Translations under genes and position numbers: made by a program
Shown here: piece after piece, positions 1 to 64,000 of the stretch
Position numbering within the stretch: the first letter of the stretch is position 1
How the letters are laid out: each line of letters begins with the position of its first letter
The notes under the pieces: generated by a model
Databases searched by the model: none
Told to the model about the DNA's origin: nothing
The model's input: the letters and a program-made list of their open reading frames with translations, nothing else
Source of the DNA: Candidatus Omnitrophota bacterium
GTDB taxonomy: Bacteria; Omnitrophota; Gorgyraeia; Gygaellales; Profunditerraquicolaceae
Reading direction: 5' to 3'
Length of the DNA stretch: 64,000 nucleotides
Assembly (NCBI GenBank): GCA_041650295.1
Contig: JBAZLM010000001.1
Coordinates: forward strand, 128,318-192,317

Positions 1-191
1 AGGCAAAAATAAGAAAAATAACAGATACTGAGGCCTTGGTGAATTAAGAAGTAATGTTGAGCCAGAAGAACGGCTTTATTTAATATAGATTAAAAACCCC
101 TAATTTTACGTAAATTTGCAGTTCCTCCGTCAAGACCTCTTTTTAGACAAAAGTATTCAACTAAAATCATCTTTATATTAAGAAATTATTT

Positions 192-458
192 ATGCGAGGT
201 ACAAATATTTTGTTTCTTGAGGATAAGATAAGACTTATTATTGCCGGCGCCTTATATGTAACAAAAGCCAAGGTTAAGAATGGTGCCTTGTTGGATAAAG
301 ATTTAGGAGCAGATAATTTAGATAAAGCCATTATCCAAATGAATTTAGAGAATACATTTGACATCGTTATCCCGGATAATCACATCGCCGATAAAAATAA
401 GGTTTCAGAGATTATAGATTATATAAAAGAAAGGACAGATGCTTCAGTTCCAAGGTAG
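192..458 (+). CDS. hypothetical protein (88 aa)
   Basis: ORF in track; no recognisable motifs; overlaps the next ORF by 20 nt in another frame. Confidence 0.2.
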   Translation: MRGTNILFLEDKIRLIIAGALYVTKAKVKNGALLDKDLGADNLDKAIIQMNLENTFDIVIPDNHIADKNKVSEIIDYIKERTDASVPR

Positions 459-840
459 GAACATAACCAGTGAATTTGATTTATTGAGGGTAAAAGCTCA
501 GGCGATTGATTTTATTAAACCTATCAAATTCCAGAATTCAGATCTCGAGAAATTAGCAGATTTAACATTTGAATTAGCTAAAGAGTTAATCTTTAATCAA
601 GTGGATGCTTATATCTGTTTAAATTTCTATAATTTTGGGCGGAAAAAAGGGTTAGAGATGTATGTATATAATAAAAATATGCCTTTAGAAAAAGCGCAAG
701 AAGCTTTAAATCATAACTGTTCTTTAAGCAAAGAGGGCATTTCTTTAGATAGAAAATCAGGATTTTTAGATAAATTTGAGTTAAAAAAAGAGATAAAATC
801 AGGTATAGAGGTTAATATTCTCAAGTGGTCAAAATTATAG
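439..840 (+). CDS. hypothetical protein (133 aa)
   Basis: ORF in track; no recognisable motifs. Confidence 0.25.
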   Translation: MLQFQGRNITSEFDLLRVKAQAIDFIKPIKFQNSDLEKLADLTFELAKELIFNQVDAYICLNFYNFGRKKGLEMYVYNKNMPLEKAQEALNHNCSLSKEGISLDRKSGFLDKFELKKEIKSGIEVNILKWSKL

Positions 841-1103
841 AAGAATCTACAAACCAAGAGAAAAAAGCAGGACAGGTAACCTTTGAAAGCGATAAAGTAA
901 CCGTTAATTTAAACTATAGTTTATGTACAAATTGCGGCCTCTGTATAAGTAATTGTCCGCATAATGTCTTAATTTGGCAGGACAGGGTATTTAAGGAAAA
1001 TAAACATAAAATTGATACTGTTGGAATTAGCGATTTAACTAAATGTAATGCTTGTGGAAGATGTCAGGAGATCTGCAAGCCCAGAGCAATAGTTATTAAA
1101 TAA
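825..1103 (+). CDS. 2[4Fe-4S] ferredoxin-like protein
   Basis: Two CxxCxxCxxxCP motifs are present (CTNCGLCISNCP and CNACGRCQEICKP). Confidence 0.6.
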   Translation: MVKIIEESTNQEKKAGQVTFESDKVTVNLNYSLCTNCGLCISNCPHNVLIWQDRVFKENKHKIDTVGISDLTKCNACGRCQEICKPRAIVIK

Positions 1104-1289
1104 AAAGCATAAATTTGTGAGTAGAGAGACAAAAGTAAATTCTAAATTCATCTGTGAGCTTTGTTCTAAGAAAGTCGGTATGGTTATAAAAGAATACAGA
1201 ACAGGCAGGTGGTTATGTTATGACTGTTATTTTAGAAAAAAAGTCTCTAAGGGTACAGGGGAAGCTTTATTGAAGGGTGGAGAATAAAA

Positions 1290-1790
1290 ATGTTTGAAGT
1301 TGGCGATAAGCTAATCCATAATTCTTACGGACTTTGTAAGATTGCCGCAATCGAAATGCAAGATACCTATTACGGCAAGCAGGAATGCTATATTATTTAT
1401 ATGGACAAAACCAAGATAATGATCCCCGTTACTCACTCTGAAATGCTGCGGTACCCAATAAAGAAAGAAGAGGTCGCAAAAGTTTTAGAAGTGCTTAGTA
1501 ATTCCAAGGAATTGCCAGATGAACTATCTTTTAAGGAATGGACAAGCATATGTACTGAAAAACTGATAAGTAATGATGTTTTAAAGTCCGCCGAAGTCTT
1601 AAGAAATCTGGCATTTTTAGATACTGTAGATAAATTGAAAGGATCGGAAAAGAATTTGTTTGAACGTATCAATAAGATATTATTTGACGAAATATCTTTT
1701 GTTCAAAATATCAATAAACAGGAAGCACAGAGACTTATTCAAAGTTGTCTGAAAAAAATGAGAGTGAGCGCGAAATGCCAGAAGAAATAA
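1290..1790 (+). CDS. CarD/CdnL family transcriptional regulator (RNAP-interacting domain)
   Basis: The N-terminus MFEVGDKLIH..YGLCKI.. and the segment AEVLRNLAFL..SEKNLFERI resemble CdnL/CarD_TRCF family proteins; it is 166 aa long. Confidence 0.6.
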   Translation: MFEVGDKLIHNSYGLCKIAAIEMQDTYYGKQECYIIYMDKTKIMIPVTHSEMLRYPIKKEEVAKVLEVLSNSKELPDELSFKEWTSICTEKLISNDVLKSAEVLRNLAFLDTVDKLKGSEKNLFERINKILFDEISFVQNINKQEAQRLIQSCLKKMRVSAKCQKK

Positions 1791-2005
1791 TATTAAGGGT
1801 AGCTGATACAATAGAATGTTCAAATGGCCAGAAGGGGATAATTGAAAAAATCAGGATAATTTCAAGCGGTAGGTTTCTGGAAGAATACGTTTATGACGGT
1901 CGAGGCCAAGATTTAGTATTAACTTTGCGTGGTAATAATAGCCTGAGTAATCTTTGGGTTAAAGATATGCACATCCATAAAATGTCGGTGGAAAAGAAAG
2001 GATAA
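1745..2005 (+). CDS. hypothetical protein
   Basis: ORF in track with no motif; the true start may be the internal Met near 1775. Confidence 0.2.
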   Translation: MSEKNESEREMPEEIILRVADTIECSNGQKGIIEKIRIISSGRFLEEYVYDGRGQDLVLTLRGNNSLSNLWVKDMHIHKMSVEKKG

Positions 2006-2009
2006 GATT

Positions 2010-2276
2010 ATGTCTGCCTTTATACGGACTGTTCAAGGGGAAATTTTTGGTATAGACCATAATAAGAAACATTTTTCTTTGTCCGTTAAAGAATTCCGGG
2101 GCGGAATAAGCCAGAATAAAAAGATAGATTTTTTACTGGATCCCAATGTGGGGATTACGGATATTTCTAATCAACAGATCAAGCTTGTGGGTTTGAAAGC
2201 GGATGACAAAGTAGAAATCGGCTATATAAGGGATAAAACTCAAAGAATTGCTCAATCTATAAAAATTATCAGCTGA
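2010..2276 (+). CDS. small β-rich protein, paralog 1 of 4 (conserved C-terminal motif L..LK.GDKV.I)
   Basis: Shares the C-terminal pattern [IL]xLxxhKxGxKVxhxa...GxxxAxxIxhh with the next three ORFs; preceded by an RBS-like AAAGGA. Confidence 0.4.
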   Translation: MSAFIRTVQGEIFGIDHNKKHFSLSVKEFRGGISQNKKIDFLLDPNVGITDISNQQIKLVGLKADDKVEIGYIRDKTQRIAQSIKIIS

Positions 2277-2333
2277 TAAAGTTATTAGTAATCCGGTTTT
2301 TATAAAACAATAAAAGGAAGGGTAAAAAATAAA

Positions 2334-2597
2334 ATGGGTTACAGGATTCTAGATGTAAAAGTAGCGAAAGTTAATCTTGGGGCAAATAAATTAGTTGTCA
2401 AGAGAAAGAAAGCCAGTGGGAGTAAGACAAGATTCTTAGAAAATGTTTTTGTTCTTAATATTAACACTCTTATTACAAGTAAAGAGAATAAAACTATTCA
2501 GCTTTCAGGAATAAGGGTTGGCAGCAAAGTAACAATTGATTTTATAAAGACTCAAGGCAAAAAATTGCTAGCAAAAGGGATAAGTATCTTGAATTAA
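2334..2597 (+). CDS. small β-rich protein, paralog 2 of 4
   Basis: Same C-terminal motif (IQLSGIRVGSKVTIDFIK); RBS AAGGAAGGG. Confidence 0.4.
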   Translation: MGYRILDVKVAKVNLGANKLVVKRKKASGSKTRFLENVFVLNINTLITSKENKTIQLSGIRVGSKVTIDFIKTQGKKLLAKGISILN

Positions 2598-2636
2598 ATA
2601 TATTTTTACTTTACTCAAATACCCGGAAGTTACGAA

Positions 2637-2927
2637 GTGAACAAGAAAATTGAAAGAATTAGTAATATTTCCGTATTAGATATTGAATTAGCTACAAGGA
2701 AACTTACGGTATGGCGTAAAAAAAACGAAACCGACAGAGTGGTGGATGTATTGACCACTTTTTTTGTTGCACAAGATGCTCAAATTAAAGATATATATGG
2801 CTGTACGTTTATTCTTTCTAAGATTAAATCTGGCTGCAGGGTTAGCGTTGATTATGTGAAAGAAAAAGACGGTAGATTTATTGCTTCAAACATTGTAGTT
2901 ATAGTTAAATCACAGGGAAGGAGGTGA
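2637..2927 (+). CDS. small β-rich protein, paralog 3 of 4 (GTG start)
   Basis: Same motif (LSKIKSGCRVSVDYVKEKDGRFIASNIVVI); GTG at 2637. Confidence 0.35.
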   Translation: MNKKIERISNISVLDIELATRKLTVWRKKNETDRVVDVLTTFFVAQDAQIKDIYGCTFILSKIKSGCRVSVDYVKEKDGRFIASNIVVIVKSQGRR

Positions 2928-2934
2928 GGGGGAA

Positions 2935-3306
2935 ATGGTCAAAACAATGAAGTTCGCGTTAGCGTGTTTAGTGGTAGTCGGGCTAGTGGGGGTGGTGATT
3001 CCAGCTTTTGCTGAAGAAAAAGCGGAACCGCAGGTTACCTCGGTTTCAGGCGAGGTGGTTTCAGTCGACCTGGTAAAATCCGAAGTGGTGGTAAAGCAGC
3101 TAAAGGATATGGTTACTAGCACCTACGAGAATACCACGTTTTCTATCGCATCTGAAACAAAAATTAACAAAGGAGATGTTATCTTAAAGCTTTCTGATTT
3201 GAAGGTAGGAGATAAGGTAACGGTGAATTCTGCTACTGATGTATTAGGAAAGCAAAATGTTAAAAGCATTACCGTAGTAGTTCAAGAAGCAATACCAGCT
3301 AAATAA
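2935..3306 (+). CDS. secreted small β-rich protein, paralog 4 of 4 (signal peptide)
   Basis: N-terminal signal peptide MKFALACLVVVGLVGVVIPAFA; motif LKLSDLKVGDKVTVN...SITVVV; strong RBS GGAGG. Confidence 0.45.
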   Translation: MVKTMKFALACLVVVGLVGVVIPAFAEEKAEPQVTSVSGEVVSVDLVKSEVVVKQLKDMVTSTYENTTFSIASETKINKGDVILKLSDLKVGDKVTVNSATDVLGKQNVKSITVVVQEAIPAK

Positions 3307-3382
3307 GTGATCAAAATAGATAGCGGCGGTTAGTTATCGCCAAATTAACCGCCGCTATTATCTAAAAGAGAAAGGCAGACTT

Positions 3383-3865
3383 TTGATGCAGGATAGATGG
3401 TGGGTGGTTATACCTATAATTTTTTTACTTGCCGGCTGTTCCACAGTTACAAGTAATAGAATAAATAATCTTGAAACAAAAGTAAACACCTTAGAGACAA
3501 AAGTTGATTCTATTGAGCAAAGGCAATCTACCATAGAGGGGCAGAATGGTGAGTCTCGGGAATCAGTAGGTTATTTAAAAGGTAAGGTAGATTCACGTGG
3601 ACCTTCTACTGTAGTTGTTACTGGCGTTCAGGGTAATGAAGGGTATCTTTATAAATCTGGGAGGGCGTCTTTAACCCAAAAGGATATTCAGCTTGCCTTA
3701 AAGAATGCGGGATTTTATAACGGGCCTATTGACGGTAGAATTGGTAGGAATACCAAGAAAGCTATTAAGGAATTTCAAAAGGCAAAGGAATTAGAAGTTG
3801 ATGGAAAAGTTGGCCCTAAGACAAAGAGTTTACTTATTCAATATTTAACAGTCAAGACAGAGTAA
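3383..3865 (+). CDS. lipoprotein with C-terminal peptidoglycan-binding (PG_binding_1-like) domain
   Basis: Lipobox LLAGCST; coiled-coil NLETKVNTLETKVDSIEQ; C-terminal GFYNGPIDGRIGRNTKKAIKEFQKAKELEVDGKVGPKT is typical of PG-binding domain 1. Confidence 0.55.
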   Translation: MMQDRWWVVIPIIFLLAGCSTVTSNRINNLETKVNTLETKVDSIEQRQSTIEGQNGESRESVGYLKGKVDSRGPSTVVVTGVQGNEGYLYKSGRASLTQKDIQLALKNAGFYNGPIDGRIGRNTKKAIKEFQKAKELEVDGKVGPKTKSLLIQYLTVKTE

Positions 3866-3898
3866 GAATCGTGTACTGTAAAGATAAAATGAAAGGGG

Positions 3899-4093
3899 GT
3901 GAAAGTGATGGCATCTGATAATCTTTTTAAGGTTAAAACTAATTGGAGTTTTCCAAAGGTTGATGAGGCAAAATTGCAGCAGATGATTAGTGGAACGGCT
4001 TACCACATATGGGAGCGCAAAGGAAAACCTGCTGGTAAAGATTGGGAGAATTGGTTTCAGGCAGAAAAACAAATTCGTGTAAAATATAAATAA
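3899..4093 (+). CDS. DUF2934-like small protein
   Basis: Motif AYHIWERKGKPAGKDWENWFQAEKQI matches the DUF2934 signature (AxxxWExxGxPxGxDxxxWxxAE). Confidence 0.4.
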   Translation: MKVMASDNLFKVKTNWSFPKVDEAKLQQMISGTAYHIWERKGKPAGKDWENWFQAEKQIRVKYK

Positions 4094-4549
4094 AGTAAGC
4101 GGATAAAAATAGTATGAAAAAAGTTTAAGTTACGACTGTGGTCCACAAGAAGATTTAAAAATATTAATAAGGTTTAGAAAAAGGAGTTGTTAGTGTCGTT
4201 TATAATACGGCAACAATTTGGAGTATTGGCTCTTGCTGTCCTGTTCTCCATATTATTTACTTCTATGAATAATATGGATCAAAAAGTGCATAAAGTAGGT
4301 AGCAAAATATAAAAGCGTTCATATCAAACTGGCTGAACCATTCTGATGGTAAAAAGGTTTTATTTTTATGAAGTAATTGCCAGCGTAAAGTAATTACCTT
4401 GTTTTTTTAAAAAATAGTGGTATTATTAATAAGTAAATAGTTCCGAGTTTTAAGGTGGGTCTGGATTAAGAAAACAACGAGAAACCTTTGTCCGCGGTTG
4501 GTATCTACTGACAAAGGATTTTTATTTTTATAGAGGTTATTTTGCCTAA

Positions 4550-6406
4550 ATGCTAGATTTTTTACCGAAACAGCTTTTTCTATTTGATCCGCTTTCGTTA
4601 TTCTTCCTTTTCGTTATCTTTATTGTTTCCCTTCCGTCAGCCATCTACTCTCTCGGTTATTTAAAAAAAGAGTACTCATCTTTTAAAATAATCCTTTCCT
4701 GGTTTTTGTTGGTCATTTTTGTTTTGTCTATGGTCGCGGTGGTGACTGTAGGCAATGTATTGCTATTTCTTGTGGCCTGGGAAACCATGTCCTTGGTTTC
4801 TTATTTTCTTGTGGTTTTCGATACCACGCATGAAAAATCAATACGGGCAGGCGCAATCTATATCATTATGACGCACATCGGAACGGCATTTTTGGTCGCG
4901 GCTTTTATGATCATGTATAAATATGCGCATTCATTTGATTTTATTGCCATAAAGAATGTTTGTCTTGTAATGCCGGTACTGACAAAAAATATTGTTTTCT
5001 TGCTACTCTTAGCGGGTTTTGGAACAAAAGCTGGTATTGTTCCTTTGCATATTTGGTTACCTTACGCGCATCCGCAGGCTCCTAGCCATATCTCTAGCAT
5101 TATGTCGGGCGTAATGATTAAGACCGCGATATATGGAATAATTAGGTTTGTAATATTTCTATTGGGTGTAAATTCTACTTGGTGGGGAGTTTTGATTTTG
5201 ATTTTGGCATTGATAACTTGTCTGGTAGGCGTGATTTATGCGCTCATGGAACGCGATATAAAGAGGCTGCTTGCTTACTCGAGCGTAGAAAACATCGGAA
5301 TAATATTATTGGGGGTGGGTTTGGCGATGTTATTGATGGCTATGAAGATGCCATATTTAGCCGTATTCTCTCTTATTGCAGGGCTATACCATTTAGTAAA
5401 TCATGCAATTTTTAAGGGGCTTTTATTTTTATGTGCAGGTTCTGTATATAAAGCTACAGGAACGCGTGATATTGAAAAATTAGGAGGTTTAATTAAGAAG
5501 ATGCCCCAGAGTGCGGTTTATTTTTTAATCGGCTCTATGGCAATTTCGGCATTGCCGCCATTGAATGGTTTTGTAAGTGAATGGTTGACATTGCAAGCAT
5601 TTTTTCATGGCGCTCTTAATTCAACAGGGGGGACTAAGCTTTTTCTAGGAATTTGCGCTGCAATGCTGGCTTTAACTGGTGGCTTGGCAGCTGCGTGTTT
5701 TGTTAAAGCTTTTGGGATGGTTTTTCTTGGGCTGCCCAGAAGCCATTATGTTCAAAGCGCCAAAGAAGCGCCTTTTTCTATGAACTCCGGCATGTTTTTT
5801 TTATCGTTTCTGGCAGTTGTTTTTGGAATAGCTGTAGGTTTCATAATAAAATTATTAGCAAAAGTTGCAGCGGGTGTAATGAATATTGATATAAGCAGTA
5901 TGAGTTTTTCATTGACGAATCTTATTCTAACTCCGCGGATAGGTTTGACTGCCGTAGGAGTAGGTAAAAGTATATACCTATCTACGCCCATGCTTGCCCT
6001 GGTATTAGCAGCAATGGGATTGGTAGGTTTTGTTTTATACAAATTATTTGGAAAAGGTAAATTGATAATTTATAAGATTTGGGATTGTGGTTATTATAAA
6101 TTAGATTCGCGTAATGAATATACGGGTACGGCATTTTCAAAGCCATTTAGAATCGCTTTTAGTTTTTTCCTGTTGCCTTATCGCAAGACACAAAAGATAA
6201 GGGAGTCATTCTACCATATTAAATCATTTGCCTATGAAACACATACAACGCCTGTGTTTAAGAAATATATTTATGAGCCCTTGGTTGCCTTAGTGTTAAA
6301 ATCTGCTAAGTTTATGAGGAGAATTCAGCCGGGCAGTATTCATTTGTATCTGGCGTATATTTTTTGCACGCTTCTGTTGTTAATTATATTTATGGATAAA
6401 TTTTAA
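4550..6406 (+). CDS. Hyf/Hyc-type membrane subunit (HyfB/HycC/NuoL-like antiporter-like subunit)
   Basis: GTKAGIVPLHIWLPYAHPQAPSHISSIMSGVMIKTAIYG is the NuoL/M/N (Mrp antiporter) signature; 618 aa polytopic membrane protein. Confidence 0.7.
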   Translation: MLDFLPKQLFLFDPLSLFFLFVIFIVSLPSAIYSLGYLKKEYSSFKIILSWFLLVIFVLSMVAVVTVGNVLLFLVAWETMSLVSYFLVVFDTTHEKSIRAGAIYIIMTHIGTAFLVAAFMIMYKYAHSFDFIAIKNVCLVMPVLTKNIVFLLLLAGFGTKAGIVPLHIWLPYAHPQAPSHISSIMSGVMIKTAIYGIIRFVIFLLGVNSTWWGVLILILALITCLVGVIYALMERDIKRLLAYSSVENIGIILLGVGLAMLLMAMKMPYLAVFSLIAGLYHLVNHAIFKGLLFLCAGSVYKATGTRDIEKLGGLIKKMPQSAVYFLIGSMAISALPPLNGFVSEWLTLQAFFHGALNSTGGTKLFLGICAAMLALTGGLAAACFVKAFGMVFLGLPRSHYVQSAKEAPFSMNSGMFFLSFLAVVFGIAVGFIIKLLAKVAAGVMNIDISSMSFSLTNLILTPRIGLTAVGVGKSIYLSTPMLALVLAAMGLVGFVLYKLFGKGKLIIYKIWDCGYYKLDSRNEYTGTAFSKPFRIAFSFFLLPYRKTQKIRESFYHIKSFAYETHTTPVFKKYIYEPLVALVLKSAKFMRRIQPGSIHLYLAYIFCTLLLLIIFMDKF

Positions 6407-6410
6407 AATA

Positions 6411-7331
6411 ATGAAAATTATATTAATTTTATTGCAATTGATTTTTTTTATTGTGCTTGCACCGTTTCTAAGTGGGTTGGTTGCTAAGCTAAAAAATAGC
6501 TTTAGGATGCGCAGAGGCCAAAGTGTTTTTCAACCGTATTACAATCTCATGAAACTTTTTTCTAAGGGTGAGGTTGTTTCTCAAACCGCTTCTTGGATAT
6601 TTAAAGTCACGCCTTTTATTGTAATTTCTTCGACCTTAACTGTAGCATTGCTAGTTCCTGTGTTTATTTTATCTAGTCCATTGTACTGTATGAGTGATTT
6701 TTTAGCGATTATTTTTATTTTTGCTTTAGGCCGTTTTTTTCTTGCTTTGGCAGCCCTAGATACCGGAAGCTCTTTTGGCGGGATGGGTGCATCAAGAGAG
6801 ATGTTTATCTCAAGCTTAGTGGAGCCGGCTCTTTGTTTGGTAGTATTTTCTATTTCTATGCAATTCGGGTCAACAAATATTTTTGTTTTTAGCGGCATGC
6901 ATGCGGTATCTGTTTCTTCTATCGTTGCTGCAATTGCTTTATTTCTAGTTGTTATTGCCGAGACATCGCGTATTCCGGTGGATAATCAAGAAACACATCT
7001 TGAATTAACTATGGTACACGAAGCGATGGCGTTGGAATATTCAGGTAGGTCTCTTGCTTTAATAGAGATGGCTGCGCATATAAAACAAATGATCTGGTTT
7101 TTTTTGATTGCCCAGATAATTTTCCCCATTGCTGTTTTAAGCTCGATTAATTTAACAGGGTTATTTTTTTGGGGATTATGGTATTTGGCCAGGATATTTA
7201 TTATTGTTATAACAGTGGCTCTGGTAGAAGTCTTGGTTGCCAAGATGCGATTATTTAGGGTTGCTGATTTCTTAGGATTTGTTTTTGTGTTAGGGGCCAT
7301 TGCTACTGTATGTGCAATTTTAGGAGTTTAA
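6411..7331 (+). CDS. Hyf/Hyc-type membrane subunit (HyfC/HycD/NuoH-like)
   Basis: 306 aa membrane protein; FQPYYNLMKLFSKGE is NuoH-like; gene order follows the HyfB-like gene. Confidence 0.65.
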   Translation: MKIILILLQLIFFIVLAPFLSGLVAKLKNSFRMRRGQSVFQPYYNLMKLFSKGEVVSQTASWIFKVTPFIVISSTLTVALLVPVFILSSPLYCMSDFLAIIFIFALGRFFLALAALDTGSSFGGMGASREMFISSLVEPALCLVVFSISMQFGSTNIFVFSGMHAVSVSSIVAAIALFLVVIAETSRIPVDNQETHLELTMVHEAMALEYSGRSLALIEMAAHIKQMIWFFLIAQIIFPIAVLSSINLTGLFFWGLWYLARIFIIVITVALVEVLVAKMRLFRVADFLGFVFVLGAIATVCAILGV

Positions 7332-7332
7332 G

Positions 7333-7968
7333 ATGCAGGTTATAATCTTATTTACAGTTTTAGTTTCGACTTATCTTATGGTGATTGCCAAAAGAACGCC
7401 AGCTTTAATTAGAAGTTTTCGTTATCAATCGTTTTGCCTTTTTTTGGCTACGCTTATTCTCGCGTTGCGTGAACATCAGCTGGATCTGTATGTAGTCTCA
7501 GGGTTGTTATTTATTTTAAAAGTAGTTTTTATCCCGCAGTTATTATATCGCACCATAAAAAAAATAAAAGCTTCTGAGGAATTAGGATTATTTATTAATC
7601 CCCAGTTATCTTTATTATGGGCTTTAGGGTTTACTTATTTATCTTGGGTTTTTAGCGCGCATTTAATTGGTCAAGGTAATGAAATTAGGGTTATTATGCT
7701 GGCAGTGGCTTTTTTTGTGGTATTAGCCGGTATATTTTTGATGATCTTTAGAATGACTGCCCTTGCTCAAATTATCGGGTTATTGGTAATGGAGAATGGC
7801 ATATTTTTGCTGGCCTCAATGGTCTCTGGCGGAATGCCGTTTTTTGTTGAGATTGCCATATTTTTTGACGTATTTGTAAGTGTTTTGATTATGGGTTTTT
7901 TTGTTTATAGAATTAACAAGTTTTTTACGCATATTGATGTGAATAAACTTTCGCGCCTAAAAGGATAA
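7333..7968 (+). CDS. HyfE-like membrane subunit
   Basis: 211 aa; the C-terminus YRINKFFTHIDVNKLSRLKG closely resembles the HyfE C-terminus (..RTHGTLDVNNLTALKG). Confidence 0.6.
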   Translation: MQVIILFTVLVSTYLMVIAKRTPALIRSFRYQSFCLFLATLILALREHQLDLYVVSGLLFILKVVFIPQLLYRTIKKIKASEELGLFINPQLSLLWALGFTYLSWVFSAHLIGQGNEIRVIMLAVAFFVVLAGIFLMIFRMTALAQIIGLLVMENGIFLLASMVSGGMPFFVEIAIFFDVFVSVLIMGFFVYRINKFFTHIDVNKLSRLKG

Positions 7969-7972
7969 TTTA

Positions 7973-9430
7973 ATGCAGATATTTTTTATTTTAGGAATTC
8001 CAATATTGTTGGCAGTAACGTGTTTGTTGATTAGAAGACAGAGGTTTCTGGGTATATTAAATTGTGTTGGTTATTTGGTGGTTTTATTTTTAAGCGTAAT
8101 TCTTTTGAAGCAGATAGCTTTATCAGGATCTACTAGATCATTTCTGGGGTTTATATGCCTGGATGCCTTGAGCGTATTTTTTATTTTTGTTATTGCCGTG
8201 GTTGTTTTTGCTTCGGCTCTATATTCGGTAGGGTATATAAAAAAAGACATAGAGAAAGGGATTATATCCCAGAAGAAAGCTAGCACTTATTATCTTCTTT
8301 TTAATCTATTCTGTTGTTCAATGTTTTTTGTCCCGGCAATGAATAACCTGGGCATGCTCTGGGTGGCTATCGAAATGACTACGCTTATTTCTGCGTTTTT
8401 AGTAGGATTTTACAATAAAAAAGAGTCTGTAGAGGCTGCTTGGAAATATATAATTATTTGTTCAGTGGGAATAATTTTTGCGCTTTTAGGCACAATCCTT
8501 TTTTCTTATGCTTTTTCAATTTCTGGGCTTTCGAAAAGCTTAAATTGGTCGGATATGGTTGGGGTTGCGCAGATATTAGATAAAAATATACTCAAAATAG
8601 CTTTTATTTTTATTTTAGTTGGTTATGGAACAAAGGCTGGGCTTGCGCCTATGCATACTTGGTTACCGGATGCTCACAGCCAAGCGGTGGCTCCAATTAG
8701 CGCGCTTTTATCCGGGGTTTTATTAAAAACTGCAATTTATGCAATTTTGAGATTTGGTATCATCATAATTAAGAGTGTTGGTTTCGCGTATTTTGCGCAC
8801 TTAATGATTCTTTTAGGAGTTATTTCTTTGGTAATATCCAGTGGTTTTATTTTAGTCCAGAAAGATTTAAAACGCCTCTTGGCTTATAGCAGTATTGAGC
8901 ATATCGGGATAATTGCTATCGGTTTTGGTTTGGGCACTCCTTTGGCTTGTGCCGGTGCCCTACTGCATGTTTTTAACCATGCCGTGACCAAGTCTTTAAT
9001 GTTCTTTGGGGCAGGAAACATCGTTAGTTTTTATAGAAAACATAATATGAATGCGATTAGGGGAGTAAGTAAAGCGCTCCCTTTTACTGGTATGATGATG
9101 TTTCTGGGTGTATTTGCGCTTACAGGTTTTCCGCCGTTTTCTATATTTATTAGTGAGATGATGATTATTATTGCTGCCTTTACCAAGAGTTCGTATTTAA
9201 TTGCTGCAATATTGCTACTATTTTTAGCAATTATTTTTGGAGCATTTATCAATCACTTTGGGAAAATGCTCTTTGGTAGTATTCCTAAGGGGATGACTAA
9301 AACTGGTGAACCACTAACCGGAAAGTTTGCGTTTTTGTTTTTAGGCTTATTGATATGTATAACAGGAGTTGCGTTCGTATTTATAAAAGGGGAATGGATA
9401 TGGGTTGTTCAGAAGTTATTTCTAATATAA
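7973..9430 (+). CDS. HyfF/NuoN-like antiporter-like membrane subunit
   Basis: GTKAGLAPMHTWLPDAHSQAVAPISALLSGVLLKTAIY motif; 485 aa. Confidence 0.7.
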   Translation: MQIFFILGIPILLAVTCLLIRRQRFLGILNCVGYLVVLFLSVILLKQIALSGSTRSFLGFICLDALSVFFIFVIAVVVFASALYSVGYIKKDIEKGIISQKKASTYYLLFNLFCCSMFFVPAMNNLGMLWVAIEMTTLISAFLVGFYNKKESVEAAWKYIIICSVGIIFALLGTILFSYAFSISGLSKSLNWSDMVGVAQILDKNILKIAFIFILVGYGTKAGLAPMHTWLPDAHSQAVAPISALLSGVLLKTAIYAILRFGIIIIKSVGFAYFAHLMILLGVISLVISSGFILVQKDLKRLLAYSSIEHIGIIAIGFGLGTPLACAGALLHVFNHAVTKSLMFFGAGNIVSFYRKHNMNAIRGVSKALPFTGMMMFLGVFALTGFPPFSIFISEMMIIIAAFTKSSYLIAAILLLFLAIIFGAFINHFGKMLFGSIPKGMTKTGEPLTGKFAFLFLGLLICITGVAFVFIKGEWIWVVQKLFLI

Positions 9431-10977
9431 AAAAGAGCCTGCCGGATTTTAGTGCGTTGTCGGTATTTCAGAATTATGCGGATGAGATTTGCATAAAAGT
9501 CAGTCCACAGGTTTTTAAGAATGTGTGTTTAGCTCTGCATAAAATGCTTCCTTCTCCGATCATGATGCTGTTTGCAGTTGATGAACGTAAGTTTTCGGGT
9601 GTATTTGTAGTTAACGCTGTGCTGGTGGATTTAAAACAAAGACAGTGGATTATTGTGAATATGGATATCCCACAGGAAAATCCATGTTTTGATTCATTGG
9701 CTAGAAATATGTATTCAGCTACTCTTTTTGAACGCGAGATTAAAGAGATGTTTGGTATCGAGCCTAAAGGTAACCCAAATTTAAGGCGGTTGAATTTGCA
9801 CGATGAGGTTTGGCCAGAAGGAAATTTTCCTTTACGCAAGGATTTTAAAGAAATGAATTCTGGGAGTTTAGGTGAATACAAGTTCAATCGAGTAGAAGGT
9901 GGGGGCATATTTGAAGTTCCGGTTGGTCCCGTGCATGCCGGAATTATTGGACCAGGTCATTTTCGTTTTAGTGTTGCGGGAGAGCCGATTGTAAATTTAG
10001 AGATTAGACTTGGATTTACGCATCGTGGAGTTGAGAAACTTTTTGAAGGTAAATCATGTGTTGATGCGATACGGTTTGCAGAGTGTATTTCTGGTGATGC
10101 GGTTTTTGCCTATAGCGTTGCCTTCGTTTCAGCTGCGGAAAAAATTTCCGGAATATTAATTCCTCAGAAAGCGGCTTATTTAAGAGGGATTTTTCTTGAG
10201 CTTGAGCGTATGTATAATCACGTTAATGATATTGGCGGTATGGCTTTAGATGTGGGATTTAGTTTTCCGGCTGCCTATGCTTCACTTATAAAGGAAGCGA
10301 TCTTGCAGCTAAACGAAAAGCTTACTGCTAGCAGGTATCTTAAAAAGGTTAATGTAATAGGTGGGGTTTCTATAGATATTGACCAGACAAAAAAAATAAT
10401 GCTTTTGGATTCTCTTAAAAAGATACAAAAGGATTTCAATGAGTTGGTTAAAATGTTAAATTTCAGTGTTTCTTTTATGGATAGAGTTGACACTACTGGT
10501 ACTTTAATAAGAAAGACTGCCCAGGATTTAGGTGTGGTTGGTCTCATCGCGCGTGCATCAGGTATTCCTGCGGACCTAAGAAAATATTTTCCTGGAGTAT
10601 ATAATCAAGTTAAATTTAAAATGATTACACGAGCGGGCGGGGATGCGCTATCAAGATTGGAGTTGAGATTTTATGAATTTGTTGAATCCTGTCGAATGAT
10701 TGAAGAATTTACCGCTAAGCTTGCCGAGGGTTTAGATATTAAAGTTAATTCGGTATTAAAGCAGGCAAGCGCGTTGGGTTATGTAGAAGGAGCCAGGGGG
10801 CCTGTTTTGTGTTGGCTTAAAGTAGATTCTAATGGCGTAATCCAAAGATGCAAGATTGTAGATCCTTCAAGTCATAATTGGCAGGGGCTTTCGTATGCAG
10901 TATTAGGTAATATTATCCCAGATTTTCCGCTTTGTAATAAAAGCTTTAATTTGTCGTATCCAGGAAATGATCTATAA
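9394..10977 (+). CDS. NuoC-NuoD-fused large-subunit homologue of group-4 [NiFe] hydrogenase (HycE/HyfG-like) lacking Ni-binding cysteines
   Basis: N-terminal NuoC-like region (FEREIKEMFGIEPKGNPNLRRL) and NuoD/HycE-like region (GPVHAGIIGPGHFRF...RLGFTHRGVEKLFE). The protein contains no CxxC pair anywhere: the L1 position reads AECISGDAVFAYS and the C-terminal position reads DFPLCNKSFNLSY. The start was chosen at the ATG after the RBS AAAGGGG (the track ORF begins at 9355, overlapping the upstream gene). Confidence 0.65.
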   Translation: MDMGCSEVISNIKKSLPDFSALSVFQNYADEICIKVSPQVFKNVCLALHKMLPSPIMMLFAVDERKFSGVFVVNAVLVDLKQRQWIIVNMDIPQENPCFDSLARNMYSATLFEREIKEMFGIEPKGNPNLRRLNLHDEVWPEGNFPLRKDFKEMNSGSLGEYKFNRVEGGGIFEVPVGPVHAGIIGPGHFRFSVAGEPIVNLEIRLGFTHRGVEKLFEGKSCVDAIRFAECISGDAVFAYSVAFVSAAEKISGILIPQKAAYLRGIFLELERMYNHVNDIGGMALDVGFSFPAAYASLIKEAILQLNEKLTASRYLKKVNVIGGVSIDIDQTKKIMLLDSLKKIQKDFNELVKMLNFSVSFMDRVDTTGTLIRKTAQDLGVVGLIARASGIPADLRKYFPGVYNQVKFKMITRAGGDALSRLELRFYEFVESCRMIEEFTAKLAEGLDIKVNSVLKQASALGYVEGARGPVLCWLKVDSNGVIQRCKIVDPSSHNWQGLSYAVLGNIIPDFPLCNKSFNLSYPGNDL

Positions 10978-10980
10978 ATT

Positions 10981-11499
10981 ATGATATATATACTGAAAAA
11001 TAGGATTTTAAAAGGGATAGTGACTAAACATATTGGTCCAAGTTTATCTAAAGAGATAGAATTGGTCGGTTTGGGATTGAAATCATTAATTCAAAAAAGA
11101 TTTGGTAGGTCTTTGCATATACGCCAAGTGGATACGGGTTCTTGCGGAGCTTGTGAATCAGAGATCATTTCAGCGAACAACCCGATTTATGATTTGCAAA
11201 GGTTTGGAATAAGTTTTGTTGCTTCACCACGCCATGCTGATGCGCTCTTGGTTACTGGCCCTGTATCTAAAAATATGCTTATTGCCTTAAAGAAGACTTA
11301 TGAGGCGATGCCTGAGCCAAAATTTGTGATTACCTGTGGAGATTGTGCTTTAGATGGAGGATTGTTTAAGGATTCTTATTATGTTTGTGGAGCAGTAAAG
11401 AATATATTGCCGGTAGCATTGCATATTCCAGGATGCCCACCTAGTCCGCTAGATATTATCCAGGTGTTATTAACGTTTCTACGGAAGAAGGAGCAATAG
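10981..11499 (+). CDS. NuoB/HycG-like small subunit (predicted [4Fe-4S] cluster)
   Basis: SCGACESE ... SPRHADALLVTGP ... MPEPKFVITCGDCALDGG ... IPGCPPSP retains the four Cys and the SPRxxD/GCPP motifs of NuoB and hydrogenase small subunits. Confidence 0.7.
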   Translation: MIYILKNRILKGIVTKHIGPSLSKEIELVGLGLKSLIQKRFGRSLHIRQVDTGSCGACESEIISANNPIYDLQRFGISFVASPRHADALLVTGPVSKNMLIALKKTYEAMPEPKFVITCGDCALDGGLFKDSYYVCGAVKNILPVALHIPGCPPSPLDIIQVLLTFLRKKEQ

Positions 11500-11503
11500 T
11501 ATA

Positions 11504-11860
11504 ATGAGCAAGTTTATTATTACAACGTTAATGCTGGTATGCAGCAATGTATTTATGACCTTTGCTTGGTATGGCCACTTAAAAAATTATAACGATAAGC
11601 CTTGGATCATCGCGGCTATAATCAGTTGGGGCATTGCTTTATTTGAATATCTTCTACAAGTACCCGCTAATAGGATTGGCCATCAGGCGATGAGTCTTGG
11701 GCAGCTAAAAATCCTGCAAGAGGTAATCACTTTATCAGTATTTGTGCCGTTTTGTATATTTTATATGAAGGAGGGCTTAAAAAAAGATTATCTTTGGGCA
11801 GCGTTGTGCATTTTGGCTGCGGCCTTTTTTATGTTCCGGGGTTTATTAGCTAAGGTATAA
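11504..11860 (+). CDS. small 4-TM membrane protein (DMT/DUF486-like)
   Basis: 118 aa hydrophobic protein (FMTFAWYGHLK..WIIAAIISWGIALFEYLLQVPANRIGH), immediately downstream of the complex. Confidence 0.3.
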   Translation: MSKFIITTLMLVCSNVFMTFAWYGHLKNYNDKPWIIAAIISWGIALFEYLLQVPANRIGHQAMSLGQLKILQEVITLSVFVPFCIFYMKEGLKKDYLWAALCILAAAFFMFRGLLAKV

Positions 11861-11863
11861 AAA

Positions 11864-12367
11864 ATGTCTACTAGGTTAGCGCCTTTTTTAAAATTGTTAT
11901 TGTTTTTAGTTTGCGTTTTTTCTTTATTTATAATGAGGAAATTACTTAAAGATAATCTTAAGGAAGGTACCCAAGGGTCTTTTGGCAAAAGGGATGCTTT
12001 AGATTTGCCTAAGGGGGTTGAATGCTATTATCTGTCAGATTCTGTTTCTTGCGACGCACTATATAAATACGAAAGCCTGCTTGTTTCATCAACTCCGTTA
12101 CCAAGAATAATTGTTATTGAATTGAGTGAATTTAAAAGAATTGATGCGGCTGCCGCAGTGAAAGTAATTATTTTTTTTAGGTTTTGTGCACAAAAAAATA
12201 TTAAAGTAATTATAGTGTGTCGGCAGGACAAACTACCATTTTTATTAAGTAAAGAGGGTATTCATGATATTGTTGGGCCAAGACATATCGTTAAGGATCT
12301 TTGTAACGCAGTAGCTTTGTCGAAAGAATTACTAAAAGAAGAACCAATTGCTCAAGATAAATCATAG
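11864..12367 (+). CDS. membrane-anchored hypothetical protein (possible STAS-like fold)
   Basis: N-terminal TM helix; no clear motif; a hairpin terminator follows (12388-12415). Confidence 0.25.
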   Translation: MSTRLAPFLKLLLFLVCVFSLFIMRKLLKDNLKEGTQGSFGKRDALDLPKGVECYYLSDSVSCDALYKYESLLVSSTPLPRIIVIELSEFKRIDAAAAVKVIIFFRFCAQKNIKVIIVCRQDKLPFLLSKEGIHDIVGPRHIVKDLCNAVALSKELLKEEPIAQDKS

Positions 12368-12690
12368 ATTGTCGTTAATGATTACTTAATGTCCGCCCCT
12401 GTGAGGCGGACATTCTATATTCCGTTATCTCTCAATCAGTTGCATTGTTTCCAGCCAAAGAACACCGGACAAAACGGACATATTTTCACCTAACTTTATC
12501 TCTTGTAGTGTCTAATTTCTTGATATTTGCCCCATTTCCTATATAATTAGCCTGTTAGTATTTAGAGATACTGTTATTACCTATAGCAACGTGCGCAACC
12601 AAATAAACCCGTCATTTATGGCGGGTTTTCTATTTGCGTATATTTTTGTGATTTGTGGTAGAATATGCCTGTAAAAGGAGGCAATACCCT

Positions 12691-15402
12691 ATGAAACTAT
12701 CTTATGAATTCAAAAAGTTTTGTTTAGTTTTTTTAACTGCCACGTTGATTTTATCTTTATCCGGATGTTCGACATGTTCAAAAACCTCCGTCGGAAATCA
12801 AATTCAATTTCAGAAACATCCGATCGATTCCGATGTTTTTACAACTCTTCAAAGAACAGTAGTTCCTGCCGCAAAGCCTGCGCAAACGATTCGTCTAGAT
12901 GAGGTTTCAAAATATAATCAATACGGATATGGAAACTGGACGTTTGGCGACCCGCTTAAATCTGAAACACGCAACGATATTATGTCGCCGGCTTATAATG
13001 GAGACGCGGTTATTAAAAAAGCAAAGCTTTTGAATTTCTTTACGATCGCTGATATTCATATCACTGATAAAGAATCCCCTAATCAACTGATTTATCTCCA
13101 GCGTTTGCATCCCACATTGCCAGTTGGTGCTTCGCTATATTCAGGAATTATGTTGTTTACTACTCAGGTTTTGGATGCTGCTGTGCAGACGATCAACGCC
13201 TTACATAAACAAAACTCGTTTGATTTTGGTATCTCTTTAGGGGATACCTGTAACAGCACGCAGTATAACGAATTAAGGTGGTATATCGATGTTCTTGACG
13301 GCAAGGTTATTCATCCCAGCTCTGGCGCTCATCTAGGAGCTGATCGCATAGATTATCAGAAACCTTACCAAGCGGCGGGGCTAGATAAATCAATTCCCTG
13401 GTATCAGACCCTGGGCAATCACGATCATTTTTGGATGGGTTCCATTCCCGTAGACTATAGTCCTAGAAAAGATCTGCGCCAGTCTTATATTAGCGATGAA
13501 GTATTTGCTACAGCAGATATTCTGACCAATCCGGCAATGATTAATAATCGTGATTATTATATGGGGATCCTTGATGGGGCGACTCCTTACGGAGATATAA
13601 AATATGCTGGGCCGGTTAAAGATTTTAAAACTGTTCCCAAGATTGTCCCCGATTTGAATCGTCGTTCACTTTTGAGAAACGAGTGGATGAAAGAATTTTT
13701 TAATACATCAACTACTCCGGTTGGACACGGTTTTAATTTGGTTGATGCGCAGAAGGGATTTGCCTGTTATAGTTTTGTGCCGAATGCGGCTATACCAATT
13801 AAGGTTATTGTGCTCGACGACACTCAAGGTGAAAATGATGGTTCCTATGATATTCATGGACATGGTTTTCTTGACCAGGAGCGTTGGGATTGGCTAAAGA
13901 AAGAGCTCGCCGATGGAGATGCTGCTGGCCAATTAATGATTATCGCCGCACACGTGCCAATAGGCGTCGAATTGACTGCGCCGAATTCTGAGATGGGTTG
14001 GTGGACGGATCCTAAAAATGCTGTAACTTTTCCGGATTTGATTACTGAATTGCAAAATCATCCAAATTTAATTATGTGGATTGCGGGGCATCGTCATTTA
14101 AATACCATTAAAGCATTTATTTCACCCGATCCAATCAATGCTCCTGAAAAAGGTTTCTGGCAGGTTGAAACTTCATCTTTGAGAGATTTCCCGCAGCAGC
14201 TGCGAACTTTTCAAATTTATCTTAATAGCGATGAGACAATTTCAATCGTTACGACTAATGTTGATCCAGCGGTTAAAGATGGCTCGCTTGCGGCGAGATC
14301 GCGTAAATATGCGATTGCGGCAGAGCAGATAATTAATGCCAATATATACGATTATAATCCGACAAATGATCCCACTGTCAAGCCGCGGCCCAATGGATCA
14401 TATAATGCAGAGTTAAGAAAACAGTTAACTCCGGCAATGCGGGAAAAATTAGCAAAATTAAATTTGGCTAATATCAATGACCCGCTGCTGTCATGGAATG
14501 ATACTGCCTCAAAAAAAGCGATTATTGCTTTTGTTGAAGATGTGATTAAACCTGGCTCTCCGGATTTCGTACCAGTTGCGCAGCGCATTGCTACTTTTGA
14601 TAACGATGGCACGCTTTGGGCGGAGCAACCAATATATTTTCAATACTACTTTGCTTTTGATCGTATAAAAGCGCTTGCTCCACAACATCCGGAGTGGATA
14701 AATCAGGAGCCTTTTGCTTCTGTGCTTAAAGGCGACCTGGACTCTGCATTATCCGGCGGTGATCAGGCATTAATGACTATGTTTTTGGCTACACAGTCGG
14801 GTTTGACCACTGATGAATTTGAAAAATCCGTTAAGGATTGGATCTCTACCGCAAGACACCCTAAGACCAAACGGTTATATACGGAGATGGTCTATCAGCC
14901 GATGCTAGAGTTGCTTGCTTATTTACGGGCAAATGGTTTTAAAACTTATATTGTTTCTGGTGGAAGCGTTGAGTTCATGCGTCCGTGGTCAGAAAAGATC
15001 TATGGTATCCCTCCCGAACAAGTTATTGGCACCAGCAATAAAAAGAATTTTGAATTGCGTAATGGTAGCCCAGTGTTAGTAGAGACTGCGCAGTTTAACT
15101 TCGTCGATGATCGAGAAGGTAAACCCATAGGCATTGAGTCTTATATTGGTCGTCGACCGATTGCCTCATTTGGCAATTCCGATGGGGACCAGCAGATGAT
15201 GCAATGGACTGCTGCTGGTAACGGAGTTCGTTTTTGTCTTTTTGTACACCATACCGATGACAAGCGAGAGTGGGCTTATGATCGAGCGTCTTCGATCGGC
15301 CATTTCGATAAAGCTCTCGACGAAGCTTTGGCCAAAGGTTGGACCATTGTAGATATGCAGAATGACTGGAAAATTATTTACGCAGGTGATCAACAAATAT
15401 GA
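12691..15402 (+). CDS. secreted lipoprotein: calcineurin-like metallophosphoesterase domain fused to HAD-superfamily hydrolase domain
   Basis: RBS AGGAGG before the ATG at 12691. Lipobox LSLSGCST. Metallophosphatase motifs LGDTCNS, LGNHDHF and GHRH. C-terminal HAD motifs FDNDGTLW (DxDGT) and FGNSDGD. Confidence 0.55.
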   Translation: MKLSYEFKKFCLVFLTATLILSLSGCSTCSKTSVGNQIQFQKHPIDSDVFTTLQRTVVPAAKPAQTIRLDEVSKYNQYGYGNWTFGDPLKSETRNDIMSPAYNGDAVIKKAKLLNFFTIADIHITDKESPNQLIYLQRLHPTLPVGASLYSGIMLFTTQVLDAAVQTINALHKQNSFDFGISLGDTCNSTQYNELRWYIDVLDGKVIHPSSGAHLGADRIDYQKPYQAAGLDKSIPWYQTLGNHDHFWMGSIPVDYSPRKDLRQSYISDEVFATADILTNPAMINNRDYYMGILDGATPYGDIKYAGPVKDFKTVPKIVPDLNRRSLLRNEWMKEFFNTSTTPVGHGFNLVDAQKGFACYSFVPNAAIPIKVIVLDDTQGENDGSYDIHGHGFLDQERWDWLKKELADGDAAGQLMIIAAHVPIGVELTAPNSEMGWWTDPKNAVTFPDLITELQNHPNLIMWIAGHRHLNTIKAFISPDPINAPEKGFWQVETSSLRDFPQQLRTFQIYLNSDETISIVTTNVDPAVKDGSLAARSRKYAIAAEQIINANIYDYNPTNDPTVKPRPNGSYNAELRKQLTPAMREKLAKLNLANINDPLLSWNDTASKKAIIAFVEDVIKPGSPDFVPVAQRIATFDNDGTLWAEQPIYFQYYFAFDRIKALAPQHPEWINQEPFASVLKGDLDSALSGGDQALMTMFLATQSGLTTDEFEKSVKDWISTARHPKTKRLYTEMVYQPMLELLAYLRANGFKTYIVSGGSVEFMRPWSEKIYGIPPEQVIGTSNKKNFELRNGSPVLVETAQFNFVDDREGKPIGIESYIGRRPIASFGNSDGDQQMMQWTAAGNGVRFCLFVHHTDDKREWAYDRASSIGHFDKALDEALAKGWTIVDMQNDWKIIYAGDQQI

Positions 15403-16457
15403 AAATGATGCATAAAAGCATAATGTTTTTTTTGTGTTTATTTTTATCGATTCTAAATCTCGTATTTGTCGGCTCAGCATACGCTGGCCAGCAAGGACAT
15501 TATAATCCTGCGCCTATGGCGGTGAGAGATTATATTCTGCCTTCTAAGGGTTTTTATTTAATCGGCTATGATACTTATTACCACGCAGATAAAATGAAAG
15601 ACTCAAGTGGCAACACCCTTGACGCAGTGAATGTTTCAGGTTCATGGAACGGGACGGTTAGGTCAGTACCGATCACAATTACGGGAAATCTTAATGCGAA
15701 TTTAGATTTTAGTGTACATAGCGCGATGCAGACTTTGGCGTTTGCCTGGTCTACTGATAAGAAGATTTTAGGAGCCGATTATGGGTTTATGATTATTCCA
15801 TCGTGGGGTTATACCAGTGTTAATGTTGCAATGCAAGGTACAGCGTCGGGCACGATCAAGGTGGGTTCGCATTCTCGGAATTTTTCTACTGGAGAAGAAG
15901 TTAAAATTAAGGGTGCGCAATGGGGTCTTGGCGATTTAATTGTTCAGCCTTTGTGGCTGGACTGGCGAGGTAAAAATTATGATATGGCCTTTAGTTATGC
16001 GGCAACCCTTCCCACTGGTGCTTATGATAAAGATAATGTTGCTAACGTGGGCATGGGATTTTTTTCGCAACGTTTGCAATTAGCTAATTATTTTTATCCT
16101 TTTGAGAATAAAACTACCGCTTTTATGTTTACGCCTACTTATGAATGGAATAGTAAAAAAATTGATACGGATATCCAGCCGGGTCAGACCATGGCTATTG
16201 AATATGGCTTAAGTCAGTATGTGCATCCGCGGGTAGAAATCGGGCTTAGTGGGTATAATCAGTGGCAGATTACTGATGATTCGGGAAGTGCGGCTACGGA
16301 TAAGACTAAAGACACTATTAGCGGTGTTGGAGCGCAAATTGTTTATTGGGCGATTAAAGATAAATGTTCTCTCACCTTAAAAGTTAATAAGGAGTACGCC
16401 GGAAAAGATCGACTAGAAGGCCTTTTTGAATCGTTGAACTTTGTGTGGATTTTTTGA
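15399..16457 (+). CDS. outer-membrane β-barrel protein (MetA-pathway/transporter-like)
   Basis: Signal peptide ending AYA; β-strand-rich with alternating aromatics; C-terminal ...NFVWIF aromatic terminus is typical of OMPs. Confidence 0.45.
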   Translation: MKMMHKSIMFFLCLFLSILNLVFVGSAYAGQQGHYNPAPMAVRDYILPSKGFYLIGYDTYYHADKMKDSSGNTLDAVNVSGSWNGTVRSVPITITGNLNANLDFSVHSAMQTLAFAWSTDKKILGADYGFMIIPSWGYTSVNVAMQGTASGTIKVGSHSRNFSTGEEVKIKGAQWGLGDLIVQPLWLDWRGKNYDMAFSYAATLPTGAYDKDNVANVGMGFFSQRLQLANYFYPFENKTTAFMFTPTYEWNSKKIDTDIQPGQTMAIEYGLSQYVHPRVEIGLSGYNQWQITDDSGSAATDKTKDTISGVGAQIVYWAIKDKCSLTLKVNKEYAGKDRLEGLFESLNFVWIF

Positions 16458-16505
16458 TCCGTTTTAGATAATTATTTTGGTTACGTAAAAGTGATATTAA
16501 GTCTG

Positions 16506-17663
16506 TTAAAAATTTAACTCTTGCGTACCGATAATTATCTCTCCGTAATTCTCTGAAAAACTCGAAGCAACTATCTCTAATTTAAATTGTGTGGATGTGC
16601 CAGGAGTAAAGACGCCATTTTTGGATGAGCTTGCTCCGGTAGATAAGGATCCAATATTTTCATTGTTACTAGCTATTGCCCATTGGCCACCAGCTTGGCG
16701 GTGGTAAGTTTTAACGCGCACGTTACTTAAATTAATATTTCCGGAGTTAGTAGCGGTTACTGACCAGGAAGCAATGGTTCCCTGTTTTGATATTTGTACA
16801 TTTGAAAGATTTACACTAGCGACAATCGGTTCAAGTGTAATTGGTGTCGACTCTTTAATTATTTGATTGTTGCTCTTAAGAATAATTCTAAATTTTGTAC
16901 TTTCAGGATTACGCCAAAAGGTTAAAGAAACATTTTTTGATTCACCGGGCGCCATGTGATCAATACTGGTAAAACCGCAACCATCCCAATTACCGCCCGT
17001 AGATTCTTGGCCTCCCACTAATATTTTTTCATTAAATGTCACGGTATTGTTGTTAGTAACTGTTGCCGTCCATTGGAAACGACCTTCATAAGGGACAACT
17101 GTTACTGCAGTAATATTGAGGTTATTAGCTAAATCGGCGACATTTGCCGTAAAATTTACTGTTTTGCTACCGACAACCGTTAAAGGAGAATTTGCTAGCA
17201 CATCTAATTTAATTTGGCTAGCATCAGCCATTGCTCCGGAGCCTTGATGATTAGAGCTCCCGGCAGCTAAAATGTTTACATTTATTTGATTACCAGCTGG
17301 GCTCCAGGAGCCGTTTACTTTTTTTGAAAGCATTAAAACTACATTATTGATTGGGGCTTGAGTCCGGTTGTTTAATGCCGTCTGCCAGCTATAAACATCT
17401 CCTGAAACATGGGTAAATTGTAGTGAATTAACGAAGACCATATCGCGCGGTACATTTGTCAAGCGAGCGCTTGCTGCTGTTTTTTGTGTTGCTGAGGATT
17501 GAATTGCTGTAGAGGTTCTAGCTGGAGTAGCCGCTGATGCAGGAGTGGATACTGCTACCGGAGCTGGTTTAATGGTCGCCGTTGTTTCTTTTTTAGTTAT
17601 TTCTGCAGCAGCAGGATGAATAATTAAAAAACACAATAGCAAACTCATTATGAAGCTACTCAT
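16506..17663 (-). CDS. secreted Thr/Ala/Ser/Asn-rich cell-surface protein
   Basis: Signal peptide MSSFIMSLLLCFLIIHPAAAE; low-complexity T/A linker; N/S/T-rich β-type repeats. Confidence 0.4.
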   Translation of the reverse strand: MSSFIMSLLLCFLIIHPAAAEITKKETTATIKPAPVAVSTPASAATPARTSTAIQSSATQKTAASARLTNVPRDMVFVNSLQFTHVSGDVYSWQTALNNRTQAPINNVVLMLSKKVNGSWSPAGNQINVNILAAGSSNHQGSGAMADASQIKLDVLANSPLTVVGSKTVNFTANVADLANNLNITAVTVVPYEGRFQWTATVTNNNTVTFNEKILVGGQESTGGNWDGCGFTSIDHMAPGESKNVSLTFWRNPESTKFRIILKSNNQIIKESTPITLEPIVASVNLSNVQISKQGTIASWSVTATNSGNINLSNVRVKTYHRQAGGQWAIASNNENIGSLSTGASSSKNGVFTPGTSTQFKLEIVASSFSENYGEIIIGTQELNF

Positions 17664-17843
17664 GGCGACCTCCTTAATGATAATTATTTTTGCCGGATAA
17701 GCTAATTATAGGCTCAATAATTTAAGATATCAAGAGATATAGTTATGCGTAGAATCAATACGAAAAATATTTCTAAAGAATAACTTGACAAGAATTTTAA
17801 ATATGTTATAGTTTTAGTGACGATTAAGTCAAGAGGCACTGAT

Positions 17844-17987
17844 GCCCCAAAAAGTTTTGGGGCTTTTTTATTTTTCCAAGGACAATGTTGCCCTTTTTTA
17901 GAGCAGGGAATGCTCTCGAAAAGGGCTTTTTTATTTTCCAAAGACAGAGACGTCTTCAACCTATGCGGGTAGAAGCCGTCTTTTTTT
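17844..17987 (+). promoter_or_regulatory. three tandem intrinsic-terminator-like hairpins with T-runs in the amt leader
   Basis: GCCCCAAAAAGTTTTGGGGC+T9; GCCCTTTT..AAAAGGGC+T6ATTTT; GACGTCTTC..GAAGCCGTC+T7. A direct repeat TTTTTTATTTT(T)CCAA(G/A)GACA occurs twice. Confidence 0.4.
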
Positions 17988-18041
17988 GTGACGGTATTTT
18001 TGAAAAGATATTCTTTAGAAAGTTTTTATGCGGAGGTAATT

Positions 18042-19372
18042 ATGGATATAACGATGAAAATAATGATAGATACAATTTGGGTCTTGATTACGGCAAAAAT
18101 GGTGTTTTTTATGAACTTAGGGTTTGCCATGGTGGAATCAGGATTTGCGCGTTCTAAGAATTGCGTAAATATTCTTTCCAAGAATTTTGTTGTTTTTGCG
18201 GTTTCTTCGGTGGGGTTTTTACTTTTAGGCTGGGGTCTTATGTTTGGCGATGGTAATGCTTGGGTGGGATTAAAGGGACTTTTTTTGCTAGTGGCCTGGA
18301 TAATTCTCCGGCCATCGGAGAAGCTTACAAAGGAGTTTATTCGGCTCTTTCTTGGACCGGGGTACCAATGTGGGCGAAATTTTTCTTTCAGCTAGTTTTC
18401 TGCGGCACTGCGGCAACCATTGTCAGCGGTGCAGTTGCTGAACGCATTAAATACGGTACCTTTATTGTTTTTTCATTTTTAATGGCGATGTTTATTTATC
18501 CGATTGTTGGCCACTGGATTTGGGGTGGTGGGTGGTTACAAATTAAAGGATTTTTTGATTTTGCCGGTTCTTCAGTGGTACATTCCGTAGGCGGATGGGC
18601 GGCTTTGGCCGGTATCTTAGTTTTAGGTCCGCGCTTTGGTAAGTATACTAAAGAAGGAAGGATGAACCCGATCCCTGGCCATAATTTATCGATGGCTACT
18701 TTAGGAACTTTCGTACTTTGGTTTGGGTGGTTTGGTTTTAATCCTGGTTCGACGATGTCGGCAGACCCTGTCGCCATTAGCCATGTTGCCATTACCACGA
18801 ATATGGCTGCAGCGATGGCTACGATTAGTGCAACAGTTCTGTCTTGGATATTATTAGGTAAGCCAGATTTAGGAATGACTTTAAATGGTTGTTTGGCTGG
18901 ATTAGTGGCAATTACGGCATCTTGCGCTTTTGTAAGCGTACCTAGTTCTTTGATTATTGGTACGGTTGCCGGAGTGCTAGTAGTTTTTTCGGTAATTTTC
19001 TTTGATAAGGTGCGGCTTGATGATCCGGTGGGGGCACTTTCTGTACATTTAGTAAACGGAGTTTTCGGTACTTTATGTGTGGGACTATTTGCTCAAGATA
19101 AAATTGCCGGAATCTCGATTCATAATGGTCTTTTTTACGGCGGCGGTTGGAAACTTTTTACTACCCAGCTTGCCGGAGTATTAGGAGTAGCCGTTTTTAC
19201 TTTTGTAATCTCTTTGATCTTTTGGGTTATTTTAAAGTATACGATGGGAGTGCGTGTGAGTTTAAAAGAAGAGATTGAGGGGCTAGATATCGGCGAGCAC
19301 GGTAATTCTGCCTATCCTGAATTTTCAGGTAGAAAACCAGCGTACTCTTTTATTAAGACCGGTAAAGAATAA
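18042..19372 (+). CDS. amt: ammonium transporter Amt, reading frame interrupted by an apparent -1 frameshift near 18276-18287 (GGG/T7 homopolymers)
   Basis: RBS GGAGG and ATG at 18042. The N-terminal part (track ORF 17988..18395) contains [31 protein letters not shown]. The C-terminal part (18260..19372, another frame) contains [32 protein letters not shown], typical of Amt/AmtB. The two frames overlap around a T7 run. Confidence 0.6.
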
Positions 19373-19393
19373 AATTTATTTACGGAGGTTAAG

Positions 19394-19732
19394 ATGAAAA
19401 AAATAGAAGCGATTGTAAGATCAGAAAGCGTTGATGAAGTACGACAAGCTTTGACTGGCGCAGGAGTTAATGGCCTGATGATCTCTGAAATTGAAGGCCA
19501 TGGCAAGCAGAACGGAGTAGTGCAGTTATGGCGCGGTGAGAAATATAAAATTGAGCTTTTGCCGAAAGCTAGAATTGAGATTATTGTTAAGGACAAAGAT
19601 GTGGAGCGTATAACGAATGCGATTATTCAAAGCGCCCGCACCGGAGAGATCGGAGACGGTAAGATATTTATTTATCCGGTGGATGAGGTTATCCGGATAC
19701 GCACTGGTGAAAAAGGCGAAGCAGCGGTATAG
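19394..19732 (+). CDS. glnB: nitrogen regulatory protein P-II
   Basis: MKKIEAIVRSE...GVNGLMISEIEGHGKQ...GEKYKIELLPKARIEIIV..GDGKIFIYPVDEVIRIRTGE is the canonical P-II sequence; 112 aa. Confidence 0.85.
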   Translation: MKKIEAIVRSESVDEVRQALTGAGVNGLMISEIEGHGKQNGVVQLWRGEKYKIELLPKARIEIIVKDKDVERITNAIIQSARTGEIGDGKIFIYPVDEVIRIRTGEKGEAAV

Positions 19733-19759
19733 ACTAAATTTTAAAATAAAGGAGTTAAA

Positions 19760-21958
19760 ATGAGTATAAGACAAAATACACTATTTAAAATTAAAAGCTT
19801 AACGTTAGATAAGGTTAATGCCCCGGAAAAAGTCTCTGGGTATTTTGGAGAGAATACTTTTAGTTTAGAATCGATGCAAAAGCATGTTTCTAAAAATACT
19901 TTCCAAGCTTTTCAAGTTTGGATTGCCGAAGGCAAAACTATCTCTTTAGCGCAAGCTAACGAAATTGCTGGTGCCATGAAAGATTGGGCGCTGGCCAAAG
20001 GTGCTACCTATTATACGCATTGGTTTCAGCCGATGACCGGCTTAACTGCGGAAAAGCATGATAGCTTTATTTCTTTCTCTGGTCCGGGAAAAGTAATTGA
20101 AAAATTCTCTGGCAATAAATTAATTCAAGGGGAGCCGGATGCTTCGAGTTTTCCTTCCGGCGGCATTCGCGCAACTTTTGAAGCCCGGGGTTATACCGCC
20201 TGGGATCCTTCTAGTCCAGCTTTTATTATTGAATCTACCCTAGGTAAAACTTTGTGTATTCCCACGATATTTATCTCCTATCACGGTGAAGCCTTAGATA
20301 AAAAATTACCATTACTACGTTCTGATGAAGCTTTAAATAAAGCAGCAGTCGGATTATTAAAATTGTTTGAACATAATAAAGGAGTTAAAAAAGTTATCTC
20401 CACCTGCGGCGCCGAACAAGAGTACTTCTTAATTGATAAACATTACTATAATCTGCGTCAGGATTTAATTATGACTGGTCGGACCTTGGTTGGTGCGCCC
20501 AGTTCGAAGGGCCAACAGCTAGAAGACCAATACTTTGGCACGATTAAAGAGCGAGTGGTTAATTTTATGTTTGAAGTTGCTGCCGAAGCGTATAAATTAG
20601 GCATTCCGGTAATGACTCGGCACAATGAAGTTGCTCCTCATCAGTATGAATTTGCGCCGATATTTGAAGAATCAAATATCGCCGCGGATCATAATCAGCT
20701 CCTTATGGAGTTGATGAAAAAGATAGCTTTAAAACATGGAATGGTTTGCTTATTACATGAAAAACCATTTGCGGGCATTAATGGTAGCGGCAAACATTTA
20801 AATTGGTCGCTGGCGGATAATCAAGGGAATAATTTACTTAATCCTGGACAGACCCCGGAAGATAATTTGCAATTCTTAGCGGTACTCTCGGCGGTTTTAA
20901 GGGCGGTTTATCTGCACGGCGATCTTTTACGTGCATCCGTAGCTTTAGCCGGTAATGAGCATCGTTTAGGCGCTAATGAGGCGCCTCCTGCGATTATCAG
21001 TGTGTTTTTAGGTGAACAGTTAAACAATATTTTAAATATGATTGAAAAAGGAGTTAAATCCAAAGTCTCTAAAGCTGATATCATGGATTTAGGGATTGGC
21101 CGTTTGCCCAAATTCAATAAAGATTCTACTGACCGTAACCGTACTTCACCATTTGCTTTTACAGGTGCGAAATTTGAGTTCCGGGCAGTGGGATCATCCC
21201 AAAACATCTCAACGCCGATTGCGGTTGTAAACACCATCATTGCCGAAAGTTTAGACTATGTAGCCGCAGAGATTAAAAAAGCGATGGGAACCAAGAAAGA
21301 TTTTAACGCCGCAGTATTACAGGTTATCTCTAAAATTGTTAAAGAGACTAAAGATATTCGCTTTGAGGGGAACAACTACTCAGAAGAGTGGGTTAAAGAA
21401 GCCAAGCGTCGCGGATTACCCAATGTTAGCTCAACTTGCGCAGCGCTGGAAGCTTTAACTAAAAAAGAAAATATCGCTTTATTTGAAAAGTATAAAGTAT
21501 TCTCTAAAGAAGAATTAATTGCCCGTTATCACATCTGGATCCATATGTATAATCTCACTTTGGAGATTGAAGCCAATACACTGAATGAAATGGTGAACGC
21601 TTCCGTAGTTCCGGCGGGGTATAAGTATGAGAAATTATTAGCTTCAACCTTAGAAGAATTAATGCAGCTTAAAAAAAGTGCTAGTCTAAAAGTGGATGCT
21701 GCGGCATTAAATGATAAAAAAGAGCATCTTTGTGAGATAGTATTAAAAATTTACTATGTGCGCAAAAATGCTTTGGCGATGATTAAATTGCTGGATAAAG
21801 CTAAACAGCTAAATAATGAAAAACGAGCTGAGCTTTATTTTTCAGGACTGAAGCCTTTAATGGAGCACATTAGAAAACATGTAGATGCATTAGAGTCTGT
21901 GGTCCCGGATGATACTTGGGATTTACCTAAATACCGGGAGATGTTGTTTATTAATTAA
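19760..21958 (+). CDS. glnN: glutamine synthetase type III
   Basis: 732 aa; the N-terminus (FGENTFSL..MQKHVSKNTFQAF...ATYYTHWFQPMTG) and the GS catalytic region (NGSGKHLNWSL) are typical of GSIII. Confidence 0.8.
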   Translation: MSIRQNTLFKIKSLTLDKVNAPEKVSGYFGENTFSLESMQKHVSKNTFQAFQVWIAEGKTISLAQANEIAGAMKDWALAKGATYYTHWFQPMTGLTAEKHDSFISFSGPGKVIEKFSGNKLIQGEPDASSFPSGGIRATFEARGYTAWDPSSPAFIIESTLGKTLCIPTIFISYHGEALDKKLPLLRSDEALNKAAVGLLKLFEHNKGVKKVISTCGAEQEYFLIDKHYYNLRQDLIMTGRTLVGAPSSKGQQLEDQYFGTIKERVVNFMFEVAAEAYKLGIPVMTRHNEVAPHQYEFAPIFEESNIAADHNQLLMELMKKIALKHGMVCLLHEKPFAGINGSGKHLNWSLADNQGNNLLNPGQTPEDNLQFLAVLSAVLRAVYLHGDLLRASVALAGNEHRLGANEAPPAIISVFLGEQLNNILNMIEKGVKSKVSKADIMDLGIGRLPKFNKDSTDRNRTSPFAFTGAKFEFRAVGSSQNISTPIAVVNTIIAESLDYVAAEIKKAMGTKKDFNAAVLQVISKIVKETKDIRFEGNNYSEEWVKEAKRRGLPNVSSTCAALEALTKKENIALFEKYKVFSKEELIARYHIWIHMYNLTLEIEANTLNEMVNASVVPAGYKYEKLLASTLEELMQLKKSASLKVDAAALNDKKEHLCEIVLKIYYVRKNALAMIKLLDKAKQLNNEKRAELYFSGLKPLMEHIRKHVDALESVVPDDTWDLPKYREMLFIN

Positions 21959-22025
21959 AGATATAGGAGTTAGCCCGAAACGGGATTAATTTTTTGATAA
22001 AAAGTGCTAATTATTTAGACAAAAA

Positions 22026-22274
22026 ATGCAAAATGAAAAGGCAAAAGAGATAGAAAAAGCGATGTTTGAACTTGATCGACTTTTTCTTAAAGAGCAAGAA
22101 GGAAAGATTTATCATATTATGTTGGATGCGCTAGATAAGTCTTTAATTAGAAATACATTAGTGGTGACTTTTGGTAACCAAATTAAAGCGGCCCGATTAT
22201 TGGGAATAAATAGAAATACCTTGCGCGCTAAAATAAAAAAACTAGGTATTTCTTTAGATGAGGTAAAGTTATGA
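22026..22274 (+). CDS. Fis-family HTH DNA-binding protein
   Basis: C-terminal FGNQIKAARLLGINRNTLRAKIKKLGI matches the Fis/NtrC-type HTH; 82 aa. Confidence 0.45.
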   Translation: MQNEKAKEIEKAMFELDRLFLKEQEGKIYHIMLDALDKSLIRNTLVVTFGNQIKAARLLGINRNTLRAKIKKLGISLDEVKL

Positions 22275-25200
22275 AAGCTCAAGGGTTATATGACCCAAAA
22301 TTTGAACACGATGCTTGCGGTGTAGGGTTTGTCTGTAATATTAAAGGCCAACCTTCAAATGCGATTGTCAAGCAGGGGGTGGAGGTATTACATCGTCTGG
22401 CGCATCGTGGTGCGGTGGGGGCGGATCCTAAAACCGGAGACGGGGCGGGGATTTTAATCCAAACTCCGCATGAATTTTTAAAAAAAGTTACACGTAAGCT
22501 TCAAATTAATCTACCGGCGCCGGGGTTTTATGGTTGCGGATTGATATTTTTACCGCAAGATAATGCTGCGCGTCAGTTTTGTAAAGAAACATTTGAAAAA
22601 GTTATCCAAGAACAAGGGCAGACATTTTTAGGTTGGCGGAGTGTGCCGATTGATGATTTGGTCATTGGCCAAGGTGCTAAAAGTAGCCAATCTGTTTTTG
22701 AACAAATTTTTATCGGGCGGAATAAGCAGATTAGCGATCTCTTGGCTTTTGAGCGACGACTTTATTGTATTAGAAAAGAGGTGGAGCGGATAATCTTTAG
22801 CGCAGAGCTAAAACAAAAAGAATATTTTTATATTACGAATATCTCTGCGCGTACTTTAGCTTATAAAGGATTGCTTATGCCGGAGCAGATCGACCACTTT
22901 TTTCTTGATCTTAAGGATGAAAGTTTGAAAAGCGCTCTGTGTTTAGTGCATTCGCGTTATTCTACCAATACTTTCCCCACTTGGAACCTGGCCCAACCGT
23001 TTAGATTTTTGGCACATAACGGAGAGATTAATACTTTACGGGGCAATATTAATGGGGTGCGCTCACGTGAACGTTTATTATCCAGTGAATTATTTGGTAT
23101 GGATATTGAAAAACTTAAGCCGGTGATTGTAGAAGGGGGAAGTGATTCGGCGGCGATGGATAATTTTTTTGAATTATTAGTTTTATCTGGTCGACCGCTT
23201 GAGCATGCGATGATGATGATGGTCCCGGCGGCTTGGGAGCATGATCATCAGATGAGTAAAGAGTTAAGAGATTTTTATAAATACCATGCTTGTTTTATGG
23301 AGCCCTGGGATGGCCCGGCGGCAATTGCTTTTACCGACGGAGAGAATGTTGGAGCGATCCTGGACCGTAATGGTTTGCGTCCGGCCCGCTATATTCTAAC
23401 CCATGATGATTTTGTGGTGATGGCTTCAGAAGTGGGAGTTTTAGATATTCCTGCGCAAAAGATTAAGTTTTCCGGAAGACTGGAACCGGGAAAAATGTTT
23501 TTTATTAATACTAAATCTGGTCGGATCATCGAAGATTCGCAACTTAAACGTGAAGTGAGTCAGCGTTTCGCATATGGTCAATGGAACGATGAGAGCATGG
23601 TTGATTTAGATAAATTAATCAGCTCTGAGGTTAGTCATAAAAAATCAAAAAATTTATTATCTGAGCTTAAAGCTTTTGGTTACTCGCGGGAAGATTTAAA
23701 GATGGTGATTAAACCTATGGCTGCTGAAGGCAAGGAACCGGTAGGCTCGATGGGTAGTGATATTCCTTATGCCTTTTTATCAAAAAAACCACAAATTTTA
23801 TATAGTTATTTTCGTCAGCTTTTTGCTCAAGTTACCAATCCGCCGATTGATTCAATCAGAGAAAAATTGGTGATGAGTTTAGAAAGTTTTATCGGTCCGG
23901 AAAAAAATATTCTTGAGCAGACTCCTAAGCACAGTCATAAACTCAGAGTTAGAAATCCCATTCTCACCAATCAAGATTTGGAAAAAATTCGCGATATTAG
24001 TATTAATAGCTTTAAAACTAAAACTATTTATACTTTTTTTGCTGCTTCTACTGGGCAGGAAGGTTTTGTGCAGGCTTTAGAGAGGATTTGTTTTGAAGCT
24101 GAATATGCGATTGAACAGGGTTATGCTTTTATAATTCTAAGTGATCGTGGGGCGGATAAAGATAATATTGCTTTACCCTCTCTTTTGGCTACTAGCGCGA
24201 TTCATCAATATTTGGTCAAGAAAACTGTACGTTCTCAAGTAGCCTTGGTGGTAGAAAGTGCTGAGCCCAGAGAAGTGCATCATTTTGCTTTGCTTTTTGG
24301 CTACGGAGCAGATTGCATTAATCCTTATTTAGCATATGAGGCGGTAGAGTATTTGCTTGAAGAAAAAGAGATTGATTTAGAGAAAAAAGTTGCTTTAAAA
24401 AATTACAATAAATCAATTACCGATGGAATCCTAAAGATTCTTTCTAAGATGGGGATCTCAACTTTACGCAGCTATCGCGGGGCGCAAATTTTTGAAGCCT
24501 TGGGTTTAGATAATGATTTGATTGAAAAATATTTTACTGGCACAGTGTCGCGTATTGGCGGGGTGGGATTAGCTGGTATTGTGGATGAGACTATGCAAAG
24601 ACATCTGCAGGCGTATGCCCCTGGCGCAGTTGATACAGATTATTTAACCAGCGGGGGAATTTATCAATGGAAGAAAGACGGTGAATTCCATCTCTGGAAT
24701 CCGGAAAGTATCGCCGCGCTGCAGGATGCTACAGCACATGCAGATTATGAAAAATATAAAGAGTTTGCCCGTTTAATTAATGATCAATCAAAAAACCCGG
24801 TAACTTTAAGAAGTTTACTTAAATTCTCTGATTCATCGGGTCAAGAAAAGATAAAACCAATTCCCATTGCAGAAGTTGAACCGGCAGAGAATATTTTAAA
24901 ACGTTTTGTGACCGGAGCGATGAGTTTTGGTTCAATTAGTGGAGCCGCTCATGAGACAATTGCGATTGCCATGAATCGCATCGGCGGAAAATCTAATACT
25001 GGTGAAGGCGGAGAGGATCCGAATCGATTTATAACTTTACCCAACGGAGATTCTCGGCGTAGTGCGATAAAACAAGTAGCTTCTGGCAGATTTGGGGTGA
25101 CGATTAATTATTTAGTGAATGCTGATGAACTGCAGATAAAAATTTCACAAGGGGCCAAGCCCGGAGAAGGAGGACAGCTGCCGGGACATAAGGTCAGTGA

Positions 25201-26803
25201 AATTATTGCCCGTACCCGTTACACTACTCAAGGGGTAACTTTAATTTCACCTCCGCCGCATCATGATATTTATTCAATTGAAGATCTGGCACAATTAATC
25301 TTTGATTTAAAAAATGCTAATCCAAATGCACGGATTAGCGTAAAGTTAGTTTCTGAAGTAGGAGTGGGCACCGTGGCTGCTGGTGTGGCTAAAGGTCATG
25401 CCGATATGATTCTTATCTCCGGTGGTGATGGAGGAACCGGGGCTTCCCCGCGCAGTTCCATTCGTTATGCCGGACTTCCTTGGGAGTTAGGTTTAGCCGA
25501 GACACATCAAACCTTGTTACTTAATAATTTACGTTCGCGGGTGCGTCTGCAAACCGACGGTGGCATGCGTACGGGTCGCGATGTGGCTATCGCCGCATTA
25601 TTAGGGGCCGAAGAATATGGTTTTTGTTCGGCGATTCTGGTAGTAATCGGTTGTGTCATGTTAAGACATTGTCATTTAAACAATTGTTCAGTCGGGGTGG
25701 CCACACAAGATAATATTTTACAGAAAAGATTCCGTGGTCAAGCCGATCATATTGTTAATTATTTTAATTTTATTGTTGCTGAGTTGCGGGAGATTATGGC
25801 GCAGTTAGGTTTAAGAACGATTGATGAGATGATTGGCCGGACCGATCTTTTAGAGTTAAATCGGCAGATTATCCCGGAGAAAGCCAAAGGCTTAGATTAT
25901 TCTAAGATTCTTTTTAGGCCTAATCTGGCCGACCACATTGGTCGTTATTGTAAAGTAAAGCAAGATAGTGGGCTGGATAATGTTTTGGATCGAAAACTTA
26001 TCCAACTTTGGAAGGATAGTTTAGAAAAAAATCTACCTGCGAAACTTGCGCTAGAAATTAACAATACAAATCGTACTACCGGAGCGATGCTCAGTGGTGA
26101 AGTGACTCGTGCTTGTGGAGATGGAGTACTTTTAGAGGATGCTTTAACGGTTAAATTTAAAGGAATTGCCGGTCAGAGTTTTGGGGCATTTTTAGCCAAA
26201 GGAATTACTTTTGAATTAGAGGGTCTGGCTAATGATTATATCGGTAAAGGTATCTCTGGCGGAAAAATTATAATTTATCCTAATCGAGAGATCAATTATA
26301 ACGCGGATGAAAATATTATTGTGGGCAATACTTCATTTTATGGAGCCATCTCTGGTGAAGCTTATATCAGTGGAGTTGCCGGCGAAAGATTTTGCGTGAG
26401 AAACTCTGGTTTATATGCAGTGGTAGAAGGGGTGGGAGATCACGGTTGTGAATATATGACCGGGGGTAGAGTAATTATTTTAGGTAAAACCGGACGTAAT
26501 TTTGCCGCCGGGATGAGCGGCGGGATTGCCTATGTTTATGATGAAGATGCTACATTTAAGGAGCGTTGTAATTTAGATATGGTGGAGCTAGAAAGAGTTA
26601 AAGAAGATGAGCGGGATACTCTGTATCATTTATTAAGTAACCATTTTAAATATACTAAAAGTGTGAAGGCTAAAAAGATCTTGGCTAATTTGGCTAGCGA
26701 GCTAAAAAAGTTTGTGCGGGTAATGCCGACAGAGTATAAGCGGATTTTAGAAGGGGTCAAGATCGAGGAAAAACCGGATATTGCGGAGGCATTGAATGGA
26801 TAA
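22271..26803 (+). CDS. gltB: glutamate synthase large subunit
   Basis: N-terminal amidotransferase domain (...FEHDACGVGFV), FMN/Fe-S central domain and GXGXG C-terminal domain; 1510 aa. Confidence 0.9.
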   Translation: MKAQGLYDPKFEHDACGVGFVCNIKGQPSNAIVKQGVEVLHRLAHRGAVGADPKTGDGAGILIQTPHEFLKKVTRKLQINLPAPGFYGCGLIFLPQDNAARQFCKETFEKVIQEQGQTFLGWRSVPIDDLVIGQGAKSSQSVFEQIFIGRNKQISDLLAFERRLYCIRKEVERIIFSAELKQKEYFYITNISARTLAYKGLLMPEQIDHFFLDLKDESLKSALCLVHSRYSTNTFPTWNLAQPFRFLAHNGEINTLRGNINGVRSRERLLSSELFGMDIEKLKPVIVEGGSDSAAMDNFFELLVLSGRPLEHAMMMMVPAAWEHDHQMSKELRDFYKYHACFMEPWDGPAAIAFTDGENVGAILDRNGLRPARYILTHDDFVVMASEVGVLDIPAQKIKFSGRLEPGKMFFINTKSGRIIEDSQLKREVSQRFAYGQWNDESMVDLDKLISSEVSHKKSKNLLSELKAFGYSREDLKMVIKPMAAEGKEPVGSMGSDIPYAFLSKKPQILYSYFRQLFAQVTNPPIDSIREKLVMSLESFIGPEKNILEQTPKHSHKLRVRNPILTNQDLEKIRDISINSFKTKTIYTFFAASTGQEGFVQALERICFEAEYAIEQGYAFIILSDRGADKDNIALPSLLATSAIHQYLVKKTVRSQVALVVESAEPREVHHFALLFGYGADCINPYLAYEAVEYLLEEKEIDLEKKVALKNYNKSITDGILKILSKMGISTLRSYRGAQIFEALGLDNDLIEKYFTGTVSRIGGVGLAGIVDETMQRHLQAYAPGAVDTDYLTSGGIYQWKKDGEFHLWNPESIAALQDATAHADYEKYKEFARLINDQSKNPVTLRSLLKFSDSSGQEKIKPIPIAEVEPAENILKRFVTGAMSFGSISGAAHETIAIAMNRIGGKSNTGEGGEDPNRFITLPNGDSRRSAIKQVASGRFGVTINYLVNADELQIKISQGAKPGEGGQLPGHKVSEIIARTRYTTQGVTLISPPPHHDIYSIEDLAQLIFDLKNANPNARISVKLVSEVGVGTVAAGVAKGHADMILISGGDGGTGASPRSSIRYAGLPWELGLAETHQTLLLNNLRSRVRLQTDGGMRTGRDVAIAALLGAEEYGFCSAILVVIGCVMLRHCHLNNCSVGVATQDNILQKRFRGQADHIVNYFNFIVAELREIMAQLGLRTIDEMIGRTDLLELNRQIIPEKAKGLDYSKILFRPNLADHIGRYCKVKQDSGLDNVLDRKLIQLWKDSLEKNLPAKLALEINNTNRTTGAMLSGEVTRACGDGVLLEDALTVKFKGIAGQSFGAFLAKGITFELEGLANDYIGKGISGGKIIIYPNREINYNADENIIVGNTSFYGAISGEAYISGVAGERFCVRNSGLYAVVEGVGDHGCEYMTGGRVIILGKTGRNFAAGMSGGIAYVYDEDATFKERCNLDMVELERVKEDERDTLYHLLSNHFKYTKSVKAKKILANLASELKKFVRVMPTEYKRILEGVKIEEKPDIAEALNG

Positions 26804-28241
26804 AGAAAGAGGTTTTTTAAAATCCGCACGTAAAACCAGTGTGGGCCGACAAGTTAAGGAGCGCTTAGGTGATTATAACGAGGTTTATAAAATGCGTTCT
26901 TTAGAGGATTCCATTGAACAGAGTAGTCGTTGCATGGATTGTTCAACTCCTTTTTGTCATTGGGGATGTCCGCTAGGTAATTATATTCCGGAATTCAACG
27001 ACAATGTTTTTAAAGGTAATTGGAAGCAGGCGTTTAAATTATTGGAGGCAACGAATAATTTACCGGAGATTACCGGTCGGGTTTGTCCGGGGCTATGTGA
27101 ATATTCTTGCGTATTAGGTTTAAATGATGATCCGGTAACGATTCGGGAAAATGAATTAGCAATTATTGAAGGGGCATTTAAAAATGGATTAGTTCTACCG
27201 CGACAGATAGAAAATAGAACGCAGAAAAAAATCGCCGTGGTGGGTTCCGGTCCGGCGGGTTTAGCTTGTGCTGCCCAGCTTAATTTAGTTGGACACAATG
27301 TCGTAGTTTTTGAGCGGGATCATAAACCGGGTGGGATCTTGCGCTATGGTATCCCGGATTTTAAATTAGAAAAACATATTTTAGATCGCCGGATAAATAT
27401 ATGGAAAGAGGAAGGGGTGGTTTTTAAAACTGGAGTTAATATCGGCGTTGATTATCAAACTGAAAAGCTTTTGCAAGAGTTTGACGCGATTTGTTTGGCC
27501 ACAGGATCGCGCCTACCGCGGGATCTTTCCATTCCCGGAAGAGATTTAAAGGGAATAGTTTTTGCGATGGATTATCTTTCTCAATCGAATAAAGTTGTGG
27601 CAGGGGAAGATATTGGCACAAAAGATTTAATTAATGCAAAAGGAAAACGGGTCGTGGTGATCGGCGGTGGCGATAGCGGAGCCGATTGCGTGGGTACGGC
27701 GCATCGACAAGGTGCGGCCTCAGTGGTACAGATTGAGGTTTTAGCACAACCGGCAACCTGTCGCACTGTTAATCAGCCTTGGCCAAAATATCCTACGCTT
27801 TTAAAAGTGAGCTCAAGCCATGAAGAAGGGGGAGAGCGACATTGGGCGGTGTTGACTAAGCGTTTTAACGGAGTAAAAGGTTGGGTTAATAAAATATCTT
27901 GCGTTAAAGTTGAATTTGTTAAACCCGCCGGGCAGAGTTGTTCGCTGATGCAAGAGATTGCGGGGAGCGATTTTGAAATTAATGCGGATTTAGTTATTTT
28001 GGCGGTGGGTTTTTTACATCCAGAGCCAACTGGTCTGTTGAGTGACTTAAAAGTTAAATTGGACCAACGGGGTAATGTTTGGACCCAAGAAAATTATCTA
28101 ACTAGCGTAGAGAAAGTATTTTGCGCCGGGGATATGCGCCGCGGTCAATCCTTAGTAGTTTGGGCCATTTCAGAAGGACGCCGATGCGCTTATTTTATGG
28201 ATAAATATTTAATGACAGAAACTAGATTACCGATTCTTTAA
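26796..28241 (+). CDS. gltD: glutamate synthase small subunit (NADPH-dependent)
   Basis: Fe-S Cys clusters (CMDCSTPFCH..GCPLGN; CPGLCEYSC); FAD/NAD Rossmann motifs VAVVGSGPAGLACA and VVIGGGDSGADC. Confidence 0.85.
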   Translation: MDKERGFLKSARKTSVGRQVKERLGDYNEVYKMRSLEDSIEQSSRCMDCSTPFCHWGCPLGNYIPEFNDNVFKGNWKQAFKLLEATNNLPEITGRVCPGLCEYSCVLGLNDDPVTIRENELAIIEGAFKNGLVLPRQIENRTQKKIAVVGSGPAGLACAAQLNLVGHNVVVFERDHKPGGILRYGIPDFKLEKHILDRRINIWKEEGVVFKTGVNIGVDYQTEKLLQEFDAICLATGSRLPRDLSIPGRDLKGIVFAMDYLSQSNKVVAGEDIGTKDLINAKGKRVVVIGGGDSGADCVGTAHRQGAASVVQIEVLAQPATCRTVNQPWPKYPTLLKVSSSHEEGGERHWAVLTKRFNGVKGWVNKISCVKVEFVKPAGQSCSLMQEIAGSDFEINADLVILAVGFLHPEPTGLLSDLKVKLDQRGNVWTQENYLTSVEKVFCAGDMRRGQSLVVWAISEGRRCAYFMDKYLMTETRLPIL

Positions 28242-28253
28242 TGAGGTGTAAAA

Positions 28254-32457
<4,204 letters not shown>

Positions 32458-32543
32458 CCCCGTTAATAATAGTGTAGTTACGGGTTTTACGGCTGCCTGT
32501 GGCAGCCTGTTATTAACGGGGTAAATAAAAGAAAGAGGGTAAT

Positions 32544-33914
32544 ATGTGCGGAATATTTGGAGTTTATCCACATAAAGATGCAGCTCAACTTACCTGTTTA
32601 GGCCTTTATGCGTTGCAGCATCGTGGAGAAGAGTCTGCGGGGATTATCTCTCGGCAGGGCAAGAAAGTGCACTTGCATAAAGCTTTAGGATTAGTCAGTG
32701 ATGTTTTTGGGGACAAAACTTTGCGTACCTTGCGCGGTGATTTTGCGATTGGGCATTTGCGTTATTCGACTACTGGAGGTAGTAATTTAAAAAATACTCA
32801 ACCTTTTTATGTAAGATCAAAAGTAGGAGATATTGCTATTGCGCATAATGGCAATCTTACTAATACCTCTAAATTACAAGCAGAGCTACAAAATAACGGT
32901 GCGCTTTTTCAGACGACGATGGATTCAGAGTTGATTGTGCATCTTTTGGCGCACAGTAAGCAAAAAGATTTACAGGGGATCGTGATTGAGGCGCTCTCTA
33001 AATTAGAAGGGGCATACTCTTTAGCGTTAATGTTTAATGATACTTTAATTGGCGCTCGTGATGTTTTTGGTTGGCGGCCACTTTGTTTAGGTAAACTAGA
33101 CGATGCTTATATTTTGGCTAGCGAAACTTGTGCTTTGGATCTTATCGGGGCTAAATATATTCGGGATATTGCGCCAGGGGAAATAGTTTTTATTACTAAA
33201 GATAAGATCGACTCGGTAATGCCGTTTAAAAAGAGTGATAAAGCTTTTTGTATCTTTGAATATATTTATTTTGCTCGTCCAGATAGTAATGTTTTTGAAC
33301 ATAATGTTTATTTAGCGCGTAAACGCCTGGGGGCGCAGTTAGCCGCAGAATTTAGTGCGCAGGCAGATTTAGTGATGCCCATTCCTGACTCCGGAGTTTT
33401 TGCGGCTTTGGGTTTTGCAGAAGCTAGTAAAATTCCTTTTGAATTTGGAATGATTCGAAATCACTATATCGGCAGGACATTTATTCAACCGACGCAAGAT
33501 TTGCGTGATTTTCGGGTGAGGATAAAATTGAATCCTTTGAAAGAAGTATTAAATGGTAAAAAAATTATTATCGTTGAAGATTCGATTGTGCGGGGGACTA
33601 CTAGCCGCTCGCGTGTAAAAAATATTCGTCAGGCCGGAGCCAAAGAGATTCATATGCGCATTAGTTGTCCGCCGATTCGCTTTCCTTGTTTTTACGGGAT
33701 AGATTTTCCAACTAAAAAAGAATTGATTGCGGCTAAACATGATATCGCTTGGGTGCGTGATTTTATCGGCGCTGATAGCCTAGAGTATTTATCTCTTGAA
33801 GGGATGTTAAGCTCGATGCCGTTACCTAAAGAAAATTTTTGCACGGCTTGTTTTACCGGAAAGTATCCTTCTAAGCAAAGTGGTTGTTGTGCCAAGAATA
33901 TCTTAGAAAGATAA
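32544..33914 (+). CDS. purF: amidophosphoribosyltransferase
   Basis: MCGIFGV N-terminal nucleophile; PRTase motif IIVEDSIVRGTT; C-terminal Cys cluster CTACFTG. Confidence 0.9.
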   Translation: MCGIFGVYPHKDAAQLTCLGLYALQHRGEESAGIISRQGKKVHLHKALGLVSDVFGDKTLRTLRGDFAIGHLRYSTTGGSNLKNTQPFYVRSKVGDIAIAHNGNLTNTSKLQAELQNNGALFQTTMDSELIVHLLAHSKQKDLQGIVIEALSKLEGAYSLALMFNDTLIGARDVFGWRPLCLGKLDDAYILASETCALDLIGAKYIRDIAPGEIVFITKDKIDSVMPFKKSDKAFCIFEYIYFARPDSNVFEHNVYLARKRLGAQLAAEFSAQADLVMPIPDSGVFAALGFAEASKIPFEFGMIRNHYIGRTFIQPTQDLRDFRVRIKLNPLKEVLNGKKIIIVEDSIVRGTTSRSRVKNIRQAGAKEIHMRISCPPIRFPCFYGIDFPTKKELIAAKHDIAWVRDFIGADSLEYLSLEGMLSSMPLPKENFCTACFTGKYPSKQSGCCAKNILER

Positions 33915-33998
33915 AACCTACCGCATTTTATGATAGTTCATCCCAATTAAGGCAAACTGCTTGCACTTTCTTTAATTTGCTATATAATTACCCACAAT

Positions 33999-34919
33999 AT
34001 GAAAATAAAAAAGACATTTATTATAATTTTTATGATTACACTTGCAACGAGTGCGATTTTTTCATATAAAATTTATGAAAAAAATCTATTCTTTAGTGCG
34101 CAGTTGCGTTTGTTTAATCGAAAAAAAGAGGGTTGGAACCGGTTAAAGAAGACTTTAGAAAATAAAGTGGCGCATTTTAAAGGTACGGTGGGGCTAGTAG
34201 TGGAAGATTTAAATACCGGTTGGGTCATTGCTTTAAATGAAAATGTTTTAATTCCGTCGGCGAGCTTAGTAAAGGTGCCGATTATGTTGGCTTATTTTTA
34301 TGCCGCGCAGGAAAATAAAATTAATTTGGATGATGATATTAAATTTAAATCTTTTCAAAGAATTCCAACAACTAAGCTTCAGGGAAGAGCACCGGTGGGT
34401 AGGCATTTTATGGTGGAAGAGTTATTTGATCCAATGATTACTGTCAGCAATAATGATGCGGCCAATGCGTTGATTAATTTATTAGGTTTTGATACTTTAA
34501 ATGATTATTTCAAAAAGATGGGTTTGAAAAATACCAATATTTCTCGCAATATGTTAGATTTTAAAAGCCGTCGGGAAGGCCTGGAAAATTATACGACGGC
34601 TAAAGATACGGCTTATCTATTGGAGAAGCTTTATCGACGACAGTTTTTAAGTCAAGAGGTTTCCGAAAAGTGTTTGGCTTTGTTGAATCAACAGAAAATT
34701 AACGATCGCATTCCCAGAAAACTTCCTGATGATATTTCGGTGGCCCATAAAACTGGCTTAGAAAGACATATTTGTCACGACGCTGGAATTGTTTACACTC
34801 CTAAGGGAGATTTTTTAATTTGTGTTTTAGTAAAACATCGCAATCGTTTTGCCAAACCTGCTAAAAAATTAATCTCTGAAATTGCGCTAGCTACCTATAA
34901 TTACTATAATAGCCTTTAA
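33999..34919 (+). CDS. class A β-lactamase-family serine hydrolase (secreted)
   Basis: N-terminal hydrophobic signal; SxxK (SLVK), SxN (VSNND) and KTG (HKTG) motifs in the class-A order and spacing. Confidence 0.5.
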   Translation: MKIKKTFIIIFMITLATSAIFSYKIYEKNLFFSAQLRLFNRKKEGWNRLKKTLENKVAHFKGTVGLVVEDLNTGWVIALNENVLIPSASLVKVPIMLAYFYAAQENKINLDDDIKFKSFQRIPTTKLQGRAPVGRHFMVEELFDPMITVSNNDAANALINLLGFDTLNDYFKKMGLKNTNISRNMLDFKSRREGLENYTTAKDTAYLLEKLYRRQFLSQEVSEKCLALLNQQKINDRIPRKLPDDISVAHKTGLERHICHDAGIVYTPKGDFLICVLVKHRNRFAKPAKKLISEIALATYNYYNSL

Positions 34920-34937
34920 AATTTAAAAGAAAAGATT

Positions 34938-34965
34938 TTGACAATTTAAGGTTATGCCTTAGAAT
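34938..34965 (+). promoter_or_regulatory. σ70-like promoter for tRNA-Leu (TTGACA-16 nt-TAGAAT)
   Basis: TTGACA at 34938-43 and TAGAAT at 34960-65, about 17 nt upstream of the tRNA 5' end. Confidence 0.5.
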
Positions 34966-34981
34966 GTCAGTTGCAAATTAG

Positions 34982-35062
34982 GCGCGGGTGGTGGAATGGC
35001 AGACACGCAAGCATGAGGGGCTTGTGCCGAAAGGCTTGGGGGTTCAACTCCCCCCTCGCGCA
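34982..35062 (+). tRNA. tRNA-Leu (anticodon GAG), long variable arm
   Basis: Acceptor GCGCGGG/CTCGCGC+A; D-arm GTGGAATGGCAGAC; anticodon stem CAAGC/GCTTG with loop ATGAGGG; long variable arm; T-arm GGGGG-TTCAACT-CCCCC. Confidence 0.7.
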
Positions 35063-35072
35063 TTAAAAATTA

Positions 35073-35100
35073 TTGACTAAAGGTATTGGTATAGTAGAAT
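35073..35100 (+). promoter_or_regulatory. σ70-like promoter (TTGACT-16 nt-TAGAAT) upstream of the tRNA-Glu repeat region
   Basis: TTGACT at 35073-78 and TAGAAT at 35095-100; it is the same promoter architecture as the one before tRNA-Leu. Confidence 0.45.
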
Positions 35101-35117
35101 AACCTAAACTAATTTTT

Positions 35118-35316
35118 GGCCCCATCGTCCCGCTAGAGTTTAAAGTTTCTGCGGGAAGCCTGGCCGTGGGGTGGTATCATTGGTTTATTTAAATATTTTT
35201 GGCCCCATCGTCTTCCCGCCGGAGTCTTCTAAGGTGGGCGGGATCCCGCTAGAGTTTAAAGTTTTGGCGGGAAGCCTGGCCGTGGGGTGGTCTCATTAGT
35301 TTATTTAAATATTTTT
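35118..35316 (+). repeat. two direct partial copies of the tRNA-Glu 5' end (TTTTTGGCCCCATCGTC) interleaved with GC hairpin modules (CCCGC-UAGAGUUUAAAGUUU-GCGGG; AAGCCTGGCCGTGGGGTGG)
   Basis: Units 35118-35200 and 35201-35316 each begin with the first 12 nt of tRNA-Glu and share the block CCCGCTAGAGTTTAAAGTTT(C/T)(T/G)GCGGGAAGCCTGGCCGTGGGGTGGT(A/C)TCATT(G/A)GTTTATTTAAATATTTTT. Confidence 0.6.
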
Positions 35317-35391
35317 GGCCCCATCGTCTAGCCTGGCCTAGGACGTCAGCTTCTCAGGCTGTAAACACCGGTTCAAATCCGGTTGGGGCTA
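35317..35391 (+). tRNA. tRNA-Glu (anticodon CUC)
   Basis: Acceptor GGCCCCA/TGGGGCT+A (G1·U72); D-arm GTCT-AGCCTGGCCTA-GGAC (Glu-like); anticodon loop TTCTCAG; T-arm ACCGG-TTCAAAT-CCGGT; 75 nt. Confidence 0.65.
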
Positions 35392-35600
35392 ATATTTGTT
35401 AGCTTTATCCGGTTCTCCCGTCAGAGCATAAAATAAAGTGACGGGACTACGCCGCCAGACAGAAATGATAGTGGCTTGAAATCCGGTTGGGGCTAATATT
35501 TGTTAGCTTTATCCGGTTCTCCCGTCAATGCATAAAATAAAAAAGACGGGACTGCGCCGCTAGGTAGAAATGATAGCGGCTTGAAATCCGGTTGGGGCTA
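35392..35600 (+). repeat. two ~105-bp direct repeats each ending in a copy of the tRNA-Glu 3' end (GAAATCCGGTTGGGGCTA)
   Basis: 35392-35495 and 35496-35600 are ~90% identical; each contains a CCCGTCA..TGACGGG hairpin and terminates with the last 17 nt of the tRNA. Confidence 0.6.
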
Positions 35601-35817
35601 ATATTTTTTGTTACTTTGTAAGATTTAGCCAGAAAATTTAAAGTATTTAAAATTTCCCTTGCATTTTGCAAAGCTTTATAATATCATTAAAAACTAAGGG
35701 GGAGTAATGCGCAAAATTTTTTTATCTTCTAAGATATTCCAGTGCAGTGGTTAAGCTAATTGCCTGGATTTTTTTGTGCCCGGAATTTTAGGTATTATTT
35801 TTAATTATAATATTTTT

Positions 35818-36747
35818 ATGAAGGAGGCAGGCGTGAAAAATAAAATTGTTCTATTCATTTTAGTCAGTGCGTTTTTTAGTGGCATCTTAGGTTGTGATAA
35901 AATTAAGCAGATGACTGCTCCTAAATCAGAAGCAAAAGTTGTAGCGCAGGGGCCAGCTATTCAGCCCAGGGGACCGATTGTAGCCAAAATAAATAATATC
36001 GCTATTGGTTTAGACGATCTTAACGATGAAATAGAGTTTTATAATGCTAATGTTCCTGAAGAGAGCCCAGAGTTAAAAATTACTACTAGAGAACAAAAAA
36101 TAAACTATTTAAAAAATGAAGTTATCCGTCGTACTTTAATTTATCAGCAGGCTTTAGATAAAGGTTTAGATAGAAATGATGAGGTGCGCCAGGCAGTTGA
36201 GAAGAATAAACGAGAGATGATGGTGATGCAAAATGTGCAAGATATTGTTAAAAATATTACTGCTTCCTCTAAAGAAGTAGAGGATTATTACAATACCTAT
36301 AAGGATCAGCTAAAAGAACCCGAAGAGCGTAAGGTTTCTGAAATTGTGGTTGGCTCGGAACAAGAAGCCAAAGATCTTTTAGTGCAACTTTTGCAGGGCG
36401 CAAACTTTACTACTTTAGCTAAGGCTAATTCTAAAGCACCTAGTGCTGCAGATGGTGGGGTTATAGATTTTGTAGCCAAAGGTGTAAAATCGGAACAATT
36501 TGATGAAGTAGTTTTTGCTTCGACCTTAGACATAGGTGAGTTAAGTAGTATATTTAAGACTCCCGAAGGTTATAGTATCATTAGATTAGATGCTAAGCGT
36601 GGTGGTAAATTAAAACCGCTTTCTGAGATGTGGGATGATATTAATCGAGGGTTAGTTTATATGAAACAACAGCAGGCAATTGAAGAACTCGTCGGCAAAC
36701 TTTCTCGAGATGCTAAAATCGAGGTTTCTGAAGGGGAGATTAAATAA
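35818..36747 (+). CDS. PpiC-type (parvulin) peptidyl-prolyl isomerase lipoprotein (SurA/PrsA-like)
   Basis: Lipobox ILGCD; C-terminal parvulin domain (KVSEIVVGSEQEAKDLL..GGVIDFVAKG..TPEGYSIIRLD). An alternative GTG start at 35833, five nt after AGGAGG, is likely. Confidence 0.55.
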   Translation: MKEAGVKNKIVLFILVSAFFSGILGCDKIKQMTAPKSEAKVVAQGPAIQPRGPIVAKINNIAIGLDDLNDEIEFYNANVPEESPELKITTREQKINYLKNEVIRRTLIYQQALDKGLDRNDEVRQAVEKNKREMMVMQNVQDIVKNITASSKEVEDYYNTYKDQLKEPEERKVSEIVVGSEQEAKDLLVQLLQGANFTTLAKANSKAPSAADGGVIDFVAKGVKSEQFDEVVFASTLDIGELSSIFKTPEGYSIIRLDAKRGGKLKPLSEMWDDINRGLVYMKQQQAIEELVGKLSRDAKIEVSEGEIK

Positions 36748-37643
36748 TGGCCATTGAAAAACAGAAGCTCATTTTGATTAGTGGAGTGGTCTTAGGAATT
36801 GTGGCGATTGTGATGACTAAGATGTATTTGGATCAACAGCAAGAAGAGATTCGGGCTAAGGCAAAAAAAGCAGTTGCTAATATGCAAGCTAATCAAGTAG
36901 CGGTTCTGGTGGCCAAAAAAGATATTCCGGTTGGCGTGGTGATTGATTCGAATATGTTAGAAACTGCAATTGTTCCAAATCAATATGTGCAGCCTCAAGC
37001 GGTAACTTCTTTGGATAGAATTGCTGGAATGATTACAATTGCACCGATTGCTAAAGATGAACAAGTCAGCCTTTCTAAATTAGTCACTAGCAAAAAAGCG
37101 GGCGGGGGAGATCTCTCGGGAGTAACTCCGGCTGGTAAAAGGGCAATTTCGATTGTTGTCGACAATATCTCTTCTTTATCTGGGATGATTAGACCTAATG
37201 ATTATGTTGATGTATTGGCGACGATTCAGGTTCCAGCGCACGGTGCTGATGGGCAAGTTGTAAACCAGATGGCAGTAGTTCCTTTATTTCAAAATATTTT
37301 AGTTTTAGCGGTAGGATCTGATACTGGTGGGCCTGCTTCAGATAGTAGTCGTTATGCAGATAAAGGACCTTCCGGTAATACTTTAATTACTTTGGCTTTA
37401 GGTCCTCAAGAATCTAATTTAATAGCTTTTGTTCAAGAGCAAGGCAAGATTCGTTTAATTATGCGGTCTCCGGCGGATGCTAAGGTTGAACAAATGCCAC
37501 CGGCTAGTTGGGATACATTATTTCAATATATTGCACCACAGCAACAGTTTAATCCCGATGATCAAGCTGAGCCGGTTGATACTACGGAGTATGTTGAAGT
37601 TTTACGTGGATTAAATAAAGAAAAAATCCCTATATCTAAATAG
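36747..37643 (+). CDS. cpaB: Flp pilus assembly protein CpaB/RcpC
   Basis: N-terminal TM helix, then a SAF-type domain (VAVLVAKKDIPVGVVIDSNMLE..VPNQY); position directly upstream of the secretin. Confidence 0.65.
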   Translation: MAIEKQKLILISGVVLGIVAIVMTKMYLDQQQEEIRAKAKKAVANMQANQVAVLVAKKDIPVGVVIDSNMLETAIVPNQYVQPQAVTSLDRIAGMITIAPIAKDEQVSLSKLVTSKKAGGGDLSGVTPAGKRAISIVVDNISSLSGMIRPNDYVDVLATIQVPAHGADGQVVNQMAVVPLFQNILVLAVGSDTGGPASDSSRYADKGPSGNTLITLALGPQESNLIAFVQEQGKIRLIMRSPADAKVEQMPPASWDTLFQYIAPQQQFNPDDQAEPVDTTEYVEVLRGLNKEKIPISK

Positions 37644-37658
37644 CATAGAAGGAGAAAA

Positions 37659-39257
37659 ATGAGAAAGTTATTTTTAAATCTAGTAATCGTAGCTACCTTT
37701 ATTACGGTTTTACCTTTTAAAGGATTTTCCGCCGGTGGAGCTGAAGAGGAGATAAAGCTTTATATTGGACATCCTCAAATTATCTCTGTGAGCTCTCCTA
37801 AGCGAGTGGCAGTGGGTAATCCAGAGATTGCCGATGTTGGTAATATTAGTAAAACCGAATTAACCGTTAATCCTAAAATAGCCGGATCGACTAATTTAAT
37901 TGTTTGGGATAATTTTGGTGAGCAGTCTTATCGGTTGAAGGTGTTTGCTGAAGATATTCATGAGATTAAGCGACGCATTGATAGCATACTTTCTACGTTA
38001 GATTTAACAGGGGTTTATACTAAAGCTGAAGAAGATGAAGCCCGAGTAGCACTTTTAGGAACTGTAAAATTTGCTAAAGATAAAGAAAAAATCACTACTG
38101 CTTTAGCGGGATTAAAAAGTAAGACCGTAGATTTAACTACGGTTAAGGAAGAAGAATCGGTGATTGAAATTGATGTCCAAGTAATTGAATTAAACTCTGG
38201 GTCTAGAGAAAAAGTAGGGTTTACTTGGCCTGAAAGTATTAATTTAACTGAGTTGGCTTCACAGGCAACTGCTGCTCCGGGAACCACATCTTTTGCAAAA
38301 TTATTTACTCTTGGTAATTTGACGCGAAATGTTTTTAATTTGAATTTAGATATGTTAGTTAAGGAAGGTAAAGCGCGCATACTTTCTCGTCCGCGACTTT
38401 CTTGTCAAAGCGGTAAGGAGGCTAAGCTAGTTGTCGGAGGAGAGGTCCCGATATTAAGTGGTTCCGTTACTCCTGGCACAAGCGGTCCAACTCCTGGGGC
38501 GACAACTGGTGGTTCTGTAGAATATAAAGAATATGGAATTATTTTAAATGTTAAACCGCAGCTTACCGATACCGGACGTATTCATCTTAATCTAGACGTT
38601 TCTGTAACTGATCTAGGAGAAGAGGTTAAAACAGATTACGCTTTAGCTTATAAAATGATTAAACGTTCAGCAACTACAGAATTATTCTTAGATAATCAAC
38701 AAACCATGGCCATTGGTGGATTGATTAAAAAGAAGTCAGCTGATCAATTAAGAAAAGTTCCTTGGCTCTCTGATATTCCAGTTTTAGGAGTATTTTTTAG
38801 GCAAAAAATTTCCGATCAAGGTTCAACCAGTGACCAGTCATTTACTGAGGATACAGAACTTTTTATTACTCTTACTCCCACGGTAATAAGTAGAGTGAAG
38901 CCACAGGAAAAATCTCTAAAAATACTGTCTTCCAATATTCCTTCAGTTGGTGATGACAAAATAACTGATCCAGTTTTAAAATATTCGAAAATAATTCAAA
39001 AAAGAATTTTGGAAAAATTAGTTTATCCGGCAGAGGCCAAAGATGCTGGTTTTCAGGGAGCGGTAAGATTAAGTCTTAAGCTTTCTGCACAGGGAGATTT
39101 GTTAGATGTAAAATTAAAGGATTCTTCTAGTTTTAGAGTGCTTGATGAAGGAACATTAAAGACTGCCAAGGAGATCTCTCCGTATCCACCATTTCCTCCT
39201 GAAATAAAGGATAAAGAGGTTTGGGTGGAGATTCCAATAATTTATCAATTAGAATAA
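37659..39257 (+). CDS. cpaC: Tad secretin CpaC/RcpA with C-terminal TonB_C-like extension
   Basis: Signal peptide; secretin core (..GGLIKKKSADQLRKVPWLSDIPVLGVFFRQK..TELFITLTPTVI). Extra C-terminus YPAEAKDAGFQGAVRLSLKLSAQGDLLDVKLKDSSSFRVLDEGTLKTAKEISPYPPFP resembles the TonB C-terminal domain. Confidence 0.7.
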   Translation: MRKLFLNLVIVATFITVLPFKGFSAGGAEEEIKLYIGHPQIISVSSPKRVAVGNPEIADVGNISKTELTVNPKIAGSTNLIVWDNFGEQSYRLKVFAEDIHEIKRRIDSILSTLDLTGVYTKAEEDEARVALLGTVKFAKDKEKITTALAGLKSKTVDLTTVKEEESVIEIDVQVIELNSGSREKVGFTWPESINLTELASQATAAPGTTSFAKLFTLGNLTRNVFNLNLDMLVKEGKARILSRPRLSCQSGKEAKLVVGGEVPILSGSVTPGTSGPTPGATTGGSVEYKEYGIILNVKPQLTDTGRIHLNLDVSVTDLGEEVKTDYALAYKMIKRSATTELFLDNQQTMAIGGLIKKKSADQLRKVPWLSDIPVLGVFFRQKISDQGSTSDQSFTEDTELFITLTPTVISRVKPQEKSLKILSSNIPSVGDDKITDPVLKYSKIIQKRILEKLVYPAEAKDAGFQGAVRLSLKLSAQGDLLDVKLKDSSSFRVLDEGTLKTAKEISPYPPFPPEIKDKEVWVEIPIIYQLE

Positions 39258-39258
39258 A

Positions 39259-41421
39259 ATGTCCAAAACAATTGTAATATTTAGCACTAAAGGCGGTGTT
39301 GGCAAGACTTTAGTGGCAACTAATTTAGCAGTATCTTTGGCGCAAGTTGGCAAGCGCGTCTGTTTGATTGATTTAGATACGCAGGTTGTCGGCGACATGG
39401 CGCACATGTTGGGTTTAGTTCCGCAGCGGTGTTTAGCGGATCTGATGAATATTCTAACTAAACAGCCACAGTTAACCAAGAAAAAAGATTTTATCATTAG
39501 AAGCGATTCTGCGAATATTGATTTTATTCCTGGAGTATTGAAACCACAACAATCTGGCTACCTTATTGCTGAAAAAATTCCCGAAGTTTTTTCTTTTTTA
39601 GAAAAAGATTATGATTATATTGTAGTGGATGCGGGAAAAAGTTTTAGCGATGTTTTTCTTTCCACATTAAGTCAAGCTAATTTGATTTTACTAGTCGCCA
39701 CCCCGGATGTGCTTTCCATTGAGCAAACTAAATGGGCTTTAGAGACATTGCAGATGTTACATTTTCCGTTAAGCATGGTAAGGTTAATACTCAACAGGTC
39801 AGAGTCTTTATCTAGTATTAGTTGGCAGGAGATTCGGGTTAATTTGCCAGTTAATATCATTGAAAAAGTTCCTTCCGACGGTAAATTAGTAAATTTGGCG
39901 GTTAATCGTAGGGTGCCTGTAGTGATTGATGCGGCACGTTCTAAAATTGCATTGGCTTTTTCTGAACTCGCCGATATTTTAATTGCAGATAAAGGAATAT
40001 TTACGGAACGAAAAAATATTGACCAGATTAAAATGAAGGAAGTAGCTCGCGAAAAATCTGGTCAATTTTGGATGGAACAGGATCTTAATACTGGGGTGCT
40101 TGAGCCAGATACTTATGAAGGCCGGGATGAGATTTTAGTGCTTAAGCGTCGGATTCACAGCCGCCTTTTAGAAAACATGAAGATTAAAAGTATAGATCTT
40201 AATGTTTTTAGTGATCAAAAAAAAGCTAAAGATTTAAAAAATAGTGCAGAAGCGATGGTGAATAATCTTTTAGTTGAGGAGGCAGGTAGCTTTATCCCTT
40301 CTCAAGAAGTGCGCAAAGGCCTGGTTAAAGAGATATTAGACGAAGCCTTAGGATTAGGGGCTTTAGAGGATTTATTAGCTGATCCGGAAATTACGGATAT
40401 TATGGTTAATAATAAGGATGAGGTTTTTGTTGAACGTTTTGGAAAAATTGAACTGACGAATAAAAAATTTATTTCTAATGATCAGGTACGTACAATTATT
40501 GAACGTATTATTGCTCCGATTGGTAGACGTATTGATGAATCAGTGCCAATGGTTGATGCGCGTTTAACCGATGGTTCTCGAGTAAATGCAATTATTTCGC
40601 CACTATCTTTGACCGGTCCAACCCTAACGATTAGAAAATTTCGTAAAGAAAGATATCGGGTTAATGATTTATTGGCTTTTGGTGCGCTGAATACGGCGAT
40701 GGCAGATTTTATTAAAGCCTCGGTATTGTGTCGTAAAAATATGATTGTCTCTGGAGGAACTGGCTCTGGAAAAACTACAGTTTTAAATGCTTTGTCTGAA
40801 TTTATTCCCGAAGGAGAAAGAATTATTACCTTAGAGGATGCGGCGGAACTTAAATTAAATCAACGACATTGGATTAGATTAGAGTCTCGACCGATGAATA
40901 TTGAAGGTAAGGGTGGGTTAACCATTCGAGATCTTTTTCGTAATACTCTACGTATGCGTCCAGATCGAATTATCGTCGGAGAATGCCGTGGTTCTGAATC
41001 ACTAGATATGTTGCAAGCGATGAATACTGGCCACGATGGCTCTATGACCACTATTCATGCTAACTCGGCTTCAGATGTTTTAAGCCGACTGGATTCTATG
41101 ATTTTGATGTCGGGAATTGAGTTACCGGTGAGAGCAATCCGAGAGATGGTTTCTTCAGCGGTTGATATTATTGTGCACACTGCTCGGCTTAGCGATGGTT
41201 CACGTAAAGTTTTGTCAATTGCTGAAGTGGCCGGAATGAAGGACGAAGCACATATAAATTTAAGCGACATCTTTGTTTTTACGCAAACTGGCGTAGATGC
41301 TCAAGGAAAGGTGCAGGGGTATTTTACTGCTACTGGTTATAAACCTACATTCTTAAATGAAATTAGGATGCGGGGCGTTGAAATTTCTGATGATGTTTTT
41401 AAGCCTACCAAATCTAAATAA
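39259..41421 (+). CDS. fused TadZ/CpaE-like ParA ATPase + TadA/CpaF secretion ATPase
   Basis: N-terminal deviant Walker A (STKGGVGKT, MinD/ParA). C-terminal half carries the T2SSE/VirB11 motifs: Walker [10 protein letters not shown], Asp box [10 protein letters not shown] and His box [16 protein letters not shown]. Confidence 0.75.
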
Positions 41422-41427
41422 AACTTA

Positions 41428-41772
41428 ATGCCACTAATTAATTTCACTAAAAATATTGTATTGGCCCAAGATGTTTTTATCGCTAAAACTATATTGGCCA
41501 GGGCCAGAGGATTATTGGGAAGAAAAATTTTCTCTCCACAACAAGCTTTAATTCTTGATTCGTGTAATTCAGTACACACTTTTTTTATGCATTTTCCGAT
41601 TGATATAATTTTTGTAGATAAGAATTATAAAGTTATTAAGCTAATCTCTAATTTTAAGCCTAATCGTATAAGCAAAATATGCTGGCATGCCAGCAAGGTT
41701 ATTGAGTTGCCTTCAGGCGTATTAAATGCCACCAAAACCCAACTCCACGATCAGTTGCAAGTCCTAGGTTAA
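41428..41772 (+). CDS. DUF192 family protein
   Basis: Motifs ARGLLGRK..LILDSCNSVHTFFMHFPIDIIFVDKNYKVI are typical of DUF192/COG1430. Confidence 0.45.
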   Translation: MPLINFTKNIVLAQDVFIAKTILARARGLLGRKIFSPQQALILDSCNSVHTFFMHFPIDIIFVDKNYKVIKLISNFKPNRISKICWHASKVIELPSGVLNATKTQLHDQLQVLG

Positions 41773-41855
41773 GCTCTGCATATATGTCCAATCCAGCTTG
41801 ACAAAATCAAAAAAAAGATATATTCTATAGTGCAAATGTCCAATCTGGAGGATGT

Positions 41856-43820
41856 ATGGGAGTAATTCATAAGCTCACACCTGAAGTTTTAAGCTTTATT
41901 ATCGAGAATAAACAAAAAAATCCTGCCTTAAGTTGTCGCCAATTAACTTTAACGGTTTTAGAGCAATTTCAAATTAAAGTCTCCAAGTCTAGTATCAATT
42001 CTATTTTTAAAGAAAATAATTTAAGTATGCCCATTGGAAGAAGGCGTAAACAAAAAAAACTTAAATTTAATATGCCTGATTTACCGGTTATTGAGGGGGT
42101 TAAATCTGTAGCTGTGATTACTCCCACAAAGGAAAGTAGACCTTCGGTAATTAATGTTGTAATTAAAGAGGAATCTGTTAAAGAGGAACCTGTGCAAGAG
42201 AAACCTAAGCTTCAAGAAGAACGAATTAATGAAGCGGAGGTCTGGGCCAAACAATTACAGGAAGAAGAGCGCATTAGAATTGAGAAAAAGCGAGTTTTAG
42301 ATGATGAAGCTAAAACAGCGACGAATAATCAACGTCTAATTGATGAAGAAAATAGACTTTTAAAAGAAAAAGTTGCGCAAGAACAAGCCTTAATTGCTGA
42401 AAAAGAGAAATGGGCTCGATTAGCTCAGGAAGAGCAGCAGGCTAAGCATCGAGAGCTACCTAAAGAAATAGAGCCAGTTAAGGTTCAAGAAACGGTATTT
42501 AAATCTCTTCCGCAAGAGAGAGCTTGCTCTGGAGCAGTTTTATTGCGGGGGCTAGATTATTTAGTAGGAGGTAGTAAAGAAATAAATGAATTAATTAGCA
42601 AGGGGATCGGCGGTAATCTAGCAGAAAATTTAAATCTTACACAAGCACTAATTTTTAGATCTTTATTTGATAAAGAAAATTTTTCCTCACTTGGAGATTT
42701 AATTGGCGTACAATATTCTTTAGAAAAAGTAGATAGCTATGCTGCTCAGGTTAATCAGCTCCCTGAAATTGGTTTAGAGCTTGCTAAAATAATTGCTCGT
42801 ATTTTTACGCAAGTTAAGGGGGTAAGAGTTAACTTTGCGGATGCCAGCGTAGCTAATCTAGATGCCCAACTACATTCTAGCTGGTCAACCTTTTGGTTTC
42901 CTTATAATTTTTCTAGCCCAATCAATGATTTAAAAAATAATTTAAATAAATATTTTTTTCAAGAGCAAAGATTGGTATTATTTTCTGCCCCCGGTTATGA
43001 TGTACTCTCTAAAGATTTTTTCAGTTTGATCTCTAATATGCTCAGCAATATTAAGCCGACCAGTTTAACTTTATTTGGTAGTGAATTAAATGAATTAGAG
43101 ACGTTAACTTTAAATAACGACGAGAAATACTCTTTAGCTTTTGGTCTTTGGCCTTGGCAGTTTACTAGTAATCGTAAGGTTAAACGCATCGGAGAGTTTT
43201 CTTTAAGAAAGGTTAAAGGTATCTCTCAAGATTTGTATTTAGGTGAAATTGAAATTGAGCTTTTACGTTTATCGGCTAATCAAAGTATAACCTTAAAAGG
43301 TTGTGCCATTAAAACTAATCCAATAGAAAAAATTCGTTTGGTAGTTTTAAGTACGGATGAGCAACCAGAAAGTTTAGAAGATTTGGCCGCCGCCTATTTA
43401 AGTCGTTGGCCAAATTTTGATGAGGCTTTTCAGGATTTTAGTCGTAAAATTGAACTTTTTACTTATGCCGGTAATGAAAAAAAGTTTTTAACTAAGGACA
43501 AGTTTGAACTTAATGCAGAGTTGCTAAAATCTAAAGCGCCAGAGATCTTTGCAAGCTATATACAGATGCTAGATCTTTACTTGCGTTGGCATTTCTTTCC
43601 TGCGGATTATATGGATAAAGATATTTCTTTTACTAGCAAGAATTTTTATAATCTTCCCGTAATGCTTGCAGCAGTTGAAGATAGGGTTATAGCTAGACTG
43701 CAAATTGGGCCAACTAATCCTCTGTTAAAGGATCTGGAATATTGTTTACGGCGGCTTAATGAGCGACAAATTGATTTAGTAGATGGAGCGCGGCTTTGCT
43801 TTGAAAGCGCTTCCAAATAG
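41856..43820 (+). CDS. hypothetical protein with N-terminal homeodomain-like HTH and long E/K/Q-rich coiled coil
   Basis: N-terminal LTPEVLSFIIENKQKNPALSCRQLTLTVLEQFQIKVSKSSINSIF is a transposase-type HTH; residues ~110-200 are highly charged coiled coil; the C-terminal ~400 aa have no known motif. RBS GGAGG. Confidence 0.35.
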   Translation: MGVIHKLTPEVLSFIIENKQKNPALSCRQLTLTVLEQFQIKVSKSSINSIFKENNLSMPIGRRRKQKKLKFNMPDLPVIEGVKSVAVITPTKESRPSVINVVIKEESVKEEPVQEKPKLQEERINEAEVWAKQLQEEERIRIEKKRVLDDEAKTATNNQRLIDEENRLLKEKVAQEQALIAEKEKWARLAQEEQQAKHRELPKEIEPVKVQETVFKSLPQERACSGAVLLRGLDYLVGGSKEINELISKGIGGNLAENLNLTQALIFRSLFDKENFSSLGDLIGVQYSLEKVDSYAAQVNQLPEIGLELAKIIARIFTQVKGVRVNFADASVANLDAQLHSSWSTFWFPYNFSSPINDLKNNLNKYFFQEQRLVLFSAPGYDVLSKDFFSLISNMLSNIKPTSLTLFGSELNELETLTLNNDEKYSLAFGLWPWQFTSNRKVKRIGEFSLRKVKGISQDLYLGEIEIELLRLSANQSITLKGCAIKTNPIEKIRLVVLSTDEQPESLEDLAAAYLSRWPNFDEAFQDFSRKIELFTYAGNEKKFLTKDKFELNAELLKSKAPEIFASYIQMLDLYLRWHFFPADYMDKDISFTSKNFYNLPVMLAAVEDRVIARLQIGPTNPLLKDLEYCLRRLNERQIDLVDGARLCFESASK

Positions 43821-43902
43821 AGCGTAAATGATATTGATTATTTGATTTTAAGGTGGTATATTTTAGATAGTTAAAGTTAGGTAATTATTCGGGAGCTGAT
43901 AG

Positions 43903-44049
43903 GTGAAAGATTCGCAATTAACTGGGCAAAGCATTTTAGAGTATGTCATTATTTTTGCAGTTGTTGCGCTTCTATCTGTTGCGTTATTACCAGAGATTAA
44001 AAATATATTTGATAGTTATGTCAATAGCGCCACCGGAGCAATGAAATGA
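43903..44049 (+). CDS. flp: Flp-family pilin (GTG start, 48 aa)
   Basis: VKDSQLTGQSILEYVIIFAVVALLSVALL carries the class-III prepilin motif G/QSILEY plus a hydrophobic helix; not in the track (<60 aa). Confidence 0.55.
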   Translation: MKDSQLTGQSILEYVIIFAVVALLSVALLPEIKNIFDSYVNSATGAMK

Positions 44050-44207
44050 TCTTGTGTAGACATAGAGGACAAAGCGTAGTTGAATACACCTTATTGATTA
44101 TTATTGTAGCGGCGGCTTTAGCGGCGATGTCTACTTATATTATGCGCTCAATGAATGCTCGTTTAAAGTCAGCGCAAGATGAGATGAATTATTATCGTCA
44201 AGATTAA
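44046..44207 (+). CDS. flp: Flp-family pilin (53 aa)
   Basis: MILCRHRGQSVVEYTLLIIIVAAALAAM carries the G/QSVVEY motif; overlaps the previous gene by 4 nt (ATGA), consistent with translational coupling. Confidence 0.55.
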   Translation: MILCRHRGQSVVEYTLLIIIVAAALAAMSTYIMRSMNARLKSAQDEMNYYRQD

Positions 44208-44231
44208 TGAAATTATTTTTGAAGGAGAGAG

Positions 44232-44396
44232 ATGAAAAGATTAGATAAAGCCCAAAGCACTTTAGAGTATGTAATTATTTTAGCTGCAGTAGTAGGAGCA
44301 ATCTTGGTTGTGGCTTCGGCTTTGAAGTCAAAGATGTCAACTGAGGTTTATCCGACGATGATGAATAAAATGTCGGATGCAGTGAAAAAAATTTAA
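44232..44396 (+). CDS. flp: Flp-family pilin (54 aa)
   Basis: MKRLDKAQSTLEYVIILAAVVGAILVVA; RBS GAAGGAGAGAG. Confidence 0.6.
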   Translation: MKRLDKAQSTLEYVIILAAVVGAILVVASALKSKMSTEVYPTMMNKMSDAVKKI

Positions 44397-44427
44397 TAGG
44401 AAGGTAAATATAATAAGGAGAAGAAAG

Positions 44428-44613
44428 ATGAAAATATCAAAAAAAGCACAAAGCACTTTAGAGTATGTAATTATTCTAGCAGCGATTGTAGGAGGAATTC
44501 TTCTGGCTGCGTCATTAATAAAAGGGAAGTTAGAGAATGAAACGACTGGTCCGGTGGGTAAAATAATGGGCAAGGCGGTAGAAAAAGTGGGAGAAGTAGA
44601 TTTTACTAAATAA
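44428..44613 (+). CDS. flp: Flp-family pilin (61 aa)
   Basis: MKISKKAQSTLEYVIILAAIVGGILLAA. Confidence 0.65.
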   Translation: MKISKKAQSTLEYVIILAAIVGGILLAASLIKGKLENETTGPVGKIMGKAVEKVGEVDFTK

Positions 44614-44627
44614 TGGAGAGGGTAAAG

Positions 44628-44807
44628 ATGAAAATAACTAGAAAAGCTCAAAGTACTTTAGAGTATGTAATTATTCTGGCAGCAGTGGTGGGAGCAATTA
44701 TAGTCATAGCAGTTTTTGTGAAAAAAAACATAGGCGATGACGCTGGAATGTATGGGACTTTAGGTGAAAGCATGGAAAAATCCGTCAAGGATGATTTTAA
44801 ATTTTAA
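44628..44807 (+). CDS. flp: Flp-family pilin (59 aa)
   Basis: MKITRKAQSTLEYVIILAAVVGAIIVIA; RBS GGAGAGGG (the track ORF begins 15 nt earlier). Confidence 0.65.
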   Translation: MKITRKAQSTLEYVIILAAVVGAIIVIAVFVKKNIGDDAGMYGTLGESMEKSVKDDFKF

Positions 44808-44820
44808 CAAAGGGGAGATT

Positions 44821-45171
44821 ATGTTAAAACGACTAATCAAGGGTCAAAGTACTGCAGAGTATGCAATTGTCATTGGGCTGGTGATTGCTGCAGCTGTAGC
44901 GATGCAAGTTTTTGTTAAGCGACAATTGCAAGGAAAGATGAAAAATGTTACTGATGCTGAAGTAGCAGCAAATAAAGATGGAGATACATTTGGAGTCAAT
45001 GAGTATCTGCAATATGAACCACAGGAAACTTATAGCCAAGGTGCTATGGTGTCGGAAAGTGAATCTGAGGTAAAAGTTACAACTACTAAGGGTGGAGCGG
45101 TGACTAGGAGTATGCTGAAGGATGAGGTTTCATCAAGAACAGGTACTCAAATAATAGAAGAAGTAAAATAA
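44821..45171 (+). CDS. flp: Flp-family pilin with extended C-terminus (116 aa)
   Basis: MLKRLIKGQSTAEYAIVIGLVIAAAVAM carries G/QSTAEY; RBS AAGGGGAG; the track ORF starts at 44764. Confidence 0.6.
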   Translation: MLKRLIKGQSTAEYAIVIGLVIAAAVAMQVFVKRQLQGKMKNVTDAEVAANKDGDTFGVNEYLQYEPQETYSQGAMVSESESEVKVTTTKGGAVTRSMLKDEVSSRTGTQIIEEVK

Positions 45172-45186
45172 GAATAGGAGGAAGAG

Positions 45187-45489
45187 ATGTTTTATAAAAG
45201 AATAAAAGCTCAAAGCACATTAGAATATGTAATTTTGATTGGTTTTGTAGTGGCTGCCCTGATTGCTATGGGTGTTTATATGAAAAGAGGCGTGCAGGGG
45301 AAGATTCGTGATTCTAGTGATCAGATTGGTGAACAATATGAAGCGGGTAAAACTACGAGTAAATATACGATCACAACTGATTTGGACCAAACGGAAACAG
45401 TGAGTGGTTCCGGAAAAACAACAACTAAAATTAATAAAAATACTCAAACTAAAAAACAAGATGCTGCGGAAGTGGTGCCGGATCTTTAA
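45187..45489 (+). CDS. flp: Flp-family pilin (100 aa)
   Basis: MFYKRIKAQSTLEYVILIGFVVAALIAM; the first ~150 nt are identical to the gene at 46284. Confidence 0.6.
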   Translation: MFYKRIKAQSTLEYVILIGFVVAALIAMGVYMKRGVQGKIRDSSDQIGEQYEAGKTTSKYTITTDLDQTETVSGSGKTTTKINKNTQTKKQDAAEVVPDL

Positions 45490-45519
45490 TTGGAAGTGTT
45501 TTTTGAGGAGGGATTAAAT

Positions 45520-45852
45520 ATGTTAAAGCAAAAAAATCTTGGCCAAAGTACCGCAGAGTATGCAATTGTAATTGGGTTGGTGATTGCGGCGGCTGTTGCA
45601 ATGCAGATTTATGTGAAGCGTGGATTACAGGGTAAGATGAAAGGCGCGGTAGATTATTCACCAGATACGAAAATATTTACAACTAAACAATTTGAACCTG
45701 CGTATAGCGATAGTGTTATGAATACTACGAAAACAGGTTCGACTACTGTTGAGACAAAAGAAGGTGGTGGCGTGGAAAGAAGGCTTACTGCAGCTGGTGA
45801 AGTGACCAAGTCTACTGGGACCCAAACTACTTTAGGGGTAGGAGAATATTAA
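45520..45852 (+). CDS. flp: Flp-family pilin (110 aa)
   Basis: MLKQKNLGQSTAEYAIVIGLVIAAAVAM; N-terminus near-identical to the gene at 45909; the track ORF starts at 45490. Confidence 0.6.
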   Translation: MLKQKNLGQSTAEYAIVIGLVIAAAVAMQIYVKRGLQGKMKGAVDYSPDTKIFTTKQFEPAYSDSVMNTTKTGSTTVETKEGGGVERRLTAAGEVTKSTGTQTTLGVGEY

Positions 45853-45908
45853 TAAAAGAAATGATACTATTGTGTAAATTTTAATACTTTGCGTAGGAGG
45901 CGATTAAT

Positions 45909-46271
45909 ATGTTAAAGCAAAAAAATCTTGGCCAAAGTACCGCAGAATACGCGATTGTCATTGGATTAGTAATTGCTGCGGTTGTGGCGATGCAGATTTA
46001 TGTTAAACGTGGTCTACAGGCTAAAATGAGGGATGCGGTAATGGTAAAAGGCGACGGTGCGGATACTTTAATGACGAATGAAGCATATGAGCCAGATTAT
46101 AGTAGCAGTAGTATGGATATTGTAAGAACTGCTGCAGAGTCAACGGAGATGGCAGATCAAGGGAAAGTAATAAGAACATTAGCTGGTAAGGGTGGCGCAG
46201 AATATGATGTAACTACTAGAAAGGGTGATCAGTCAACATCTACTTTAGCTAGTGACGGCGTGAAAAGATAA
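45909..46271 (+). CDS. flp: Flp-family pilin (120 aa)
   Basis: MLKQKNLGQSTAEYAIVIGLVIAAVVAM. Confidence 0.6.
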   Translation: MLKQKNLGQSTAEYAIVIGLVIAAVVAMQIYVKRGLQAKMRDAVMVKGDGADTLMTNEAYEPDYSSSSMDIVRTAAESTEMADQGKVIRTLAGKGGAEYDVTTRKGDQSTSTLASDGVKR

Positions 46272-46283
46272 TAGGAGGAAGAG

Positions 46284-46607
46284 ATGTTTTATAAAAGAAT
46301 AAAAGCTCAAAGCACATTAGAATATGTAATTTTGATTGGTTTTGTAGTGGCTGCCCTGATTGCTATGGGTGTTTATATGAAAAGAGGCGTGCAGGGGAAG
46401 ATTCGTGATTCTAGTGATCAGATTGGCGGACAATATGATGCCAAGGATACATCATCCGAGTATATTACAAAGACTTATATAAAACAGAATGAATATCAAT
46501 ATAAGGGCGGTGGAAGCAAGACTGAAATTGCTGATAACAACCCAGAGAATTATAAAATAGAGAAAAAGGGCAGTGAAACTGTGGAAAAAGATCTTTCGAT
46601 AAAGTAA
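46284..46607 (+). CDS. flp: Flp-family pilin (107 aa)
   Basis: MFYKRIKAQSTLEYVILIGFVVAALIAM; duplicate N-terminal cassette of the 45187 gene. Confidence 0.6.
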   Translation: MFYKRIKAQSTLEYVILIGFVVAALIAMGVYMKRGVQGKIRDSSDQIGGQYDAKDTSSEYITKTYIKQNEYQYKGGGSKTEIADNNPENYKIEKKGSETVEKDLSIK

Positions 46608-46630
46608 GTTAAATAAGAAAGGACGTTAAA

Positions 46631-47932
46631 ATGAAAAATCTGCGCGGACAAAATACCCTAGAGTATATTTTTATAATTGGGATTGTAGCTGCGGGATTAG
46701 CTGCGATGTTAGTTTATTTTGGTCGTGCATTTCAAGGAAATATTCGTGATAAGGCTGAGCAGTTAGGTGCGGGGCAATATGATCCGGGAAAGATGACGGT
46801 CGATAACAAAACAACAAAAACAGTAAGCTCTACTGTTATATCTAAGGATATCACTAAAATTCAATATGCAGATCTGAGTTTTGCAAAAACATTACAGGAT
46901 CAGATTACTGCACAGTTGGCACTTATGAAGTTGAATGAAATAGATTTGATGGCGCTACGTAATGATTATGAGAAAGCCATTCAAGCAGAAGCAGCGAAGC
47001 AAGCTAATTATGGAGTAATTGATAAAATTAAAGATAGGCTGGCACCAAGTTTTAGCGGGGAAGCAAATAAGGAAAAAATTGAGGGTCTTTTAGCCCAAGC
47101 ACAAAATTTGAAAGCGCAAATAGATAATGCGGCAGCTAATGAGAATAAGCTAACAGTGCAGCTAAATATTGCTAATGAAGATTTGGCTAAAGATCCAGAT
47201 AATGCGCAGCTTAAAGATTCAGTGGCATCAATCCAAAAACAAATCGATCAACTTAAAGAAAGTGGTCCTATGGTTCAGCTTGCGTATGATCGGGCAGTTT
47301 TAGAGTATATGGATAAGAAGTTGGCATCTAGTGCTACGGATGCAACCTGTCAGGCAAGATTTAATCAACTTGTTAAATCTTATACTGCGCCTCCATGTGA
47401 GTCAGTAGATCCATTAGAATGTTCAACCCCATATTATTCTGACCCTTATTATGGCAAAGAAACAAAAGCTTGTAGCCCTCCTGGATCATGTGGACCTCCA
47501 TACGAAAGTCCAGAGCAAGCTAAAAATGATATACAGGCGCAACTAGATGCTAAACTAGAGGAAGGAAAAAAAGAGGGTGAGGCTGAAGATAATCCTTTAA
47601 TTGCGATTGATTATACTGATGGACAAAAAGAAGCACTTCAAAATAAAACGGCTACCGTGTTTGATGCGATTGATGCGATTAGGCCGCCTTTTAGCGTTAA
47701 AAATATTGGGGATATGGAGCTCACTGCTATTGAATATCAAACTAAGCTTTTAAATAAGGAAACCGAATATTTTACAAATGTTACAAATTATTTAAGTTTA
47801 TCTCAACAGTTAAAACAATTATATGCAACCAATTTGAAGCCAAATGAAACTTTGTATGTAGGCCATGAAAACCAAGCGGACGTTCATACAAGCGTTATAA
47901 AAACAAAGAAAGAAAATTTGAATAAATTTTAA
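46631..47932 (+). CDS. Flp-like prepilin N-terminus fused to 400-aa coiled-coil/Cys-rich extension (possible tip adhesin/minor pilin)
   Basis: MKNLRGQNTLEYIFIIGIVAAGLAAM, then a long α-helical region (KLNEIDLMALRNDYEKAIQAEAAKQ...) and a Cys/Pro-rich segment (PPCESVDPLECSTPYYSDPYYGKETKACSPPGSCGPPYE). Confidence 0.5.
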   Translation: MKNLRGQNTLEYIFIIGIVAAGLAAMLVYFGRAFQGNIRDKAEQLGAGQYDPGKMTVDNKTTKTVSSTVISKDITKIQYADLSFAKTLQDQITAQLALMKLNEIDLMALRNDYEKAIQAEAAKQANYGVIDKIKDRLAPSFSGEANKEKIEGLLAQAQNLKAQIDNAAANENKLTVQLNIANEDLAKDPDNAQLKDSVASIQKQIDQLKESGPMVQLAYDRAVLEYMDKKLASSATDATCQARFNQLVKSYTAPPCESVDPLECSTPYYSDPYYGKETKACSPPGSCGPPYESPEQAKNDIQAQLDAKLEEGKKEGEAEDNPLIAIDYTDGQKEALQNKTATVFDAIDAIRPPFSVKNIGDMELTAIEYQTKLLNKETEYFTNVTNYLSLSQQLKQLYATNLKPNETLYVGHENQADVHTSVIKTKKENLNKF

Positions 47933-47942
47933 TGAAATATTA

Positions 47943-48284
47943 ATGATTAATTTAAGAAAAATAAAAGCTTTTAGTAAGGGTCAAAACTTAGCGGAGGTGG
48001 CTTTAGTTGTTGCTTTAGTAGGATTGGTTTTTGCGGGGATGCAAATTTATTTAAAACGTGGCGTACAGGGTAAGTTAAAAGATTTAACGGATACAATGGT
48101 TAGCAATGGTAGCCCGGCACAGGCGGCCAACCCCGATTCTACTAAGGCACACGAGAGCTCAAGGAACAACATTGTTTCTGTCTCTTCAACAACTTTTGAA
48201 GAGTCTAAGGATGGGGTGAGAAGTCTATCTGGTATAGAGGAAACAAAAACAGAAACAAGTTCATATTCTTTAACTGAAGAGTAA
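47943..48284 (+). CDS. Flp-like pilin (113 aa, G/QNLAEV variant)
   Basis: SKGQNLAEVALVVALVGLVFAGMQIY. Confidence 0.5.
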   Translation: MINLRKIKAFSKGQNLAEVALVVALVGLVFAGMQIYLKRGVQGKLKDLTDTMVSNGSPAQAANPDSTKAHESSRNNIVSVSSTTFEESKDGVRSLSGIEETKTETSSYSLTEE

Positions 48285-48305
48285 ATTTGGTCAAAGGAGT
48301 ATGTT

Positions 48306-48995
48306 GTGATGTTTAAAGAGAAAGCACAAGCAATTACAGAATTAGCAATCTTGGGGGTCTTGGTGATTGTAGCTTTTTCATTTTTAATTAGTTATAGTGA
48401 AAAGCTAAATCGCCAACAGGCAAATATGCAACAAACCTTTCGAGCGGCTCTTGATGAGGCAAAAAAAATTAATAATTCTATTAATTATACAAAAAAAGTT
48501 TTTTCGCGTATGCCTAGTATTGAAAATCCTAAAGAGTTAGGTCAATTGGAGACTTTTAATGACAATGCTACTCTTTTGTGGAGTGATGGTATGGATACTG
48601 AGAATGTTTATTATTTTGATCCTGTAAGTAAAGAATGGGTTTTATCAGGCAGGTATGTACTCCCTGGGACATCGAAGTATCAATTTAATGATGCTGTTAA
48701 AACAATACCTTCTACCCCTAATGAATATGATGAATATGGAAACTTGATCCCTCCTTCTATGGATAATAAAGGAGTAATTTCTACTACGGATAGCTCTGTT
48801 CATGATACTAAAGCCACTACTATTTTAAGTCAAAAAAGTGTTTTAGGGGATGCAAATATGACTACGGAAAAAAAGTTTGAGGCTACAGACACGGTGACTA
48901 CAACTGTAAATATTGACGGACAAACTTATACTTTTTCTCATTCTTTAGGAGAGCATGGTAAATATTCTTCTGTGGGAGCAGGGGTCAAGCGTTAA
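48306..48995 (+). CDS. TadE/TadF-like pseudopilin (229 aa)
   Basis: MMFKEKAQAITELAILGVLVIVAFSFLIS is a TadE-like N-terminus, followed by a large periplasmic domain. Confidence 0.45.
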   Translation: MMFKEKAQAITELAILGVLVIVAFSFLISYSEKLNRQQANMQQTFRAALDEAKKINNSINYTKKVFSRMPSIENPKELGQLETFNDNATLLWSDGMDTENVYYFDPVSKEWVLSGRYVLPGTSKYQFNDAVKTIPSTPNEYDEYGNLIPPSMDNKGVISTTDSSVHDTKATTILSQKSVLGDANMTTEKKFEATDTVTTTVNIDGQTYTFSHSLGEHGKYSSVGAGVKR

Positions 48996-49007
48996 GGAGG
49001 GTTAATT

Positions 49008-49310
49008 ATGAAAAATAAAGCTCAGGCCACCTTAGAATTTACGGTAGTTTTTATAATCATGGTTGCTTTACTTATAGGTATGGTTAAATTATGGAAAATG
49101 TCTAGTGATAGGATTATTAGTCGCCAGGTAGAATATAATGCTAGCCGCCTAAAAGCAGGGGAGAAAGACGCTACTTTAGTAGCGCCTCTGAAGGTAATAA
49201 AAAAAGGTAGTGGTAGTGGTAGTTATGCTGGTAAAGCTGGTGGCTATGGAGGTGGTAGTAGTGGTTATAGTGGTGGTGGTTATGGTCCAGTAGGTGGAGG
49301 TGGATGGTAA
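49008..49310 (+). CDS. TadE-like pseudopilin with Gly/Ser-rich tail (100 aa)
   Basis: MKNKAQATLEFTVVFIIMVALLIGM; C-terminal GSGSGSYAGKAGGYGGGSSGYSGGGYGPVGGGGW. Confidence 0.45.
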   Translation: MKNKAQATLEFTVVFIIMVALLIGMVKLWKMSSDRIISRQVEYNASRLKAGEKDATLVAPLKVIKKGSGSGSYAGKAGGYGGGSSGYSGGGYGPVGGGGW

Positions 49311-49320
49311 GTGTGGAGGA

Positions 49321-51081
49321 ATGATGTTTTTTTCTTGGTATATTAAAAATAGACATTTTAAGCAAGGGAACAGTTTTTCTGGTCAGATTGTTCCTTTTTT
49401 ATTGGTAATTATAGTTGTTTTGCTAATTGCTGCAGTATCTGTGATTCAAATAGGAAGAGTCTCTATTGATAAAACTGCTACCGCTAATGCCGCAGATGCG
49501 GGTTCTTTGGCTGCTGCTTCCAGTTGGGCTTCAGCACTTAATAGCTTAACTTTTGATAATGTTAATTTATTTTCTGGGTTTGATCTTAGGAAGTATTTAG
49601 TTAACGCTACTCTTATTCCCCAAGCAAATTATTATTTAGCCTTAACTGCACTTTATGTCAAAGCTTCAGAAAAAGAAGCGATGGTTGGTGCCGCTTTTAT
49701 GGCGGGCGGCATGCTACCGATTCCTTGTGTAGAATTAGCGGCAATTCTTGCTGCAGAATGGTATATGACTCAAGCGATGATGTATACAAATAAGGCATTG
49801 AGTAATTTACAATCTTATTTACAACTTTTATATTTTATAAAATTAGTGACAGAAGAATGTTATAATAACCAACAACAAGTGTATTTAGATATCAAAAATA
49901 GGATGGATGAAGCTTATCGTAATGCTAAAAAGGATGGGTTTCGTTTTGCTTTTATGAATAGCGGAGTAACTAGTAAACTTTCTAAAAAACAGGGAGATGA
50001 TTTCAATTTGTTTTTAGATAAAACAATTGCAGCAGGAGTTGATGCTGGTCAAGATACTATTCAGGTTGATTGGAAGGATAAAATGGGGAGAATTCATACT
50101 GTTTCAGCTACATTAGATTTACCAAATATAGAGTCTTATATGCTTTGGCGTTCCCAGCTTACTTATAATGAGATGCAATCATTATATGATGGAATTATAA
50201 ATAAAGTAAATAAATCGATATCAAAATTAAATAAAGCAATTTTAGAGTTAGGAATAACCGTTGTTGCATTGGGTGTGGCTGCTATAATTACTGCTGTGAT
50301 TTGTGTTTTGTTTTGCATTCCTCCATTTGGTACGATTGCAGCGGAAGTCATGAGCGCTGCTAATACGTGGACTAAAGTAGCTATTGCCCTAGGAATAACG
50401 GCATATATATCTACCGTGGTAGCAATGTTTAATACTTTTGAGGAGGATGAGGCTTCTTTGGAAAATATGGTAAATAATACTTTAATTGATCGGTCTTGGG
50501 ACAGTGGTCAATTAGTTGGCACTGCTTTTATCGATAAGTCTACATATTTGGATGTTCCTGCAACTTTAACTAAGGAGCAATTTTTAGCAGAAGTTTCCGG
50601 CGGACCTTGGAGTGGTTTATCTGAGTATCTAGCAATAACTTATCCTTATGGGGCAATGACATTGCAAGATGTAATGATTATTGCTATTGAAAGGGTTGAT
50701 TTAAAACCTGGTAAGCTATGGCAAGCAAAATTATGTACAACTCAGACTCATCCGGTGATAGATATTAGTTCTGGTGCGACGAAGAATGTTGTTACTACTA
50801 GCTGTTCTAGTTCTAAATTTGATGGTGGGAGTATGAAGATGAATTTTGCGATGTTTCCAGACCCTCCACATGCTTTGGACTGGCTAACTAATCTTGCCGG
50901 AAGCAGGACTACTTTAGAAAATGTTGCGGATGTTATAGAAGAGCGTAATCTTACATGGGAGTGGTATGCTGATACTGGCTGGGACCCTGTAGTTGTTCCA
51001 CCAACACCTGAAGATATTGAAAAAGCGTTAAGAGATTCTGTTGATGCCAATTATTCTCCACAGATTATTGCTACAGAGTAA
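49321..51081 (+). CDS. TadG-like pilus assembly protein (Tad_N domain)
   Basis: RBS GGAGG; FSGQIVPFLLVIIVVLLIAAVSVIQIGRVSIDKTATANAADAGSLAAASSWA matches the TadG N-terminal domain; large C-terminal domain; the track ORF begins at 49294. Confidence 0.55.
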   Translation: MMFFSWYIKNRHFKQGNSFSGQIVPFLLVIIVVLLIAAVSVIQIGRVSIDKTATANAADAGSLAAASSWASALNSLTFDNVNLFSGFDLRKYLVNATLIPQANYYLALTALYVKASEKEAMVGAAFMAGGMLPIPCVELAAILAAEWYMTQAMMYTNKALSNLQSYLQLLYFIKLVTEECYNNQQQVYLDIKNRMDEAYRNAKKDGFRFAFMNSGVTSKLSKKQGDDFNLFLDKTIAAGVDAGQDTIQVDWKDKMGRIHTVSATLDLPNIESYMLWRSQLTYNEMQSLYDGIINKVNKSISKLNKAILELGITVVALGVAAIITAVICVLFCIPPFGTIAAEVMSAANTWTKVAIALGITAYISTVVAMFNTFEEDEASLENMVNNTLIDRSWDSGQLVGTAFIDKSTYLDVPATLTKEQFLAEVSGGPWSGLSEYLAITYPYGAMTLQDVMIIAIERVDLKPGKLWQAKLCTTQTHPVIDISSGATKNVVTTSCSSSKFDGGSMKMNFAMFPDPPHALDWLTNLAGSRTTLENVADVIEERNLTWEWYADTGWDPVVVPPTPEDIEKALRDSVDANYSPQIIATE

Positions 51082-51095
51082 CTAAGGAGGGGGTA

Positions 51096-51911
51096 ATGAG
51101 AGTTTTCAAATCAAGCATTATAATTATGGGGTTAATTTTGGTGTTTTGTTTAAAATGTTCTTGTCTTTTGGCAGCTACAAAAAGCATTCCTTTGCCAGCA
51201 GATTCAGTAAAGATTTCACAAGAAGATTCATCTTTGGGACCATTTAAATCTACTACCGAAGTTTACCAGTCTTTTCTTTCACAAAAAAAATTGGAAGAGT
51301 TTTTCAAAAAAGAAATGAAGCTGGCTGGCTGGGAAAAAGATAAGAAAGGAATTTTTGTTAAAGATGATTATAAGATTTCGATTATTTTTGGTCCGGTGAA
51401 AACTTCTAAAGGAGCAACTTTATTTTTAATCAATAATCATAAAGACATAGACCAACAGCAGTTGCTTGCAGAACGTAAGATAAAACCAGATAAGTTAAGT
51501 TTTATGCCTATCTATCCGCAGAGTGTACAGAATTTTCTTTGGGATACTCCTACAGGGGTTATGGGTAGTTATGAAACAACTAGTAGTATTTATGATGCAG
51601 TTTTTTTCTATAAAAGTTCTATGTTAAATTATGGGTGGACACTTTATAGTGAAATACCAATTAAGGAAACAACGGTTAAGGAACCAATAGATGAAAGAAA
51701 TAAAATGCCGACGATTACTAGGGTTGCTACATTAAGATTTAATAAAAAAACAGGGGAATCTTGTTTTTTAATGTTTAATAGTATTTCTGGTAACCTTGAT
51801 CAAGTGGCTTTATTAAAAGGAGAGCAGCTGGTAGATCCTAAAAATGAAGCTATATCACATAAAACAAATATCAGTGTAGCTTATAATGAAGGTAAGAAAA
51901 ATAATAAATAA
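51096..51911 (+). CDS. secreted hypothetical protein (271 aa)
   Basis: Signal peptide MRVFKSSIIIMGLILVFCLKCSCLLAA; no known motif. Confidence 0.3.
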   Translation: MRVFKSSIIIMGLILVFCLKCSCLLAATKSIPLPADSVKISQEDSSLGPFKSTTEVYQSFLSQKKLEEFFKKEMKLAGWEKDKKGIFVKDDYKISIIFGPVKTSKGATLFLINNHKDIDQQQLLAERKIKPDKLSFMPIYPQSVQNFLWDTPTGVMGSYETTSSIYDAVFFYKSSMLNYGWTLYSEIPIKETTVKEPIDERNKMPTITRVATLRFNKKTGESCFLMFNSISGNLDQVALLKGEQLVDPKNEAISHKTNISVAYNEGKKNNK

Positions 51912-52056
51912 AGCACAATCAACCCTAGAGTATATTGCCGTAATCCTAGCGATTATTGGCGTATTCGTTGCTATGCAAAAATATTATCAACGTAGCTTAC
52001 AGGGTACATTTCGCCAAGCCGGTGATGCAATTGGTGGTGGCGAACAATCAGACTAG
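51886..52056 (+). CDS. flp: Flp-family pilin (56 aa), overlapping the 3' end of the previous gene
   Basis: MKVRKIINKAQSTLEYIAVILAIIGVFVAMQKYY..; not in the track (<60 aa). Confidence 0.5.
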   Translation: MKVRKIINKAQSTLEYIAVILAIIGVFVAMQKYYQRSLQGTFRQAGDAIGGGEQSD

Positions 52057-52081
52057 TTTTAATAAATATTAAATAAAAAAT

Positions 52082-52927
52082 ATGCTTATTTTGCTCAGTA
52101 TCTTAATTTTAGCTTCAGTTATTTTAGTCTCAATTAGTCTTTTGCCTTTTTTTGTGCAAAAGGTTCAAGTTTGGCAAAAGAAGCAGGAAGTCGTAGTTGC
52201 TGAAAAGATGGATGAAATGTTTTATAATAAAAATCCTCGTAATATTGCCATGCTTTATATTATTCTTCCGTTTGTTTTTGGTATAGCCGGATATTTCTTA
52301 CTACAGTCTATTATTTTTGCTATTTTTGGGATATTTATTGGTTTAGTGATCCCAAATTTAATTTTAAAGATGCGTTATAAAAAGAGGCTTAAAATGTTTA
52401 ATAATCAGCTTTTGGATGCGATTAATATGCTTTCTAGCTGCTTAAAGGGTGGTTTAAGTCTTTTACAAGGTTTTGAGGTTTTAGTTGAAGAGATGCCTGC
52501 TCCGATAAGTGAAGAGTTTAGTTTGGTGGTTAAAGAAAACAAGATGGGGATTCCTTTGGAGGAAAGTTTAGTACGTTTGAATAAAAAGATGAACATGGAA
52601 GAGTTGGGTTTAGTAATTAATGCGCTTTTGGTTGCTCGGGAGACTGGAGGTGAGTTGACCAAGGTCTTTAGTCGTTTGATTATTACAATCAGAGATAATC
52701 GTAAACTTAAGGAAAGCATCCAAACTCTTACCTTGCAGGGTAGGCTCCAAGGAGCAATTATGTCTTTTTTGCCAATTGTTTTTGTGGCTTGGGTTCTTTC
52801 GGTAAATAAGAATCATTTTGATATTATGATGTCAAGTGATATTGGTAGAATGCTTTTAATCGGAGCAGTAGTATTGCAAATTGTGGGAATGATTTTAATT
52901 AAAAAGTTTAGTACAATTAAAATATAA
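52082..52927 (+). CDS. tadB: Flp pilus assembly protein TadB (T2SSF domain)
   Basis: TM-cytoplasmic T2SF domain-TM architecture; VARETGGELTKVFSRLIITIRDNRKLKESIQTLTLQGRLQGAIMSFLPIVF. Confidence 0.7.
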   Translation: MLILLSILILASVILVSISLLPFFVQKVQVWQKKQEVVVAEKMDEMFYNKNPRNIAMLYIILPFVFGIAGYFLLQSIIFAIFGIFIGLVIPNLILKMRYKKRLKMFNNQLLDAINMLSSCLKGGLSLLQGFEVLVEEMPAPISEEFSLVVKENKMGIPLEESLVRLNKKMNMEELGLVINALLVARETGGELTKVFSRLIITIRDNRKLKESIQTLTLQGRLQGAIMSFLPIVFVAWVLSVNKNHFDIMMSSDIGRMLLIGAVVLQIVGMILIKKFSTIKI

Positions 52928-52929
52928 AA

Positions 52930-53787
52930 ATGGAAATATTGTTATTTGTATTTGTTATTGCTGCAGTTGCCTTGATTACTTGGGGCGCGTTGCTTCATCA
53001 GCAAAACGCGCCTCTGCGCATGCCTAGTCAAATTGTAACCACTAAGTTTAAAAAATCCGGTCCAGATTTTGATAAAATTTTACCGACTCGGTCCTTATTA
53101 GATAGAACCGGGATGTTTGTTAGCATTAAAAATTCTTTAGATAATGCTCATATTAGTCTTTCTCCAGTAGCATTTTTTAATATTAAGATACTACTTTGTA
53201 TCTTGTTGACTGTGGTTCCAGGACTAGTGATGGGAAAAGCGGAGCCACCGTTAATTATTATTGGTTTGGGAATAGGATATTTTGGACCAGATTTTTATTT
53301 AAAACGTAAAATTAGTGAGCGCAAGTATTTGATTGCTCGTGGGCTTCCGGAAACAGTTGATCTTTTAAGTTTGTGTATTGAGGCTGGTTTAGATTTTATA
53401 AGCGCGGCTAGATGGGTAATTGATAAAACTCCGCGTACTCCAATGACTGAAGAGCTGGCCTTTGTGTTGGAAGAGGTTAAATGGGGTAAATCGCGAGTTC
53501 AAGCGCTTAAAGATATGGCACGTAGGATTAATGTCTCTGAAATGAGTTCATTTGTGCAAACGATTATTCAAGCTGAGCGTATGGGCACTCCAGTAGCAGA
53601 AGCATTTGCTATTCTTTCTGAAGATGCGCGTGCGCAAAGATTTCATCGTGGTGAAAGAATTGCTTTACAGGCGCCTATTAAGATCCTTCTTCCGCTAATT
53701 TTCTTTATTATGCCAGTAATTGGTATTGTTATTGGTGGTCCAATCTTGTTGCAATTTATGTCAGGTGGTTTTACCGGTCTTAAATAA
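52930..53787 (+). CDS. tadC: Flp pilus assembly protein TadC (T2SSF domain)
   Basis: LSLCIEAGLDFISAARWVID..AERMGTPVAEAFAILSEDARAQRFHRGERIALQAPIKILLPL. Confidence 0.7.
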   Translation: MEILLFVFVIAAVALITWGALLHQQNAPLRMPSQIVTTKFKKSGPDFDKILPTRSLLDRTGMFVSIKNSLDNAHISLSPVAFFNIKILLCILLTVVPGLVMGKAEPPLIIIGLGIGYFGPDFYLKRKISERKYLIARGLPETVDLLSLCIEAGLDFISAARWVIDKTPRTPMTEELAFVLEEVKWGKSRVQALKDMARRINVSEMSSFVQTIIQAERMGTPVAEAFAILSEDARAQRFHRGERIALQAPIKILLPLIFFIMPVIGIVIGGPILLQFMSGGFTGLK

Positions 53788-53805
53788 TTTTTAAATATTT
53801 GCTTA

Positions 53806-53846
53806 AAAGGGATGTTTCATCTAAATGAAACATCCCTTTTTTTGTT
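53806..53846 (+). terminator. rho-independent terminator after tadC
   Basis: AAAGGGATGTTTCAT-ctaa-ATGAAACATCCCTTT followed by T7. Confidence 0.7.
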
Positions 53847-54112
53847 TTTGATCAAATTTGCCTGAATTTTTTGATTAGAATATTTAAGCCTAAATCCACA
53901 ATTTAATTATCTGTATTTTCATGAATTAGACTATAGCTATTAGTTTAGACAGATTATTTTTATATCTGCCTTGCTAGAGATTTTTGTATTAAACAGGCTT
54001 TTTTCAGTAGCTTAATAAGTTAAATTTACCATTTTATACAACATAGTAGTTAGTCATCAAATTGAGCAGATAATTGTTCATTGGCAGCAAAATGAGATAT
54101 TGGTGTTATTGT

Positions 54113-54163
54113 TGAACTGAAGTTATTATTGAACTGAAGTTATTATTGAACTGAAGTTATTAT
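54113..54163. repeat. 3 × 17-bp tandem repeat (TGAACTGAAGTTATTAT)
   Basis: Three perfect tandem copies seen in sequence. Confidence 0.8.
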
Positions 54164-54685
54164 TGTCTTGGCATATTACATTTATAGCTGTGCTTATTAG
54201 AATGACCTTATTTACGTTTGCTGGACCTTCTGCCATAAGTATTATTACAGGTTAATATGATTCATCTGTGCCGTTCAAAAGATAAGAATTTTACTTATAA
54301 AGGAAGTAATAGTGAGCATTCTTCTAAGTTAAAATAGTAAATTTATTTTTTGTTTAACTAAGAAATGTTGCAATAATAAAAGTAATTGTCCAGTCTAAAG
54401 TGTAGATATTTAATTGTCCAGTCTATTTCTAAAATTTGTCCAATCAGGTTTCAATGGTTTTAAGCTTGATAATCAAGAAAATATGATATAAATAGTTTAA
54501 TGGATTAAAAAATTTACTTTGAATTTTAGTTATGTTGGAGCTTATTTTGATGTTCTTTAGGATTTGTAATTAAGCTGCTGAAGTATTTTAAGGCACTAAG
54601 CAATTAAATTTTTGGGTAAGATTGGGGTCAAAGTTTGATAGTTTTTGCTAGAAAGAAAGCGTTACCAAAATAACCGTTTTTCTAC

Positions 54686-54714
54686 TTGACAGCGTCTATC
54701 TGAGGTGTTATATT
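54686..54714 (+). promoter_or_regulatory. σ70-like promoter TTGACA-17 nt-TATATT
   Basis: TTGACA at 54686-91 and TATATT at 54709-14; about 20 nt upstream of the putative riboswitch. Confidence 0.45.
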
Positions 54715-54734
54715 TGAGTGTAAGTTGAAAAGGT

Positions 54735-54860
54735 CTTAAAAGTAAACTTAGAGTAATCTAAGGACACAAAGCCACGGATCCTTAATCCAAAAAGCAGTCT
54801 CAAGGATAGCCGGGTTGCCAGGCCGACGAGAGTTGGAGTAATGACAACTCGGTTTTATTG
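54735..54860 (+). promoter_or_regulatory. candidate c-di-GMP-I (GEMM) riboswitch with intrinsic-terminator expression platform
   Basis: GNRA-capped hairpin CUUAGA-GUAA-UCUAAG (54747-62), immediately followed by GGACACAAAGCC (cf. GEMM GGACGCAAAGCC). P3-like hairpin GGAUCCUU...AAGGAUAGCC, then AGCCGGGUUGCC (cf. GEMM AGCGGGGUUACCG). Terminator GAGUUG-gaguaauga-CAACUC+GGUUUUAUUG (54830-58). Confidence 0.45.
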
Positions 54861-54992
54861 TAGAGTTTCACAAATGATTTAGAAAAGTATTTAATAAGAA
54901 ACCTGATGCCCATGAAAAGAGAAATAAAAAATCTAAAAGATTTTGGGGTAAGGGGAAAAATTTATTTTTTATTTATTAGTAATAGGTAAAAG

Positions 54993-57900
54993 ATGAACAA
55001 CAAAAAGCACCAGACAGAAGATCGGATTAAGCAACCGAAGCGAGAATTCAAGTCAAGTTTTAAGACCTGGATTCGCGTGGTTGCTTTTGTTATTTCTGCT
55101 ATCTTTTTACCAGAGCAAGTTGCTCAAGCCGTAGAATACGATTGGCGGGTAATCTGGAATAAGCCTGCAGCCGGAAGCATTGCCTCTACTTCTTTGAAGA
55201 ACTTAGCTAGCATTGATACCGCTTTAGCCATTCGCAATATTTTGAAGGATATCGCCAATAAGCCAATCACAGCGATTAAGGTTTCGTCCAATCTGACCAT
55301 TAATTTGGACAAACCCTTAAAAATGTCCAATCAAAAAATAGAAGAAATTACTGAATGGTTGAAGGGTAAGCCTTGCGGAACTAAAGCCCTTTATGATTAT
55401 CTAAATTATGCAGGAATTCAAGCTCCTGAAGGCGACATTGCTATTATGGCTTTGACTGTGGACATTCTTAATGATGTAGTCAAGCCGGAAGGTAATCCTA
55501 CGGTTATCAAAAATTCTCTTTATGCCCTTTCTCAAGCGGCCAAATTCTTTGGAAGCGACCTTTATCCAGTAAAAATTCAAAGCAATCGAGAATTAGGCAG
55601 CTTAACTCCTTTTATTGCACATTTAAATTATGACCACTTTATTTTGGTTACTCGGGTTACTGAAGATAAGGTTTACTATAGCAATGAGCATAAAGAAGAG
55701 TTTTTCCCAAAAGATACATTTGCAACCAAATTTACTGGTTATGCCTTAACTAATATTTTACCGGCAGATTTAAAGACTTTAGAACCTGCTGAAAGCAAAA
55801 AAGTTCTTGGTGCTTGGTCCTCATCAACTTCTTCTAGTGGTAGATCTAGCTCTGGCTATAGATCTAGCTCAGGTTATAGTTCTCGATCTAGTTATACTAA
55901 TAACTGGCGTTCGGGAACTTCTTATTACTCTCGACAATCTTTTGTTAGTCATTATAGGCCACAAATAGCAGCTGCAATGTCTAAGGTTCTTGGGGGCAGT
56001 AAGCAGGCTATGAGAGTTGCTTTAGTAGCTGCTATTCCTGTTGTGGCTATTTCTGCTATTCCTGGCGGTAAATTTTTAGGTACTTTTACTAAAAGACTTG
56101 CTTTTAATCTTATTGTGGGGGAAGCTACTTTGCAACTCAGTAGTTACATAAACACTGATAAATTTGTTGGATTTAAAACTAAGGGCGATTTAGGTATGCA
56201 TGCTTTGATATTAGCGTCATCCGCTTTATCAGCTGGGGCGACTAATATTTCTACAAAATTTTCAAGTGTTAAACTTTCTGGTCCTTTTAATCCTCCTGCC
56301 ATCTCTAATCGTATGGGCGTAATGAGCAGATCTGCCCGGATGTTAAATTTTGGCAATTCTGTTGTTAGGACTCTGCCTAATTTTGCTAGCAAGGTGTCTT
56401 ATTACGGATTAACCGGAGCCAATACATTTTTAGTTACTGGCACTGCGTTAGAAGGACTAGGTGGTCAGGGACCGAACCTACAATCGATGAGCAAGAATTA
56501 TCTTACAGGTTTAGCGGTTGGCTCAGCTAGCGGTGCGGCTTCTTATCTACTTTCTCCTAATTCAGTTGGAATAGCAAAATTGTCCAAAGCATCCTCTACT
56601 GTAACAGGGATTGTCCCCAATAAAATTACAACTGTTTCCGGTAAATTAGGCGAATTTGTTACGCGTGGGAAACTTGCCTCTGAAATAGGGAAAGAATTAA
56701 TTGGCGTGGGAGTTGTCTCTAGTGCTTCCGGATTAATAAGCGCTGGAGGTACCCTAACTTATAACGCAATCAAAGGAAATAAGTTAAGAGAAAATTTATT
56801 GCGCAATACTTTAGGCGCAGCTGCAGCACCTCTTTTAATTTATGGTTCAGCAAAAATCATACCTGTAGTGAAATCAATTACCACTCCTGCTTCTAGTAAA
56901 ATTGCAGAGAGCTTTAACAATAGTAAGTTTCTTCCTAAGCTGGGTAAAGTTGTTTCTTTTGGTCAAGCTAATTCTCCGGTAATATTAAGGCTGGCGGGTT
57001 CTTCTGCTATTACTGGAAGTATGGGGTTTGTAGGCACTTTAGGTTATAATTTGGTTAATAGAAAAGATAGAAAATGGAATGAAGATTTACTTTATAATAC
57101 TTTAGGGGCAGCAGCGATTCCTTTATTGATTTATGGCTCAAGCAAAGCAATGTCTTTAAACAAAAGACTCTTTTCTCCTGTGAATTTAAAAATTACTATC
57201 CCCAATATAATTACTTTAACAGCTATTGACACTAAAGCGGCTTACGCTTTAGATAGAAAATATTATGAAGGCAGTCTGGCAAAAGAAAGTTATGGTTCTG
57301 GGCCTTTTGTTGGAGTGTTTAAAAATGTGCTATTGGCTCCAGGTAGACAGATTTTAAGTATTAAATCTGATTTTGCTCCAGTAGCACAACATCTAACTAA
57401 TGTAGAAGCTAATGTCTTCAATGATTGGGCGGCGGATAAAGGGCTGGTAGGTGCAAGTTTAGCCTATACGGCAGGATTTTCAAGAAGTTGGCTTAATGTA
57501 ACTTCTTTAGCTACACCGATTAGATCTATTGCTCGTTTAGATCAAACCGTTAAAGACTTTTATACTTTGAGTGCGAATTTAAGCAATGCTGCTAATAATG
57601 ATAAGGCTACAAAAGCAGATAATATTAGATTAGTTGATGCCGCTTATTTAGTCGGTAACGTTATGGGATCTTATACTGCATTTAAAGGAATTGGCAGCGG
57701 TTTAACTAAGCCCGCCAATCTTACTAAACCAGCAGAGCATTTAAAATTTAGTACAAATGTTTTAAATAACGTTGGAGGCATATTTAATACCAGTGCTACT
57801 ACAGTTATTGCTAACGCATCGATAGGTGCGATGTTGCCCTTAATGGGACAAAAAAATGCCGTAGGCGTTTTAAGCTATACTGAATTGTTTAATAGTTTGA

Positions 57901-60900
57901 AAAGTTTAGCTTATAATACTGATACTATTGCTAGAAGCTCCTTTGCTGTTTCTACGATTTTTAAGGGTTTAGGAGCTTTGAATAATCCTAAATTAACTAA
58001 AGCGGTAGTAATAGGAAGTGGGAGCAGTTTTGCGCTTGGAGGAGCAGCAGTAGCAGTTGCAACTAATGCAAAAAATAAAACTACTGATCAAAAGAAAATA
58101 GCTAATTGGAATAAAGTTTCTAAAATTGGTACAGGAGTTATGGCGGTTAGTGCAGTAATTTTAGCGTCACAGTTTGTTAGGGGTGTAGACGCTGTATCAG
58201 CAAAAGCAAAACCGACAACATTAGTTGGTGTAGGCGCAGGAGGTGTTGCGGGGGGCGCCGGTATGTATTGGGGGGCAAAGAAAATAGGAGAAAAAACAAC
58301 TTGGGGGCAAAAACATCAGGGTATAGTTAATGCTACGATGAATGCTGGGCTGTTCATAGCCGGAATGGGTGGATTATTATTAACTCGAGGTCTTTCTAAA
58401 CCACTAGTTAATAAGATTCAGGTTTGGGATAAGGGGATTTCACAAACTCAGCGTGTCCAAAAAATTTACAGACTCCCAGTATCTACTGAAATTAAAACCG
58501 CGTTTGCAAGCAAAGGTTTAGGGGCTTTAAAATTAATTAATTCTGGAGTTACTACAGCTGGTAGTGCCTGGTCAATAGGCACGGCATGGTATGGATTTAA
58601 TCGGGGACTATTTACTCCTGCTGTTGAATATTTAAGTTTTGTCTTAGGGGATCGATCTGAAAAAGATTCTAGAGCATGGAAAGGTTATGCATCGTTCTCG
58701 ACCCCAAGATACTGGGCGGAGCGTAAATATGTAGGTGCTAGTGGATTGTTAATCGGTTCAGTGTATAAAACTATAAAATTAGCCTCTAAGCATTATGGGA
58801 CATTAGATAAAAGTAGCGGTGCTTGGAATGGATTAAAAGAAGCGTTCAAAGAGCAAAAAATAAAGACTTGGGATAAATATGTTAATTTTGGTAATAAGTG
58901 GGCAGGAAAAATAACTCCTAAAATAGCTAAGTTTGGTGGTTATGCTTCTGGGGTTACTGGAATTGGTCTCCAGACTCTTGCGCATACTTTTGGCACTTTA
59001 TTTATGGTAATGGCTCCGCTTGCTCCTGTGTTAGAGGGGGCAAGCTTTTTGTCAGATAGATTCCTACAATCTCAATATAATAGTCGATTAGAGAATTGGT
59101 TTCATAATTTTACTACAGGTGCTTTTTCCAATGATGATACCCTTTTAAGATGGAAAGAATTAGGTTTTATTAGAGGAAAAGATGCAAAAGACGTGTCTTT
59201 GGTAGCTAAAACAAGATTCGATAAAATCGGTTCTTCTTTACAAATGTTTGCTACTGGGGTGAGTGCTGGACTTTTTGGAGTAGAACCCGTACAAATACTT
59301 GATGTAGATGGAAGCCTAAGGACAGTACAAATGCCGAAGGCCATTAGTTTTAAGGATAAGGATAGAACTTATATTAATCCTGATGGCGATAAAATAGTTT
59401 TAAAACAAGGTGCTGTTTCAATGTTGACCTCTTGGCTTAGTCCTGTTACTAAAGATGGTAAGCTTAAAATTAAGACAGAGGAAGGTGGTTTTGTTAAGCG
59501 TACATTAAAGACATTTGATAACCAAGCTTTAATGTTTGGCGCGACTTTAGCTATTTTAGCTCCTCTGGCCGGTCCAGTTCTTACTAACATTAAATCATTT
59601 AATTTAGGACAAGGTCTGAGGGCTTTTCAATACGGAGCTAGTCAAACCTTTGGTTTAAAAGGACTGTCAGATTGGGCTAAACGCGGGCGCACAAAAGTTG
59701 GATCAAAATTAAAGAATCTTTTTACTAATAAGGTGCACATGGCATTTCAAGGAAGCATAGAAGAAATTAATGAACAAAATGTGCAACTTTTTACTTCTGT
59801 TCCGGTAAGTTTAGTTGGTCCTATAGTTACACTCTTTGGTGTAAGTCCAACAATGGCACTTGCTATTCAAGGATTTGTTGAAGAAATTACTCAAGAGTTG
59901 GTTGGTGATATTGACGGAGCAGGCGGTGCTGTTAGAAGTACCGCGACAAGTTTTTGGGCTTCCTGGGGAAATAATAATCCGGTAGTTAGCAGGATAACTT
60001 ATGTTGATGCAAAAAAAGATGCAAAACCTTTAATAGACGTAGCTAAATTAAATGCTCAGAATCCAGAATCTTTAGAAGCTTTGGCTGGTTTAAAAGAAGG
60101 CGATAGGGTTACCTTAACTCATGAAGACGGATTTGTGCGAGATTTTGTGGTCGATGCAAATTGGGGTAATTTTATGAATACTCGCGCGCAAGCCGTAAAT
60201 TATCAAAGAGGCTTAAATAGTGGGGCAGTCACTGTTCCAACTTTGGTAGCGGCGATGCGTAGTTCGGATTCTATTAAGAAGAATGCTGCGAGTATTGCTT
60301 TAGCAAGTAATTTGTCGGCTGACCAAGCGATACAGATTATGCGTCCGGCAGATTATGAACATGTGTTGACTTTTAAGGCACCCGGTAGTAGTGCTCCAAT
60401 AAGCGTTCCAGCTAGCGACCTTATGGACCAGGTGGTCGAAAGAATGGCTTTTGAGCAAGATTTTGCTAGCAAGGTAGAAAGTAATTTTAAGAGCTTGGAT
60501 GTAACTACCCCGAAAGCTGTGACATTAAAGACAAATAATTTAGAGATAATTGCTTTTTCTGGCGATCAAACTAGCAGTAAGGTTACTAGTGATTATATAC
60601 AAGAAGTTGGTTATGTTCCGATGGGTAATTTTAAATATGGTAATAAAAATGTAAGGGTGAACGTAGTAGAAGGTATGCATCAAGCGGTGAGCAAAACGAT
60701 GGGTAATGCTCAGGCTGGATTAGGTGCGGGCGGTATATCAGCAGATGGTGTTTATGATATTTTTGTTGATGCTGCAGAGTATGCCGCAGAGCTAAAGAAA
60801 AATCCTGGTGCAAAAAATAATCCGTTAAGTTTAAATACAGTAAGTCATGAATTTAAGGAGTTGGTTAGTTTTGAACGAATAGTAAGAGGATATCAAAAAA

Positions 60901-63900
60901 GTTTAGGCATACAATCAAGTGGAATTGCTATTGAGCGCTTACAACAAGCCTCTGGCATAAATGAAAAAGCTGGTGCGGAGGTTGATTTAATTGCTGCTTC
61001 AGATGGAAATCAGATTAAAGCTCCAAACGCGGCTCCCGTTGCTAAACAACCGTTGTTTATTCGCGTGATGCAGAATGCGCACAGCAATGCTCCAGAGATT
61101 GCTCCAGCGGTTTCTGGCTCGGTAACTCCAAGCAATATTTTACCTATTACTAGAGCGGTTAATAAAGGCGTGGTAGTGGATTTAATTGCTGCTTCAGATG
61201 GAAATCAAGTTAAAGTTCCAGCTGCGGTTACTCCGGTTGCCAAACAAAAAGAGATCAATGATGCCGCTTTAGAGATGCGTTTAGCTGCGGCTAGAGCTTT
61301 GCAGACTAATGATCAAGCAGATTTTGATGAGGCATCAGGATTAAAATATAAAGTTAGTAAAATGCAGGAAGATGAAATTTATCGACAAGGTTTAGCTAAG
61401 ATGGGTGTTGAGCTTAAAGATAGAATAAACTTTTTCTATAATCGTCGTCAGATGGCTACCGCAAAAGCTAAATATGTTGAAGATAATAAGAAAGCATATG
61501 GGGCTGATTTTATTAAAAAGAAAGACGCTTTAAATGAAAGAGTTGCAACAATTAAGGCAATGACGCCAACTCAATATAAAGATTATCGAGCAGATATTAA
61601 AACTCGATTAGAAGGGCTTAGTCAGAAAAAAGACTCAACGGTAGAAATGCCTACTATGGATGAGATAGAAGATCTTAAATATACAGCTCAAGCTGCCAGA
61701 GTTAAATCATTAGAAAAGCAAATTAAGGAAACAGAATCAGAATTTAAAAAATTTAAGACTGGTAAGATTAAGTCTAATGAAATTCGCGAAGATATTATTA
61801 ATAAAGTATCAGAAAAGAAAAGATTAACCAGAGACTTTATAAGTGATTTGCTTAATGCGGGCAAAGTTAATTTAGGGACTGGAGAAATTATTGGTTATCC
61901 ATTTACACTTAATGATGCGCTAAATTATGAGATTTCAAAAAGTGTTTCAAAAAGTGGTAAGAATATTATTTATAATTTAGTTGATGGACCCGAAAATATA
62001 AAAATTTCAGTGCCTAAGGTAATTGCAGAAATTGATGCAACAAAAGATGCAACTATAGCCAAGCGATCTGAATTAGGTCCGGTGACCGAAACTGGCCCGC
62101 CTTCAGCTTTAGAAAATGCTAAAACAGTTTTAGTTAAAGCGCAAGCCGAAGCGGTAAGATTGGCTGCCATTTCTGATGGCAAGCAAGAAGACCTAGTATA
62201 TAGGAAAGGTTTATTAAAAGCAGCTAAGCAAACCAATGATCCTGCGAAAATTAATCGAGCTCAGAATGCTTATGATGCTACAAAAATTAAAGCTGATGTT
62301 GCGATTGACGATTGGCAAGGAAATCAATTAATATTATTTAGCGCGCAAGAAAAAGTTGATGCATTAGAAGCTCAAGCTACCGTAATTGCCGCCCCTCTTT
62401 CTACAGAAGTAAATAATATCCCACAAACAGAAGTAACCCAGGCTGCACAGCTAAATTCTAATAAAGAATTACTTAAAGAATTAGGAATCAAAGAAGGAAC
62501 CCGCACTTATAATCGTTTATTAAATTCTGACAACGAATTACTCTATGAGAAAATAAAATTCTTAACGGATAAAACTCAAGTTAACCTAGGTACTCGTAAT
62601 GGCAATGTACCAATAAGTTTATTACGTTATAGCTTAAAAACTTTGCAAGATCGCGCTACGAAGTTAAATGAATTTGGTTTGGCTCTTAATACTACTACGG
62701 TAAGATTAAAAACTAATGAAGAGATTCAAGCGTATAAAGATAGAGCTTTGCCAAAAACTGAAATATCGGAAGTTTCTGCTAAGCCGGTAACGGTTGCAAC
62801 TGCTCCAACTTTCACTAAATTATCGTTCCCAGGGACAACCCCGCAGGCATCACAAGCAGCTCCTACAGAAGAAGCTCAATCAGTTTCAGTGAAGTCAGAA
62901 GGCCAAAAAGCTTTAGATAGAGCAAACAAGATTTTAGGCATAGAAGATTCGGAACAAGATAAATCAGAGGGCCAGAAAGCTTTAGATAGAGCAGATAGAG
63001 CTTTAGGTGTTAGCTCAAGGGGGCAGGAAGCTCAGCCGGCGGAAACAAAAGCTCCAGCCACACCCGCAACTGTAACAGCTCCTGCGGCTCAAGCTCCAAC
63101 ATTAATTCCAGAAAAAGCAGCTCTTCTTCAACAGGTAGCTCCAACTTCCACTAAATTATCATTTCCAGAAACACCATCAACATCAGCTAAACCGGTGGAA
63201 GCAAAAGCTCCGGCACAGGCGCAAGCAGCTCCTGTCGAAGCTAAAGATGCCTCTTTTGTTTATCCTTCTGTAAAAGAAATCTTTCCTGATTCAGAATCAG
63301 CAACTACGCAAGAAGATCCTCAAGCTGCTATTGCTGCTAAAAAACAACAGGCTGCTGCTGAGGCCTCTAAAGCTGCAGAAGAAGAATTTTATAGAGTTAT
63401 AAATAAAGGCATTGAGCAAGAACAAAAGATTGCTGCCGAGCAAGAAGCAGCTAAATCTGCAACAGCTCCTGTGGCTCCTGCGGCTCAACCATCTGTTGAG
63501 AAGAATGTCGTAGAAGAAGCCCAACCCGCTAAGCAATTGTCACAAAAAGCTCTTAGCAGAATCGAAAAGATTAATAAAGACCTTGAGAAACTAAAGAAGA
63601 CAAGAAATGAGTTTGCCGCCAAAGCAACAGCAGCTAAAGAATATAATTCCGTGAAAGAATTTTTAAAAGCTCCCCTTTTAGCACAGAATGCATATAACAA
63701 TTATCAAGAGGCTCAAATCAAGAAAGGCAAGAGTGGTGAAATACGAGATCAGGCGTATTTAGATAAAAGAATTGCAATACTCCATAAAGATGCGAATTTC
63801 TTACAAAGATTATTTGCCACTAAAATAAATTATGATAAAAAAGCTGAAAAAATTGCCAGACAAATACGAGCCTTAGAGGGTGAGCAAAGAGCATTAGAAA

Positions 63901-64000
63901 ATAGCGGTAGTATAGTTAAATCTCCTAACTGGACAAATCAAGCCTGGGCGCAATTAAAGGCAACTTTTTACGTTGCGTTAGTTTCGGAGAACCCTAAAGT
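54993..64000 (+). CDS. giant membrane-anchored protein, >3000 aa, 3' end beyond window: N-terminal TM anchor, papain/peptidase-C39-like domain, Ser-rich linker, repetitive G/A/S/T-rich core, coiled-coil repeat-containing tail
   Basis: Continuous + strand reading frame from ATG 54993 to the window edge, verified by hand at several points; it is absent from the ORF track because it has no in-window stop. TM segment TWIRVVAFVISAIFL. C39-like motifs KGKPCGTKALYDYLNYAG and IAHLNYDHFILVTRVTEDKVYY. Linker SSSTSSSGRSSSGYRSSSGYSSRSSY. Internal repeats LL(R/Y)NTLGAAA(A/I)PLLIYGS(A/S)K, VDLIAASDGNQ(I/V)K.P...PVAKQ and SEGQKALDRA. Confidence 0.65.
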   Translation, partial: MNNKKHQTEDRIKQPKREFKSSFKTWIRVVAFVISAIFLPEQVAQAVEYDWRVIWNKPAAGSIASTSLKNLASIDTALAIRNILKDIANKPITAIKVSSNLTINLDKPLKMSNQKIEEITEWLKGKPCGTKALYDYLNYAGIQAPEGDIAIMALTVDILNDVVKPEGNPTVIKNSLYALSQAAKFFGSDLYPVKIQSNRELGSLTPFIAHLNYDHFILVTRVTEDKVYYSNEHKEEFFPKDTFATKFTGYALTNILPADLKTLEPAESKKVLGAWSSSTSSSGRSSSGYRSSSGYSSRSSYTNNWRSGTSYYSRQSFVSHYRPQIAAAMSKVLGGSKQAMRVALVAAIPVVAISAIPGGKFLGTFTKRLAFNLIVGEATLQLSSYINTDKFVGFKTKGDLGMHALILASSALSAGATNISTKFSSVKLSGPFNPPAISNRMGVMSRSARMLNFGNSVVRTLPNFASKVSYYGLTGANTFLVTGTALEGLGGQGPNLQSMSKNYLTGLAVGSASGAASYLLSPNSVGIAKLSKASSTVTGIVPNKITTVSGKLGEFVTRGKLASEIGKELIGVGVVSSASGLISAGGTLTYNAIKGNKLRENLLRNTLGAAAAPLLIYGSAKIIPVVKSITTPASSKIAESFNNSKFLPKLGKVVSFGQANSPVILRLAGSSAITGSMGFVGTLGYNLVNRKDRKWNEDLLYNTLGAAAIPLLIYGSSKAMSLNKRLFSPVNLKITIPNIITLTAIDTKAAYALDRKYYEGSLAKESYGSGPFVGVFKNVLLAPGRQILSIKSDFAPVAQHLTNVEANVFNDWAADKGLVGASLAYTAGFSRSWLNVTSLATPIRSIARLDQTVKDFYTLSANLSNAANNDKATKADNIRLVDAAYLVGNVMGSYTAFKGIGSGLTKPANLTKPAEHLKFSTNVLNNVGGIFNTSATTVIANASIGAMLPLMGQKNAVGVLSYTELFNSLKSLAYNTDTIARSSFAVSTIFKGLGALNNPKLTKAVVIGSGSSFALGGAAVAVATNAKNKTTDQKKIANWNKVSKIGTGVMAVSAVILASQFVRGVDAVSAKAKPTTLVGVGAGGVAGGAGMYWGAKKIGEKTTWGQKHQGIVNATMNAGLFIAGMGGLLLTRGLSKPLVNKIQVWDKGISQTQRVQKIYRLPVSTEIKTAFASKGLGALKLINSGVTTAGSAWSIGTAWYGFNRGLFTPAVEYLSFVLGDRSEKDSRAWKGYASFSTPRYWAERKYVGASGLLIGSVYKTIKLASKHYGTLDKSSGAWNGLKEAFKEQKIKTWDKYVNFGNKWAGKITPKIAKFGGYASGVTGIGLQTLAHTFGTLFMVMAPLAPVLEGASFLSDRFLQSQYNSRLENWFHNFTTGAFSNDDTLLRWKELGFIRGKDAKDVSLVAKTRFDKIGSSLQMFATGVSAGLFGVEPVQILDVDGSLRTVQMPKAISFKDKDRTYINPDGDKIVLKQGAVSMLTSWLSPVTKDGKLKIKTEEGGFVKRTLKTFDNQALMFGATLAILAPLAGPVLTNIKSFNLGQGLRAFQYGASQTFGLKGLSDWAKRGRTKVGSKLKNLFTNKVHMAFQGSIEEINEQNVQLFTSVPVSLVGPIVTLFGVSPTMALAIQGFVEEITQELVGDIDGAGGAVRSTATSFWASWGNNNPVVSRITYVDAKKDAKPLIDVAKLNAQNPESLEALAGLKEGDRVTLTHEDGFVRDFVVDANWGNFMNTRAQAVNYQRGLNSGAVTVPTLVAAMRSSDSIKKNAASIALASNLSADQAIQIMRPADYEHVLTFKAPGSSAPISVPASDLMDQVVERMAFEQDFASKVESNFKSLDVTTPKAVTLKTNNLEIIAFSGDQTSSKVTSDYIQEVGYVPMGNFKYGNKNVRVNVVEGMHQAVSKTMGNAQAGLGAGGISADGVYDIFVDAAEYAAELKKNPGAKNNPLSLNTVSHEFKELVSFERIVRGYQKSLGIQSSGIAIERLQQASGINEKAGAEVDLIAASDGNQIKAPNAAPVAKQPLFIRVMQNAHSNAPEIAPAVSGSVTPSNILPITRAVNKGVVVDLIAASDGNQVKVPAAVTPVAKQKEINDAALEMRLAAARALQTNDQADFDEASGLKYKVSKMQEDEIYRQGLAKMGVELKDRINFFYNRRQMATAKAKYVEDNKKAYGADFIKKKDALNERVATIKAMTPTQYKDYRADIKTRLEGLSQKKDSTVEMPTMDEIEDLKYTAQAARVKSLEKQIKETESEFKKFKTGKIKSNEIREDIINKVSEKKRLTRDFISDLLNAGKVNLGTGEIIGYPFTLNDALNYEISKSVSKSGKNIIYNLVDGPENIKISVPKVIAEIDATKDATIAKRSELGPVTETGPPSALENAKTVLVKAQAEAVRLAAISDGKQEDLVYRKGLLKAAKQTNDPAKINRAQNAYDATKIKADVAIDDWQGNQLILFSAQEKVDALEAQATVIAAPLSTEVNNIPQTEVTQAAQLNSNKELLKELGIKEGTRTYNRLLNSDNELLYEKIKFLTDKTQVNLGTRNGNVPISLLRYSLKTLQDRATKLNEFGLALNTTTVRLKTNEEIQAYKDRALPKTEISEVSAKPVTVATAPTFTKLSFPGTTPQASQAAPTEEAQSVSVKSEGQKALDRANKILGIEDSEQDKSEGQKALDRADRALGVSSRGQEAQPAETKAPATPATVTAPAAQAPTLIPEKAALLQQVAPTSTKLSFPETPSTSAKPVEAKAPAQAQAAPVEAKDASFVYPSVKEIFPDSESATTQEDPQAAIAAKKQQAAAEASKAAEEEFYRVINKGIEQEQKIAAEQEAAKSATAPVAPAAQPSVEKNVVEEAQPAKQLSQKALSRIEKINKDLEKLKKTRNEFAAKATAAKEYNSVKEFLKAPLLAQNAYNNYQEAQIKKGKSGEIRDQAYLDKRIAILHKDANFLQRLFATKINYDKKAEKIARQIRALEGEQRALENSGSIVKSPNWTNQAWAQLKATFYVALVSENPK

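Follow-up and report, generated by a model that had tools for sequence, protein, structure and literature searches.

A probable energy-converting-hydrogenase-related (Ehr) complex without [NiFe] ligands encoded by an Omnitrophota bacterium

The gene cluster at positions 4550–11499 of the 64,000-nucleotide stretch of Candidatus Omnitrophota DNA analysed here (the window) very probably encodes an energy-converting-hydrogenase-related (Ehr) complex, ehrABCDLS, and not a hydrogenase. This assignment, proposed in a first-pass annotation, is upheld by the loss of the NiFe-binding cysteines, the retention of Fe–S ligands, the ehrABCDLS gene order, the position of the large subunit within a radiation of cysteine-less relatives and the lack of maturation genes nearby. 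The complete reading, in which a six-subunit membrane-bound Ehr derived from a group-4 (4f-like) [NiFe]-hydrogenase acts as a redox-coupled pump, is advanced as an evenly balanced proposition. Ehr was reportedly first described in Geobacter sulfurreducens by Coppi, and a survey by Marreiros et al. followed in 2013. It has since been reported in Nitrospira, ammonia-oxidising archaea, CPR, Margulisbacteria, Saganbacteria and Methylacidiphilum (for the last, PMC6688271). The family is already described and widespread, and the Omnitrophota cassette adds a member to it; no earlier description of Ehr in Omnitrophota was found, nor did the searchable literature contain biochemical or structural work on an Ehr, or the PDB an Ehr structure.

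All genes and motifs located below lie on the + strand. The six reading frames are intact, their junctions are tight or overlapping, and the colinearity with hyfB-C-E-F-G-I noted in the first-pass annotation is confirmed by Pfam and NCBIfam matches. EhrA (4550–6406, 618 aa) is a HyfB/HycC/NuoL-like, antiporter-like membrane subunit (Pfam Proton_antipo_M, 7.5e-58) that in NCBIfam comes closest to hydrogenase 4 subunit B, at 628 bits and below the cutoff of 667; its N-terminus is approximately 64 aa shorter than that of E. coli HyfB or NuoL. In alignments its Glu78 (TM5), Lys160 (TM7), Lys191 (TM8), Lys289 (TM11) and Glu344 (TM12) are matched by NuoM E144/K234/K265 and E407 and by NuoL K342. EhrB (6411–7331, 306 aa) resembles NuoH, HycD and HyfC (Pfam NADHdh, 4.1e-31; NCBIfam NuoH, 36.1 against a cutoff of 305) and has preserved two features common to these proteins, the P-x-D-x-x-E...E-L...E-Y-S-G loop and the GASRE motif. 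EhrC (7333–7968, 211 aa) is a membrane subunit of HyfE type whose C-terminal half resembles NuoK (matches to Pfam Oxidored_q2, 6.7e-4, and to the hydrogenase 4 membrane subunit of NCBIfam, 5.3e-25); the Glu of its VMENG motif lines up with that of NuoK GLEIM, and its C-terminus is indeed strikingly conserved, as had been observed, with IDVNKLSRLKG against LDVNNLTALKG in E. coli HyfE. EhrD (7973–9430, 485 aa), a second antiporter-like subunit of HyfF type (2.5e-136 to NCBIfam hydrogenase 4 subunit F and 8.4e-52 to Pfam Proton_antipo_M), retains E134, K221, K252, K340 and E395. Since the coupling residues are kept in EhrA and EhrD, as are the loop that EhrB shares with NuoH and the Glu that EhrC shares with NuoK, the complex can probably still translocate ions. 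No matches to E. coli NuoA, NuoJ or NuoI were detected for the cassette. The Mrp subunits beyond those of MrpA/D type (MrpB/C/E/F/G) have no Pfam match in the cassette, which contains NuoB/C/D/H-like subunits beside the MrpA/D-like ones.

The large subunit, EhrL (9400–10977, 525 aa), is a NuoC–NuoD fusion, as stated at first pass, where it was given 540 aa. That length is the one of the longest, uninterrupted + strand open reading frame (9355–10977); the public gene call, for a protein that is 100% identical (P0001), starts at M16, position 9400, and yields 525 aa, and an ATG lies two codons upstream of this start, at 9394. The 3' end of ehrD and the start of ehrL overlap by 31 nt, and the same overlap is found in related loci L005 and L007. 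Pfam recognizes Complex1_30kDa (NuoC) and Complex1_49kDa (NuoD, 1.4e-34) domains and a short NiFeSe_Hases N-terminal match over residues 224–290. When motifs were mapped by MAFFT alignment with E. coli HycE, HyfG and NuoCD and by phmmer against the PDB, the former L1 motif was located at residues 227–239 (10078–10116), where EhrL has AECISGDAVFAYS opposite HycE SDRVCGICGFAHS, with one ligand Cys replaced by Ser and the other by Ala. The former L2 motif is the very C-terminus of the protein, NLSYPGNDL (residues 517–525; 10948–10974), aligned with HycE DPCYSCTDR and with Ser and Gly in place of its two cysteines. All four NiFe ligands are therefore gone from EhrL. Judging from these motifs, the NiFe(CN)2CO cofactor would be unable to bind in the lost NiFe site, and H2 is almost certainly neither made nor consumed.

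The first-pass annotation had equated L2 with DFPLCNKSF, which in fact aligns with HycE DAPLIIGSL approximately 10 residues upstream of the true position; its conclusion that the cysteines are lost is unaffected. Its claim that the large subunit carries no CxxC pair holds for the entire EhrL sequence, and the alignment check that it recommended, made here with HycE, HyfG and NuoCD, disclosed none at the L1 and L2 positions, which read S, A, S and G. The group 4 motifs RxCGxCxxxH (L1) and [DE][PL]CxxCxx[HR] (L2) were likewise not found in the EhrL alignments. By its sequence EhrL is also devoid of a C-terminal extension that could serve as a maturation peptide for an endopeptidase: the tail after the L2 motif measures 0 residues in 85 of 85 large subunits (those of the related loci and of the window) versus 32 in HycE and HyfG. 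The absence of cysteines is not attributable to chance or sequencing error, because the 120 closest clusters (90% identity; 66–100% identical to EhrL) all carry Cys-less motifs; 101 of these are exactly 525 aa long. Across the family the L1 consensus reads E-[RSx]-[IV]-S-G-D, and in approximately 10% of the close homologues one Cys is back at the first L1 position (SECVCGD).

An AlphaFold2 model of EhrL (pLDDT 92.3, pTM 0.93) finds its best Foldseek match in HycE (7z0s_E; TM 0.95, rmsd 2.1 Å, 29% identity), and HycE is also the closest solved relative by sequence (phmmer against the PDB, E 4.3e-58). The sole segment with pLDDT below 50, residues 178–182, lies in the beta1–beta2 loop, GPVHAGIIGPGHFRF (residues 176–190; 9925–9969). 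Position 184 of this loop is Gly in EhrL and Glu in 99% of other Ehr and 96% of 4f-like hydrogenases; by sequence, the Omnitrophota clade has lost this near-universal residue. Complex I positions were mapped through an ungapped phmmer alignment of EhrL to 2fug_4 with an offset of +24. The quinone ligands of Thermus thermophilus Nqo4 were not found in EhrL, Tyr87 being replaced by Gly232 and His38 by Ile183/Gly184, and EhrL Asp284 aligns with Nqo4 Asp139. The best NCBIfam match is NuoD, at 197.9 bits with a model cutoff of 360; EhrL scores higher with HycE (200.6 bits) than with NuoD proteins (128.9 bits at most). These scores, the lack of the Tyr/His quinone ligands and the grouping of the Cys-less family with intact 4f-like hydrogenases (78% of neighbour-joining (NJ) bootstraps) run counter to the view, expressed at first pass, of an evolutionary intermediate between hydrogenases and complex I.

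The small subunit, EhrS (10981–11499, 172 aa), is NuoB-like (Pfam Oxidored_q6, 4e-29). The four cysteines attributed to it at first pass are C55, C58, C122 and C152, which align with the cluster ligands of HycG, HyfI and NuoB, so that by its sequence it is still equipped to hold one [4Fe-4S] cluster, the proximal one; the first pair forms a hydrogenase-type CxxC, whereas NuoB has CC. EhrS bears neither a NuoI/HycF domain nor a HycG-type C-terminal extension. The ligand positions read CCCC in the window's EhrS and in all 10 scorable Omnitrophota-clade small subunits (150 aa or more), none of which has a CxxCxxCxxxC motif. No HycF, NuoI or HycB relative was matched by phmmer in or near the cassette, the ferredoxin module being neither fused nor separate. 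Overall, the four cysteines are kept in 73 of 81 small subunits and lost in 8, with patterns such as TCDD, DCGD, TEGD, SEGD and DTDN at the ligand positions (L025, L041, L043, L057, L066, L074, L079). The lineages concerned (CPR, a Thermoleophilia MAG, a Bdellovibrionales MAG and Methanosarcina) keep the cassette and the SGD/NLSY motifs, which suggests that the core function of Ehr may not need electron transfer.

The same cassette occurs at no fewer than 595 genome loci in many bacterial and archaeal phyla, and the order HyfB-NuoH-HyfE-HyfF-Large-Small is preserved in nearly all of 80 related loci, again from many phyla. Within 10 kb at these 80 loci, and throughout the 64-kb window, no relatives of hyp, hycI, hycH or nuoEFG were found, and no catalytic partner recurs beside the cassette across the 80 loci. 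Omnitrophota and Saganbacteria EhrL proteins form a clade (100% bootstrap) inside a Cys-less radiation that includes loci from Nitrospira, Saganbacteria, ammonia-oxidising archaea, CPR and Verrucomicrobia, all of them lineages with published Ehr; in the full tree, Nitrospira sequences adjoin this clade. Monophyly of all Cys-less large subunits was recovered in 7 of 100 NJ bootstraps, in a tree without Geobacter EhrL (e.g. GSU0739-45). Cofactor content differs among the related loci. The 4f-like hydrogenases have NiFe and three Fe–S clusters, and the Ehr of Firmicutes and Acidobacteriota have three clusters but lack NiFe; Omnitrophota, Nitrospirota and Rokubacteria are down to one cluster, CPR and Methanosarcina to none. 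Across all these states the six-gene cassette and the motifs of the Ser/Asp-lined pocket, SGD, ALDVGF and NLSYxGxDL, are conserved.

The description of a six-gene cluster stands for the ehr genes themselves and falls short for the Omnitrophota subclade, where a conserved seventh gene follows. This gene (11504–11860) starts 4 nt past the end of ehrS and encodes a small membrane protein of 118 aa (DMT_6/DUF486; Pfam DMT_6, 4.8e-46). It adjoins or overlaps ehrS in loci L004–L008, whose remaining flanks differ, and was not found after ehrS in L009–L013 or L039; its product may be a seventh component in this subclade. A STAS-like gene (11864–12367, 167 aa; Pfam STAS, 3e-5) begins 3 nt further on, on the same strand; it is present in L004, from the same species, and was not found at L005 or L007, and its membership of a transcription unit with the cassette is doubtful. 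The best terminator-like hairpin downstream is at 12605–12628.

A redox-coupled pump is the mechanism proposed for this Ehr, with chances that we judge to be about equal either way. A soluble low-potential carrier, e.g. ferredoxin, would dock directly on EhrS, and electrons would pass via its lone cluster to an acceptor in the remodelled EhrL pocket (Ser231, Asp233, Asp284, Ser519). The resulting change of charge would be relayed through the beta1–beta2 loop and EhrB/EhrC to EhrA and EhrD, which would move H+ or Na+; the whole process might be reversible. In its favour are the conserved EhrS cysteines. Speaking against such a pump, no catalytic partner recurs by the cassette in the 80 loci, and the route of the electrons is hypothetical, given the lone cluster and the missing NuoI module; the relatives that have lost all Fe–S ligands and the loss of Glu184 in the Omnitrophota clade also weigh against it.

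A possible though tentative alternative holds that the same Ehr-type complex is redox-inactive, namely a Mrp-like cation/proton transporter or ion-homeostasis device in which EhrL and EhrS form a structural or regulatory cap and the Fe–S cluster is a structural element or sensor. It accords with the lineages that keep the full cassette and the pocket motifs with their EhrS cysteines lost, with the joint absence of the NuoI module and a recurrent redox partner, with the loss of Glu184 in the Omnitrophota clade and with the fully equipped antiporter-like subunits. A role in pH homeostasis has been suggested for Methylacidiphilum ehrABCDLS (PMC6688271), a Methylocystis complex whose quoted motif, 'AARVS', fits Cys-less L1 sequences is induced approximately 16–20-fold at pH 5 (bioRxiv 10.1101/2025.08.29.672306), and MscS and trehalose-synthesis genes flank one related locus (L005). 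However, the cluster ligands are strict in the scorable Omnitrophota-clade EhrS and prevail overall, homologues of MrpB/C/E/F/G are absent, and the strong constraint on the hydrophilic subunits, with 66–86% identity across 120 clusters and near-invariant pocket residues, seems excessive for a passive cap. A broader proposal, rather unlikely in our estimate, is that the entire Ehr family, including the Omnitrophota version, is not a redox enzyme but a complex-I-type coupling machine driven or gated otherwise. Were it true, the candidate driver would be a small ion or metabolite bound or turned over in the former NiFe pocket, and in the Omnitrophota subclade this ligand might be delivered or taken away by the neighbouring DMT_6 protein.

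The other readings fare worse than the redox-coupled pump. A complex-I-like (NDH-1-type) quinone reductase, in which the NuoB-like cluster would hand electrons to a quinone in the membrane, is very unlikely: the NuoH-like subunit, Asp284, the NuoD match and the NCBI homologue name 'NADH-quinone oxidoreductase subunit C' would fit it, but the NuoD score is far under its cutoff, Tyr87 and His38 are replaced, EhrS has CxxC and not CC, NuoA, NuoJ, NuoI and NuoE/F/G are missing, the membrane subunits are of Hyf type and the nearest solved relative, by sequence and fold, is HycE. It is barely conceivable that a working [NiFe]-hydrogenase (Hyf/Hyc or group 4f) persists with unconventional metal ligands, as the hyfBCEFGI colinearity, the short NiFeSe_Hases match and the SECVCGD variants might hint, for the four ligand positions are non-Cys in EhrL and the whole clade, neither the C-terminal peptide nor a HycF/NuoI module is present, hyp and hycI are missing from the window and from the surroundings of related loci, and intact relatives with ERICGxC and ELCYxC motifs are clearly distinguishable. 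A decaying, functionless remnant of a hydrogenase operon would explain the combined loss of catalytic ligands, NuoI module and conserved Glu; it is contradicted by the conservation data and hardly credible, given the six intact frames with tight or overlapping junctions, the constant EhrL length in 120 clusters, the conserved order at so many loci across phyla, the retained coupling residues, the high-confidence EhrL fold and the detection of Geobacter EhrA/C/L/S by proteomics (PMC7894505).

Compared with published Ehr (gene order in PMC6688271; composition in PMC6349859 Supplementary Note 4), the cassette shares the succession of NuoL-like, NuoH-like, HyfE-like, NuoL/M-like, NuoCD-like large and NuoB-like small subunits, the large one without NiFe cysteines and the small one with Fe–S ligands. 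It differs in that EhrS lacks the fused NuoI domain published for Margulisbacteria (PMC6349859 Supplementary Note 4) and seen here in Firmicutes and Acidobacteriota, in Gly184, in an L1 Arg that is often Cys, in the shorter EhrA and in the DMT_6 gene appended in this subclade. The relatives with intact NiFe motifs from Thermincola, Desulfotomaculum, Ectobacillus and Negativicutes (L050, L061, L065, L072, L077, L080), assumed here to be group 4f (Ehf), have the same gene order, the DFP[LV]xNKSF and VGPVHAGIIEPGHFRF signatures and no C-terminal extension; in contrast to EhrL they keep ERICGxC...H and ELCYxCxDR, and mostly possess either a small subunit in which NuoB and NuoI are fused or a HycF-like gene of its own.

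E. coli hydrogenase 4 and formate hydrogenlyase (HyfBCEFGI, HycCDEG; PDB 7z0s) have a colinear core and the same NuoC–NuoD fusion, but also a NiFe site, a C-terminal peptide of 32 residues that HycI removes, the Fe–S subunits HycF/HyfH and HycB/HyfA, HyfD and a formate dehydrogenase partner. Respiratory complex I (NDH-1) has in common, through its Q- and P-modules, homologous subunits (NuoB, C, D, H, K, L, M, N), a chain of charged residues in the antiporter-like subunits, a flexible beta1–beta2 loop and an Asp at the Nqo4 D139 position, whereas the Ehr described here is without Tyr87/His38, NuoA, NuoJ, NuoI and the N-module and has CxxC instead of CC. The Pyrococcus membrane-bound sulfane reductase Mbx/Mbs (PDB 6u8y) is likewise a respiratory complex that derives from a hydrogenase and has no working NiFe site, but it comprises 13 subunits, is Mrp-linked and includes a NuoI-like subunit. 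The similarity of EhrL to Mbs is much lower than that to HycE (2.2e-20 versus 4.3e-58, phmmer against the PDB). The paper on the Mbs structure reportedly proposes that the substrate there reacts near the proximal cluster.

On the plus strand of the window, a compact run of genes extends from 4550 to 12367. It opens with a HyfB/NuoL-like protein (EhrA, 4550-6406, 618 aa), followed by a NuoH/HyfC-like protein (EhrB, 6411-7331, 306 aa), a HyfE-like protein (EhrC, 7333-7968, 211 aa), a HyfF-like protein (EhrD, 7973-9430, 485 aa), a NuoC-NuoD fusion (EhrL, from 9355 or 9400 to 10977, 540 or 525 aa) and a NuoB-like protein (EhrS, 10981-11499, 172 aa). A DMT_6/DUF486 protein (11504-11860, 118 aa) and a weak match to STAS (11864-12367, 167 aa) complete the run. 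The true start of EhrL is most likely 9400, as an identical public protein, from a Candidatus Omnitrophota MAG contig of 232,926 bp, is 525 aa long. Among the named models of Pfam and NCBIfam, the membrane proteins match subunits B, E and F of hydrogenase-4 best, and the hydrophilic subunits NuoD and NuoB. Nearly all scores of the cassette proteins fall short of the curated cut-offs, which places these genes within the superfamily and outside the named equivalogs; the exception is EhrS, whose 124.9 bits exceed the cutoff of 116 set for the subfamily-level NuoB model NF005012.

The first-pass annotation had stated that the large subunit is devoid of NiFe-binding CxxC motifs, and the alignments bear this out. 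In a phmmer search of all PDB sequences the top match of EhrL is Escherichia coli HycE (7z0s_E, 4.3e-58), and NuoD chains rank below it at 2.3e-36 or weaker. HycE, HyfG and NuoCD, taken from the E. coli hyc, hyf and nuo loci, were aligned with EhrL and three relatives. At L1, the first of the former NiFe-ligand motifs, HycE SDRVCGICGFAHS stands opposite EhrL AECISGDAVFAYS; at L2, the EhrL terminal NLSYPGNDL stands opposite HycE DPCYSCTDR. Ser, Ala, Ser and Gly thus stand in place of the four NiFe cysteines. The earlier equation of L2 with DFPLCNKSF needs amending, since this stretch faces HycE DAPLIIGSL, ten residues upstream, but the conclusion stands. EhrL also lacks the 32-residue C-terminal peptide of HycE and HyfG, and the C-terminal tail occurs in no large subunit of the related-loci set. 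The same motifs are present in all 120 of the closest 90%-identity clusters (66-100% identity), so the Cys-less state is fixed and under selection, not an error; 101 of the 120 are exactly 525 aa long. A hydrogenase with shifted motifs was rejected, as three independent alignments (phmmer against PDB, and MAFFT with either the E. coli references or 150 representatives) place L1 and L2 identically. A different metal site, with its Cys ligands from ECISGD and PLCNKS, was likewise rejected: neither cysteine is conserved even in the Omnitrophota clade, the former being Arg in locus L009 and Lys in locus L012, and the latter Ile or Val in other lineages.

The small subunit has retained its ligands, as first reported: C55, C58, C122 and C152 of EhrS occupy the cluster-ligand positions, in a hydrogenase-type CxxC arrangement and not the CC of NuoB, and the long HycG/HyfI tail is missing. 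Across the family this subunit is variable. NuoB is fused to NuoI in the hydrogenases with intact Cys and in the Ehr of Firmicutes and Acidobacteriota; NuoB-only forms with four Cys characterize Omnitrophota, Nitrospirota and Rokubacteria; and all four Fe-S cysteines are replaced in CPR, a Thermoleophilia MAG, a Bdellovibrionales MAG and Methanosarcina. Loci with such a Cys-less small subunit (L025, L041, L043, L057, L066, L074 and L079; patterns TCDD, DCGD, TEGD, SEGD and DTDN) still have the six-gene cassette and the pocket motifs of the large subunit. In a Chloroflexota locus (L086, 8633-12313) the large subunit retains every NiFe Cys, and the adjacent NuoB-like protein reads ECED at the ligand positions. 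This range of cofactor states offers a handle on whether Ehr function requires electron transfer.

In the membrane subunits the residues that make up the proton path in complex I are preserved. Both EhrA (E78/K160/K191/K289/E344) and EhrD (E134/K221/K252/K340/E395) have the TM5 Glu, TM7 Lys, TM8 Lys, TM11 Lys and TM12 Glu; the acidic TM5-6 loop and EYSG motif are present in NuoH-like EhrB, and the equivalent of NuoK Glu36 in EhrC. The N-terminus of EhrA is about 64 residues, or approximately two helices, shorter than that of E. coli HyfB, HycC or NuoL, and its TM5 Glu is accordingly E78 as against E142, E135 and E144 in these references; the short form recurs in L005, L007, L009, L012 and L039 and is a feature of the Omnitrophota clade. 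The AlphaFold2 model of EhrL (pLDDT 92.3, pTM 0.93, from a 49-sequence alignment) has a single disordered stretch, residues 178-182 in the beta1-beta2 loop, and Foldseek matches it to HycE with a TM score of 0.95 and an rmsd of 2.1 A. In an ungapped alignment Thermus thermophilus Nqo4 Tyr87 corresponds to Gly232, His38/Gly39 to Ile183/Gly184 and Asp139 to Asp284. A complex I-type quinone site was rejected, the equivalents of Tyr87 and His38 being missing. A scan of columns conserved at 85% or more in the rest of the family singled out one near-universal residue that is altered throughout the Omnitrophota clade: position 184 is Gly there, and Glu in 99% of other Ehr, in 96% of the 4f-like sequences (intact-Cys relatives, assumed to be group 4f [NiFe]-hydrogenases) and in HycE. 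In the alignment this position corresponds to the EPGH Glu and to MbhL Glu21, which is regarded in hydrogenase research as the proton-relay Glu. The residues that discriminate Ehr from 4f-like proteins are Asp233, Asp284, Pro489, Ser519 and Gly522.

Relatives are abundant. An exhaustive phmmer search of 1.84 billion cluster representatives returned 791 proteins, counted as 50%-identity clusters, that match EhrL at E-values below 1e-30. Most of the best 150 show E-[RSx]-[IV]-S-G-D...H and DFP[LV]xNKSFNLSY[SA]GxDL, and approximately 25 have an intact ERICGxC...H and ELCYxCxDR. With one genome per GTDB species, at least 595 loci encode EhrL relatives; the best 80 are distributed over Omnitrophota, Saganbacteria, Nitrospirota, Acidobacteriota, Verrucomicrobiota, Rokubacteria, Chloroflexota, Firmicutes, CPR, Thaumarchaeota and Methanosarcina. 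The ORFs of these loci were searched with the window proteins and E. coli Hyc, Hyp and Nuo proteins. Nearly all of the best 80 keep the order HyfB-NuoH-HyfE-HyfF-Large-Small, one variant placing the small subunit first, and only four have a separate HycF-like gene. The order is also unchanged in seven loci with an intact-Cys large subunit (Thermincola, Desulfotomaculum, Ectobacillus, Negativicutes and others). Two Nitrospirota loci, L034 (4826-19895) and L064 (1-13949), harbour two complete ehr cassettes in tandem, and the copies differ at L1 (SGT versus SGD).

In a neighbour-joining tree of 222 large subunits the window EhrL forms a clade with Omnitrophota sequences, one Saganbacteria MAG and two MAGs labelled Planctomycetales; outside it, the nearest sequences are the homologous representative P0125 and then Nitrospira/Nitrospirota loci. 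In subsamples the Omnitrophota and HycE/HyfG clades each have 100% bootstrap, and the Cys-less and 4f-like sequences together 78%. Although all 186 Cys-less sequences fall in one clade of the 222-taxon tree, its bootstrap on subsamples is only 4-7%, and a single loss of the NiFe ligands is not claimed. Distance from NuoCD rises from the Hyf/Hyc-type 4a group (1.64) through the 4f-like group (1.80), to which the window EhrL is closest, to Ehr (1.93). This ranking lends no support to the earlier view of the family as an evolutionary intermediate between hydrogenases and complex I.

In the window, and in loci L004-L008 with their otherwise different flanks, the DMT_6 gene comes immediately after ehrS or overlaps it. 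Omnitrophota loci that are more distant do not have it in this place, which marks the gene as an addition specific to the subclade. The STAS-like gene shows no such conservation. No hydrogenase maturation genes occur in the rest of the 64-kb window, and no relatives of hyp, hycI, hycH or nuoEFG lie within 10 kb of any of the best 80 of at least 595 loci. When all flanking ORFs within 6 kb of these 80 loci were clustered, no dehydrogenase or other catalytic partner recurred, and a conserved redox partner was discarded; the recurrent families are generic (sensor kinases in 13 loci, ABC-F ATPases in 12, ArsR-like regulators in 10). The ArsR-like HTH regulator (for example L087, 4235-4708) adjoins the cassette in Acidobacteriota, Rokubacteria and one Omnitrophota locus and is not found in the window. 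A 2x[4Fe-4S] ferredoxin gene (825-1103, plus strand) lies 3.4 kb upstream of the cassette, with CarD and other unrelated genes between, and a ferredoxin-like gene is near the cassette in just two other loci, L013 and L032. Being distant, behind unrelated genes and not conserved in this position, it is not counted as a member of the system; its product could act as electron donor.

The rest of the window includes genes for nitrogen assimilation and nucleotide synthesis, a Tad pilus cluster and a giant ORF. An ammonium transporter (17988-19372, plus strand) is split across two overlapping frames, 17988-18395 matching positions 2-71 of Pfam Ammonium_transp and 18260-19372 positions 75-399; the split reflects a frameshift, a misassembly or a pseudogene. 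Genes for P-II, GS-III and GOGAT follow. The Tad/Flp-type cluster (35776-53787, plus strand) includes unusual fusions, namely a secretin that ends in a TonB_C domain (37659-39257) and a ParA/CpaE-like ATPase joined to a CpaF-type T2SSE ATPase (39259-41421), and several adjacent ORFs without a Pfam match. A c-di-GMP-I riboswitch (54731-54822, plus strand, 59.5 bits) is located about 170 nt upstream of the giant ORF (54993-64000, plus strand), which encodes at least 3002 aa, continues past the window end and has as sole Pfam match a Peptidase_C39-like domain (residues 175-253).

Cysteine loss, cassette order and the published ehrABCDLS composition agree, and the cluster is very probably an Ehr complex and not a hydrogenase. 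The original observation was real and correctly read, and a few clade-specific features can now be added to it. As to function, the sequences favour a redox-linked ion translocator, because the four Cys are strictly kept in the clade and the coupling residues are intact. A soluble carrier would feed the single Fe-S cluster directly, and a putative acceptor would bind in the remodelled pocket. A transporter that would work independently of redox chemistry is seriously in play: cluster-free relatives exist, Glu184 has been lost and the flanks of 80 loci hold no conserved partner. Ehr complexes are very widespread, and what substrate they act on is a question for bioenergetics.

No description of Ehr in Omnitrophota and no biochemical or structural work on any Ehr was found in the literature; phmmer and Foldseek found no Ehr-like chain above FHL or complex I in the PDB. 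The Saganbacteria contig, sought as a published Ehr accession, had no match in the supplements of PMC6349859. The Cys-less proteins also figure in papers on Nitrospira, ammonia-oxidising archaea and CPR, which give their function as unknown. A Methylocystis 'group 4f [NiFe]-hydrogenase', 16-20-fold up at pH 5, is reported with a signature containing 'AARVS' (bioRxiv 10.1101/2025.08.29.672306). This string matches the L1 of loci L078 and L083, which is Cys-less and reads AARVSGD (AARISGD in L081), and the Methylocystis complex may really be an Ehr. Public names such as 'NADH-quinone oxidoreductase subunit C' and 'Ni,Fe-hydrogenase III large subunit' mislead metabolic reconstructions, and ehr genes should be counted neither as hydrogenases nor as complex I. 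Published accounts cover Geobacter, with NuoL-like EhrA, HyfE-like EhrC, EhrL and EhrS (PMC7894505), Methylacidiphilum 'ehrABCDLS' (PMC6688271) and Margulisbacteria, with NuoB (sometimes NuoI-fused), a NuoC-D fusion, HyfB, HyfF, NuoH and HyfE (PMC6349859, Supplementary Note 4). The window cassette shares the subunit set and order of the published Ehr/ehrABCDLS. It is no new kind of system; it is a minimal Omnitrophota version, with a single Fe-S cluster and neither a NuoI module nor the relay Glu.

Follow-up and report, generated by a model that had tools for sequence, protein, structure and literature searches.

Hairpin-split pieces of tRNA genes flank an intact tRNA-Glu gene and accompany many other tRNA genes throughout the phylum Omnitrophota

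The E. coli tyrT gene is reportedly followed by distal repeats, 178-bp units that each contain the 3' end of tRNA-Tyr (Egan & Landy 1978; Rossi et al. 1981). In mitochondria, double-hairpin elements have been linked to an endonuclease-driven duplication of gene fragments. Double-hairpin or repetitive hairpin-forming elements were described for fungal and sponge mitochondria, as were the GC clusters of yeast mitochondria (PMC2800124), and those of Allomyces are known from Paquin et al. 2000 as far as that work is quoted in PMC2800124. The integration of mobile elements of 9-120 kb leaves partial tRNA genes as attL and attR (PMC9897764), while phage T4 SegB is a free-standing GIY-YIG homing endonuclease in tRNA gene clusters (PMC2330249, PMC13096335). 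Here we describe a tRNA-Glu locus of a Candidatus Omnitrophota bacterium, located in a stretch of 64 kb that was analysed as a whole (the window), where an intact tRNA gene is surrounded by hairpin-split copies of its own two ends. Numerous tRNA genes throughout Omnitrophota, a phylum for which a 2026 bioRxiv preprint (10.64898/2026.06.07.730766) reports 176 complete genomes, show the same arrangement, and no earlier description of this tRNA/hairpin architecture was found in the literature searched.

The intact tRNA-Glu(CUC) gene without encoded CCA is located at 35317..35391 on the plus strand, where both ARAGORN and Rfam (tRNA, 51.9 bits) agree with a first-pass annotation of this DNA. The same two tools call a tRNA-Leu(GAG) at 34982-35062, and further neighbours in the window are pyrG, purF, a beta-lactamase-like gene, a PPIase gene, tad pilus genes and glutamate synthase. 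The sigma-70-like promoter that had been predicted is present as TTGACT-16-TAGAAT at 35073..35100 on the plus strand. As previously noticed, the 5' end of the tRNA recurs twice upstream and its 3'-terminal 17 nt recur twice downstream, in each case as exact copies. Thus ATTTTTGGCCCCATCGTC occurs at 35112, 35195 and 35311, and AATCCGGTTGGGGCTAA at 35376, 35480 and 35585, against a chance expectation of about 0.1 (0.11-0.12 matches); 0/100 shuffles got to three. The 64-kb window holds no further copies of either sequence with up to 3 mismatches.

The upstream copies belong to two units of 83 and 116 nt on the plus strand, the second of which equals the first plus an additional 33-nt hairpin. In 5' relic 1 (35118..35200), tRNA-Glu positions 1-12 (35118-35129) are followed by a single hairpin CCGC..GCGGGA (35130-35156), the D-loop piece AGCCTGGCC (35157-35165) and a linker (35166-35200). 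In 5' relic 2 (35201..35316), tRNA positions 1-13 (35201-35213) precede a twin-hairpin module (THM) of TCCCGCC..GGCGGGA and then TCCCGC..GCGGGA (35214-35272), tRNA positions 14-22 (35273-35281) and a linker with an ATTTTT leader (35282-35316). The first relic lacks the first hairpin and is 95% identical to the corresponding part of the second, which has a predicted fold of -44.6 kcal/mol (z -2.6). In silico removal of 35214-35272 yields GGCCCCATCGTCTAGCCTGGCC, which is exactly tRNA 1-22, the cut being in the D-loop.

Downstream, two units of 104-105 nt on the plus strand each end in AAATCCGGTTGGGGCTA. In 3' relic 1 (35392..35495) a spacer (35392-35408) that holds AGCTTTA, for which 7/7 pairing with TGGGGCT is possible, is followed by CCGGTTC (tRNA 50-56, 35409-35415), a degenerate THM (35416-35478) and tRNA 57-73 (35479-35495); in silico removal of 35416-35478 restores tRNA 50-73 exactly, here with the cut in the T-loop. 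Its tandem copy, 3' relic 2 (35496..35600), comprises spacer (35496-35512), CCGGTTC (35513-35519), hairpin module (35520-35583) and the copy of tRNA 57-73 (35584-35600). Both units are 87-95% identical, their mismatches gather in the hairpin loops, and 52 nt consisting of 3' piece, spacer and CCGGTTC are identical. The predicted fold is a closed acceptor-like helix plus two hairpins (z -2.9 and -3.25). The identity of 87-95%, hairpin loops included, points to a tandem origin of the window units. Within the 64 kb the THM is found at this locus only.

Since CCGGTTC precedes the 3' pieces and AGCCTGGCC comes after the 5'-side hairpins, the hairpins are insertions inside tRNA-derived sequence. The first-pass annotation had correctly seen shared hairpins behind the 5' copies, but these do not stand in for a tRNA body, which resumes after them with the D-loop piece. 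Similarly, the repeated 3' piece of 17 nt was right as far as it went, but the piece extends over at least 17-20 nt, and the T-stem 5' strand and T-loop start are copied ahead of it. The suggestion of decayed tRNA copies holds in that the units are genuine tRNA-Glu end-pieces, but not in the sense of full diverged paralogues. It is decidedly unlikely that tandem tRNA-Glu paralogues simply decayed here, or that the units were duplicated by slippage, with hairpins of no special significance. Although the relic pairs of the window are clearly tandem duplicates, and full-length hairpin-bearing pseudo-copies lie beside intact genes elsewhere (L108, L189), the hairpins form a conserved sequence family over tRNA identities and genomes, their placement is precise, and the relics match other alleles instead of the neighbouring tRNA. 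The tandem units directly 3' of the tRNA, each closing with the tRNA 3' terminus, resemble tyrT in layout only: the tyrT repeats have another unit size, are not known to include a T-loop hairpin module or to have a 5' counterpart, and represent a single locus, whereas the arrangement described here is lineage-wide.

At the orthologous locus between tRNA-Glu and the PPIase gene, the architecture is present in about 13, and at least 13, of 49 genomes, a comparison that had been proposed. Among these 49 loci, 3' relics were found in the window and in L002, L003, L004, L006, L016, L032, L033, L040 and L041, and 5' relics in the window and in L003, L032, L034 and L037. In the PPIase tree, module-bearing relics have a scattered distribution, and their presence or absence varies between species at orthologous sites. 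In metagenomes, 3' relics follow tRNA genes at a distance of 4-67 nt (41 cases); the tRNAs concerned have at least 11 identities (Val, Thr, Met, Arg, Leu, Glu, Pro, His, Ala, Ser and Asp), and the relics start at tRNA positions that vary from 22 to 53. The window stems from a short-read metagenome assembly, and a collapse or expansion artefact had been named as a finding that would overturn the repeats; the probability of this is negligible, as the same architecture recurs in many independent assemblies and projects and the copies differ from each other at specific positions. A promoter box of the same type, TTGACT..TA(G/T)A(A/G)T, is found 16-18 nt 5' of the tRNA itself in relatives free of 5' relics (L006), and 5' of the 5' relic in L003 and L032. 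Since the box adjoins the tRNA in the former but the relic in the latter, the outer relic occupies the ancestral tRNA start.

Mobile-element integration is classically recognised by direct repeats of a tRNA 3' end (PMC9897764), and such repeats are present in the window, with about 85 nt of spacer and hairpins between them. Like att-derived partial tRNA genes, the locus combines a complete tRNA with partial end copies, and the relic possibly stems from another allele than the working gene (PMC9897764). Relics of foreign alleles would also be in line with elements that bring along a substitute for the 3' part. Nevertheless, we consider it very unlikely that the units are scars of serial tyrosine-integrase integrations at the tRNA 3' end with subsequent deletion of the elements. 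No integrase, transposase or GIY-YIG gene was found within about 13 kb of the repeats, and neither transposases nor integrases are among the recurrent neighbours of at least 120 related loci; in L002-L007 the 2-3 kb between tRNA and PPIase gene encode a 606-aa membrane protein and no mobile element. Unlike in att systems, the copies are separated by merely 4-67 nt, and integration leaves the 5' duplications, the anticodon-loop inserts and the splitting of relics by hairpins unexplained; nor do att sites feature a hairpin module within the T-loop. The reservation already voiced against attL/attR, given the absence of an integrase, the tiny inter-copy segments and the 5' duplications, was hence well founded. 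Viral contigs scanned for the twin hairpin yielded six chance matches, all in GC-rich coding sequence without tRNA, and when a canonical locus was compared by BLAST with phage and plasmid records, the tRNA-Glu part alone matched.

The THM consists of a UCCCG-stem-loop-CGGGA hairpin that directly abuts a second one of the same form. It is a GC-rich double-hairpin repeat spread across Omnitrophota, for which a metagenome scan gave at least 120 loci. The module occurs in redundant or fragmentary tRNA copies and at some other intergenic sites, such as rnfA-rnfB, and in no tRNA recognised by ARAGORN. In the relics it is placed precisely at tRNA positions 13/14, 35/36 or 56/57, i.e., in the D, anticodon and T loops, and metagenome contigs, on which it occupies many different contexts, reveal one family common to several tRNA identities and genomes. 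A miniature element, as had been suggested, thus describes the units in part, namely as a conserved module inserted exactly into the D-loop and T-loop of tRNA pieces. Within the stems 93% of the cells are paired, whereby the outer 5 bp per stem and the flanking GTYY/AA were fixed by the search pattern and are conserved by construction. Variation in pairs 6-8 consists of double changes; the covariation score is 0.304 versus 0.089 in shuffles (0/500), and pair 6 is CG, AU or UA in 37/37 sequences. On the tRNA-sense strand, G·U wobbles outnumber A·C by 41 to 10. When two loci of the same contig carry a THM, the copies have a similarity of 0.67-0.81 compared to a random-pair mean of 0.67, which argues against recent transposition and for a long-term maintenance of the stems.

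Like the mitochondrial elements, the THM is a pair of GC-rich hairpins whose stems are conserved and whose loops vary; it is set in an AT-rich genome, at intergenic or dispensable RNA sites, and has neither an encoded transposase nor a known function (PMC2800124). It differs from them in its location on a bacterial chromosome, in its sequence family and in the strikingly precise placement in the D, anticodon and T loops of relics. REP/BIME sequences are likewise intergenic GC-rich hairpins that are often paired and strand-biased, whereas here no RAYT-like transposase was found, a single module locus is present in 64 kb, and the context is that of tRNA loops. Three insertion mechanisms were considered and rejected. 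For an element inserted in the T-loop and carrying a replacement 3' end, the T-stems pair within the relic and within the tRNA, yet differ between both. For a transposon with an 8-bp target duplication, the spacer ends are not conserved. An insertion of IS91 or IS200/IS605 type is suggested by GTTC/CTTG flanks, which are biased by the search pattern, but does not fit the D-loop sites.

Excision of the module restores exact tRNA segments at loops, as known for archaeal non-canonical introns, and the units could accordingly be exons of split or intron-containing tRNA genes from which the module is removed at the RNA level. This is highly improbable, since single-module excision produced a complete tRNA in 0/208 cases, excision of all modules gave just one degenerate tRNA-Met pseudo-copy, and an intact copy is always adjacent. 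Moreover, Rfam searches of the window and canonical units returned no family except tRNA (E<=1-10), without any match to introns or ribozymes, and at permissive thresholds the window, 20 non-tRNA module loci and 7 canonical loci gave tRNAs and chance matches only.

A further reading, which had been suggested in the form of structured small RNAs and which we regard as less likely but as a serious rival, views the units as functional RNA modules that are co-transcribed with the tRNA and join a tRNA end-piece to a protein- or RNA-binding twin hairpin. Such modules may guide or buffer pre-tRNA processing as t-element-like or minihelix-like substrates of RNase P/Z or the CCA-adding enzyme, serve as decoys, or stabilise the transcript. 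Transcription has to run through the 5' units, as the sole promoter-like site precedes them, and the covarying stems, the excess of G·U over A·C, the acceptor-like fold of the 3' units in the window and the finding that THMs are not recent copies of each other agree with this reading. The acceptor 3' strand and discriminator are also much better conserved than the spacers. On the other hand, the distribution over orthologous loci is patchy, the relics mismatch the resident tRNA in L034 and L032, and their extent is variable. The spacers provide no general 5' partner strand (3.7 pairs compared to 3.5 in the null), with the 7/7 pairing of the window as an exception; the THM also resides at unrelated intergenic sites, and descent from real alleles accounts for the T-stem pairing. 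That the loops of the window units have diverged around an intact 17-nt 3' piece would, like the wobble bias, also be expected of a functional RNA.

The relics need not match the resident tRNA, as illustrated by L034, in which a GGCCCCA relic adjoins a GGCGCTA tRNA. Instead, they correspond to functional alleles of other genomes: 18/18 positions are shared between the L179 relic and the tRNA-Met of L099, between the L033 relic and the tRNA-Glu of L002/L004, and between the L193 relic and the tRNA-Pro of L148, as are 13/13 between the L032 relic and the tRNA-Glu of L067. L114 and L193 contain two Pro alleles in reciprocal arrangement, and L003 and L006 combine a CGAG-type tRNA with a CCGG-type relic, the typical allele of their clade in the PPIase tree. 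Relic and adjacent tRNA differ at 36-44% of T-stem positions, 16% of the acceptor strand and 7% of discriminators, a pattern that follows the variability of the tRNA family.

At the at least 120 loci, the genes that recur beside THMs are confined to GIY-YIG, gyrA, glmS and rnf genes, of which GIY-YIG (11 loci) stands out as the single recurrent gene family. A GIY-YIG ORF adjoins a duplicated fragment in L037 and at 14 other loci. Intact cassettes, in the order 5' relic with hairpins, GIY-YIG ORF and tRNA, are present at the orthologous site in L037 and at tRNA-Glu(UUC), Asp, Ser and Leu genes. Like SegB, these genes lie beside tRNA genes and are associated with a tRNA region that is replaced non-reciprocally and amplified in segments; unlike SegB, the putative Omnitrophota nucleases comprise about 88 aa with the catalytic domain only and lack a DNA-binding domain, the tRNA D-arm contains the end of their ORF, and they are absent from the window. 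There, tblastn found no GIY-YIG gene and no recognisable remnant; translated short 5' linkers gave weak hints of remnants in L003 and L129 (YY..IL, VYII) and nothing convincing in the window, so that the nuclease link for the 5' relics rests on relatives. The linker between 5' relic and tRNA ranges from 33 to 290 nt, as would be expected from progressive loss of the ORF. For the 3' relics, no cargo or agent was found. The first-pass annotation had not recorded that the hairpins interrupt contiguous tRNA sequence, the phylum-wide occurrence at many tRNA identities, the correspondence of relics to other alleles, or the GIY-YIG cassette at the equivalent 5' position of a relative.

The four units of the window are best read as displaced end-pieces of former tRNA-Glu(CUC) gene copies, each split exactly at the D-loop or T-loop by a THM. 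With slightly better than even confidence, we propose that they are relics of tRNA-allele replacement or partial duplication, which became tandem-duplicated here and are occupied by the phylum-wide double-hairpin element. An ancestral tRNA gene would have been located immediately behind the conserved promoter, until a replacement copy of the whole or most of the gene arrived inside or beside it. The old 5' end (positions 1-22) would then have stayed upstream and the old 3' end (50-73) downstream, and unequal recombination would have duplicated each relic once in tandem. On the 5' side, the likely agent would be a cassette with a small, catalytic-domain-only GIY-YIG nuclease, which is intact in the relative L037 and would have been lost here. 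We infer this order of events, the role of the nuclease and the route of the THM into the loops. The presence of a hairpin insert in almost all relics suggests a coupling between the formation of relics and the insertion of hairpins that lies outside what the relic model explains. It is conceivable, though on the whole rather doubtful, that the hairpin-split pieces are working parts of undescribed selfish tRNA-allele replacement cassettes in Omnitrophota. A complete replacement tRNA could then be flanked by fragments that act as portable homology arms or as decoys that bear immunity. Some cassettes would be driven by GIY-YIG nucleases with the catalytic domain only, for which the captured tRNA promoter would serve in expression, and the twin hairpin could be a new structured RNA/ssDNA motif, whose dedicated recognition factor marks the displaced copy or neutralises it.

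If the proposed replacement by incoming alleles is true, tRNA genes of a major uncultivated phylum would be overwritten repeatedly, and each event would leave a layered record in which a double-hairpin element marks every displaced copy. The history of horizontal tRNA-gene turnover would thereby become readable. For genome annotation, it would be a warning that tRNA fragments and long structured leaders are ignored or mis-called by gene finders. The loci would represent a bacterial counterpart of the hairpin-plus-endonuclease dynamics of mitochondria and provide a candidate for a new nuclease/hairpin system.

Within the window, the intact tRNA-Glu(CUC) gene (35317-35391, plus strand) lies behind tRNA-Leu(GAG) (34982-35062, plus strand) and is flanked by copies of its own ends. 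The 18-mer ATTTTTGGCCCCATCGTC, which comprises a 6-nt leader and tRNA positions 1-12, occurs in three exact copies (at 35112, 35195 and 35311), as does the 17-mer AATCCGGTTGGGGCTAA (at 35376, 35480 and 35585), whereas chance predicts about 0.1 matches and three were not reached in any of 100 shuffles. No further copy of either was found at up to three mismatches within the 64-kb window, and the remaining shared segments GAAGCCTGGCCGTGGGGTGGT and TTAGCTTTATCCGGTTCTCCCGTCA were likewise found at the tRNA-Glu locus alone. The repetition of both tRNA ends reported in the first-pass annotation thus holds, and the same applies to the promoter proposed upstream of the 5' copies: a motif match, TTGACT-16-TAGAAT, lies at 35073-35100 (plus strand), and no second promoter-like site is present between this box and tRNA-Glu. 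The outer 5' relic, as we call a displaced end-piece of an earlier tRNA gene copy, starts 17 nt past the -10 box, which is the distance of the tRNA start in relatives without relics.

The hairpins next to these pieces had been described as taking the place of a tRNA body, but they interrupt tRNA sequence, since their deletion in silico rejoins exact segments. Upstream unit 2 (35201-35316) without 35214-35272 reads GGCCCCATCGTCT+AGCCTGGCC, exactly tRNA positions 1-22, and the downstream units (35392-35495 and 35496-35600) without 35416-35478 or 35520-35583 read CCGGTTC+AAATCCGGTTGGGGCTA, exactly positions 50-73. The cut sites are U13/A14 in the D-loop for upstream unit 2 and C56/A57 in the T-loop for the downstream units. 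The insert of upstream unit 2 consists of two adjoining hairpins, TCCCGCC..GGCGGGA and then TCCCGC..GCGGGA; the first is lost from upstream unit 1 (35118-35200), and the second is degenerate in the downstream units, whose predicted folds are more stable than those of shuffled sequences (z -2.9 and -3.25). No other locus in the 64-kb window has hairpins of this type. The units of each tandem pair are 87-95% identical, loops included, and the downstream units share 52 identical nt across the 3' piece, spacer and CCGGTTC while their loops diverged. The spacer AGCTTTA could pair at 7/7 positions with the acceptor 3' strand, and the linkers of the 5' units measure 35 nt.

Homologues of the PPIase encoded downstream of tRNA-Glu belong to Candidatus Omnitrophota. 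A profile search with one genome per species yielded 77 Omnitrophota loci, 48 of which have a tRNA-Glu(CUC) upstream of the PPIase gene and so are orthologous. Of the 49 orthologous loci (window included), at least 13 carry relic pieces like those in the window, with 3' pieces in the window, L002, L003, L004, L006, L016, L032, L033, L040 and L041 and 5' pieces in the window, L003, L032, L034 and L037. An equivalent 3' construction stands behind tRNA-Val in L029 and terminates in the Val acceptor strand. The better-preserved inserts form a canonical twin-hairpin module (THM), UCCCG-stem-loop-CGGGA followed directly by another UCCCG-stem-loop-CGGGA, and the window is a partly decayed example of this architecture. 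The same architecture in independent assemblies rules out an assembly artefact.

The gene content of the locus varies as well. In most relatives a small membrane-protein gene sits between tRNA-Glu and the PPIase gene; its remnant in the window (35708-35830; MREHLGFLK.SS.VVKVAAWIFLF...) is frameshifted and truncated (MRKIFLSSKIFQCSG*). An additional gene for a 606-aa multi-pass membrane protein in the clade of L002-L007 and L011, and a 146-aa gene inserted in L003, both between tRNA-Glu and the PPIase gene, are absent from the window. The mechanical PPIase ORF of the window comprises 323 aa from GTG 35776; since relatives have 303-305 aa, the true start is probably near ATG 35818. The window tRNA-Glu (35317-35391) has no encoded CCA, and several orthologues (L011, L012, L015, L034 and others) encode it.

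A metagenome scan with the pattern GTYY-TCCCG..CGGGATCCCG..CGGGA-A found at least 120 loci, which are not a random sample and in which the outer 5 bp per stem and the flanking bases are conserved by construction. Among the matches listed, THMs in T-loop context lie 4-67 nt downstream of tRNA genes for Val, Thr, Met, Arg, Leu, Glu, Pro, His, Ala, Ser and Asp, each followed by an acceptor 3' strand resembling that of the adjoining tRNA. Other THMs interrupt 5' pieces of tRNA-Glu at the D-loop and pieces of tRNA-Glu(UUC) at the anticodon loop (positions 35/36), or lie at unrelated places between genes, among them rnfA-rnfB (L126, L128, L145, L159, L174) and the tips of long hairpins. Conserved non-tRNA intergenic positions were further seen in L109, L124, L130, L133, L180 and L188, and in L086, L101, L120 and L142; the L120 contig also has a group I intron within its 23S rRNA gene (22-284; Rfam, 72 bits). 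No Rfam family matched the THM or overlapped it at the non-tRNA intergenic sites, phage and plasmid records matched the tRNA part only, and scanned viral contigs gave chance matches only. In L183, four tandem 3' units with two alternating T-stem types stand behind tRNA-Leu(CAG), an array longer than that of the window. Other single GC-rich hairpins (GCCTGCC..GGCAGGC, TCCTGC..GCAGGA, GCCCCC..GGGGGC) occupy equivalent positions in some relics, namely tRNA-Leu pseudo-copies (L186, L189) and relics downstream of tRNA-Glu (L016, L041), so that more than one hairpin family may behave like the THM.

Stem pairs that the pattern left free covary: pair 6 is CG, AU or UA in 37/37 sequences, with a covariation score of 0.304 compared to 0.089 in shuffles (0/500). 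On the tRNA-sense strand 41 G·U stand against 10 A·C wobbles, which points to sense-strand folding, as RNA or single-stranded DNA. Since THMs from separate loci of the same contig show no particular similarity to each other, they appear to be old with maintained stems, not fresh transposon copies. Nearly all relics carry a hairpin insert, and this suggests that relic formation and hairpin insertion are coupled. The near-universal inserts, the maintained stems of old modules, the strand bias and the 52-nt identity could also be read as signs that the units are functional RNAs, which we consider unlikely. The same observations motivate the view that a selfish replacement cassette uses the relics as working parts, a possibility we put forward tentatively.

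Split or intron-bearing tRNA genes were rejected as an explanation. Excising the modules singly (208 cases) or all together never restored a complete tRNA, except in one degenerate tRNA-Met pseudo-copy adjoining an intact gene, and a module interrupted an ARAGORN-recognised tRNA in 0/147.

The relics rather resemble other alleles. Among the matches listed, 3' pieces differ from the adjoining tRNA at 44% and 36% of T-stem positions, 16% in the acceptor and 7% at the discriminator, and the relic T-stem strands still pair (at least 4/5 pairs in 28/41 units). Descent from real tRNAs accounts for such paired but different T-stems. Functional tRNAs on other contigs match the relic T-arm and acceptor strand fully or almost fully: the relic of L179 equals tRNA-Met of L099 (18/18), that of L033 tRNA-Glu of L002/L004 (18/18), that of L193 tRNA-Pro of L148 (18/18), that of L032 tRNA-Glu of L067 (13/13), and that of L114 tRNA-Pro of L193 (13/13), with 1 mismatch in 18 for the reverse comparison of the L193 relic with tRNA-Pro of L114. 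In L003 and L006 a tRNA with T-stem CGAG/CTCG accompanies a relic of the CCGG type usual in their clade (PPIase tree); in L002 the tRNA is of the CCGG type, the inner relic of the CTCG type and the outer, more decayed relic again of the CCGG type, and in L034 a GGCGCTA tRNA stands beside a GGCCCCA 5' relic. The simplest reading is that the working allele would have been replaced repeatedly and the displaced ends retained; acceptor strands appear conserved because acceptor stems vary little between alleles. Encoded CCA is similarly frequent in relics (7/41) and tRNAs (5/41) among the matches listed, and in L003, L032, L179, L198 and L105 it follows 3' relics but not the adjoining tRNA gene.

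On the 5' side, a GIY-YIG nuclease is a candidate agent of replacement. L037 shows the order promoter, 5' relic (positions 1-12, THM, positions 13-31), 89-aa ORF (2837-3106) and intact tRNA; the ORF encodes a predicted GIY-YIG catalytic domain (Pfam E 8e-17) and overlaps the tRNA by its final seven codons plus the stop codon. On several contigs this cassette also stands ahead of tRNA-Glu(UUC), sometimes in tandem, and it is likewise found before tRNA-Asp, Ser and Leu; every such cassette follows a 5' relic of its own tRNA that contains hairpins. GIY-YIG is found beside modules in 11 loci and is the only recurring gene family among the matches listed. ORFs of ~88 aa with the catalytic domain only lie directly upstream of tRNA genes, each ending in the tRNA D-arm, in L037, L146, L181, L147, L178, L186, L125, L131, L165, L176, L187 and L194. 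In the window neither a nuclease gene nor a clear remnant of one is present, and integrase and transposase genes are absent to a distance of ~13 kb from its tRNA-Glu locus. Linkers of 33 to 290 nt separate 5' relics from their tRNAs, a spread consistent with an ORF that is being lost gradually.

The 3' layout of the window resembles the distal repeats of E. coli tyrT. Where a tRNA gene is partial, it usually marks an integrated element of 9-120 kb (PMC9897764), but no such element is present here. For the insert, the closest analogues are double-hairpin or repetitive hairpin elements known from the mitochondria of fungi and sponges (PMC2800124); for the nuclease, the closest is a free-standing GIY-YIG enzyme located among clustered tRNA genes, e.g. 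T4 SegB (PMC2330249, PMC13096335). No description of this combination was found in the literature searched.

For the window we infer that an ancestral tRNA-Glu would have stood at about 35118 and that a replacement copy then arrived inside it or next to it; the probable vehicle on the 5' side is a GIY-YIG cassette, by now decayed. Upstream, positions 1-22 would have been left, and downstream positions 50-73, with a THM in the former loop of each relic, and each relic would then have been tandemly duplicated once. Transcription of tRNA-Glu must now cross ~200 nt of relic leader.

Follow-up and report, generated by a model that had tools for sequence, protein, structure and literature searches.

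What does a single Tad locus build from 13 prepilin genes? The question is raised by a locus of a Candidatus Omnitrophota genome, analysed here within a stretch of 64,000 nucleotides (the window). A sequence-only reading had described it as a hyper-expanded array of 13 Flp-type pilins, two TadE-like proteins and one TadG-like protein. Related loci used for comparison are designated by L numbers.

Genes of the prepilin array

All six frames of the window were searched for the motif [G/A]-Q-x-x-x-E followed by a hydrophobic helix, which occurred at 15 sites, all on the plus strand between 43.9 and 52.0 kb, corresponding to the 13 pilins and the two TadE-like genes (Table 1). A generic prepilin detector, [GAS]-x4-E-[YFLIVMW] with 16 mainly hydrophobic residues after it, picked out exactly 15 sites in the six frames, again all in this interval of the plus strand and more than expected by chance; Q at position +1 and E at position +5 were present in all 15. 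Each of the 13 pilins carries a basic leader of 5-13 residues that ends in G or A ahead of Q+1 and E+5, and judging from these features the 13 genes clearly encode class III prepilins. Six of them (G1, G2, the three G3 copies and T) are helix-only pilins of typical Flp size, with 40-54 aa in the mature form. Sequence comparison confirmed the strong divergence of the C-termini among the pilins.

The 13 pilin-like, two TadE-like and one TadG-like ORFs were all found where they had been described. A Shine-Dalgarno sequence, matching AGGAGG at 4-6 of six positions, precedes 11 of the 13 pilin genes. Under the name "hypothetical protein", all array ORFs tested are deposited at NCBI (WC543_00890 to WC543_00970 of a Candidatus Omnitrophota MAG), and positional orthologs of all array ORFs exist in related loci. 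By these sequence criteria the ORFs are genuine genes, including the two shorter than 60 aa (W1 and W17), which have both NCBI records and orthologs. The fifth, sixth and eighth genes likely start at 44628, 44821 and 45520, respectively; the first two starts are based on short leaders and Prodigal calls, and 44628 also on the NCBI record, the frame of W5 being open from 44613 and its 59-aa product matching WC543_00910.

Table 1. Coordinates of the Tad locus and its flanking elements within the window.
Feature	Position	Strand	Basis or remark
PPIase (Rotamase_2), first conserved locus gene	35776..36747	+	Pfam; position kept in L083-L089
RcpC/CpaB	36747..37643	+	PF16976, 81 bits
Secretin (RcpA/CpaC type)::TonB_C fusion	37659..39257	+	Secretin 129.6, T2SS-T3SS_pil_N 52, TonB_C 56 bits
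TadZ (ParA-like)::TadA (T2SSE) fusion ATPase	39259..41421	+	AAA_31/CbiA residues 3-212; T2SSE 365-643
DUF192 protein	41428..41772	+	PF02643, 59.5 bits; position kept in L083-L089
X654, Omnitrophota-specific, 654 aa	41856..43820	+	
W1, small pilin, G1, 40 aa mature	43903..44049	+	WC543_00890; orthologs in L083/L084
W2, small pilin, G2, 45 aa mature	44046..44207	+	Motif, orthologs, NCBI
W3, small pilin, G3 copy 1	44232..44396	+	Class_IIIsignal 17.8 bits; DNA repeat family D3
W4, small pilin, G3 copy 2	44428..44613	+	Sequence comparison, DNA repeats
W5, small pilin, G3 copy 3	44628..44807	+	Class_IIIsignal 19.8 bits
W6, A-type pilin copy 1, 108 aa mature	44821..45171	+	
W7, B-type pilin copy 1, helix + beta-hairpin	45187..45489	+	AF2 model
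W8, A-type pilin copy 2	45520..45852	+	
W9, A-type pilin copy 3	45909..46271	+	
W10, B-type pilin copy 2	46284..46607	+	159-nt tract in common with W7
W11, large pilin, L, 427 aa mature	46631..47932	+	Fast-evolving C-terminal extension
W12, pilin, G7, QNLAEV motif	47943..48284	+	V replaces Y at +6; NCBI, orthologs
W13, TadE-like pseudopilin 1, E1, A-QAITEL	48306..48995	+	Motif, position, orthology
W14, TadE-like pseudopilin 2, E2, Gly-rich tail	49008..49310	+	TadE PF07811 17.7 bits, cut-off 22.9
TadG-like protein	49294..51081	+	PF13400 31.8 bits, cut-off 22.3
W16, signal-peptide-like, possibly lipoprotein N-terminus, 271 aa	51096..51911	+	Conserved in related loci
W17, trailing small pilin, T	51886..52056	+	Motif, orthologs, NCBI
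TadB-like platform protein	52082..52927	+	T2SSF 62.5 bits
TadC-like platform protein	52930..53787	+	T2SSF 60.5 bits
Terminator-like hairpin, 16 pairs + T run, Tad operon end	53805..53840	+	Consensus scan only
c-di-GMP-I riboswitch aptamer, giant-gene leader	54731..54822	+	RF01051 59.5 bits, gathering score 35
Giant ORF, 5' part, >3000 aa, runs off window	54993..64000	+	Open frame 54990-63998

Family assignment

None of the 13 pilins matched Flp_Fap (PF04964), even at E ≤ 1, whereas canonical Flp pilins of the control loci scored 42-46 bits. The archaeal model Class_IIIsignal (PF04021) matched six pilins below threshold (13.9-19.8 bits against a cut-off of 23.7), three of the 13 matched DUF4244, and an NCBIfam search of the pilins gave no match. 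No array ORF in the window reached the Pfam cut-offs of Flp_Fap, Class_IIIsignal or TadE; among 83 orthologs of array genes, 22 matched Class_IIIsignal, 11 Flp_Fap and four TadE. The label Flp-type, which the sequence-only reading had itself tied to such a search, must therefore formally be dropped in its Pfam sense. Overall, family assignment is weaker than that reading had supposed. The TadG-like protein passes PF13400, one TadE-like protein (W14) stays below the TadE threshold, and the other (W13) has no Pfam match, some of its orthologs matching TadE.

A sequence search of the PDB revealed no relative of the TadG-like protein. The AF2 model of W7, built from a 66-sequence alignment, shows a helix (residues 3-36) and two strands (52-64 and 70-83); a structural-neighbour search with this model, of moderate confidence (pLDDT 70.5), found none. 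Of the 899 members of the W7 family, those that are named come from Omnitrophota with a single exception. The C-terminus of W2 is conserved (..RSMNARLKxAQDExxYY), and W11 shares just 26-30% identity with its positional orthologs in L083, L084 and L098. The possible lipoprotein has no Pfam match in its window copy; its orthologs, 36-69% identical in close relatives, show a faint to unmarked match to PF27226.

Organisation and conservation of the locus

The identity of the locus as Tad was borne out, as RcpC, a secretin with T2SS-T3SS_pil_N, TadZ::TadA, TadB, TadC and the TadG-like protein were all recovered. From 5' to 3' the operon encodes PPIase, RcpC, secretin::TonB_C, TadZ::TadA, DUF192, X654 and the pilins, followed by two TadE-like proteins, the TadG-like protein, the lipoprotein, one more pilin, TadB and TadC. 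The giant gene lies downstream, behind the c-di-GMP riboswitch. This operon order is common to L003, L083, L084, L086-L089 and dozens of metagenome loci of Omnitrophota; the giant ORF comes after the operon in L083, L084 and L086-L089 as in the window, and each of the six related loci examined for the riboswitch has it at the equivalent place. The C-terminal TonB_C of the secretin is kept in related loci, and the nearest relatives of TadZ::TadA are from Omnitrophota MAGs (50-54% identity). X654 combines an HTH of transposase type at its N-terminus with a long helix and a globular domain of 440 aa, and may be derived from a transposase. The single Pfam match of the giant ORF is Peptidase_C39 (24.8 bits). 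As the sequence-only reading had noted, the window lacks a prepilin peptidase gene: no Peptidase_A24 match was found among its ORFs of at least 100 aa, nearly all of which were scanned.

The window holds 15 pilin-like genes, compared with 0-6 (median 1) in 78 non-Omnitrophota Tad loci retrieved with the same TadZ-TadA query, so the array is indeed far larger than in other Tad loci. However, the expansion is not peculiar to this genome, as related Omnitrophota loci have 6-17 pilin-like genes each, with a median of about 10. The 13 prepilins fall into eight groups of conserved position (from 5' to 3', G1, G2, G3, A, B, L, G7 ... T), which are the baseline of the related loci; three groups are amplified in tandem in the window (three G3, three A and two B copies). 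Across 28 complete loci the arrangement reads G1 G2 G3(1-4) [A B](1-3) L G7 E1 E2 ... T. The locus was already noted in a preprint by West-Roberts et al. (2023), which names PPIase among its components and mentions "many small genes" bearing class III signal peptides. Because the large pilin set is conserved and the locus was already sketched in that preprint, the array amounts to a larger version of a Tad-type locus already known from uncultured Omnitrophota and not a new system.

Evolution of the array

W7 and W10 have in common a tract of 159 nt with one difference (45171-45329 and 46268-46426). Their first 47 codons show a dS of 0.033, and the remainder is saturated. With the synonymous divergence of the W8 and W9 N-termini (dS about 1.1), which are under equal constraint, as the reference, such a tract has a P of about 1e-10. 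A near-identical 5' tract beside saturated 3' halves points to homogenisation by gene conversion. Paralogs with identical 5' and divergent 3' parts likewise occur in L086, L096/L098 and L126, and by eye the C-termini of W7 and W10 resemble those of different L086 copies; the paralogs thus seem to predate the divergence of the window and L086 lineages.

Such conversion, together with constant N-termini bearing variable C-termini and the conserved, possibly transposase-derived X654 adjoining the array, would suit a system of antigenic or phase variation, as had been suggested, in which cassette recombination alters the expressed pilin. We consider this scarcely probable. All copies are complete genes with a start codon, most with a Shine-Dalgarno sequence; conversion affects the constant 5' part rather than the variable one; and the resemblance of C-termini to copies of another genome, seen by eye, suggests stable rather than shuffled genes. 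No truncated or silent pilin cassettes were found in the 64 kb window, and the locus has no evident invertase gene, leaving variation without support within the window. An assembly artefact, with strain variants of one A-B pair joined through the 159-nt repeat, is just as improbable as the source of some of the copies. The segment from W7 to W10 and its copy number are resolved in one assembly only, the 193 kb JGI/NCBI contig; an ENA k141 contig stops at about 45313 within the identical tract, and full-length W7 and W10 proteins occur in the JGI/NCBI assembly only, with W2, W5, W12 and W17 present in all four sources. But independent MAGs and metagenome contigs carry tandem A-B repeats whose copies have identical 5' and divergent 3' parts (three in L086, two in L098/L096, two in L112 and three to four in L126), and the adjacent W8 and W9, at the N-terminal dS given above, are too old for strain variants.

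Identity was also compared in four close locus pairs (L083/L084, L140/L147, L089/L137 and L088/L087). Between L083 and L084 the machine parts are 87-95% identical, and the machine taken together with the small, A, B and T pilins 77-95%, compared with 44% for L, 60% for G7, 59% for E1, 67% for E2, 52% for the TadG-like protein and 69% for the lipoprotein. The pattern of a slow machine and fast L-to-lipoprotein genes recurs in the other three pairs. The block of large pilin, TadE-like, TadG-like and lipoprotein genes hence diverges far faster than the machine between close relatives, the TadG-like gene being the fastest-evolving of the locus.

Proposed role of the array

Based on these data we propose, with a probability of roughly 60%, that the array encodes the structural subunits of a conserved Tad-type (type IVc) filament machine of Omnitrophota, immediately upstream of a giant gene under c-di-GMP riboswitch control. 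A prepilin peptidase encoded elsewhere would cut the prepilins at [G/A]-Q. The helix-only pilins (G1-G3 and T) and the helix/beta-hairpin A and B pilins, whose evolutionary rates are about as low as those of the machine, would form the fibre body. A distal or priming (tip) module of fast-evolving proteins, in contact with the outside world, a host or prey, would be made up of L, G7, both TadE-like proteins, the TadG-like protein and the neighbouring lipoprotein. This tentative division draws on analogy, protein size and relative evolutionary rate. The A/B paralogs would be old, with gene conversion holding their 5' constant parts identical while the 3' parts remain distinct, and the repeats would allow copy-number change through unequal crossing-over. 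Diversified or specialised fibre parts are plausible.

The many pilin-like proteins could alternatively build a short periplasmic pseudopilus, acting as a piston that drives cargo through the secretin, either the giant protein or glycoside hydrolases whose genes lie close by in related genomes; the T2SS likewise has one major and four minor pseudopilins. The constant association with the giant gene means that the machine could secrete rather than adhere, and "type II secretion system-like" is the label that West-Roberts et al. give to exactly this locus, conserved upstream of giant genes. We nevertheless regard a T2SS-like device as unlikely. RcpC, TadZ, two single-domain T2SSF proteins and the TadG-like protein with PF13400 are Tad-specific; GspC/L/M and the N_methyl-type pseudopilin signature were not found; and the giant gene forms a unit of its own, with a dedicated riboswitch, beyond the terminator-like hairpin. 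According to the preprint abstract, giant proteins contain many transmembrane segments, poorly suited to secretin passage. Even less probable is a set of alternative fibres, chosen by regulation, with G1, G2, G3a-c and T each the major subunit of its own filament. The typical Flp size of the six helix-only pilins and the varying number of G3 copies (one to four depending on the locus) would fit such a set, as would the differential expression of Bdellovibrio flp1-4 and the suggestion by the M. maripaludis authors that their non-essential pilin-like proteins might build additional pilus-like structures. However, the genes lie in one apparent operon with short or overlapping gaps: the stop of W1 overlaps the start of W2 (ATGA), and W17 overlaps the preceding gene by 26 nt, an overlap kept in L083, L084 and L088. 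Internal promoters and terminators are not in excess in a consensus scan, and G1, G2, G3 and T co-occur in most, not all, loci, suggesting distinct, non-redundant roles.

The short leader and Q at +1 of the window pilins are also found in archaeal Epd pilins. The Bdellovibrio Tad system resembles the locus in its TadZ::TadA fusion and the absence of TadV (in the window, within 64 kb); there PilD processes Flp1, and by analogy a T4aP PilD could serve as the peptidase here. The Kil Tad pilus of Myxococcus, in which a single major pilin is accompanied by 14 minor pilins and the tips are interchangeable, provides a precedent for the proposed tip module.

A class-III prepilin array within a Tad locus

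The ORF list between 38 and 58 kb revealed an uninterrupted gene run on the + strand that includes 13 ORFs with a short basic leader, the motif [G/A]-Q-[S/N]-x-x-E-[Y/V] and about 20 hydrophobic residues. Two further ORFs, the TadE-like W13 and W14, carry the motif A-Q-A-x-x-E-[L/F] and are followed by an ORF of 595 residues. A detector of class-III sites ([GAS]-x4-E-[YFLIVMW] followed by 16 mostly hydrophobic residues) was run on all six frames of the 64 kb window and found exactly 15 sites, all on the + strand and all in the array, a clustering that is far from chance. Each of the 15 sites has Gln at +1 and Glu at +5, with a leader of 5-13 residues ending in Gly or Ala. The 13 pilins (W1-W12 and W17) all possess Gly or Ala at -1 and Glu at +5, and 12 of them have Tyr at +6, the residue in W12 being Val. 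The sequence-only reading, which had described an array of 13 pilins, two TadE-like proteins and one TadG-like protein, was thus right on this point.

The genes are densely packed, with an ATGA overlap between W1 and W2 and a 26-nt overlap between W16, encoding a 271-residue lipoprotein-like product, and W17. Upstream of 11 of the 13 pilin genes lies, at proper spacing, a match to AGGAGG at 4-6 of the six positions. Full-length W7 and W10 proteins were found only in the JGI/NCBI assembly, the flanking pilins in all four sources; the ENA k141 contig stops at about 45,313, inside the tract shared by W7 and W10, and the copy number is to be read with this caveat.

The gene order of the locus is Rotamase_2 PPIase, RcpC, secretin::TonB_C, TadZ::TadA, DUF192, X654 (an Omnitrophota-specific protein of 654 residues), pilins, TadG-like protein, the 271-residue protein with a signal-peptide-like N-terminus, one pilin, TadB and TadC. 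The TadA-type T2SSE domain (PF00437, 211.8 bits) occupies residues 365-643 of a 720-residue protein, the residues 2-212 of which match AAA_31, CbiA and ParA and correspond to a fused TadZ/CpaE ParA-like part. TadB and TadC contain one T2SSF domain apiece. RcpC matches PF16976 (81 bits), and the secretin (PF00263, 129.6 bits) is accompanied by the pilus N-terminal domain PF13629 (52 bits). With TadA, TadB and TadC, RcpC and secretin, and TadZ all recognizable among its predicted products, the locus is assigned to the Tad (type IVc) systems. The C-terminal TonB_C domain of the secretin scores 56 bits, and the fusion is kept in all related Omnitrophota loci.

Positions of the features in the window and in related Omnitrophota loci
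Sequence	Feature	Position	Strand
Window	Amt, N-terminal 135 aa	17988-18395	+
Window	Amt, C-terminal 370 aa	18260-19372	+
Window	tRNA gene	34982-35062	+
Window	tRNA gene	35317-35391	+
Window	Tad secretin with TonB_C	37659-39257	+
Window	DUF192 (COG1430) gene	41428-41772	+
Window	X654 gene	41856-43820	+
Window	Class-III detector sites	43,924-51,913	+
Window	Start of W5	44628	+
Window	W7/W10 shared tract	45171-45329 and 46268-46426	+
Window	TadB	52082-52927
Window	TadC	52930-53787
Window	Promoter-like site	54686-54714
Window	c-di-GMP-I riboswitch aptamer	54731-54822	+
Window	Giant ORF (runs past window end)	54993-63998	+
L083	Aptamer	21691-21782
L084	Aptamer	21271-21362
L086	Aptamer	21221-21312
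L087	Aptamer	20959-21050
L088	Aptamer	20580-20670
L089	Aptamer	21322-21413
L085 (GCA_041643195.1)	Variant locus	10001-21962
L090	Variant locus	10001-22079
L087	IS200-type Y1 transposase gene	19942-20634
L089	IS200-type Y1 transposase gene	20150-20854

The locus recurs within the phylum

The nearest relatives of the TadZ::TadA protein are found in Omnitrophota MAGs at 50-54% identity. X654 has 186 homologs, every named one from Omnitrophota, and the loci fetched via these homologs and a metagenome scan repeatedly show the identical gene order, usually with a giant gene at the end. The DUF192 gene is fixed between tadZA and X654 in the related loci examined, with the exception of L090. A consensus scan for promoters and terminators gave counts not above those of shuffled sequences; we note only as leads a 16-bp hairpin with a T run 3' of tadC and the sites before W1 and the giant gene.

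Several features around the locus were also recorded. The 0.85 kb gap 5' of the PPIase gene contains two tRNA genes, and a tRNA gene is also found upstream in L086-L089. A divergent operon of FIST, histidine kinase and GGDEF response regulator, absent from the window, lies 5' of the PPIase gene in most of the related genomes (among L083-L090) and is another link of the locus to c-di-GMP. Two relatives deviate in layout. Immediately after X654, L085 has PilZ genes and an ABC sugar transporter, without pilins, TadB/C or giant gene; in L090, X654 lies 5' of the PPIase gene, and the 10 kb fetched contain no pilins after TadZA. These variants could be deletions, rearrangements or assembly collapse. 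In L087 and L089 an IS200-type Y1 transposase gene is inserted between tadC and the riboswitch and giant gene. Elsewhere in the window, the ammonium transporter gene Amt is split over two overlapping ORFs, reflecting either a frameshift (pseudogene) or a sequencing error.

Family assignment and prepilin peptidase

The label Flp used in the sequence-only reading is only loosely right: the small class-III prepilin motif is present, but none of the 13 window pilins matches Flp_Fap (PF04964), even at E<=1. Canonical G-A-T-x-x-E-Y Flp pilins from the control Tad loci L050, L041 and L008 score 41.7-46.3 bits with the same model (cut-off 32.2). Six of the 13 window pilins match the archaeal model Class_IIIsignal (PF04021) at 13.9-19.8 bits, all below the gathering score of 23.7, and three match DUF4244. 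Of the two TadE-like proteins, W14 scores 17.7 bits to PF07811 (cut-off 22.9) and W13 gives no match; the TadG-like protein passes PF13400 (31.8 against 22.3 bits). An NCBIfam scan of 10 pilin-like ORFs yielded noise only, and phmmer of the TadG-like protein against PDB sequences found no match.

Among 83 Omnitrophota orthologs, 22 match Class_IIIsignal at E<=0.01 (best 9e-6), making it the commonest Pfam match of Omnitrophota pilins, compared with 11 for Flp_Fap (best 5e-5), four for TadE (best 1e-6) and one for Flp1_like. One ortholog in L088 has an unmarked precomputed PF04021 match. A control pilin of Bdellovibrionales type matches Flp1_like, and a G-Q pilin from Elusimicrobia passes Class_IIIsignal. 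Therefore, as judged from these profile matches, the window proteins are class-III prepilins intermediate between the bacterial Flp and the archaeal models. Standard annotation consequently labels all these genes 'hypothetical'; for instance, NCBI entries in the range WC543_00890 to WC543_00970 (Candidatus Omnitrophota MAG), named 'hypothetical protein', are the exact products of W1, W2, W5, W7, W10, W12 and W17. Pilins with Gln at +1 are not unique to the phylum, as loci retrieved with the TadZ-TadA query and labelled Bdellovibrionales, Oligoflexia, Elusimicrobia, Firmicutes and Acidithiobacillus also encode them.

The absence of a TadV/CpaA prepilin peptidase, noted earlier from the sequence, was borne out: no Peptidase_A24 match was found among the window ORFs of at least 100 residues (nearly all were scanned), nor within 10 kb on either side in L083-L090. 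An EppA-type peptidase was not found in the window either.

Copy number and order of the pilin genes

Applied to 78 Tad loci from outside Omnitrophota, the same detector found 0-6 pilin-like ORFs with a median of 1. Where at least 9 kb of sequence follow X654, the Omnitrophota loci contain 6-17 with a median of about 10, including 15 in the window, 17 in L126 and 13-14 in L086. The large set is therefore a trait of the lineage, with this genome at the upper end. Hence the term 'hyper-expanded' of the sequence-only reading holds against other Tad loci (15 versus 0-6) but not as a property specific to this genome, since its relatives have 6-17. As to whether metagenome contigs break preferentially inside the array, 53 of 80 end within 4.5 kb after X654 but a similar number start inside X654, a comparison without a clean control from which no claim is drawn.

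Grouping by best hit gives the order G1 G2 G3 (1-4 copies), [A B] (1-3 pairs), L G7 E1 E2 ... T, where G1, G2, G3, A, B, L, G7 and T are pilin groups and E1 and E2 are the TadE-like W13 and W14. The window reads G1 G2 G3x3 A B A A B L G7 E1 E2 T. The per-group conservation statistics from this best-hit grouping are too crude to single out a major pilin.

Probable gene conversion between paralogs and a fast-evolving gene block

The paralogs are 49-65% identical overall, with the N-terminal 30-47 residues near-identical and the C-termini strongly diverged. One such pair is that of the B pilins W7 and W10. Their first 47 codons contain one synonymous difference (dS 0.033), whereas the remainder is saturated (dS about 3, dN 0.68); the tract common to both genes starts at the Shine-Dalgarno site, ends at codon 47 and differs at a single one of its 159 nt. 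For the N-termini of the A pilins W8 and W9, which are under equal constraint, pS is 0.58, a rate at which no more than one difference in 31 synonymous sites has a P of about 1e-10. The three B copies of L086 likewise combine identical 5' with divergent 3' parts, and L096/L098 and L126 show this pattern too. By eye, the C-terminus of W7 resembles that of copy B1 of L086, and the C-terminus of W10 that of copy B3. The A and B paralogs therefore look old, with gene conversion apparently evening out their 5' parts. For phase or antigenic variation, one of the explanations offered earlier, the window gave no support: a tblastn search of it with each variable C-terminus returned its own gene and weak paralog matches only, and no truncated silent cassettes of the pilE/pilS type.

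The AlphaFold2 model of mature W7, built with 66 homologs (pLDDT 70.5), comprises a helix of residues 3-36 followed by a β-hairpin (52-64 and 70-83). Foldseek of this model against the PDB found nothing below E=1. At E<=1e-3, 899 proteins belong to the B-type family; they are practically all of Omnitrophota origin and carry the JGI names 'UPF0333 family' and 'Flp pilus assembly pilin Flp'.

Comparison of the close relatives L083 and L084 revealed identities of 87-95% for the machine proteins and 77-91% for the small, A, B and T pilins. The values fall to 44% for L, 60% for G7, 59% for E1, 67% for E2, 52% for the TadG-like protein and 69% for the lipoprotein. The identical contrast was seen in L140/L147, L089/L137 and L088/L087, completing four close pairs. 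Therefore, the block of L, G7, E1, E2, TadG-like protein and lipoprotein changes at a much higher rate than the other genes of the locus, as would be expected, on these protein comparisons, of parts exposed to host or prey.

X654, the giant gene and a c-di-GMP riboswitch

X654 always lies between the DUF192 gene and the pilin array. Its AlphaFold2 model contains a Tc3/paired-type HTH, a long helix and a 440-residue domain that Foldseek matches marginally to Tn5 transposase. The residues D234, D329 and E466 are invariant, at a spacing that we take to be similar to that of the Tn5 DDE triad. At the sequence level, a profile search with X654 against the PDB gave coiled-coil noise only, and Pfam gave weak HTH_32/HTH_33 matches in 9 of 38 members. 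X654 may be a domesticated transposase or a regulator, the transposase idea being a lead from the modelled fold.

Downstream of tadC, an ORF of more than 3000 residues begins near 54,990. Its first 3000 residues have a single Pfam match, to Peptidase_C39 (residues 175-253, 24.8 bits against 22), and a faint match to the same family was seen in the giant ORF of L087. The leader of the giant gene contains a c-di-GMP-I riboswitch aptamer (59.5 bits against a gathering score of 35), with a good promoter-like site on its 5' side and the ORF start on its 3' side. All six related loci tested have an aptamer of the same clan (RF01051 or RF03167) at the equivalent position. As a regulatory link, the conserved riboswitch before the giant gene can be tested directly. 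No mention of a c-di-GMP riboswitch in Omnitrophota was found in the literature searched, and the words 'riboswitch' and 'c-di-GMP' are absent from the West-Roberts preprint on the giant genes (bioRxiv 10.1101/2023.11.21.568195).

Proposed role of the array

Omnitrophota are abundant, uncultured and ultra-small bacteria suspected to be predators or parasites. The Tad locus and the giant genes are the main candidates for host attachment in the phylum. We propose that the array encodes the subunit set of a Tad-type filament, in which G1-G3, A, B and T would form a conserved fibre or core. A variable module, either distal or priming, would comprise L, G7, E1, E2 and the TadG-like protein, perhaps joined by the lipoprotein. 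A wider reading is that of an integrated contact apparatus with five linked parts: a Tad machine with Epd-like Q+1 pilins, an A/B fibre, a tip, X654 and the giant protein. In the fibre, a copy-number-variable A/B cassette may have its constant 5' halves homogenised via gene conversion. The hypervariable large pilin, the two TadE-like proteins, the TadG-like protein and the lipoprotein may set host or prey specificity at the tip, and X654, possibly transposase-derived, may regulate or remodel the array. Finally, the c-di-GMP riboswitch may turn on the giant surface protein and so couple pilus contact to its deployment. For the five parts together we estimate a probability of roughly one in four.

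A serious rival is the interpretation by West-Roberts et al. of such loci as T2SS-like secretion systems. Our search for T2SS pseudopilins and platform proteins (N_methyl, GspL, GspM) returned no locus protein that passes, and the sole T2SS trace is a match of TIGR01709 gspL to W13 at E 0.24.

As part of a contact filament or otherwise, eight pilin groups and three pseudopilin-like proteins make up a conserved, structured repertoire, with a slow core, a fast distal block and gene conversion between paralogs. It offers concrete targets for proteomics, AF-multimer modelling and cryo-ET. An archaeal origin of Tad pili has been proposed, and the short-leader Q+1 signal peptides, lying between the Flp and Epd models, bear on this proposal.

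Comparison with known systems

The locus shares with the canonical Tad/Flp systems (Aggregatibacter flp-tad, Caulobacter cpa) RcpC/CpaB, the RcpA/CpaC secretin, TadZ, TadA, TadB, TadC, TadE/F-like and TadG-like proteins, and small prepilins with Glu at +5 and Tyr at +6. In contrast to these systems, it encodes 13 pilins, one to three flp genes being given as typical in the sequence-only reading; the leaders are short with Gln at +1, and Flp_Fap matches none of the 13 pilins against 42-46 bits for control Flp pilins. In addition, TadZ and TadA are fused, the secretin carries TonB_C, TadV is missing from the locus, and a conserved PPIase, DUF192 and X654 are added.

According to Seymour et al. 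(2023, PMC10066038), Tad complexes occur throughout the phylum, one of them being expressed in Velamenicoccus archaeovorus, and TadB/C of Omnitrophota cluster with their Bdellovibrionales counterparts. Similar to the window, Bdellovibrio bacteriovorus has a TadZ::TadA hybrid, no TadV in its tad loci and several flp genes, and its T4aP peptidase PilD processes Flp1, with PilZ/c-di-GMP links also described (bioRxiv 10.64898/2026.07.08.737194). This combination is a precedent for the peptidase missing here. The Bdellovibrionota loci fetched share G-Q pilins with Omnitrophota. However, the four flp genes of Bdellovibrio are dispersed over several loci without an adjacent giant gene, and its pilin type matches Flp1_like (PF16982), as does only 1 of 83 Omnitrophota orthologs.

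The Kil Tad pilus of the predator Myxococcus xanthus also has a very large repertoire, with one major, 14 minor and adapter pilins, and variable minor-pilin complexes at its tip recognise different prey (PMC12075869). This pilus, the tips of which are interchangeable, shows that Tad pilin sets of such a size can be employed by predators. Four clusters, apart from one another, encode the Kil tips, which act together with a T3SS-like basal body, whereas the window has one operon, the expansion of which affects the small, G3 and A/B pilins and not whole tip sets.

In the Epd system of Methanococcus maripaludis, the class III signal peptides are 5-13 residues long and end in Gly, with Gln at +1 and Glu at +5; the pilin-like proteins, from at least 10 genes, fall into three size classes (about 55-63, 130-156 and 200-299 residues) and are accompanied by two platform proteins (PMC3875500). 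The window pilins carry the features listed there for EppA substrates, and the size classes match too. Unlike the Epd system, the window belongs to a diderm bacterium, with secretin and RcpC and with the pilin genes in one operon.

The window is another instance of the Omnitrophota giant-gene locus of West-Roberts 2023, with all components in order: Rotamase_2 PPIase, rcpC, secretin, ATPase, many small class-III genes, two GspF-like genes and then the giant gene. The array size is a conserved trait of a locus type already outlined in the preprint, the passages of which consulted here contain neither a dissection of the pilins nor a riboswitch. To this outline the present analysis adds the eight-group grammar, the range of 6-17 copies, the signature of gene conversion in the 5' tracts, the distal block with its fast evolution and the c-di-GMP riboswitch.

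Follow-up and report, generated by a model that had tools for sequence, protein, structure and literature searches.

The window analysed here, a stretch of 64,000 nucleotides numbered from its first base, comes from a Candidatus Omnitrophota MAG and holds a Tad (tight-adherence) pilus locus, within which about 13 tandem prepilin genes carry a [G/A]↓QSxxEY class III signal (Table 1). TadA, TadB/TadC, TadZ, a secretin, RcpC and TadE/G-like proteins are all present, the organisation is the same in related loci, and the order of the machinery upstream of the array is likewise shared with them. The window consists of chromosomal DNA of a housekeeping character (hydrogenase/complex-I-like genes, GOGAT, GS and CTP synthase). 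A scan of the array for promoters and terminators stayed at chance level; the sole plausible site resembles a promoter and lies at 43834-43862, ahead of the first small pilin. No G.GD.K motif of a prepilin peptidase was found in any frame of the window, nor a Peptidase_A24 domain among the ORFs scanned, and the peptidase gene may lie elsewhere on the 193-kb contig.

The original prediction described the array genes as flp genes, a description that held for their signal motif and their tad setting but not for membership of a family model. Array genes read [G/A]↓Q-[S/N]-x-x-E-[Y/V] followed by ~20 hydrophobic residues, in agreement with the Flp-type G/XXXXEY motif; position −1 is Ala in both A1 and A2, and Gln at +1 recalls the Epd pilins of M. 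maripaludis (K-G↓Q; PMC4371748 Table 1). At E ≤ 1 no array pilin matched the Pfam model Flp_Fap PF04964, and the only domain matches lay below threshold (Class_IIIsignal PF04021 at 16-20 bits against a cutoff of 23.7, and DUF4244). Searches of NCBIfam gave nothing relevant for the array pilins, and a sequence search of the PDB gave no match for the A- and B-type pilins. The very short mature pilin of classical Flp systems (about 40-60 aa, with no globular or beta domain) is seen in the five small genes, which are likely candidates for the major pilin, whereas the A and B pilins are twice that size (92-112 aa when mature) and have a predicted beta-hairpin. About 13 genes that stand unannotated as 'hypothetical' are prepilins of a conserved Omnitrophota Tad array. 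Three B-type genes precede or separate the two A genes, and the first of them, B1, was absent from the original prediction. Pilin A1 matches WC543_00920 from a Candidatus Omnitrophota MAG at 100% identity, although looking up the exact sequences of A1 and A2 had given no record.

Table 1. Tad genes, prepilin genes and repeat copies in the window
Feature	Position	Strand	Remarks
Tad machinery 5′ of the array	36747..43820	+	RcpC/CpaB; secretin with C-terminal TonB_C; fused TadZ-TadA ATPase (720 aa); conserved 654-aa protein of unknown function
Five small Flp-sized prepilins (48-61 aa)	43903..44807 (starts 43903, 44046, 44232, 44428, 44625)	+	5′ ends 77-81% identical to each other; weak Class_IIIsignal matches
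B1 prepilin, 116 aa	44821..45171	+	directly 5′ of A1; stop codon 2 nt before the repeat
Repeat copy 1	45173..45329	+	RBS TAGGAGG, ATG 45187, signal peptide MFYKRIKA↓Q and whole predicted alpha-1 helix (codons 1-48) of pilin A1; exact identity and AF2
A1 prepilin, 100 aa	45187..45489	+	C-terminal half A1-type 'EQYEAGKTT.KYT...'; orthologue of the first A gene in related loci
B2 prepilin, 110 aa	45520..45852	+	N-terminus 36/38 aa identical to B3, 86% at nt level
B3 prepilin, 120 aa	45909..46271	+	directly 5′ of A2
Repeat copy 2	46270..46426	+	same module as copy 1, at the start of pilin A2; exact identity
A2 prepilin, 107 aa	46284..46607	+	C-terminal half A2-type 'QYDA[KR].T.SEY..'; orthologue of the last A gene in related loci; clade support 86%
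Large pilin-like protein (433 aa, A-like N-terminus, 70%) and 113-aa pilin-like protein	46631..48284	+	neither recently converted
TadE-like minor pilins	48306-48995, 49008-49310	+	domain matches
TadG-like protein	49294-51081	+	domain matches
TadB and TadC platform proteins	52082..53787	+	one T2SSF domain each

The 157-nt repeat and its B-type counterpart

Two pairs of pilin genes had been thought to share perfectly conserved 5′ blocks of ~120-160 nt that include the RBS. Exact comparison bore this out for the A pair, where the starts of A1 and A2 form a direct repeat without a mismatch over 157 nt, from −14 to +142 counted from the respective ATGs (45187 and 46284). No longer exact repeat exists in the 64-kb window, and both copies encode the same 48-aa peptide, as originally read. 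When 45175-45335 is set against 46272-46432, two mismatches in 161 nt appear, at 45330 (synonymous) and 45332 (E49G). The edges of identity are sharp, at −14 and +143: on the 5′ side it is gone within 1-2 nt, and on the 3′ side it falls to 27-53% per 30-nt window. A run of 157 identical bases would arise by chance with a probability of 3 × 10⁻¹⁴ to 7 × 10⁻⁸ at a per-site identity of 82-90%. The genes that contain the two copies are both complete and have an RBS, an ATG and a signal peptide of their own. Complete divergence downstream of the blocks, as first described, proved an overstatement: the C-terminal halves of A1 and A2 share 31% aa identity, and such halves (about 31-35% aa) are homologous and have clear orthologues in other genomes.

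The B pair did not share this perfection. Between 45520-45640 and 45909-46029 there are 17 mismatches in 121 nt (86% identity), with a longest perfect run of 41 nt, and over 38 codons pS is 0.54 and pN 0.02; comparison of the two sequences thus confirmed conservation at the protein level only. Genes B1 and B3 are deeply diverged (pS 0.77).

Separate histories of the 5′ blocks and the C-terminal halves

Dozens of related Omnitrophota loci (L numbers below) were available for comparison, and in other Omnitrophota genomes the B-A-B-A synteny is conserved together with A1- and A2-type C-termini. Across these genomes C-terminal halves clustered by orthologue type (86% bootstrap for the A2-type clade), whereas 5′ blocks clustered by genome, with 100% bootstrap for the window, L082, L085, L096 and L125. 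Within a locus the A1 and A2 blocks were 92-99% identical, against a median of 75% between loci; even A pairs of one locus with <50% C-terminal identity had a median of 92% nt identity in the block, and the between-locus A pairs (n = 1,963) reached 82% at their 95th percentile (MWU p = 5 × 10⁻⁸). B pairs followed the same pattern, at 87% within and 77% between loci (p = 9 × 10⁻⁹). The edges of the shared tract were alike in four genomes, starting at TAGGAGG (−13/−14) and ending around codon 50, and mosaic tracts were visible in L081 and in the B genes of L085.

On this C-terminal phylogeny A1 and A2 are ancient paralogues, a placement that bears directly on the proposal, made in the original prediction, that a pilin gene or its N-terminal module was recently duplicated and its C-terminus then replaced or shuffled. 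Perfect 5′ identity with abrupt divergence is what such a history would leave, and the number of B-A units does vary among genomes, with two or three A genes each and an extra A1-like copy in L085 (54-57% C-terminal identity). However, the A1-type and A2-type C-termini each have orthologues at the same syntenic position elsewhere, the adjacent B1 and B3 genes and the flanks are anciently diverged, and within-genome 5′ identity recurs independently in at least six lineages, which would demand parallel recent duplications that each recreated the same two C-terminal types. We consider recent duplication with shuffling to be largely refuted by the orthology tree of the C-termini, and very unlikely as an explanation of the repeat.

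Could the nucleotide sequence itself be under selection, as a cis-regulatory mRNA structure or an sRNA target at the translation-initiation region, with no recombination at all? The identity does begin exactly at the RBS. Over a 51-codon block, however, pS is 0.03 between A1 and A2 of the window and 0.71-0.81, i.e. saturated, between orthologues of different genomes, so that the nucleotide sequence is not constrained in its own right. Folded as RNA, the block shows no stability beyond that of shuffled sequences (z = 0.29), Rfam has no match there, and single-nucleotide differences in a sister species match a donor gene (see below); selection of this kind seems a highly improbable cause.

An assembly artefact, in which reads from two similar paralogues collapse to one consensus, deserves consideration given that the MAG derives from short reads and that 157 nt exceeds typical maximum k-mers. 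Yet the same pattern occurs in at least seven independent assemblies from different projects and assemblers, the flanks on either side of each copy are unique and in frame and yield two intact ORFs, and the graded identities (84-99%) and mosaics are patterns that collapse would not produce, leaving an artefact with very little to recommend it.

The signatures of exchange between paralogues can be followed from lineage to lineage. The direction of conversion differs among lineages: in L082 both copies have the A1-type motif 'GAQGRLRE' fixed, in L085 all three have the A2-type motif 'GTEGKLRE', and both motifs are kept in L081 and L117. Locus L099 has no homogenisation (78%), and the process is therefore episodic. 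For the C-terminal halves, a dN/dS check proposed in the original prediction gave no clear sign of diversifying selection: values were mostly saturated, lay at 0.2-0.7 where measurable, and approached 1 in one pair, and between 98%-identical strains these halves carried no non-synonymous change.

A sister species represented by six independent samples offers a view of the process within populations. All six have a single fixed gene order, and the sole SNPs inside the pilin array are those of A1 at +53, +98 and +113 in L087 and at +113 in L083, each of which turns an A1 base into the A2 base (chance about 5 × 10⁻⁸), while SNPs of the ordinary kind lie elsewhere. Four other near-identical locus pairs, serving as a negative control, contained no donor-matched SNPs. 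Read from these assemblies, the A1 SNPs show conversion that is polymorphic in the sister species, with the qualification that all sequences are short-read metagenome assemblies, in which chimeric threading via paralogous repeats could mimic small conversion tracts, these SNPs of L083 and L087 especially.

These observations also bear on programmed antigenic or phase variation by cassette recombination, whether of the Neisseria pilE/pilS type, by a shufflon or invertible segment, or by a DGR. Pilin genes arranged in tandem, alike in a constant region and variable at their C-termini, would suit such a system, and the 157-nt direct repeat, being identical, could allow the 1,097-bp unit to be deleted or duplicated. 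The idea is countered by the completeness of both genes, the stability of the variable halves as orthologues under dN/dS mostly of 0.2-0.7, and the gene order fixed in all samples of the sister species. Neither the array nor the window contains inverted repeats, and the ORFs scanned in the window include no recombinase or reverse transcriptase domain. The likeness to type IV pilin antigenic variation drawn in the original prediction therefore fails, given two complete genes, exchange of the constant module and a fixed gene order, and we assign programmed variation only a minimal probability. Shufflons and invertible pilin segments (R64 PilV/Rci; Moraxella Piv) and DGRs were dismissed on the repeat itself as well, which is direct, perfect and N-terminal.

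Proposed conversion of the 5′ module and comparable systems

Gene conversion between pilin paralogues, the other possibility raised originally, is strongly supported by the pS values, the incongruence of the trees, the contrast of within- and between-locus identity, the mosaic tracts and the donor-matched SNPs. From these sequences, the 157-nt repeat is very probably the latest in a recurring series of short gene-conversion tracts between paralogous prepilin genes that lie in tandem, with the 5′ module in concerted evolution; A1 and A2 would begin with the same 157 nt because short stretches of DNA have repeatedly been copied from one gene to the other. The comparisons support the view that conversion homogenises the constant module and not the variable one: it is the constant N-terminal module that appears to be exchanged, and the outcome is therefore homogenisation rather than diversification.

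The proposed course of events begins with an old duplication that would have produced A1 and A2 before the sampled Omnitrophota lineages diverged, after which their C-terminal halves (the predicted surface beta-hairpin) would have evolved independently. The 5′ module contains the RBS and encodes the class III signal peptide together with the alpha-1 helix, which would build the core of the filament; this module would meanwhile have been overwritten repeatedly by the paralogue's copy and thus evolve in concert within each genome. The probable mode is non-reciprocal homologous recombination, with a presumed RecA-type dependence, and the limits of the tract may be set by loss of homology on both sides, at the unrelated 3′ end of the preceding B gene and at the divergent hairpin-coding part. 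Purifying selection on the helix would keep the copies similar enough to seed the next conversion, which would make the process self-sustaining. In this account the B-type paralogues undergo the same process more rarely and, in the window, not recently. An AF2 model of moderate confidence (pLDDT 69.6) places a helix at residues 11-48, corresponding to the converted coding block, and then a beta-hairpin at 60-91; a Foldseek search of the PDB gave no matching solved structure (best E 0.95). The conversion tract begins at the RBS and stops where the predicted alpha-1 helix ends.

Uniform N-termini may be more than a neutral by-product and bring an advantage, e.g. if the pilins are to assemble together in one filament or be processed by a single prepilin peptidase. 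A more speculative reading, which we judge improbable, is that homogenisation is selected and not incidental: the mid-sized A and B pilins, always in alternating B-A pairs, would co-polymerise on a common helical core in a modular Tad filament, conversion would tie the evolution of core helix and signal peptide together across all paralogues, as if they were one unit, and the old, distinct surface hairpins would present 'one stalk, several faces' for attachment to different hosts or prey.

Conversion of the constant module runs opposite to the best-known pilin system. In Neisseria, silent 5′-truncated pilS cassettes donate a variable region to the single pilE expression locus in a RecA-dependent manner, and the outcome is diversification. 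Both systems involve non-reciprocal transfer between pilin-related sequences with constant N-terminal and variable C-terminal regions, with RecA dependence being presumed here, but in the array the transfer takes place between two complete genes, concerns the constant region and makes the copies alike. Homogenisation of the tandem flagellin genes flaA and flaB of Campylobacter covers most of the gene. Unlike those members of the flagellin family, the A pilins would exchange one structural module with sharp edges while the other half is anciently divergent. The likeness lies in tandem filament-subunit paralogues homogenised by intragenomic recombination or gene conversion, as far as can be judged from the reports of concerted evolution (Meinersmann & Hiett 2000) and intragenomic recombination (Wassenaar 1995, Harrington 1997) in the form in which PMC5126078 cites them. 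The adhesion pilins PilA1-PilA6 of Haloferax volcanii have a nearly identical N-terminal H-domain that is required for assembly (Esquivel et al. 2013, reviewed in PMC4371748), and in the available text of that review they resemble the A and B pilins in having several paralogues per genome, a near-invariant N-terminal hydrophobic module, differing C-terminal parts and archaeal-type class III signal peptides. The same text describes no tandem array inside a biosynthesis locus, nor nucleotide-level concerted evolution or a conversion tract, whereas here the genes lie in tandem in the tad locus and combine synonymous-site identity with C-terminal orthology.

Gene conversion between tandem paralogues is well known, as is the conservation of pilin N-termini, and we claim no new mechanism; what is new is an unusually clean example of an ordinary evolutionary process. 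Resolved to single nucleotides, the example illustrates how a pilin gene family can evolve as two modules decoupled from each other, with the core helix and signal peptide evolving in concert in each genome and the exposed tails forming independent ancient lineages, and whole-gene trees of the A and B pilins would be misleading. Low-frequency deletions of 1,097 bp between the identical blocks are to be expected. The findings also bear on how Tad filaments built from several pilins keep their subunits compatible for assembly in nanobacteria that are putatively predatory or parasitic: Tad loci are reported to be common in Omnitrophota and have been linked there to a predatory or parasitic lifestyle in a study that does not discuss the pilin array or its evolution (PMC10066038).

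The locus as a whole resembles other Tad (type IVc) loci in possessing RcpC, a secretin, TadZ, TadA, split TadB/TadC and TadE/G-like minor pilins (PMC6668835), and has its own peculiarities in the fusion of TadZ to TadA and in a secretin with TonB_C. Searching the genome collection with TadZ-TadA recovered distant relatives only, in Omnitrophota MAGs, the best at 54% identity; these helped to place the locus taxonomically but were of no use in testing concerted evolution. Locus L001 carries a similar array in rearranged form.

Tad locus and prepilin array

A Tad (tight-adherence, type IVc) pilus locus occupies 36.7-53.8 kb on the + strand of the window (see table), and its closest TadA relatives in a genome scan were Omnitrophota MAGs. 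Tad loci are common in this phylum, and a link with predation or parasitism has been drawn; the study concerned does not discuss pilin arrays (PMC10066038). We retrieved 75 more metagenome loci for comparison. Many Omnitrophota contigs keep the entire locus in synteny, in the order secretin-TonB_C, TadZ-TadA, (DUF192), ~650-aa protein and 3-5 small pilins, followed by alternating B-A-B-A(-B-A), a large pilin, TadE/G-like and TadB/C. The secretin-TonB_C fusion is retained in the related loci L081, L082 and L085. TadZ (ParA/MinD-like ATPase) and TadA (T2SSE) form a single reading frame, and full-length genome-scan matches suggest the same fusion in Bdellovibrionales, Actinomycetota, Bacillota and others. 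The conserved 654-aa protein had no Pfam or NCBIfam match; every related locus has a counterpart of 620-715 aa in the interval from tadA to the pilin array, and most strain-level SNPs of a sister species fall in this gene.

Features of the tad locus and of related loci
Feature	Position	Strand	Remarks
RcpC/CpaB	36747-37643	+	first in locus order
Secretin	37659-39257	+	extra C-terminal TonB_C domain (E 6e-15)
TadZ-TadA ATPase	39259-41421	+	fused, single 720-aa ORF
Conserved protein	41856-43820	+	654 aa
Its counterpart in L081	3112-5259
Its counterpart in L082	2814-4805
Its counterpart in L085	3025-4884
Prepilin array	43903-48284	+	~13 small genes
Flp-sized genes			five, 48-61 aa
B genes (B1, B2, B3)	starts 44821, 45520, 45909	+	three, 110-120 aa
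A genes (A1, A2)	starts 45187, 46284	+	two, 100 and 107 aa
Pilin-like gene			433 aa, A-like N-terminus
Further pilin-like gene			113 aa
TadE-like and TadG-like proteins	48306-51081	+
TadB and TadC	52082-53787	+

Every array gene encodes a short basic leader, the motif [G/A]|Q-S-x-x-E-Y and a hydrophobic helix, i.e. the Flp-type G/XXXXEY motif with Gln at +1. No model in Pfam or NCBIfam gave any of them a score above threshold. A1 matches, at 100% identity, a hypothetical protein from a Candidatus Omnitrophota MAG. EppA-dependent pilins of Methanococcus share the motif, including Gln at +1 (PMC4371748, Table 1), which fits the archaeal Epd-like origin proposed for Tad systems (PMC6668835).

Separate histories of the 5' blocks and C-terminal halves

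A1 and A2 share a perfect direct repeat of 157 nt (45173-45329 = 46270-46426), the longest exact repeat in the 64-kb window, running from -14 nt relative to the ATG (RBS TAGGAGG) through codon 48. On the 5' side identity ends no more than 1-2 nt from the stop codon of the B gene before it, and on the 3' side it drops to 27-53%. The original prediction of perfect 5' blocks in two gene pairs held for A1/A2 but not for B2/B3, whose N-termini are identical at 36/38 residues vs 86% nucleotide identity, with a longest perfect run of 41 nt and synonymous (pS) and non-synonymous (pN) divergence of 0.54 and 0.02. The likeness of B2 and B3 reflects purifying selection acting on the protein rather than a recent exchange of sequence, and provides a useful internal control for A1/A2: amino-acid conservation of pilin N-termini alone gives no nucleotide identity.

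The C-terminal halves of A genes are orthologous types common to several genomes ('EQYEAGKTTGKYT...' for A1, 'QYDA[KR]NT.SEYTT...' for A2), with orthologues 43-64% identical vs 31-47% for same-genome paralogues; the A2-type clade, window A2 included, had 86% bootstrap in an NJ tree. This orthology contradicts the proposed recent duplication plus C-terminal shuffling, and so do the flanking genes B1 and B3, which are deeply diverged. The 5' blocks instead group by genome (100% bootstrap for the window, L082, L085, L096 and L125), and leader peptides are the same in paralogues of one genome and different between genomes (MFYKRIKA, MFYTRVKG, MFYSRAKG, MLYLRTKA). Within-genome pS over the 51-codon block is 0.03 in the window, 0.21 in L081, 0.20 in L082 and 0.03 in L085, vs a saturated 0.71-0.81 between the window block and its orthologues. 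Across all loci, median nucleotide identity of the block was 92% for within-locus A pairs with C-termini <50% identical, vs 75% (95th percentile 82%) for all 1,963 between-locus pairs (p=5e-8); B pairs gave 87% vs 77% (p=9e-9). Tract edges are alike in four genomes (-13/-14 to ~codon 50). Concerted evolution is thus limited to one module with sharp tract edges, and recurs in several lineages.

A functional element at the nucleotide level is an unlikely cause of the identity, as synonymous sites are saturated between genomes and the RNA fold of the block is unremarkable; an assembly artefact is likewise unlikely, since identities are graded (84-99%) across 7 or more independent assemblies.

The direction of transfer varies among lineages: L082 carries the A1-type motif GAQGRLRE in both A copies, L085 the A2-type GTEGKLRE in all three, and L081 and L117 retain both. 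The L099 locus is not homogenised, so homogenisation is episodic. Mosaic patches occur in L081 and among L085 B genes. In L085, B2 and B3 are identical over at least 110 nt (7084-7193 vs 6315-6424); the run spans the intergenic spacer, reaching at least 60 nt 5' of the ATG, and ends at codon 17. Past it B2 matches B1 instead of B3, making a mosaic of tracts from different donors.

Polymorphism in a sister species

Six sister-species contigs from independent samples (L082, L083, L084, L087, L088, L095) matched one another at 99.7-100% identity across as much as 9 kb and shared one gene order. Ordinary SNPs were present in tadA and the 663-aa gene; within the pilin array, variants fell only in the A1 5' block (L087 at +53, +98 and +113; L083 at +113), and each replaced the A1 base with that at the paralogous A2 position (chance ~5e-8). 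The block is therefore polymorphic in this species, the picture expected of short-tract conversion still under way (a tract of at least 61 nt in L087), with the caveat that assembly from short reads may at times thread its way across paralogous repeats. Donor-matched SNPs were looked for in four other near-identical locus pairs and none was found.

Conversion had been anticipated by analogy with type IV pilin antigenic variation; the process was right in kind, but the direction and analogy were not, as it is the constant N-terminal module that is homogenised. A variation system such as that of Neisseria, a shufflon or a DGR is contradicted on several counts: A1 and A2 are both complete genes, their repeat is direct and N-terminal, no inverted repeats turned up in the window, nor a recombinase or RT among the ORFs scanned, and the six samples share a single arrangement. 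It is also contradicted by the suggested dN/dS check, which returned mostly 0.2-0.7 for the C-terminal halves (in the main purifying or relaxed selection); strains 98% identical do not differ there by any non-synonymous substitution.

Putative mechanism and neighbouring features

Tandem copies lying 0.7-1.1 kb from each other would be homogenised through RecA-type homologous recombination, and heterology on either side would bound the conversion tracts. In the AF2 prediction (64-sequence alignment, pLDDT 69.6), residues 11-48 form a helix and, after it, residues 60-91 a beta-hairpin. The helix coincides with the converted coding block, and the homogenised unit is therefore RBS, signal peptide and filament-core helix; the unit kept distinct is the hairpin, presumably exposed. 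Because the helix is under purifying selection, paralogues remain alike enough to seed more conversion. If uniform N-termini are themselves selected for, the gain might lie in co-assembly or in one peptidase recognising them all, by analogy with the H-domain requirement of Haloferax PilA1-6 (PMC4371748).

Perfect direct identity over 157 nt should permit occasional crossovers, which would delete 1,097 bp, with loss of the A1 tail, B2 and B3. B-type (~115 aa) and A-type (~100 aa) genes nearly always form adjacent B-A pairs with spacers of 10-40 nt (window 44821-46607, L081, L082, L085, L001), numbering three in L085 and two in the others. The order B-A-B-B-A was found only in the window, which apparently lacks an A gene between B2 and B3. 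Such varying unit number fits a birth-and-death dynamic from repeat crossovers.

Concerted evolution of tandem filament-subunit genes is established for Campylobacter flaA/flaB, as is pilin gene conversion for Neisseria pilE/pilS; the closest case is Haloferax PilA1-6, where conserved N-termini among pilin paralogues are already established. A1/A2 is a clean, module-limited case of a known process, in mid-sized Tad prepilins of an unannotated family from an uncultivated phylum.

A c-di-GMP-I riboswitch (54731-54822, +; 59.5 bits vs gathering score 35) lies ~170 nt 5' of a giant open frame of >3,003 aa (54990-63998+, +) that sits directly 3' of the Tad locus and runs past the window end. Omnitrophota are noted for giant ORFs (PMC10066038), and c-di-GMP control of one beside a pilus locus may merit attention in its own right. 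Near-identical direct repeats flank tRNA-Glu(CTC) at 35316-35392 (repeat region 35128-35609, +): an 86-nt pair, 95% identical, lies on the 5' side, and on the 3' side the sequence of the tRNA 3' end ('..GAAATCCGGTTGGGGCTA..') recurs twice more, along with repeats of 66-75 nt, together resembling tRNA-3' remnants or att-like duplications.
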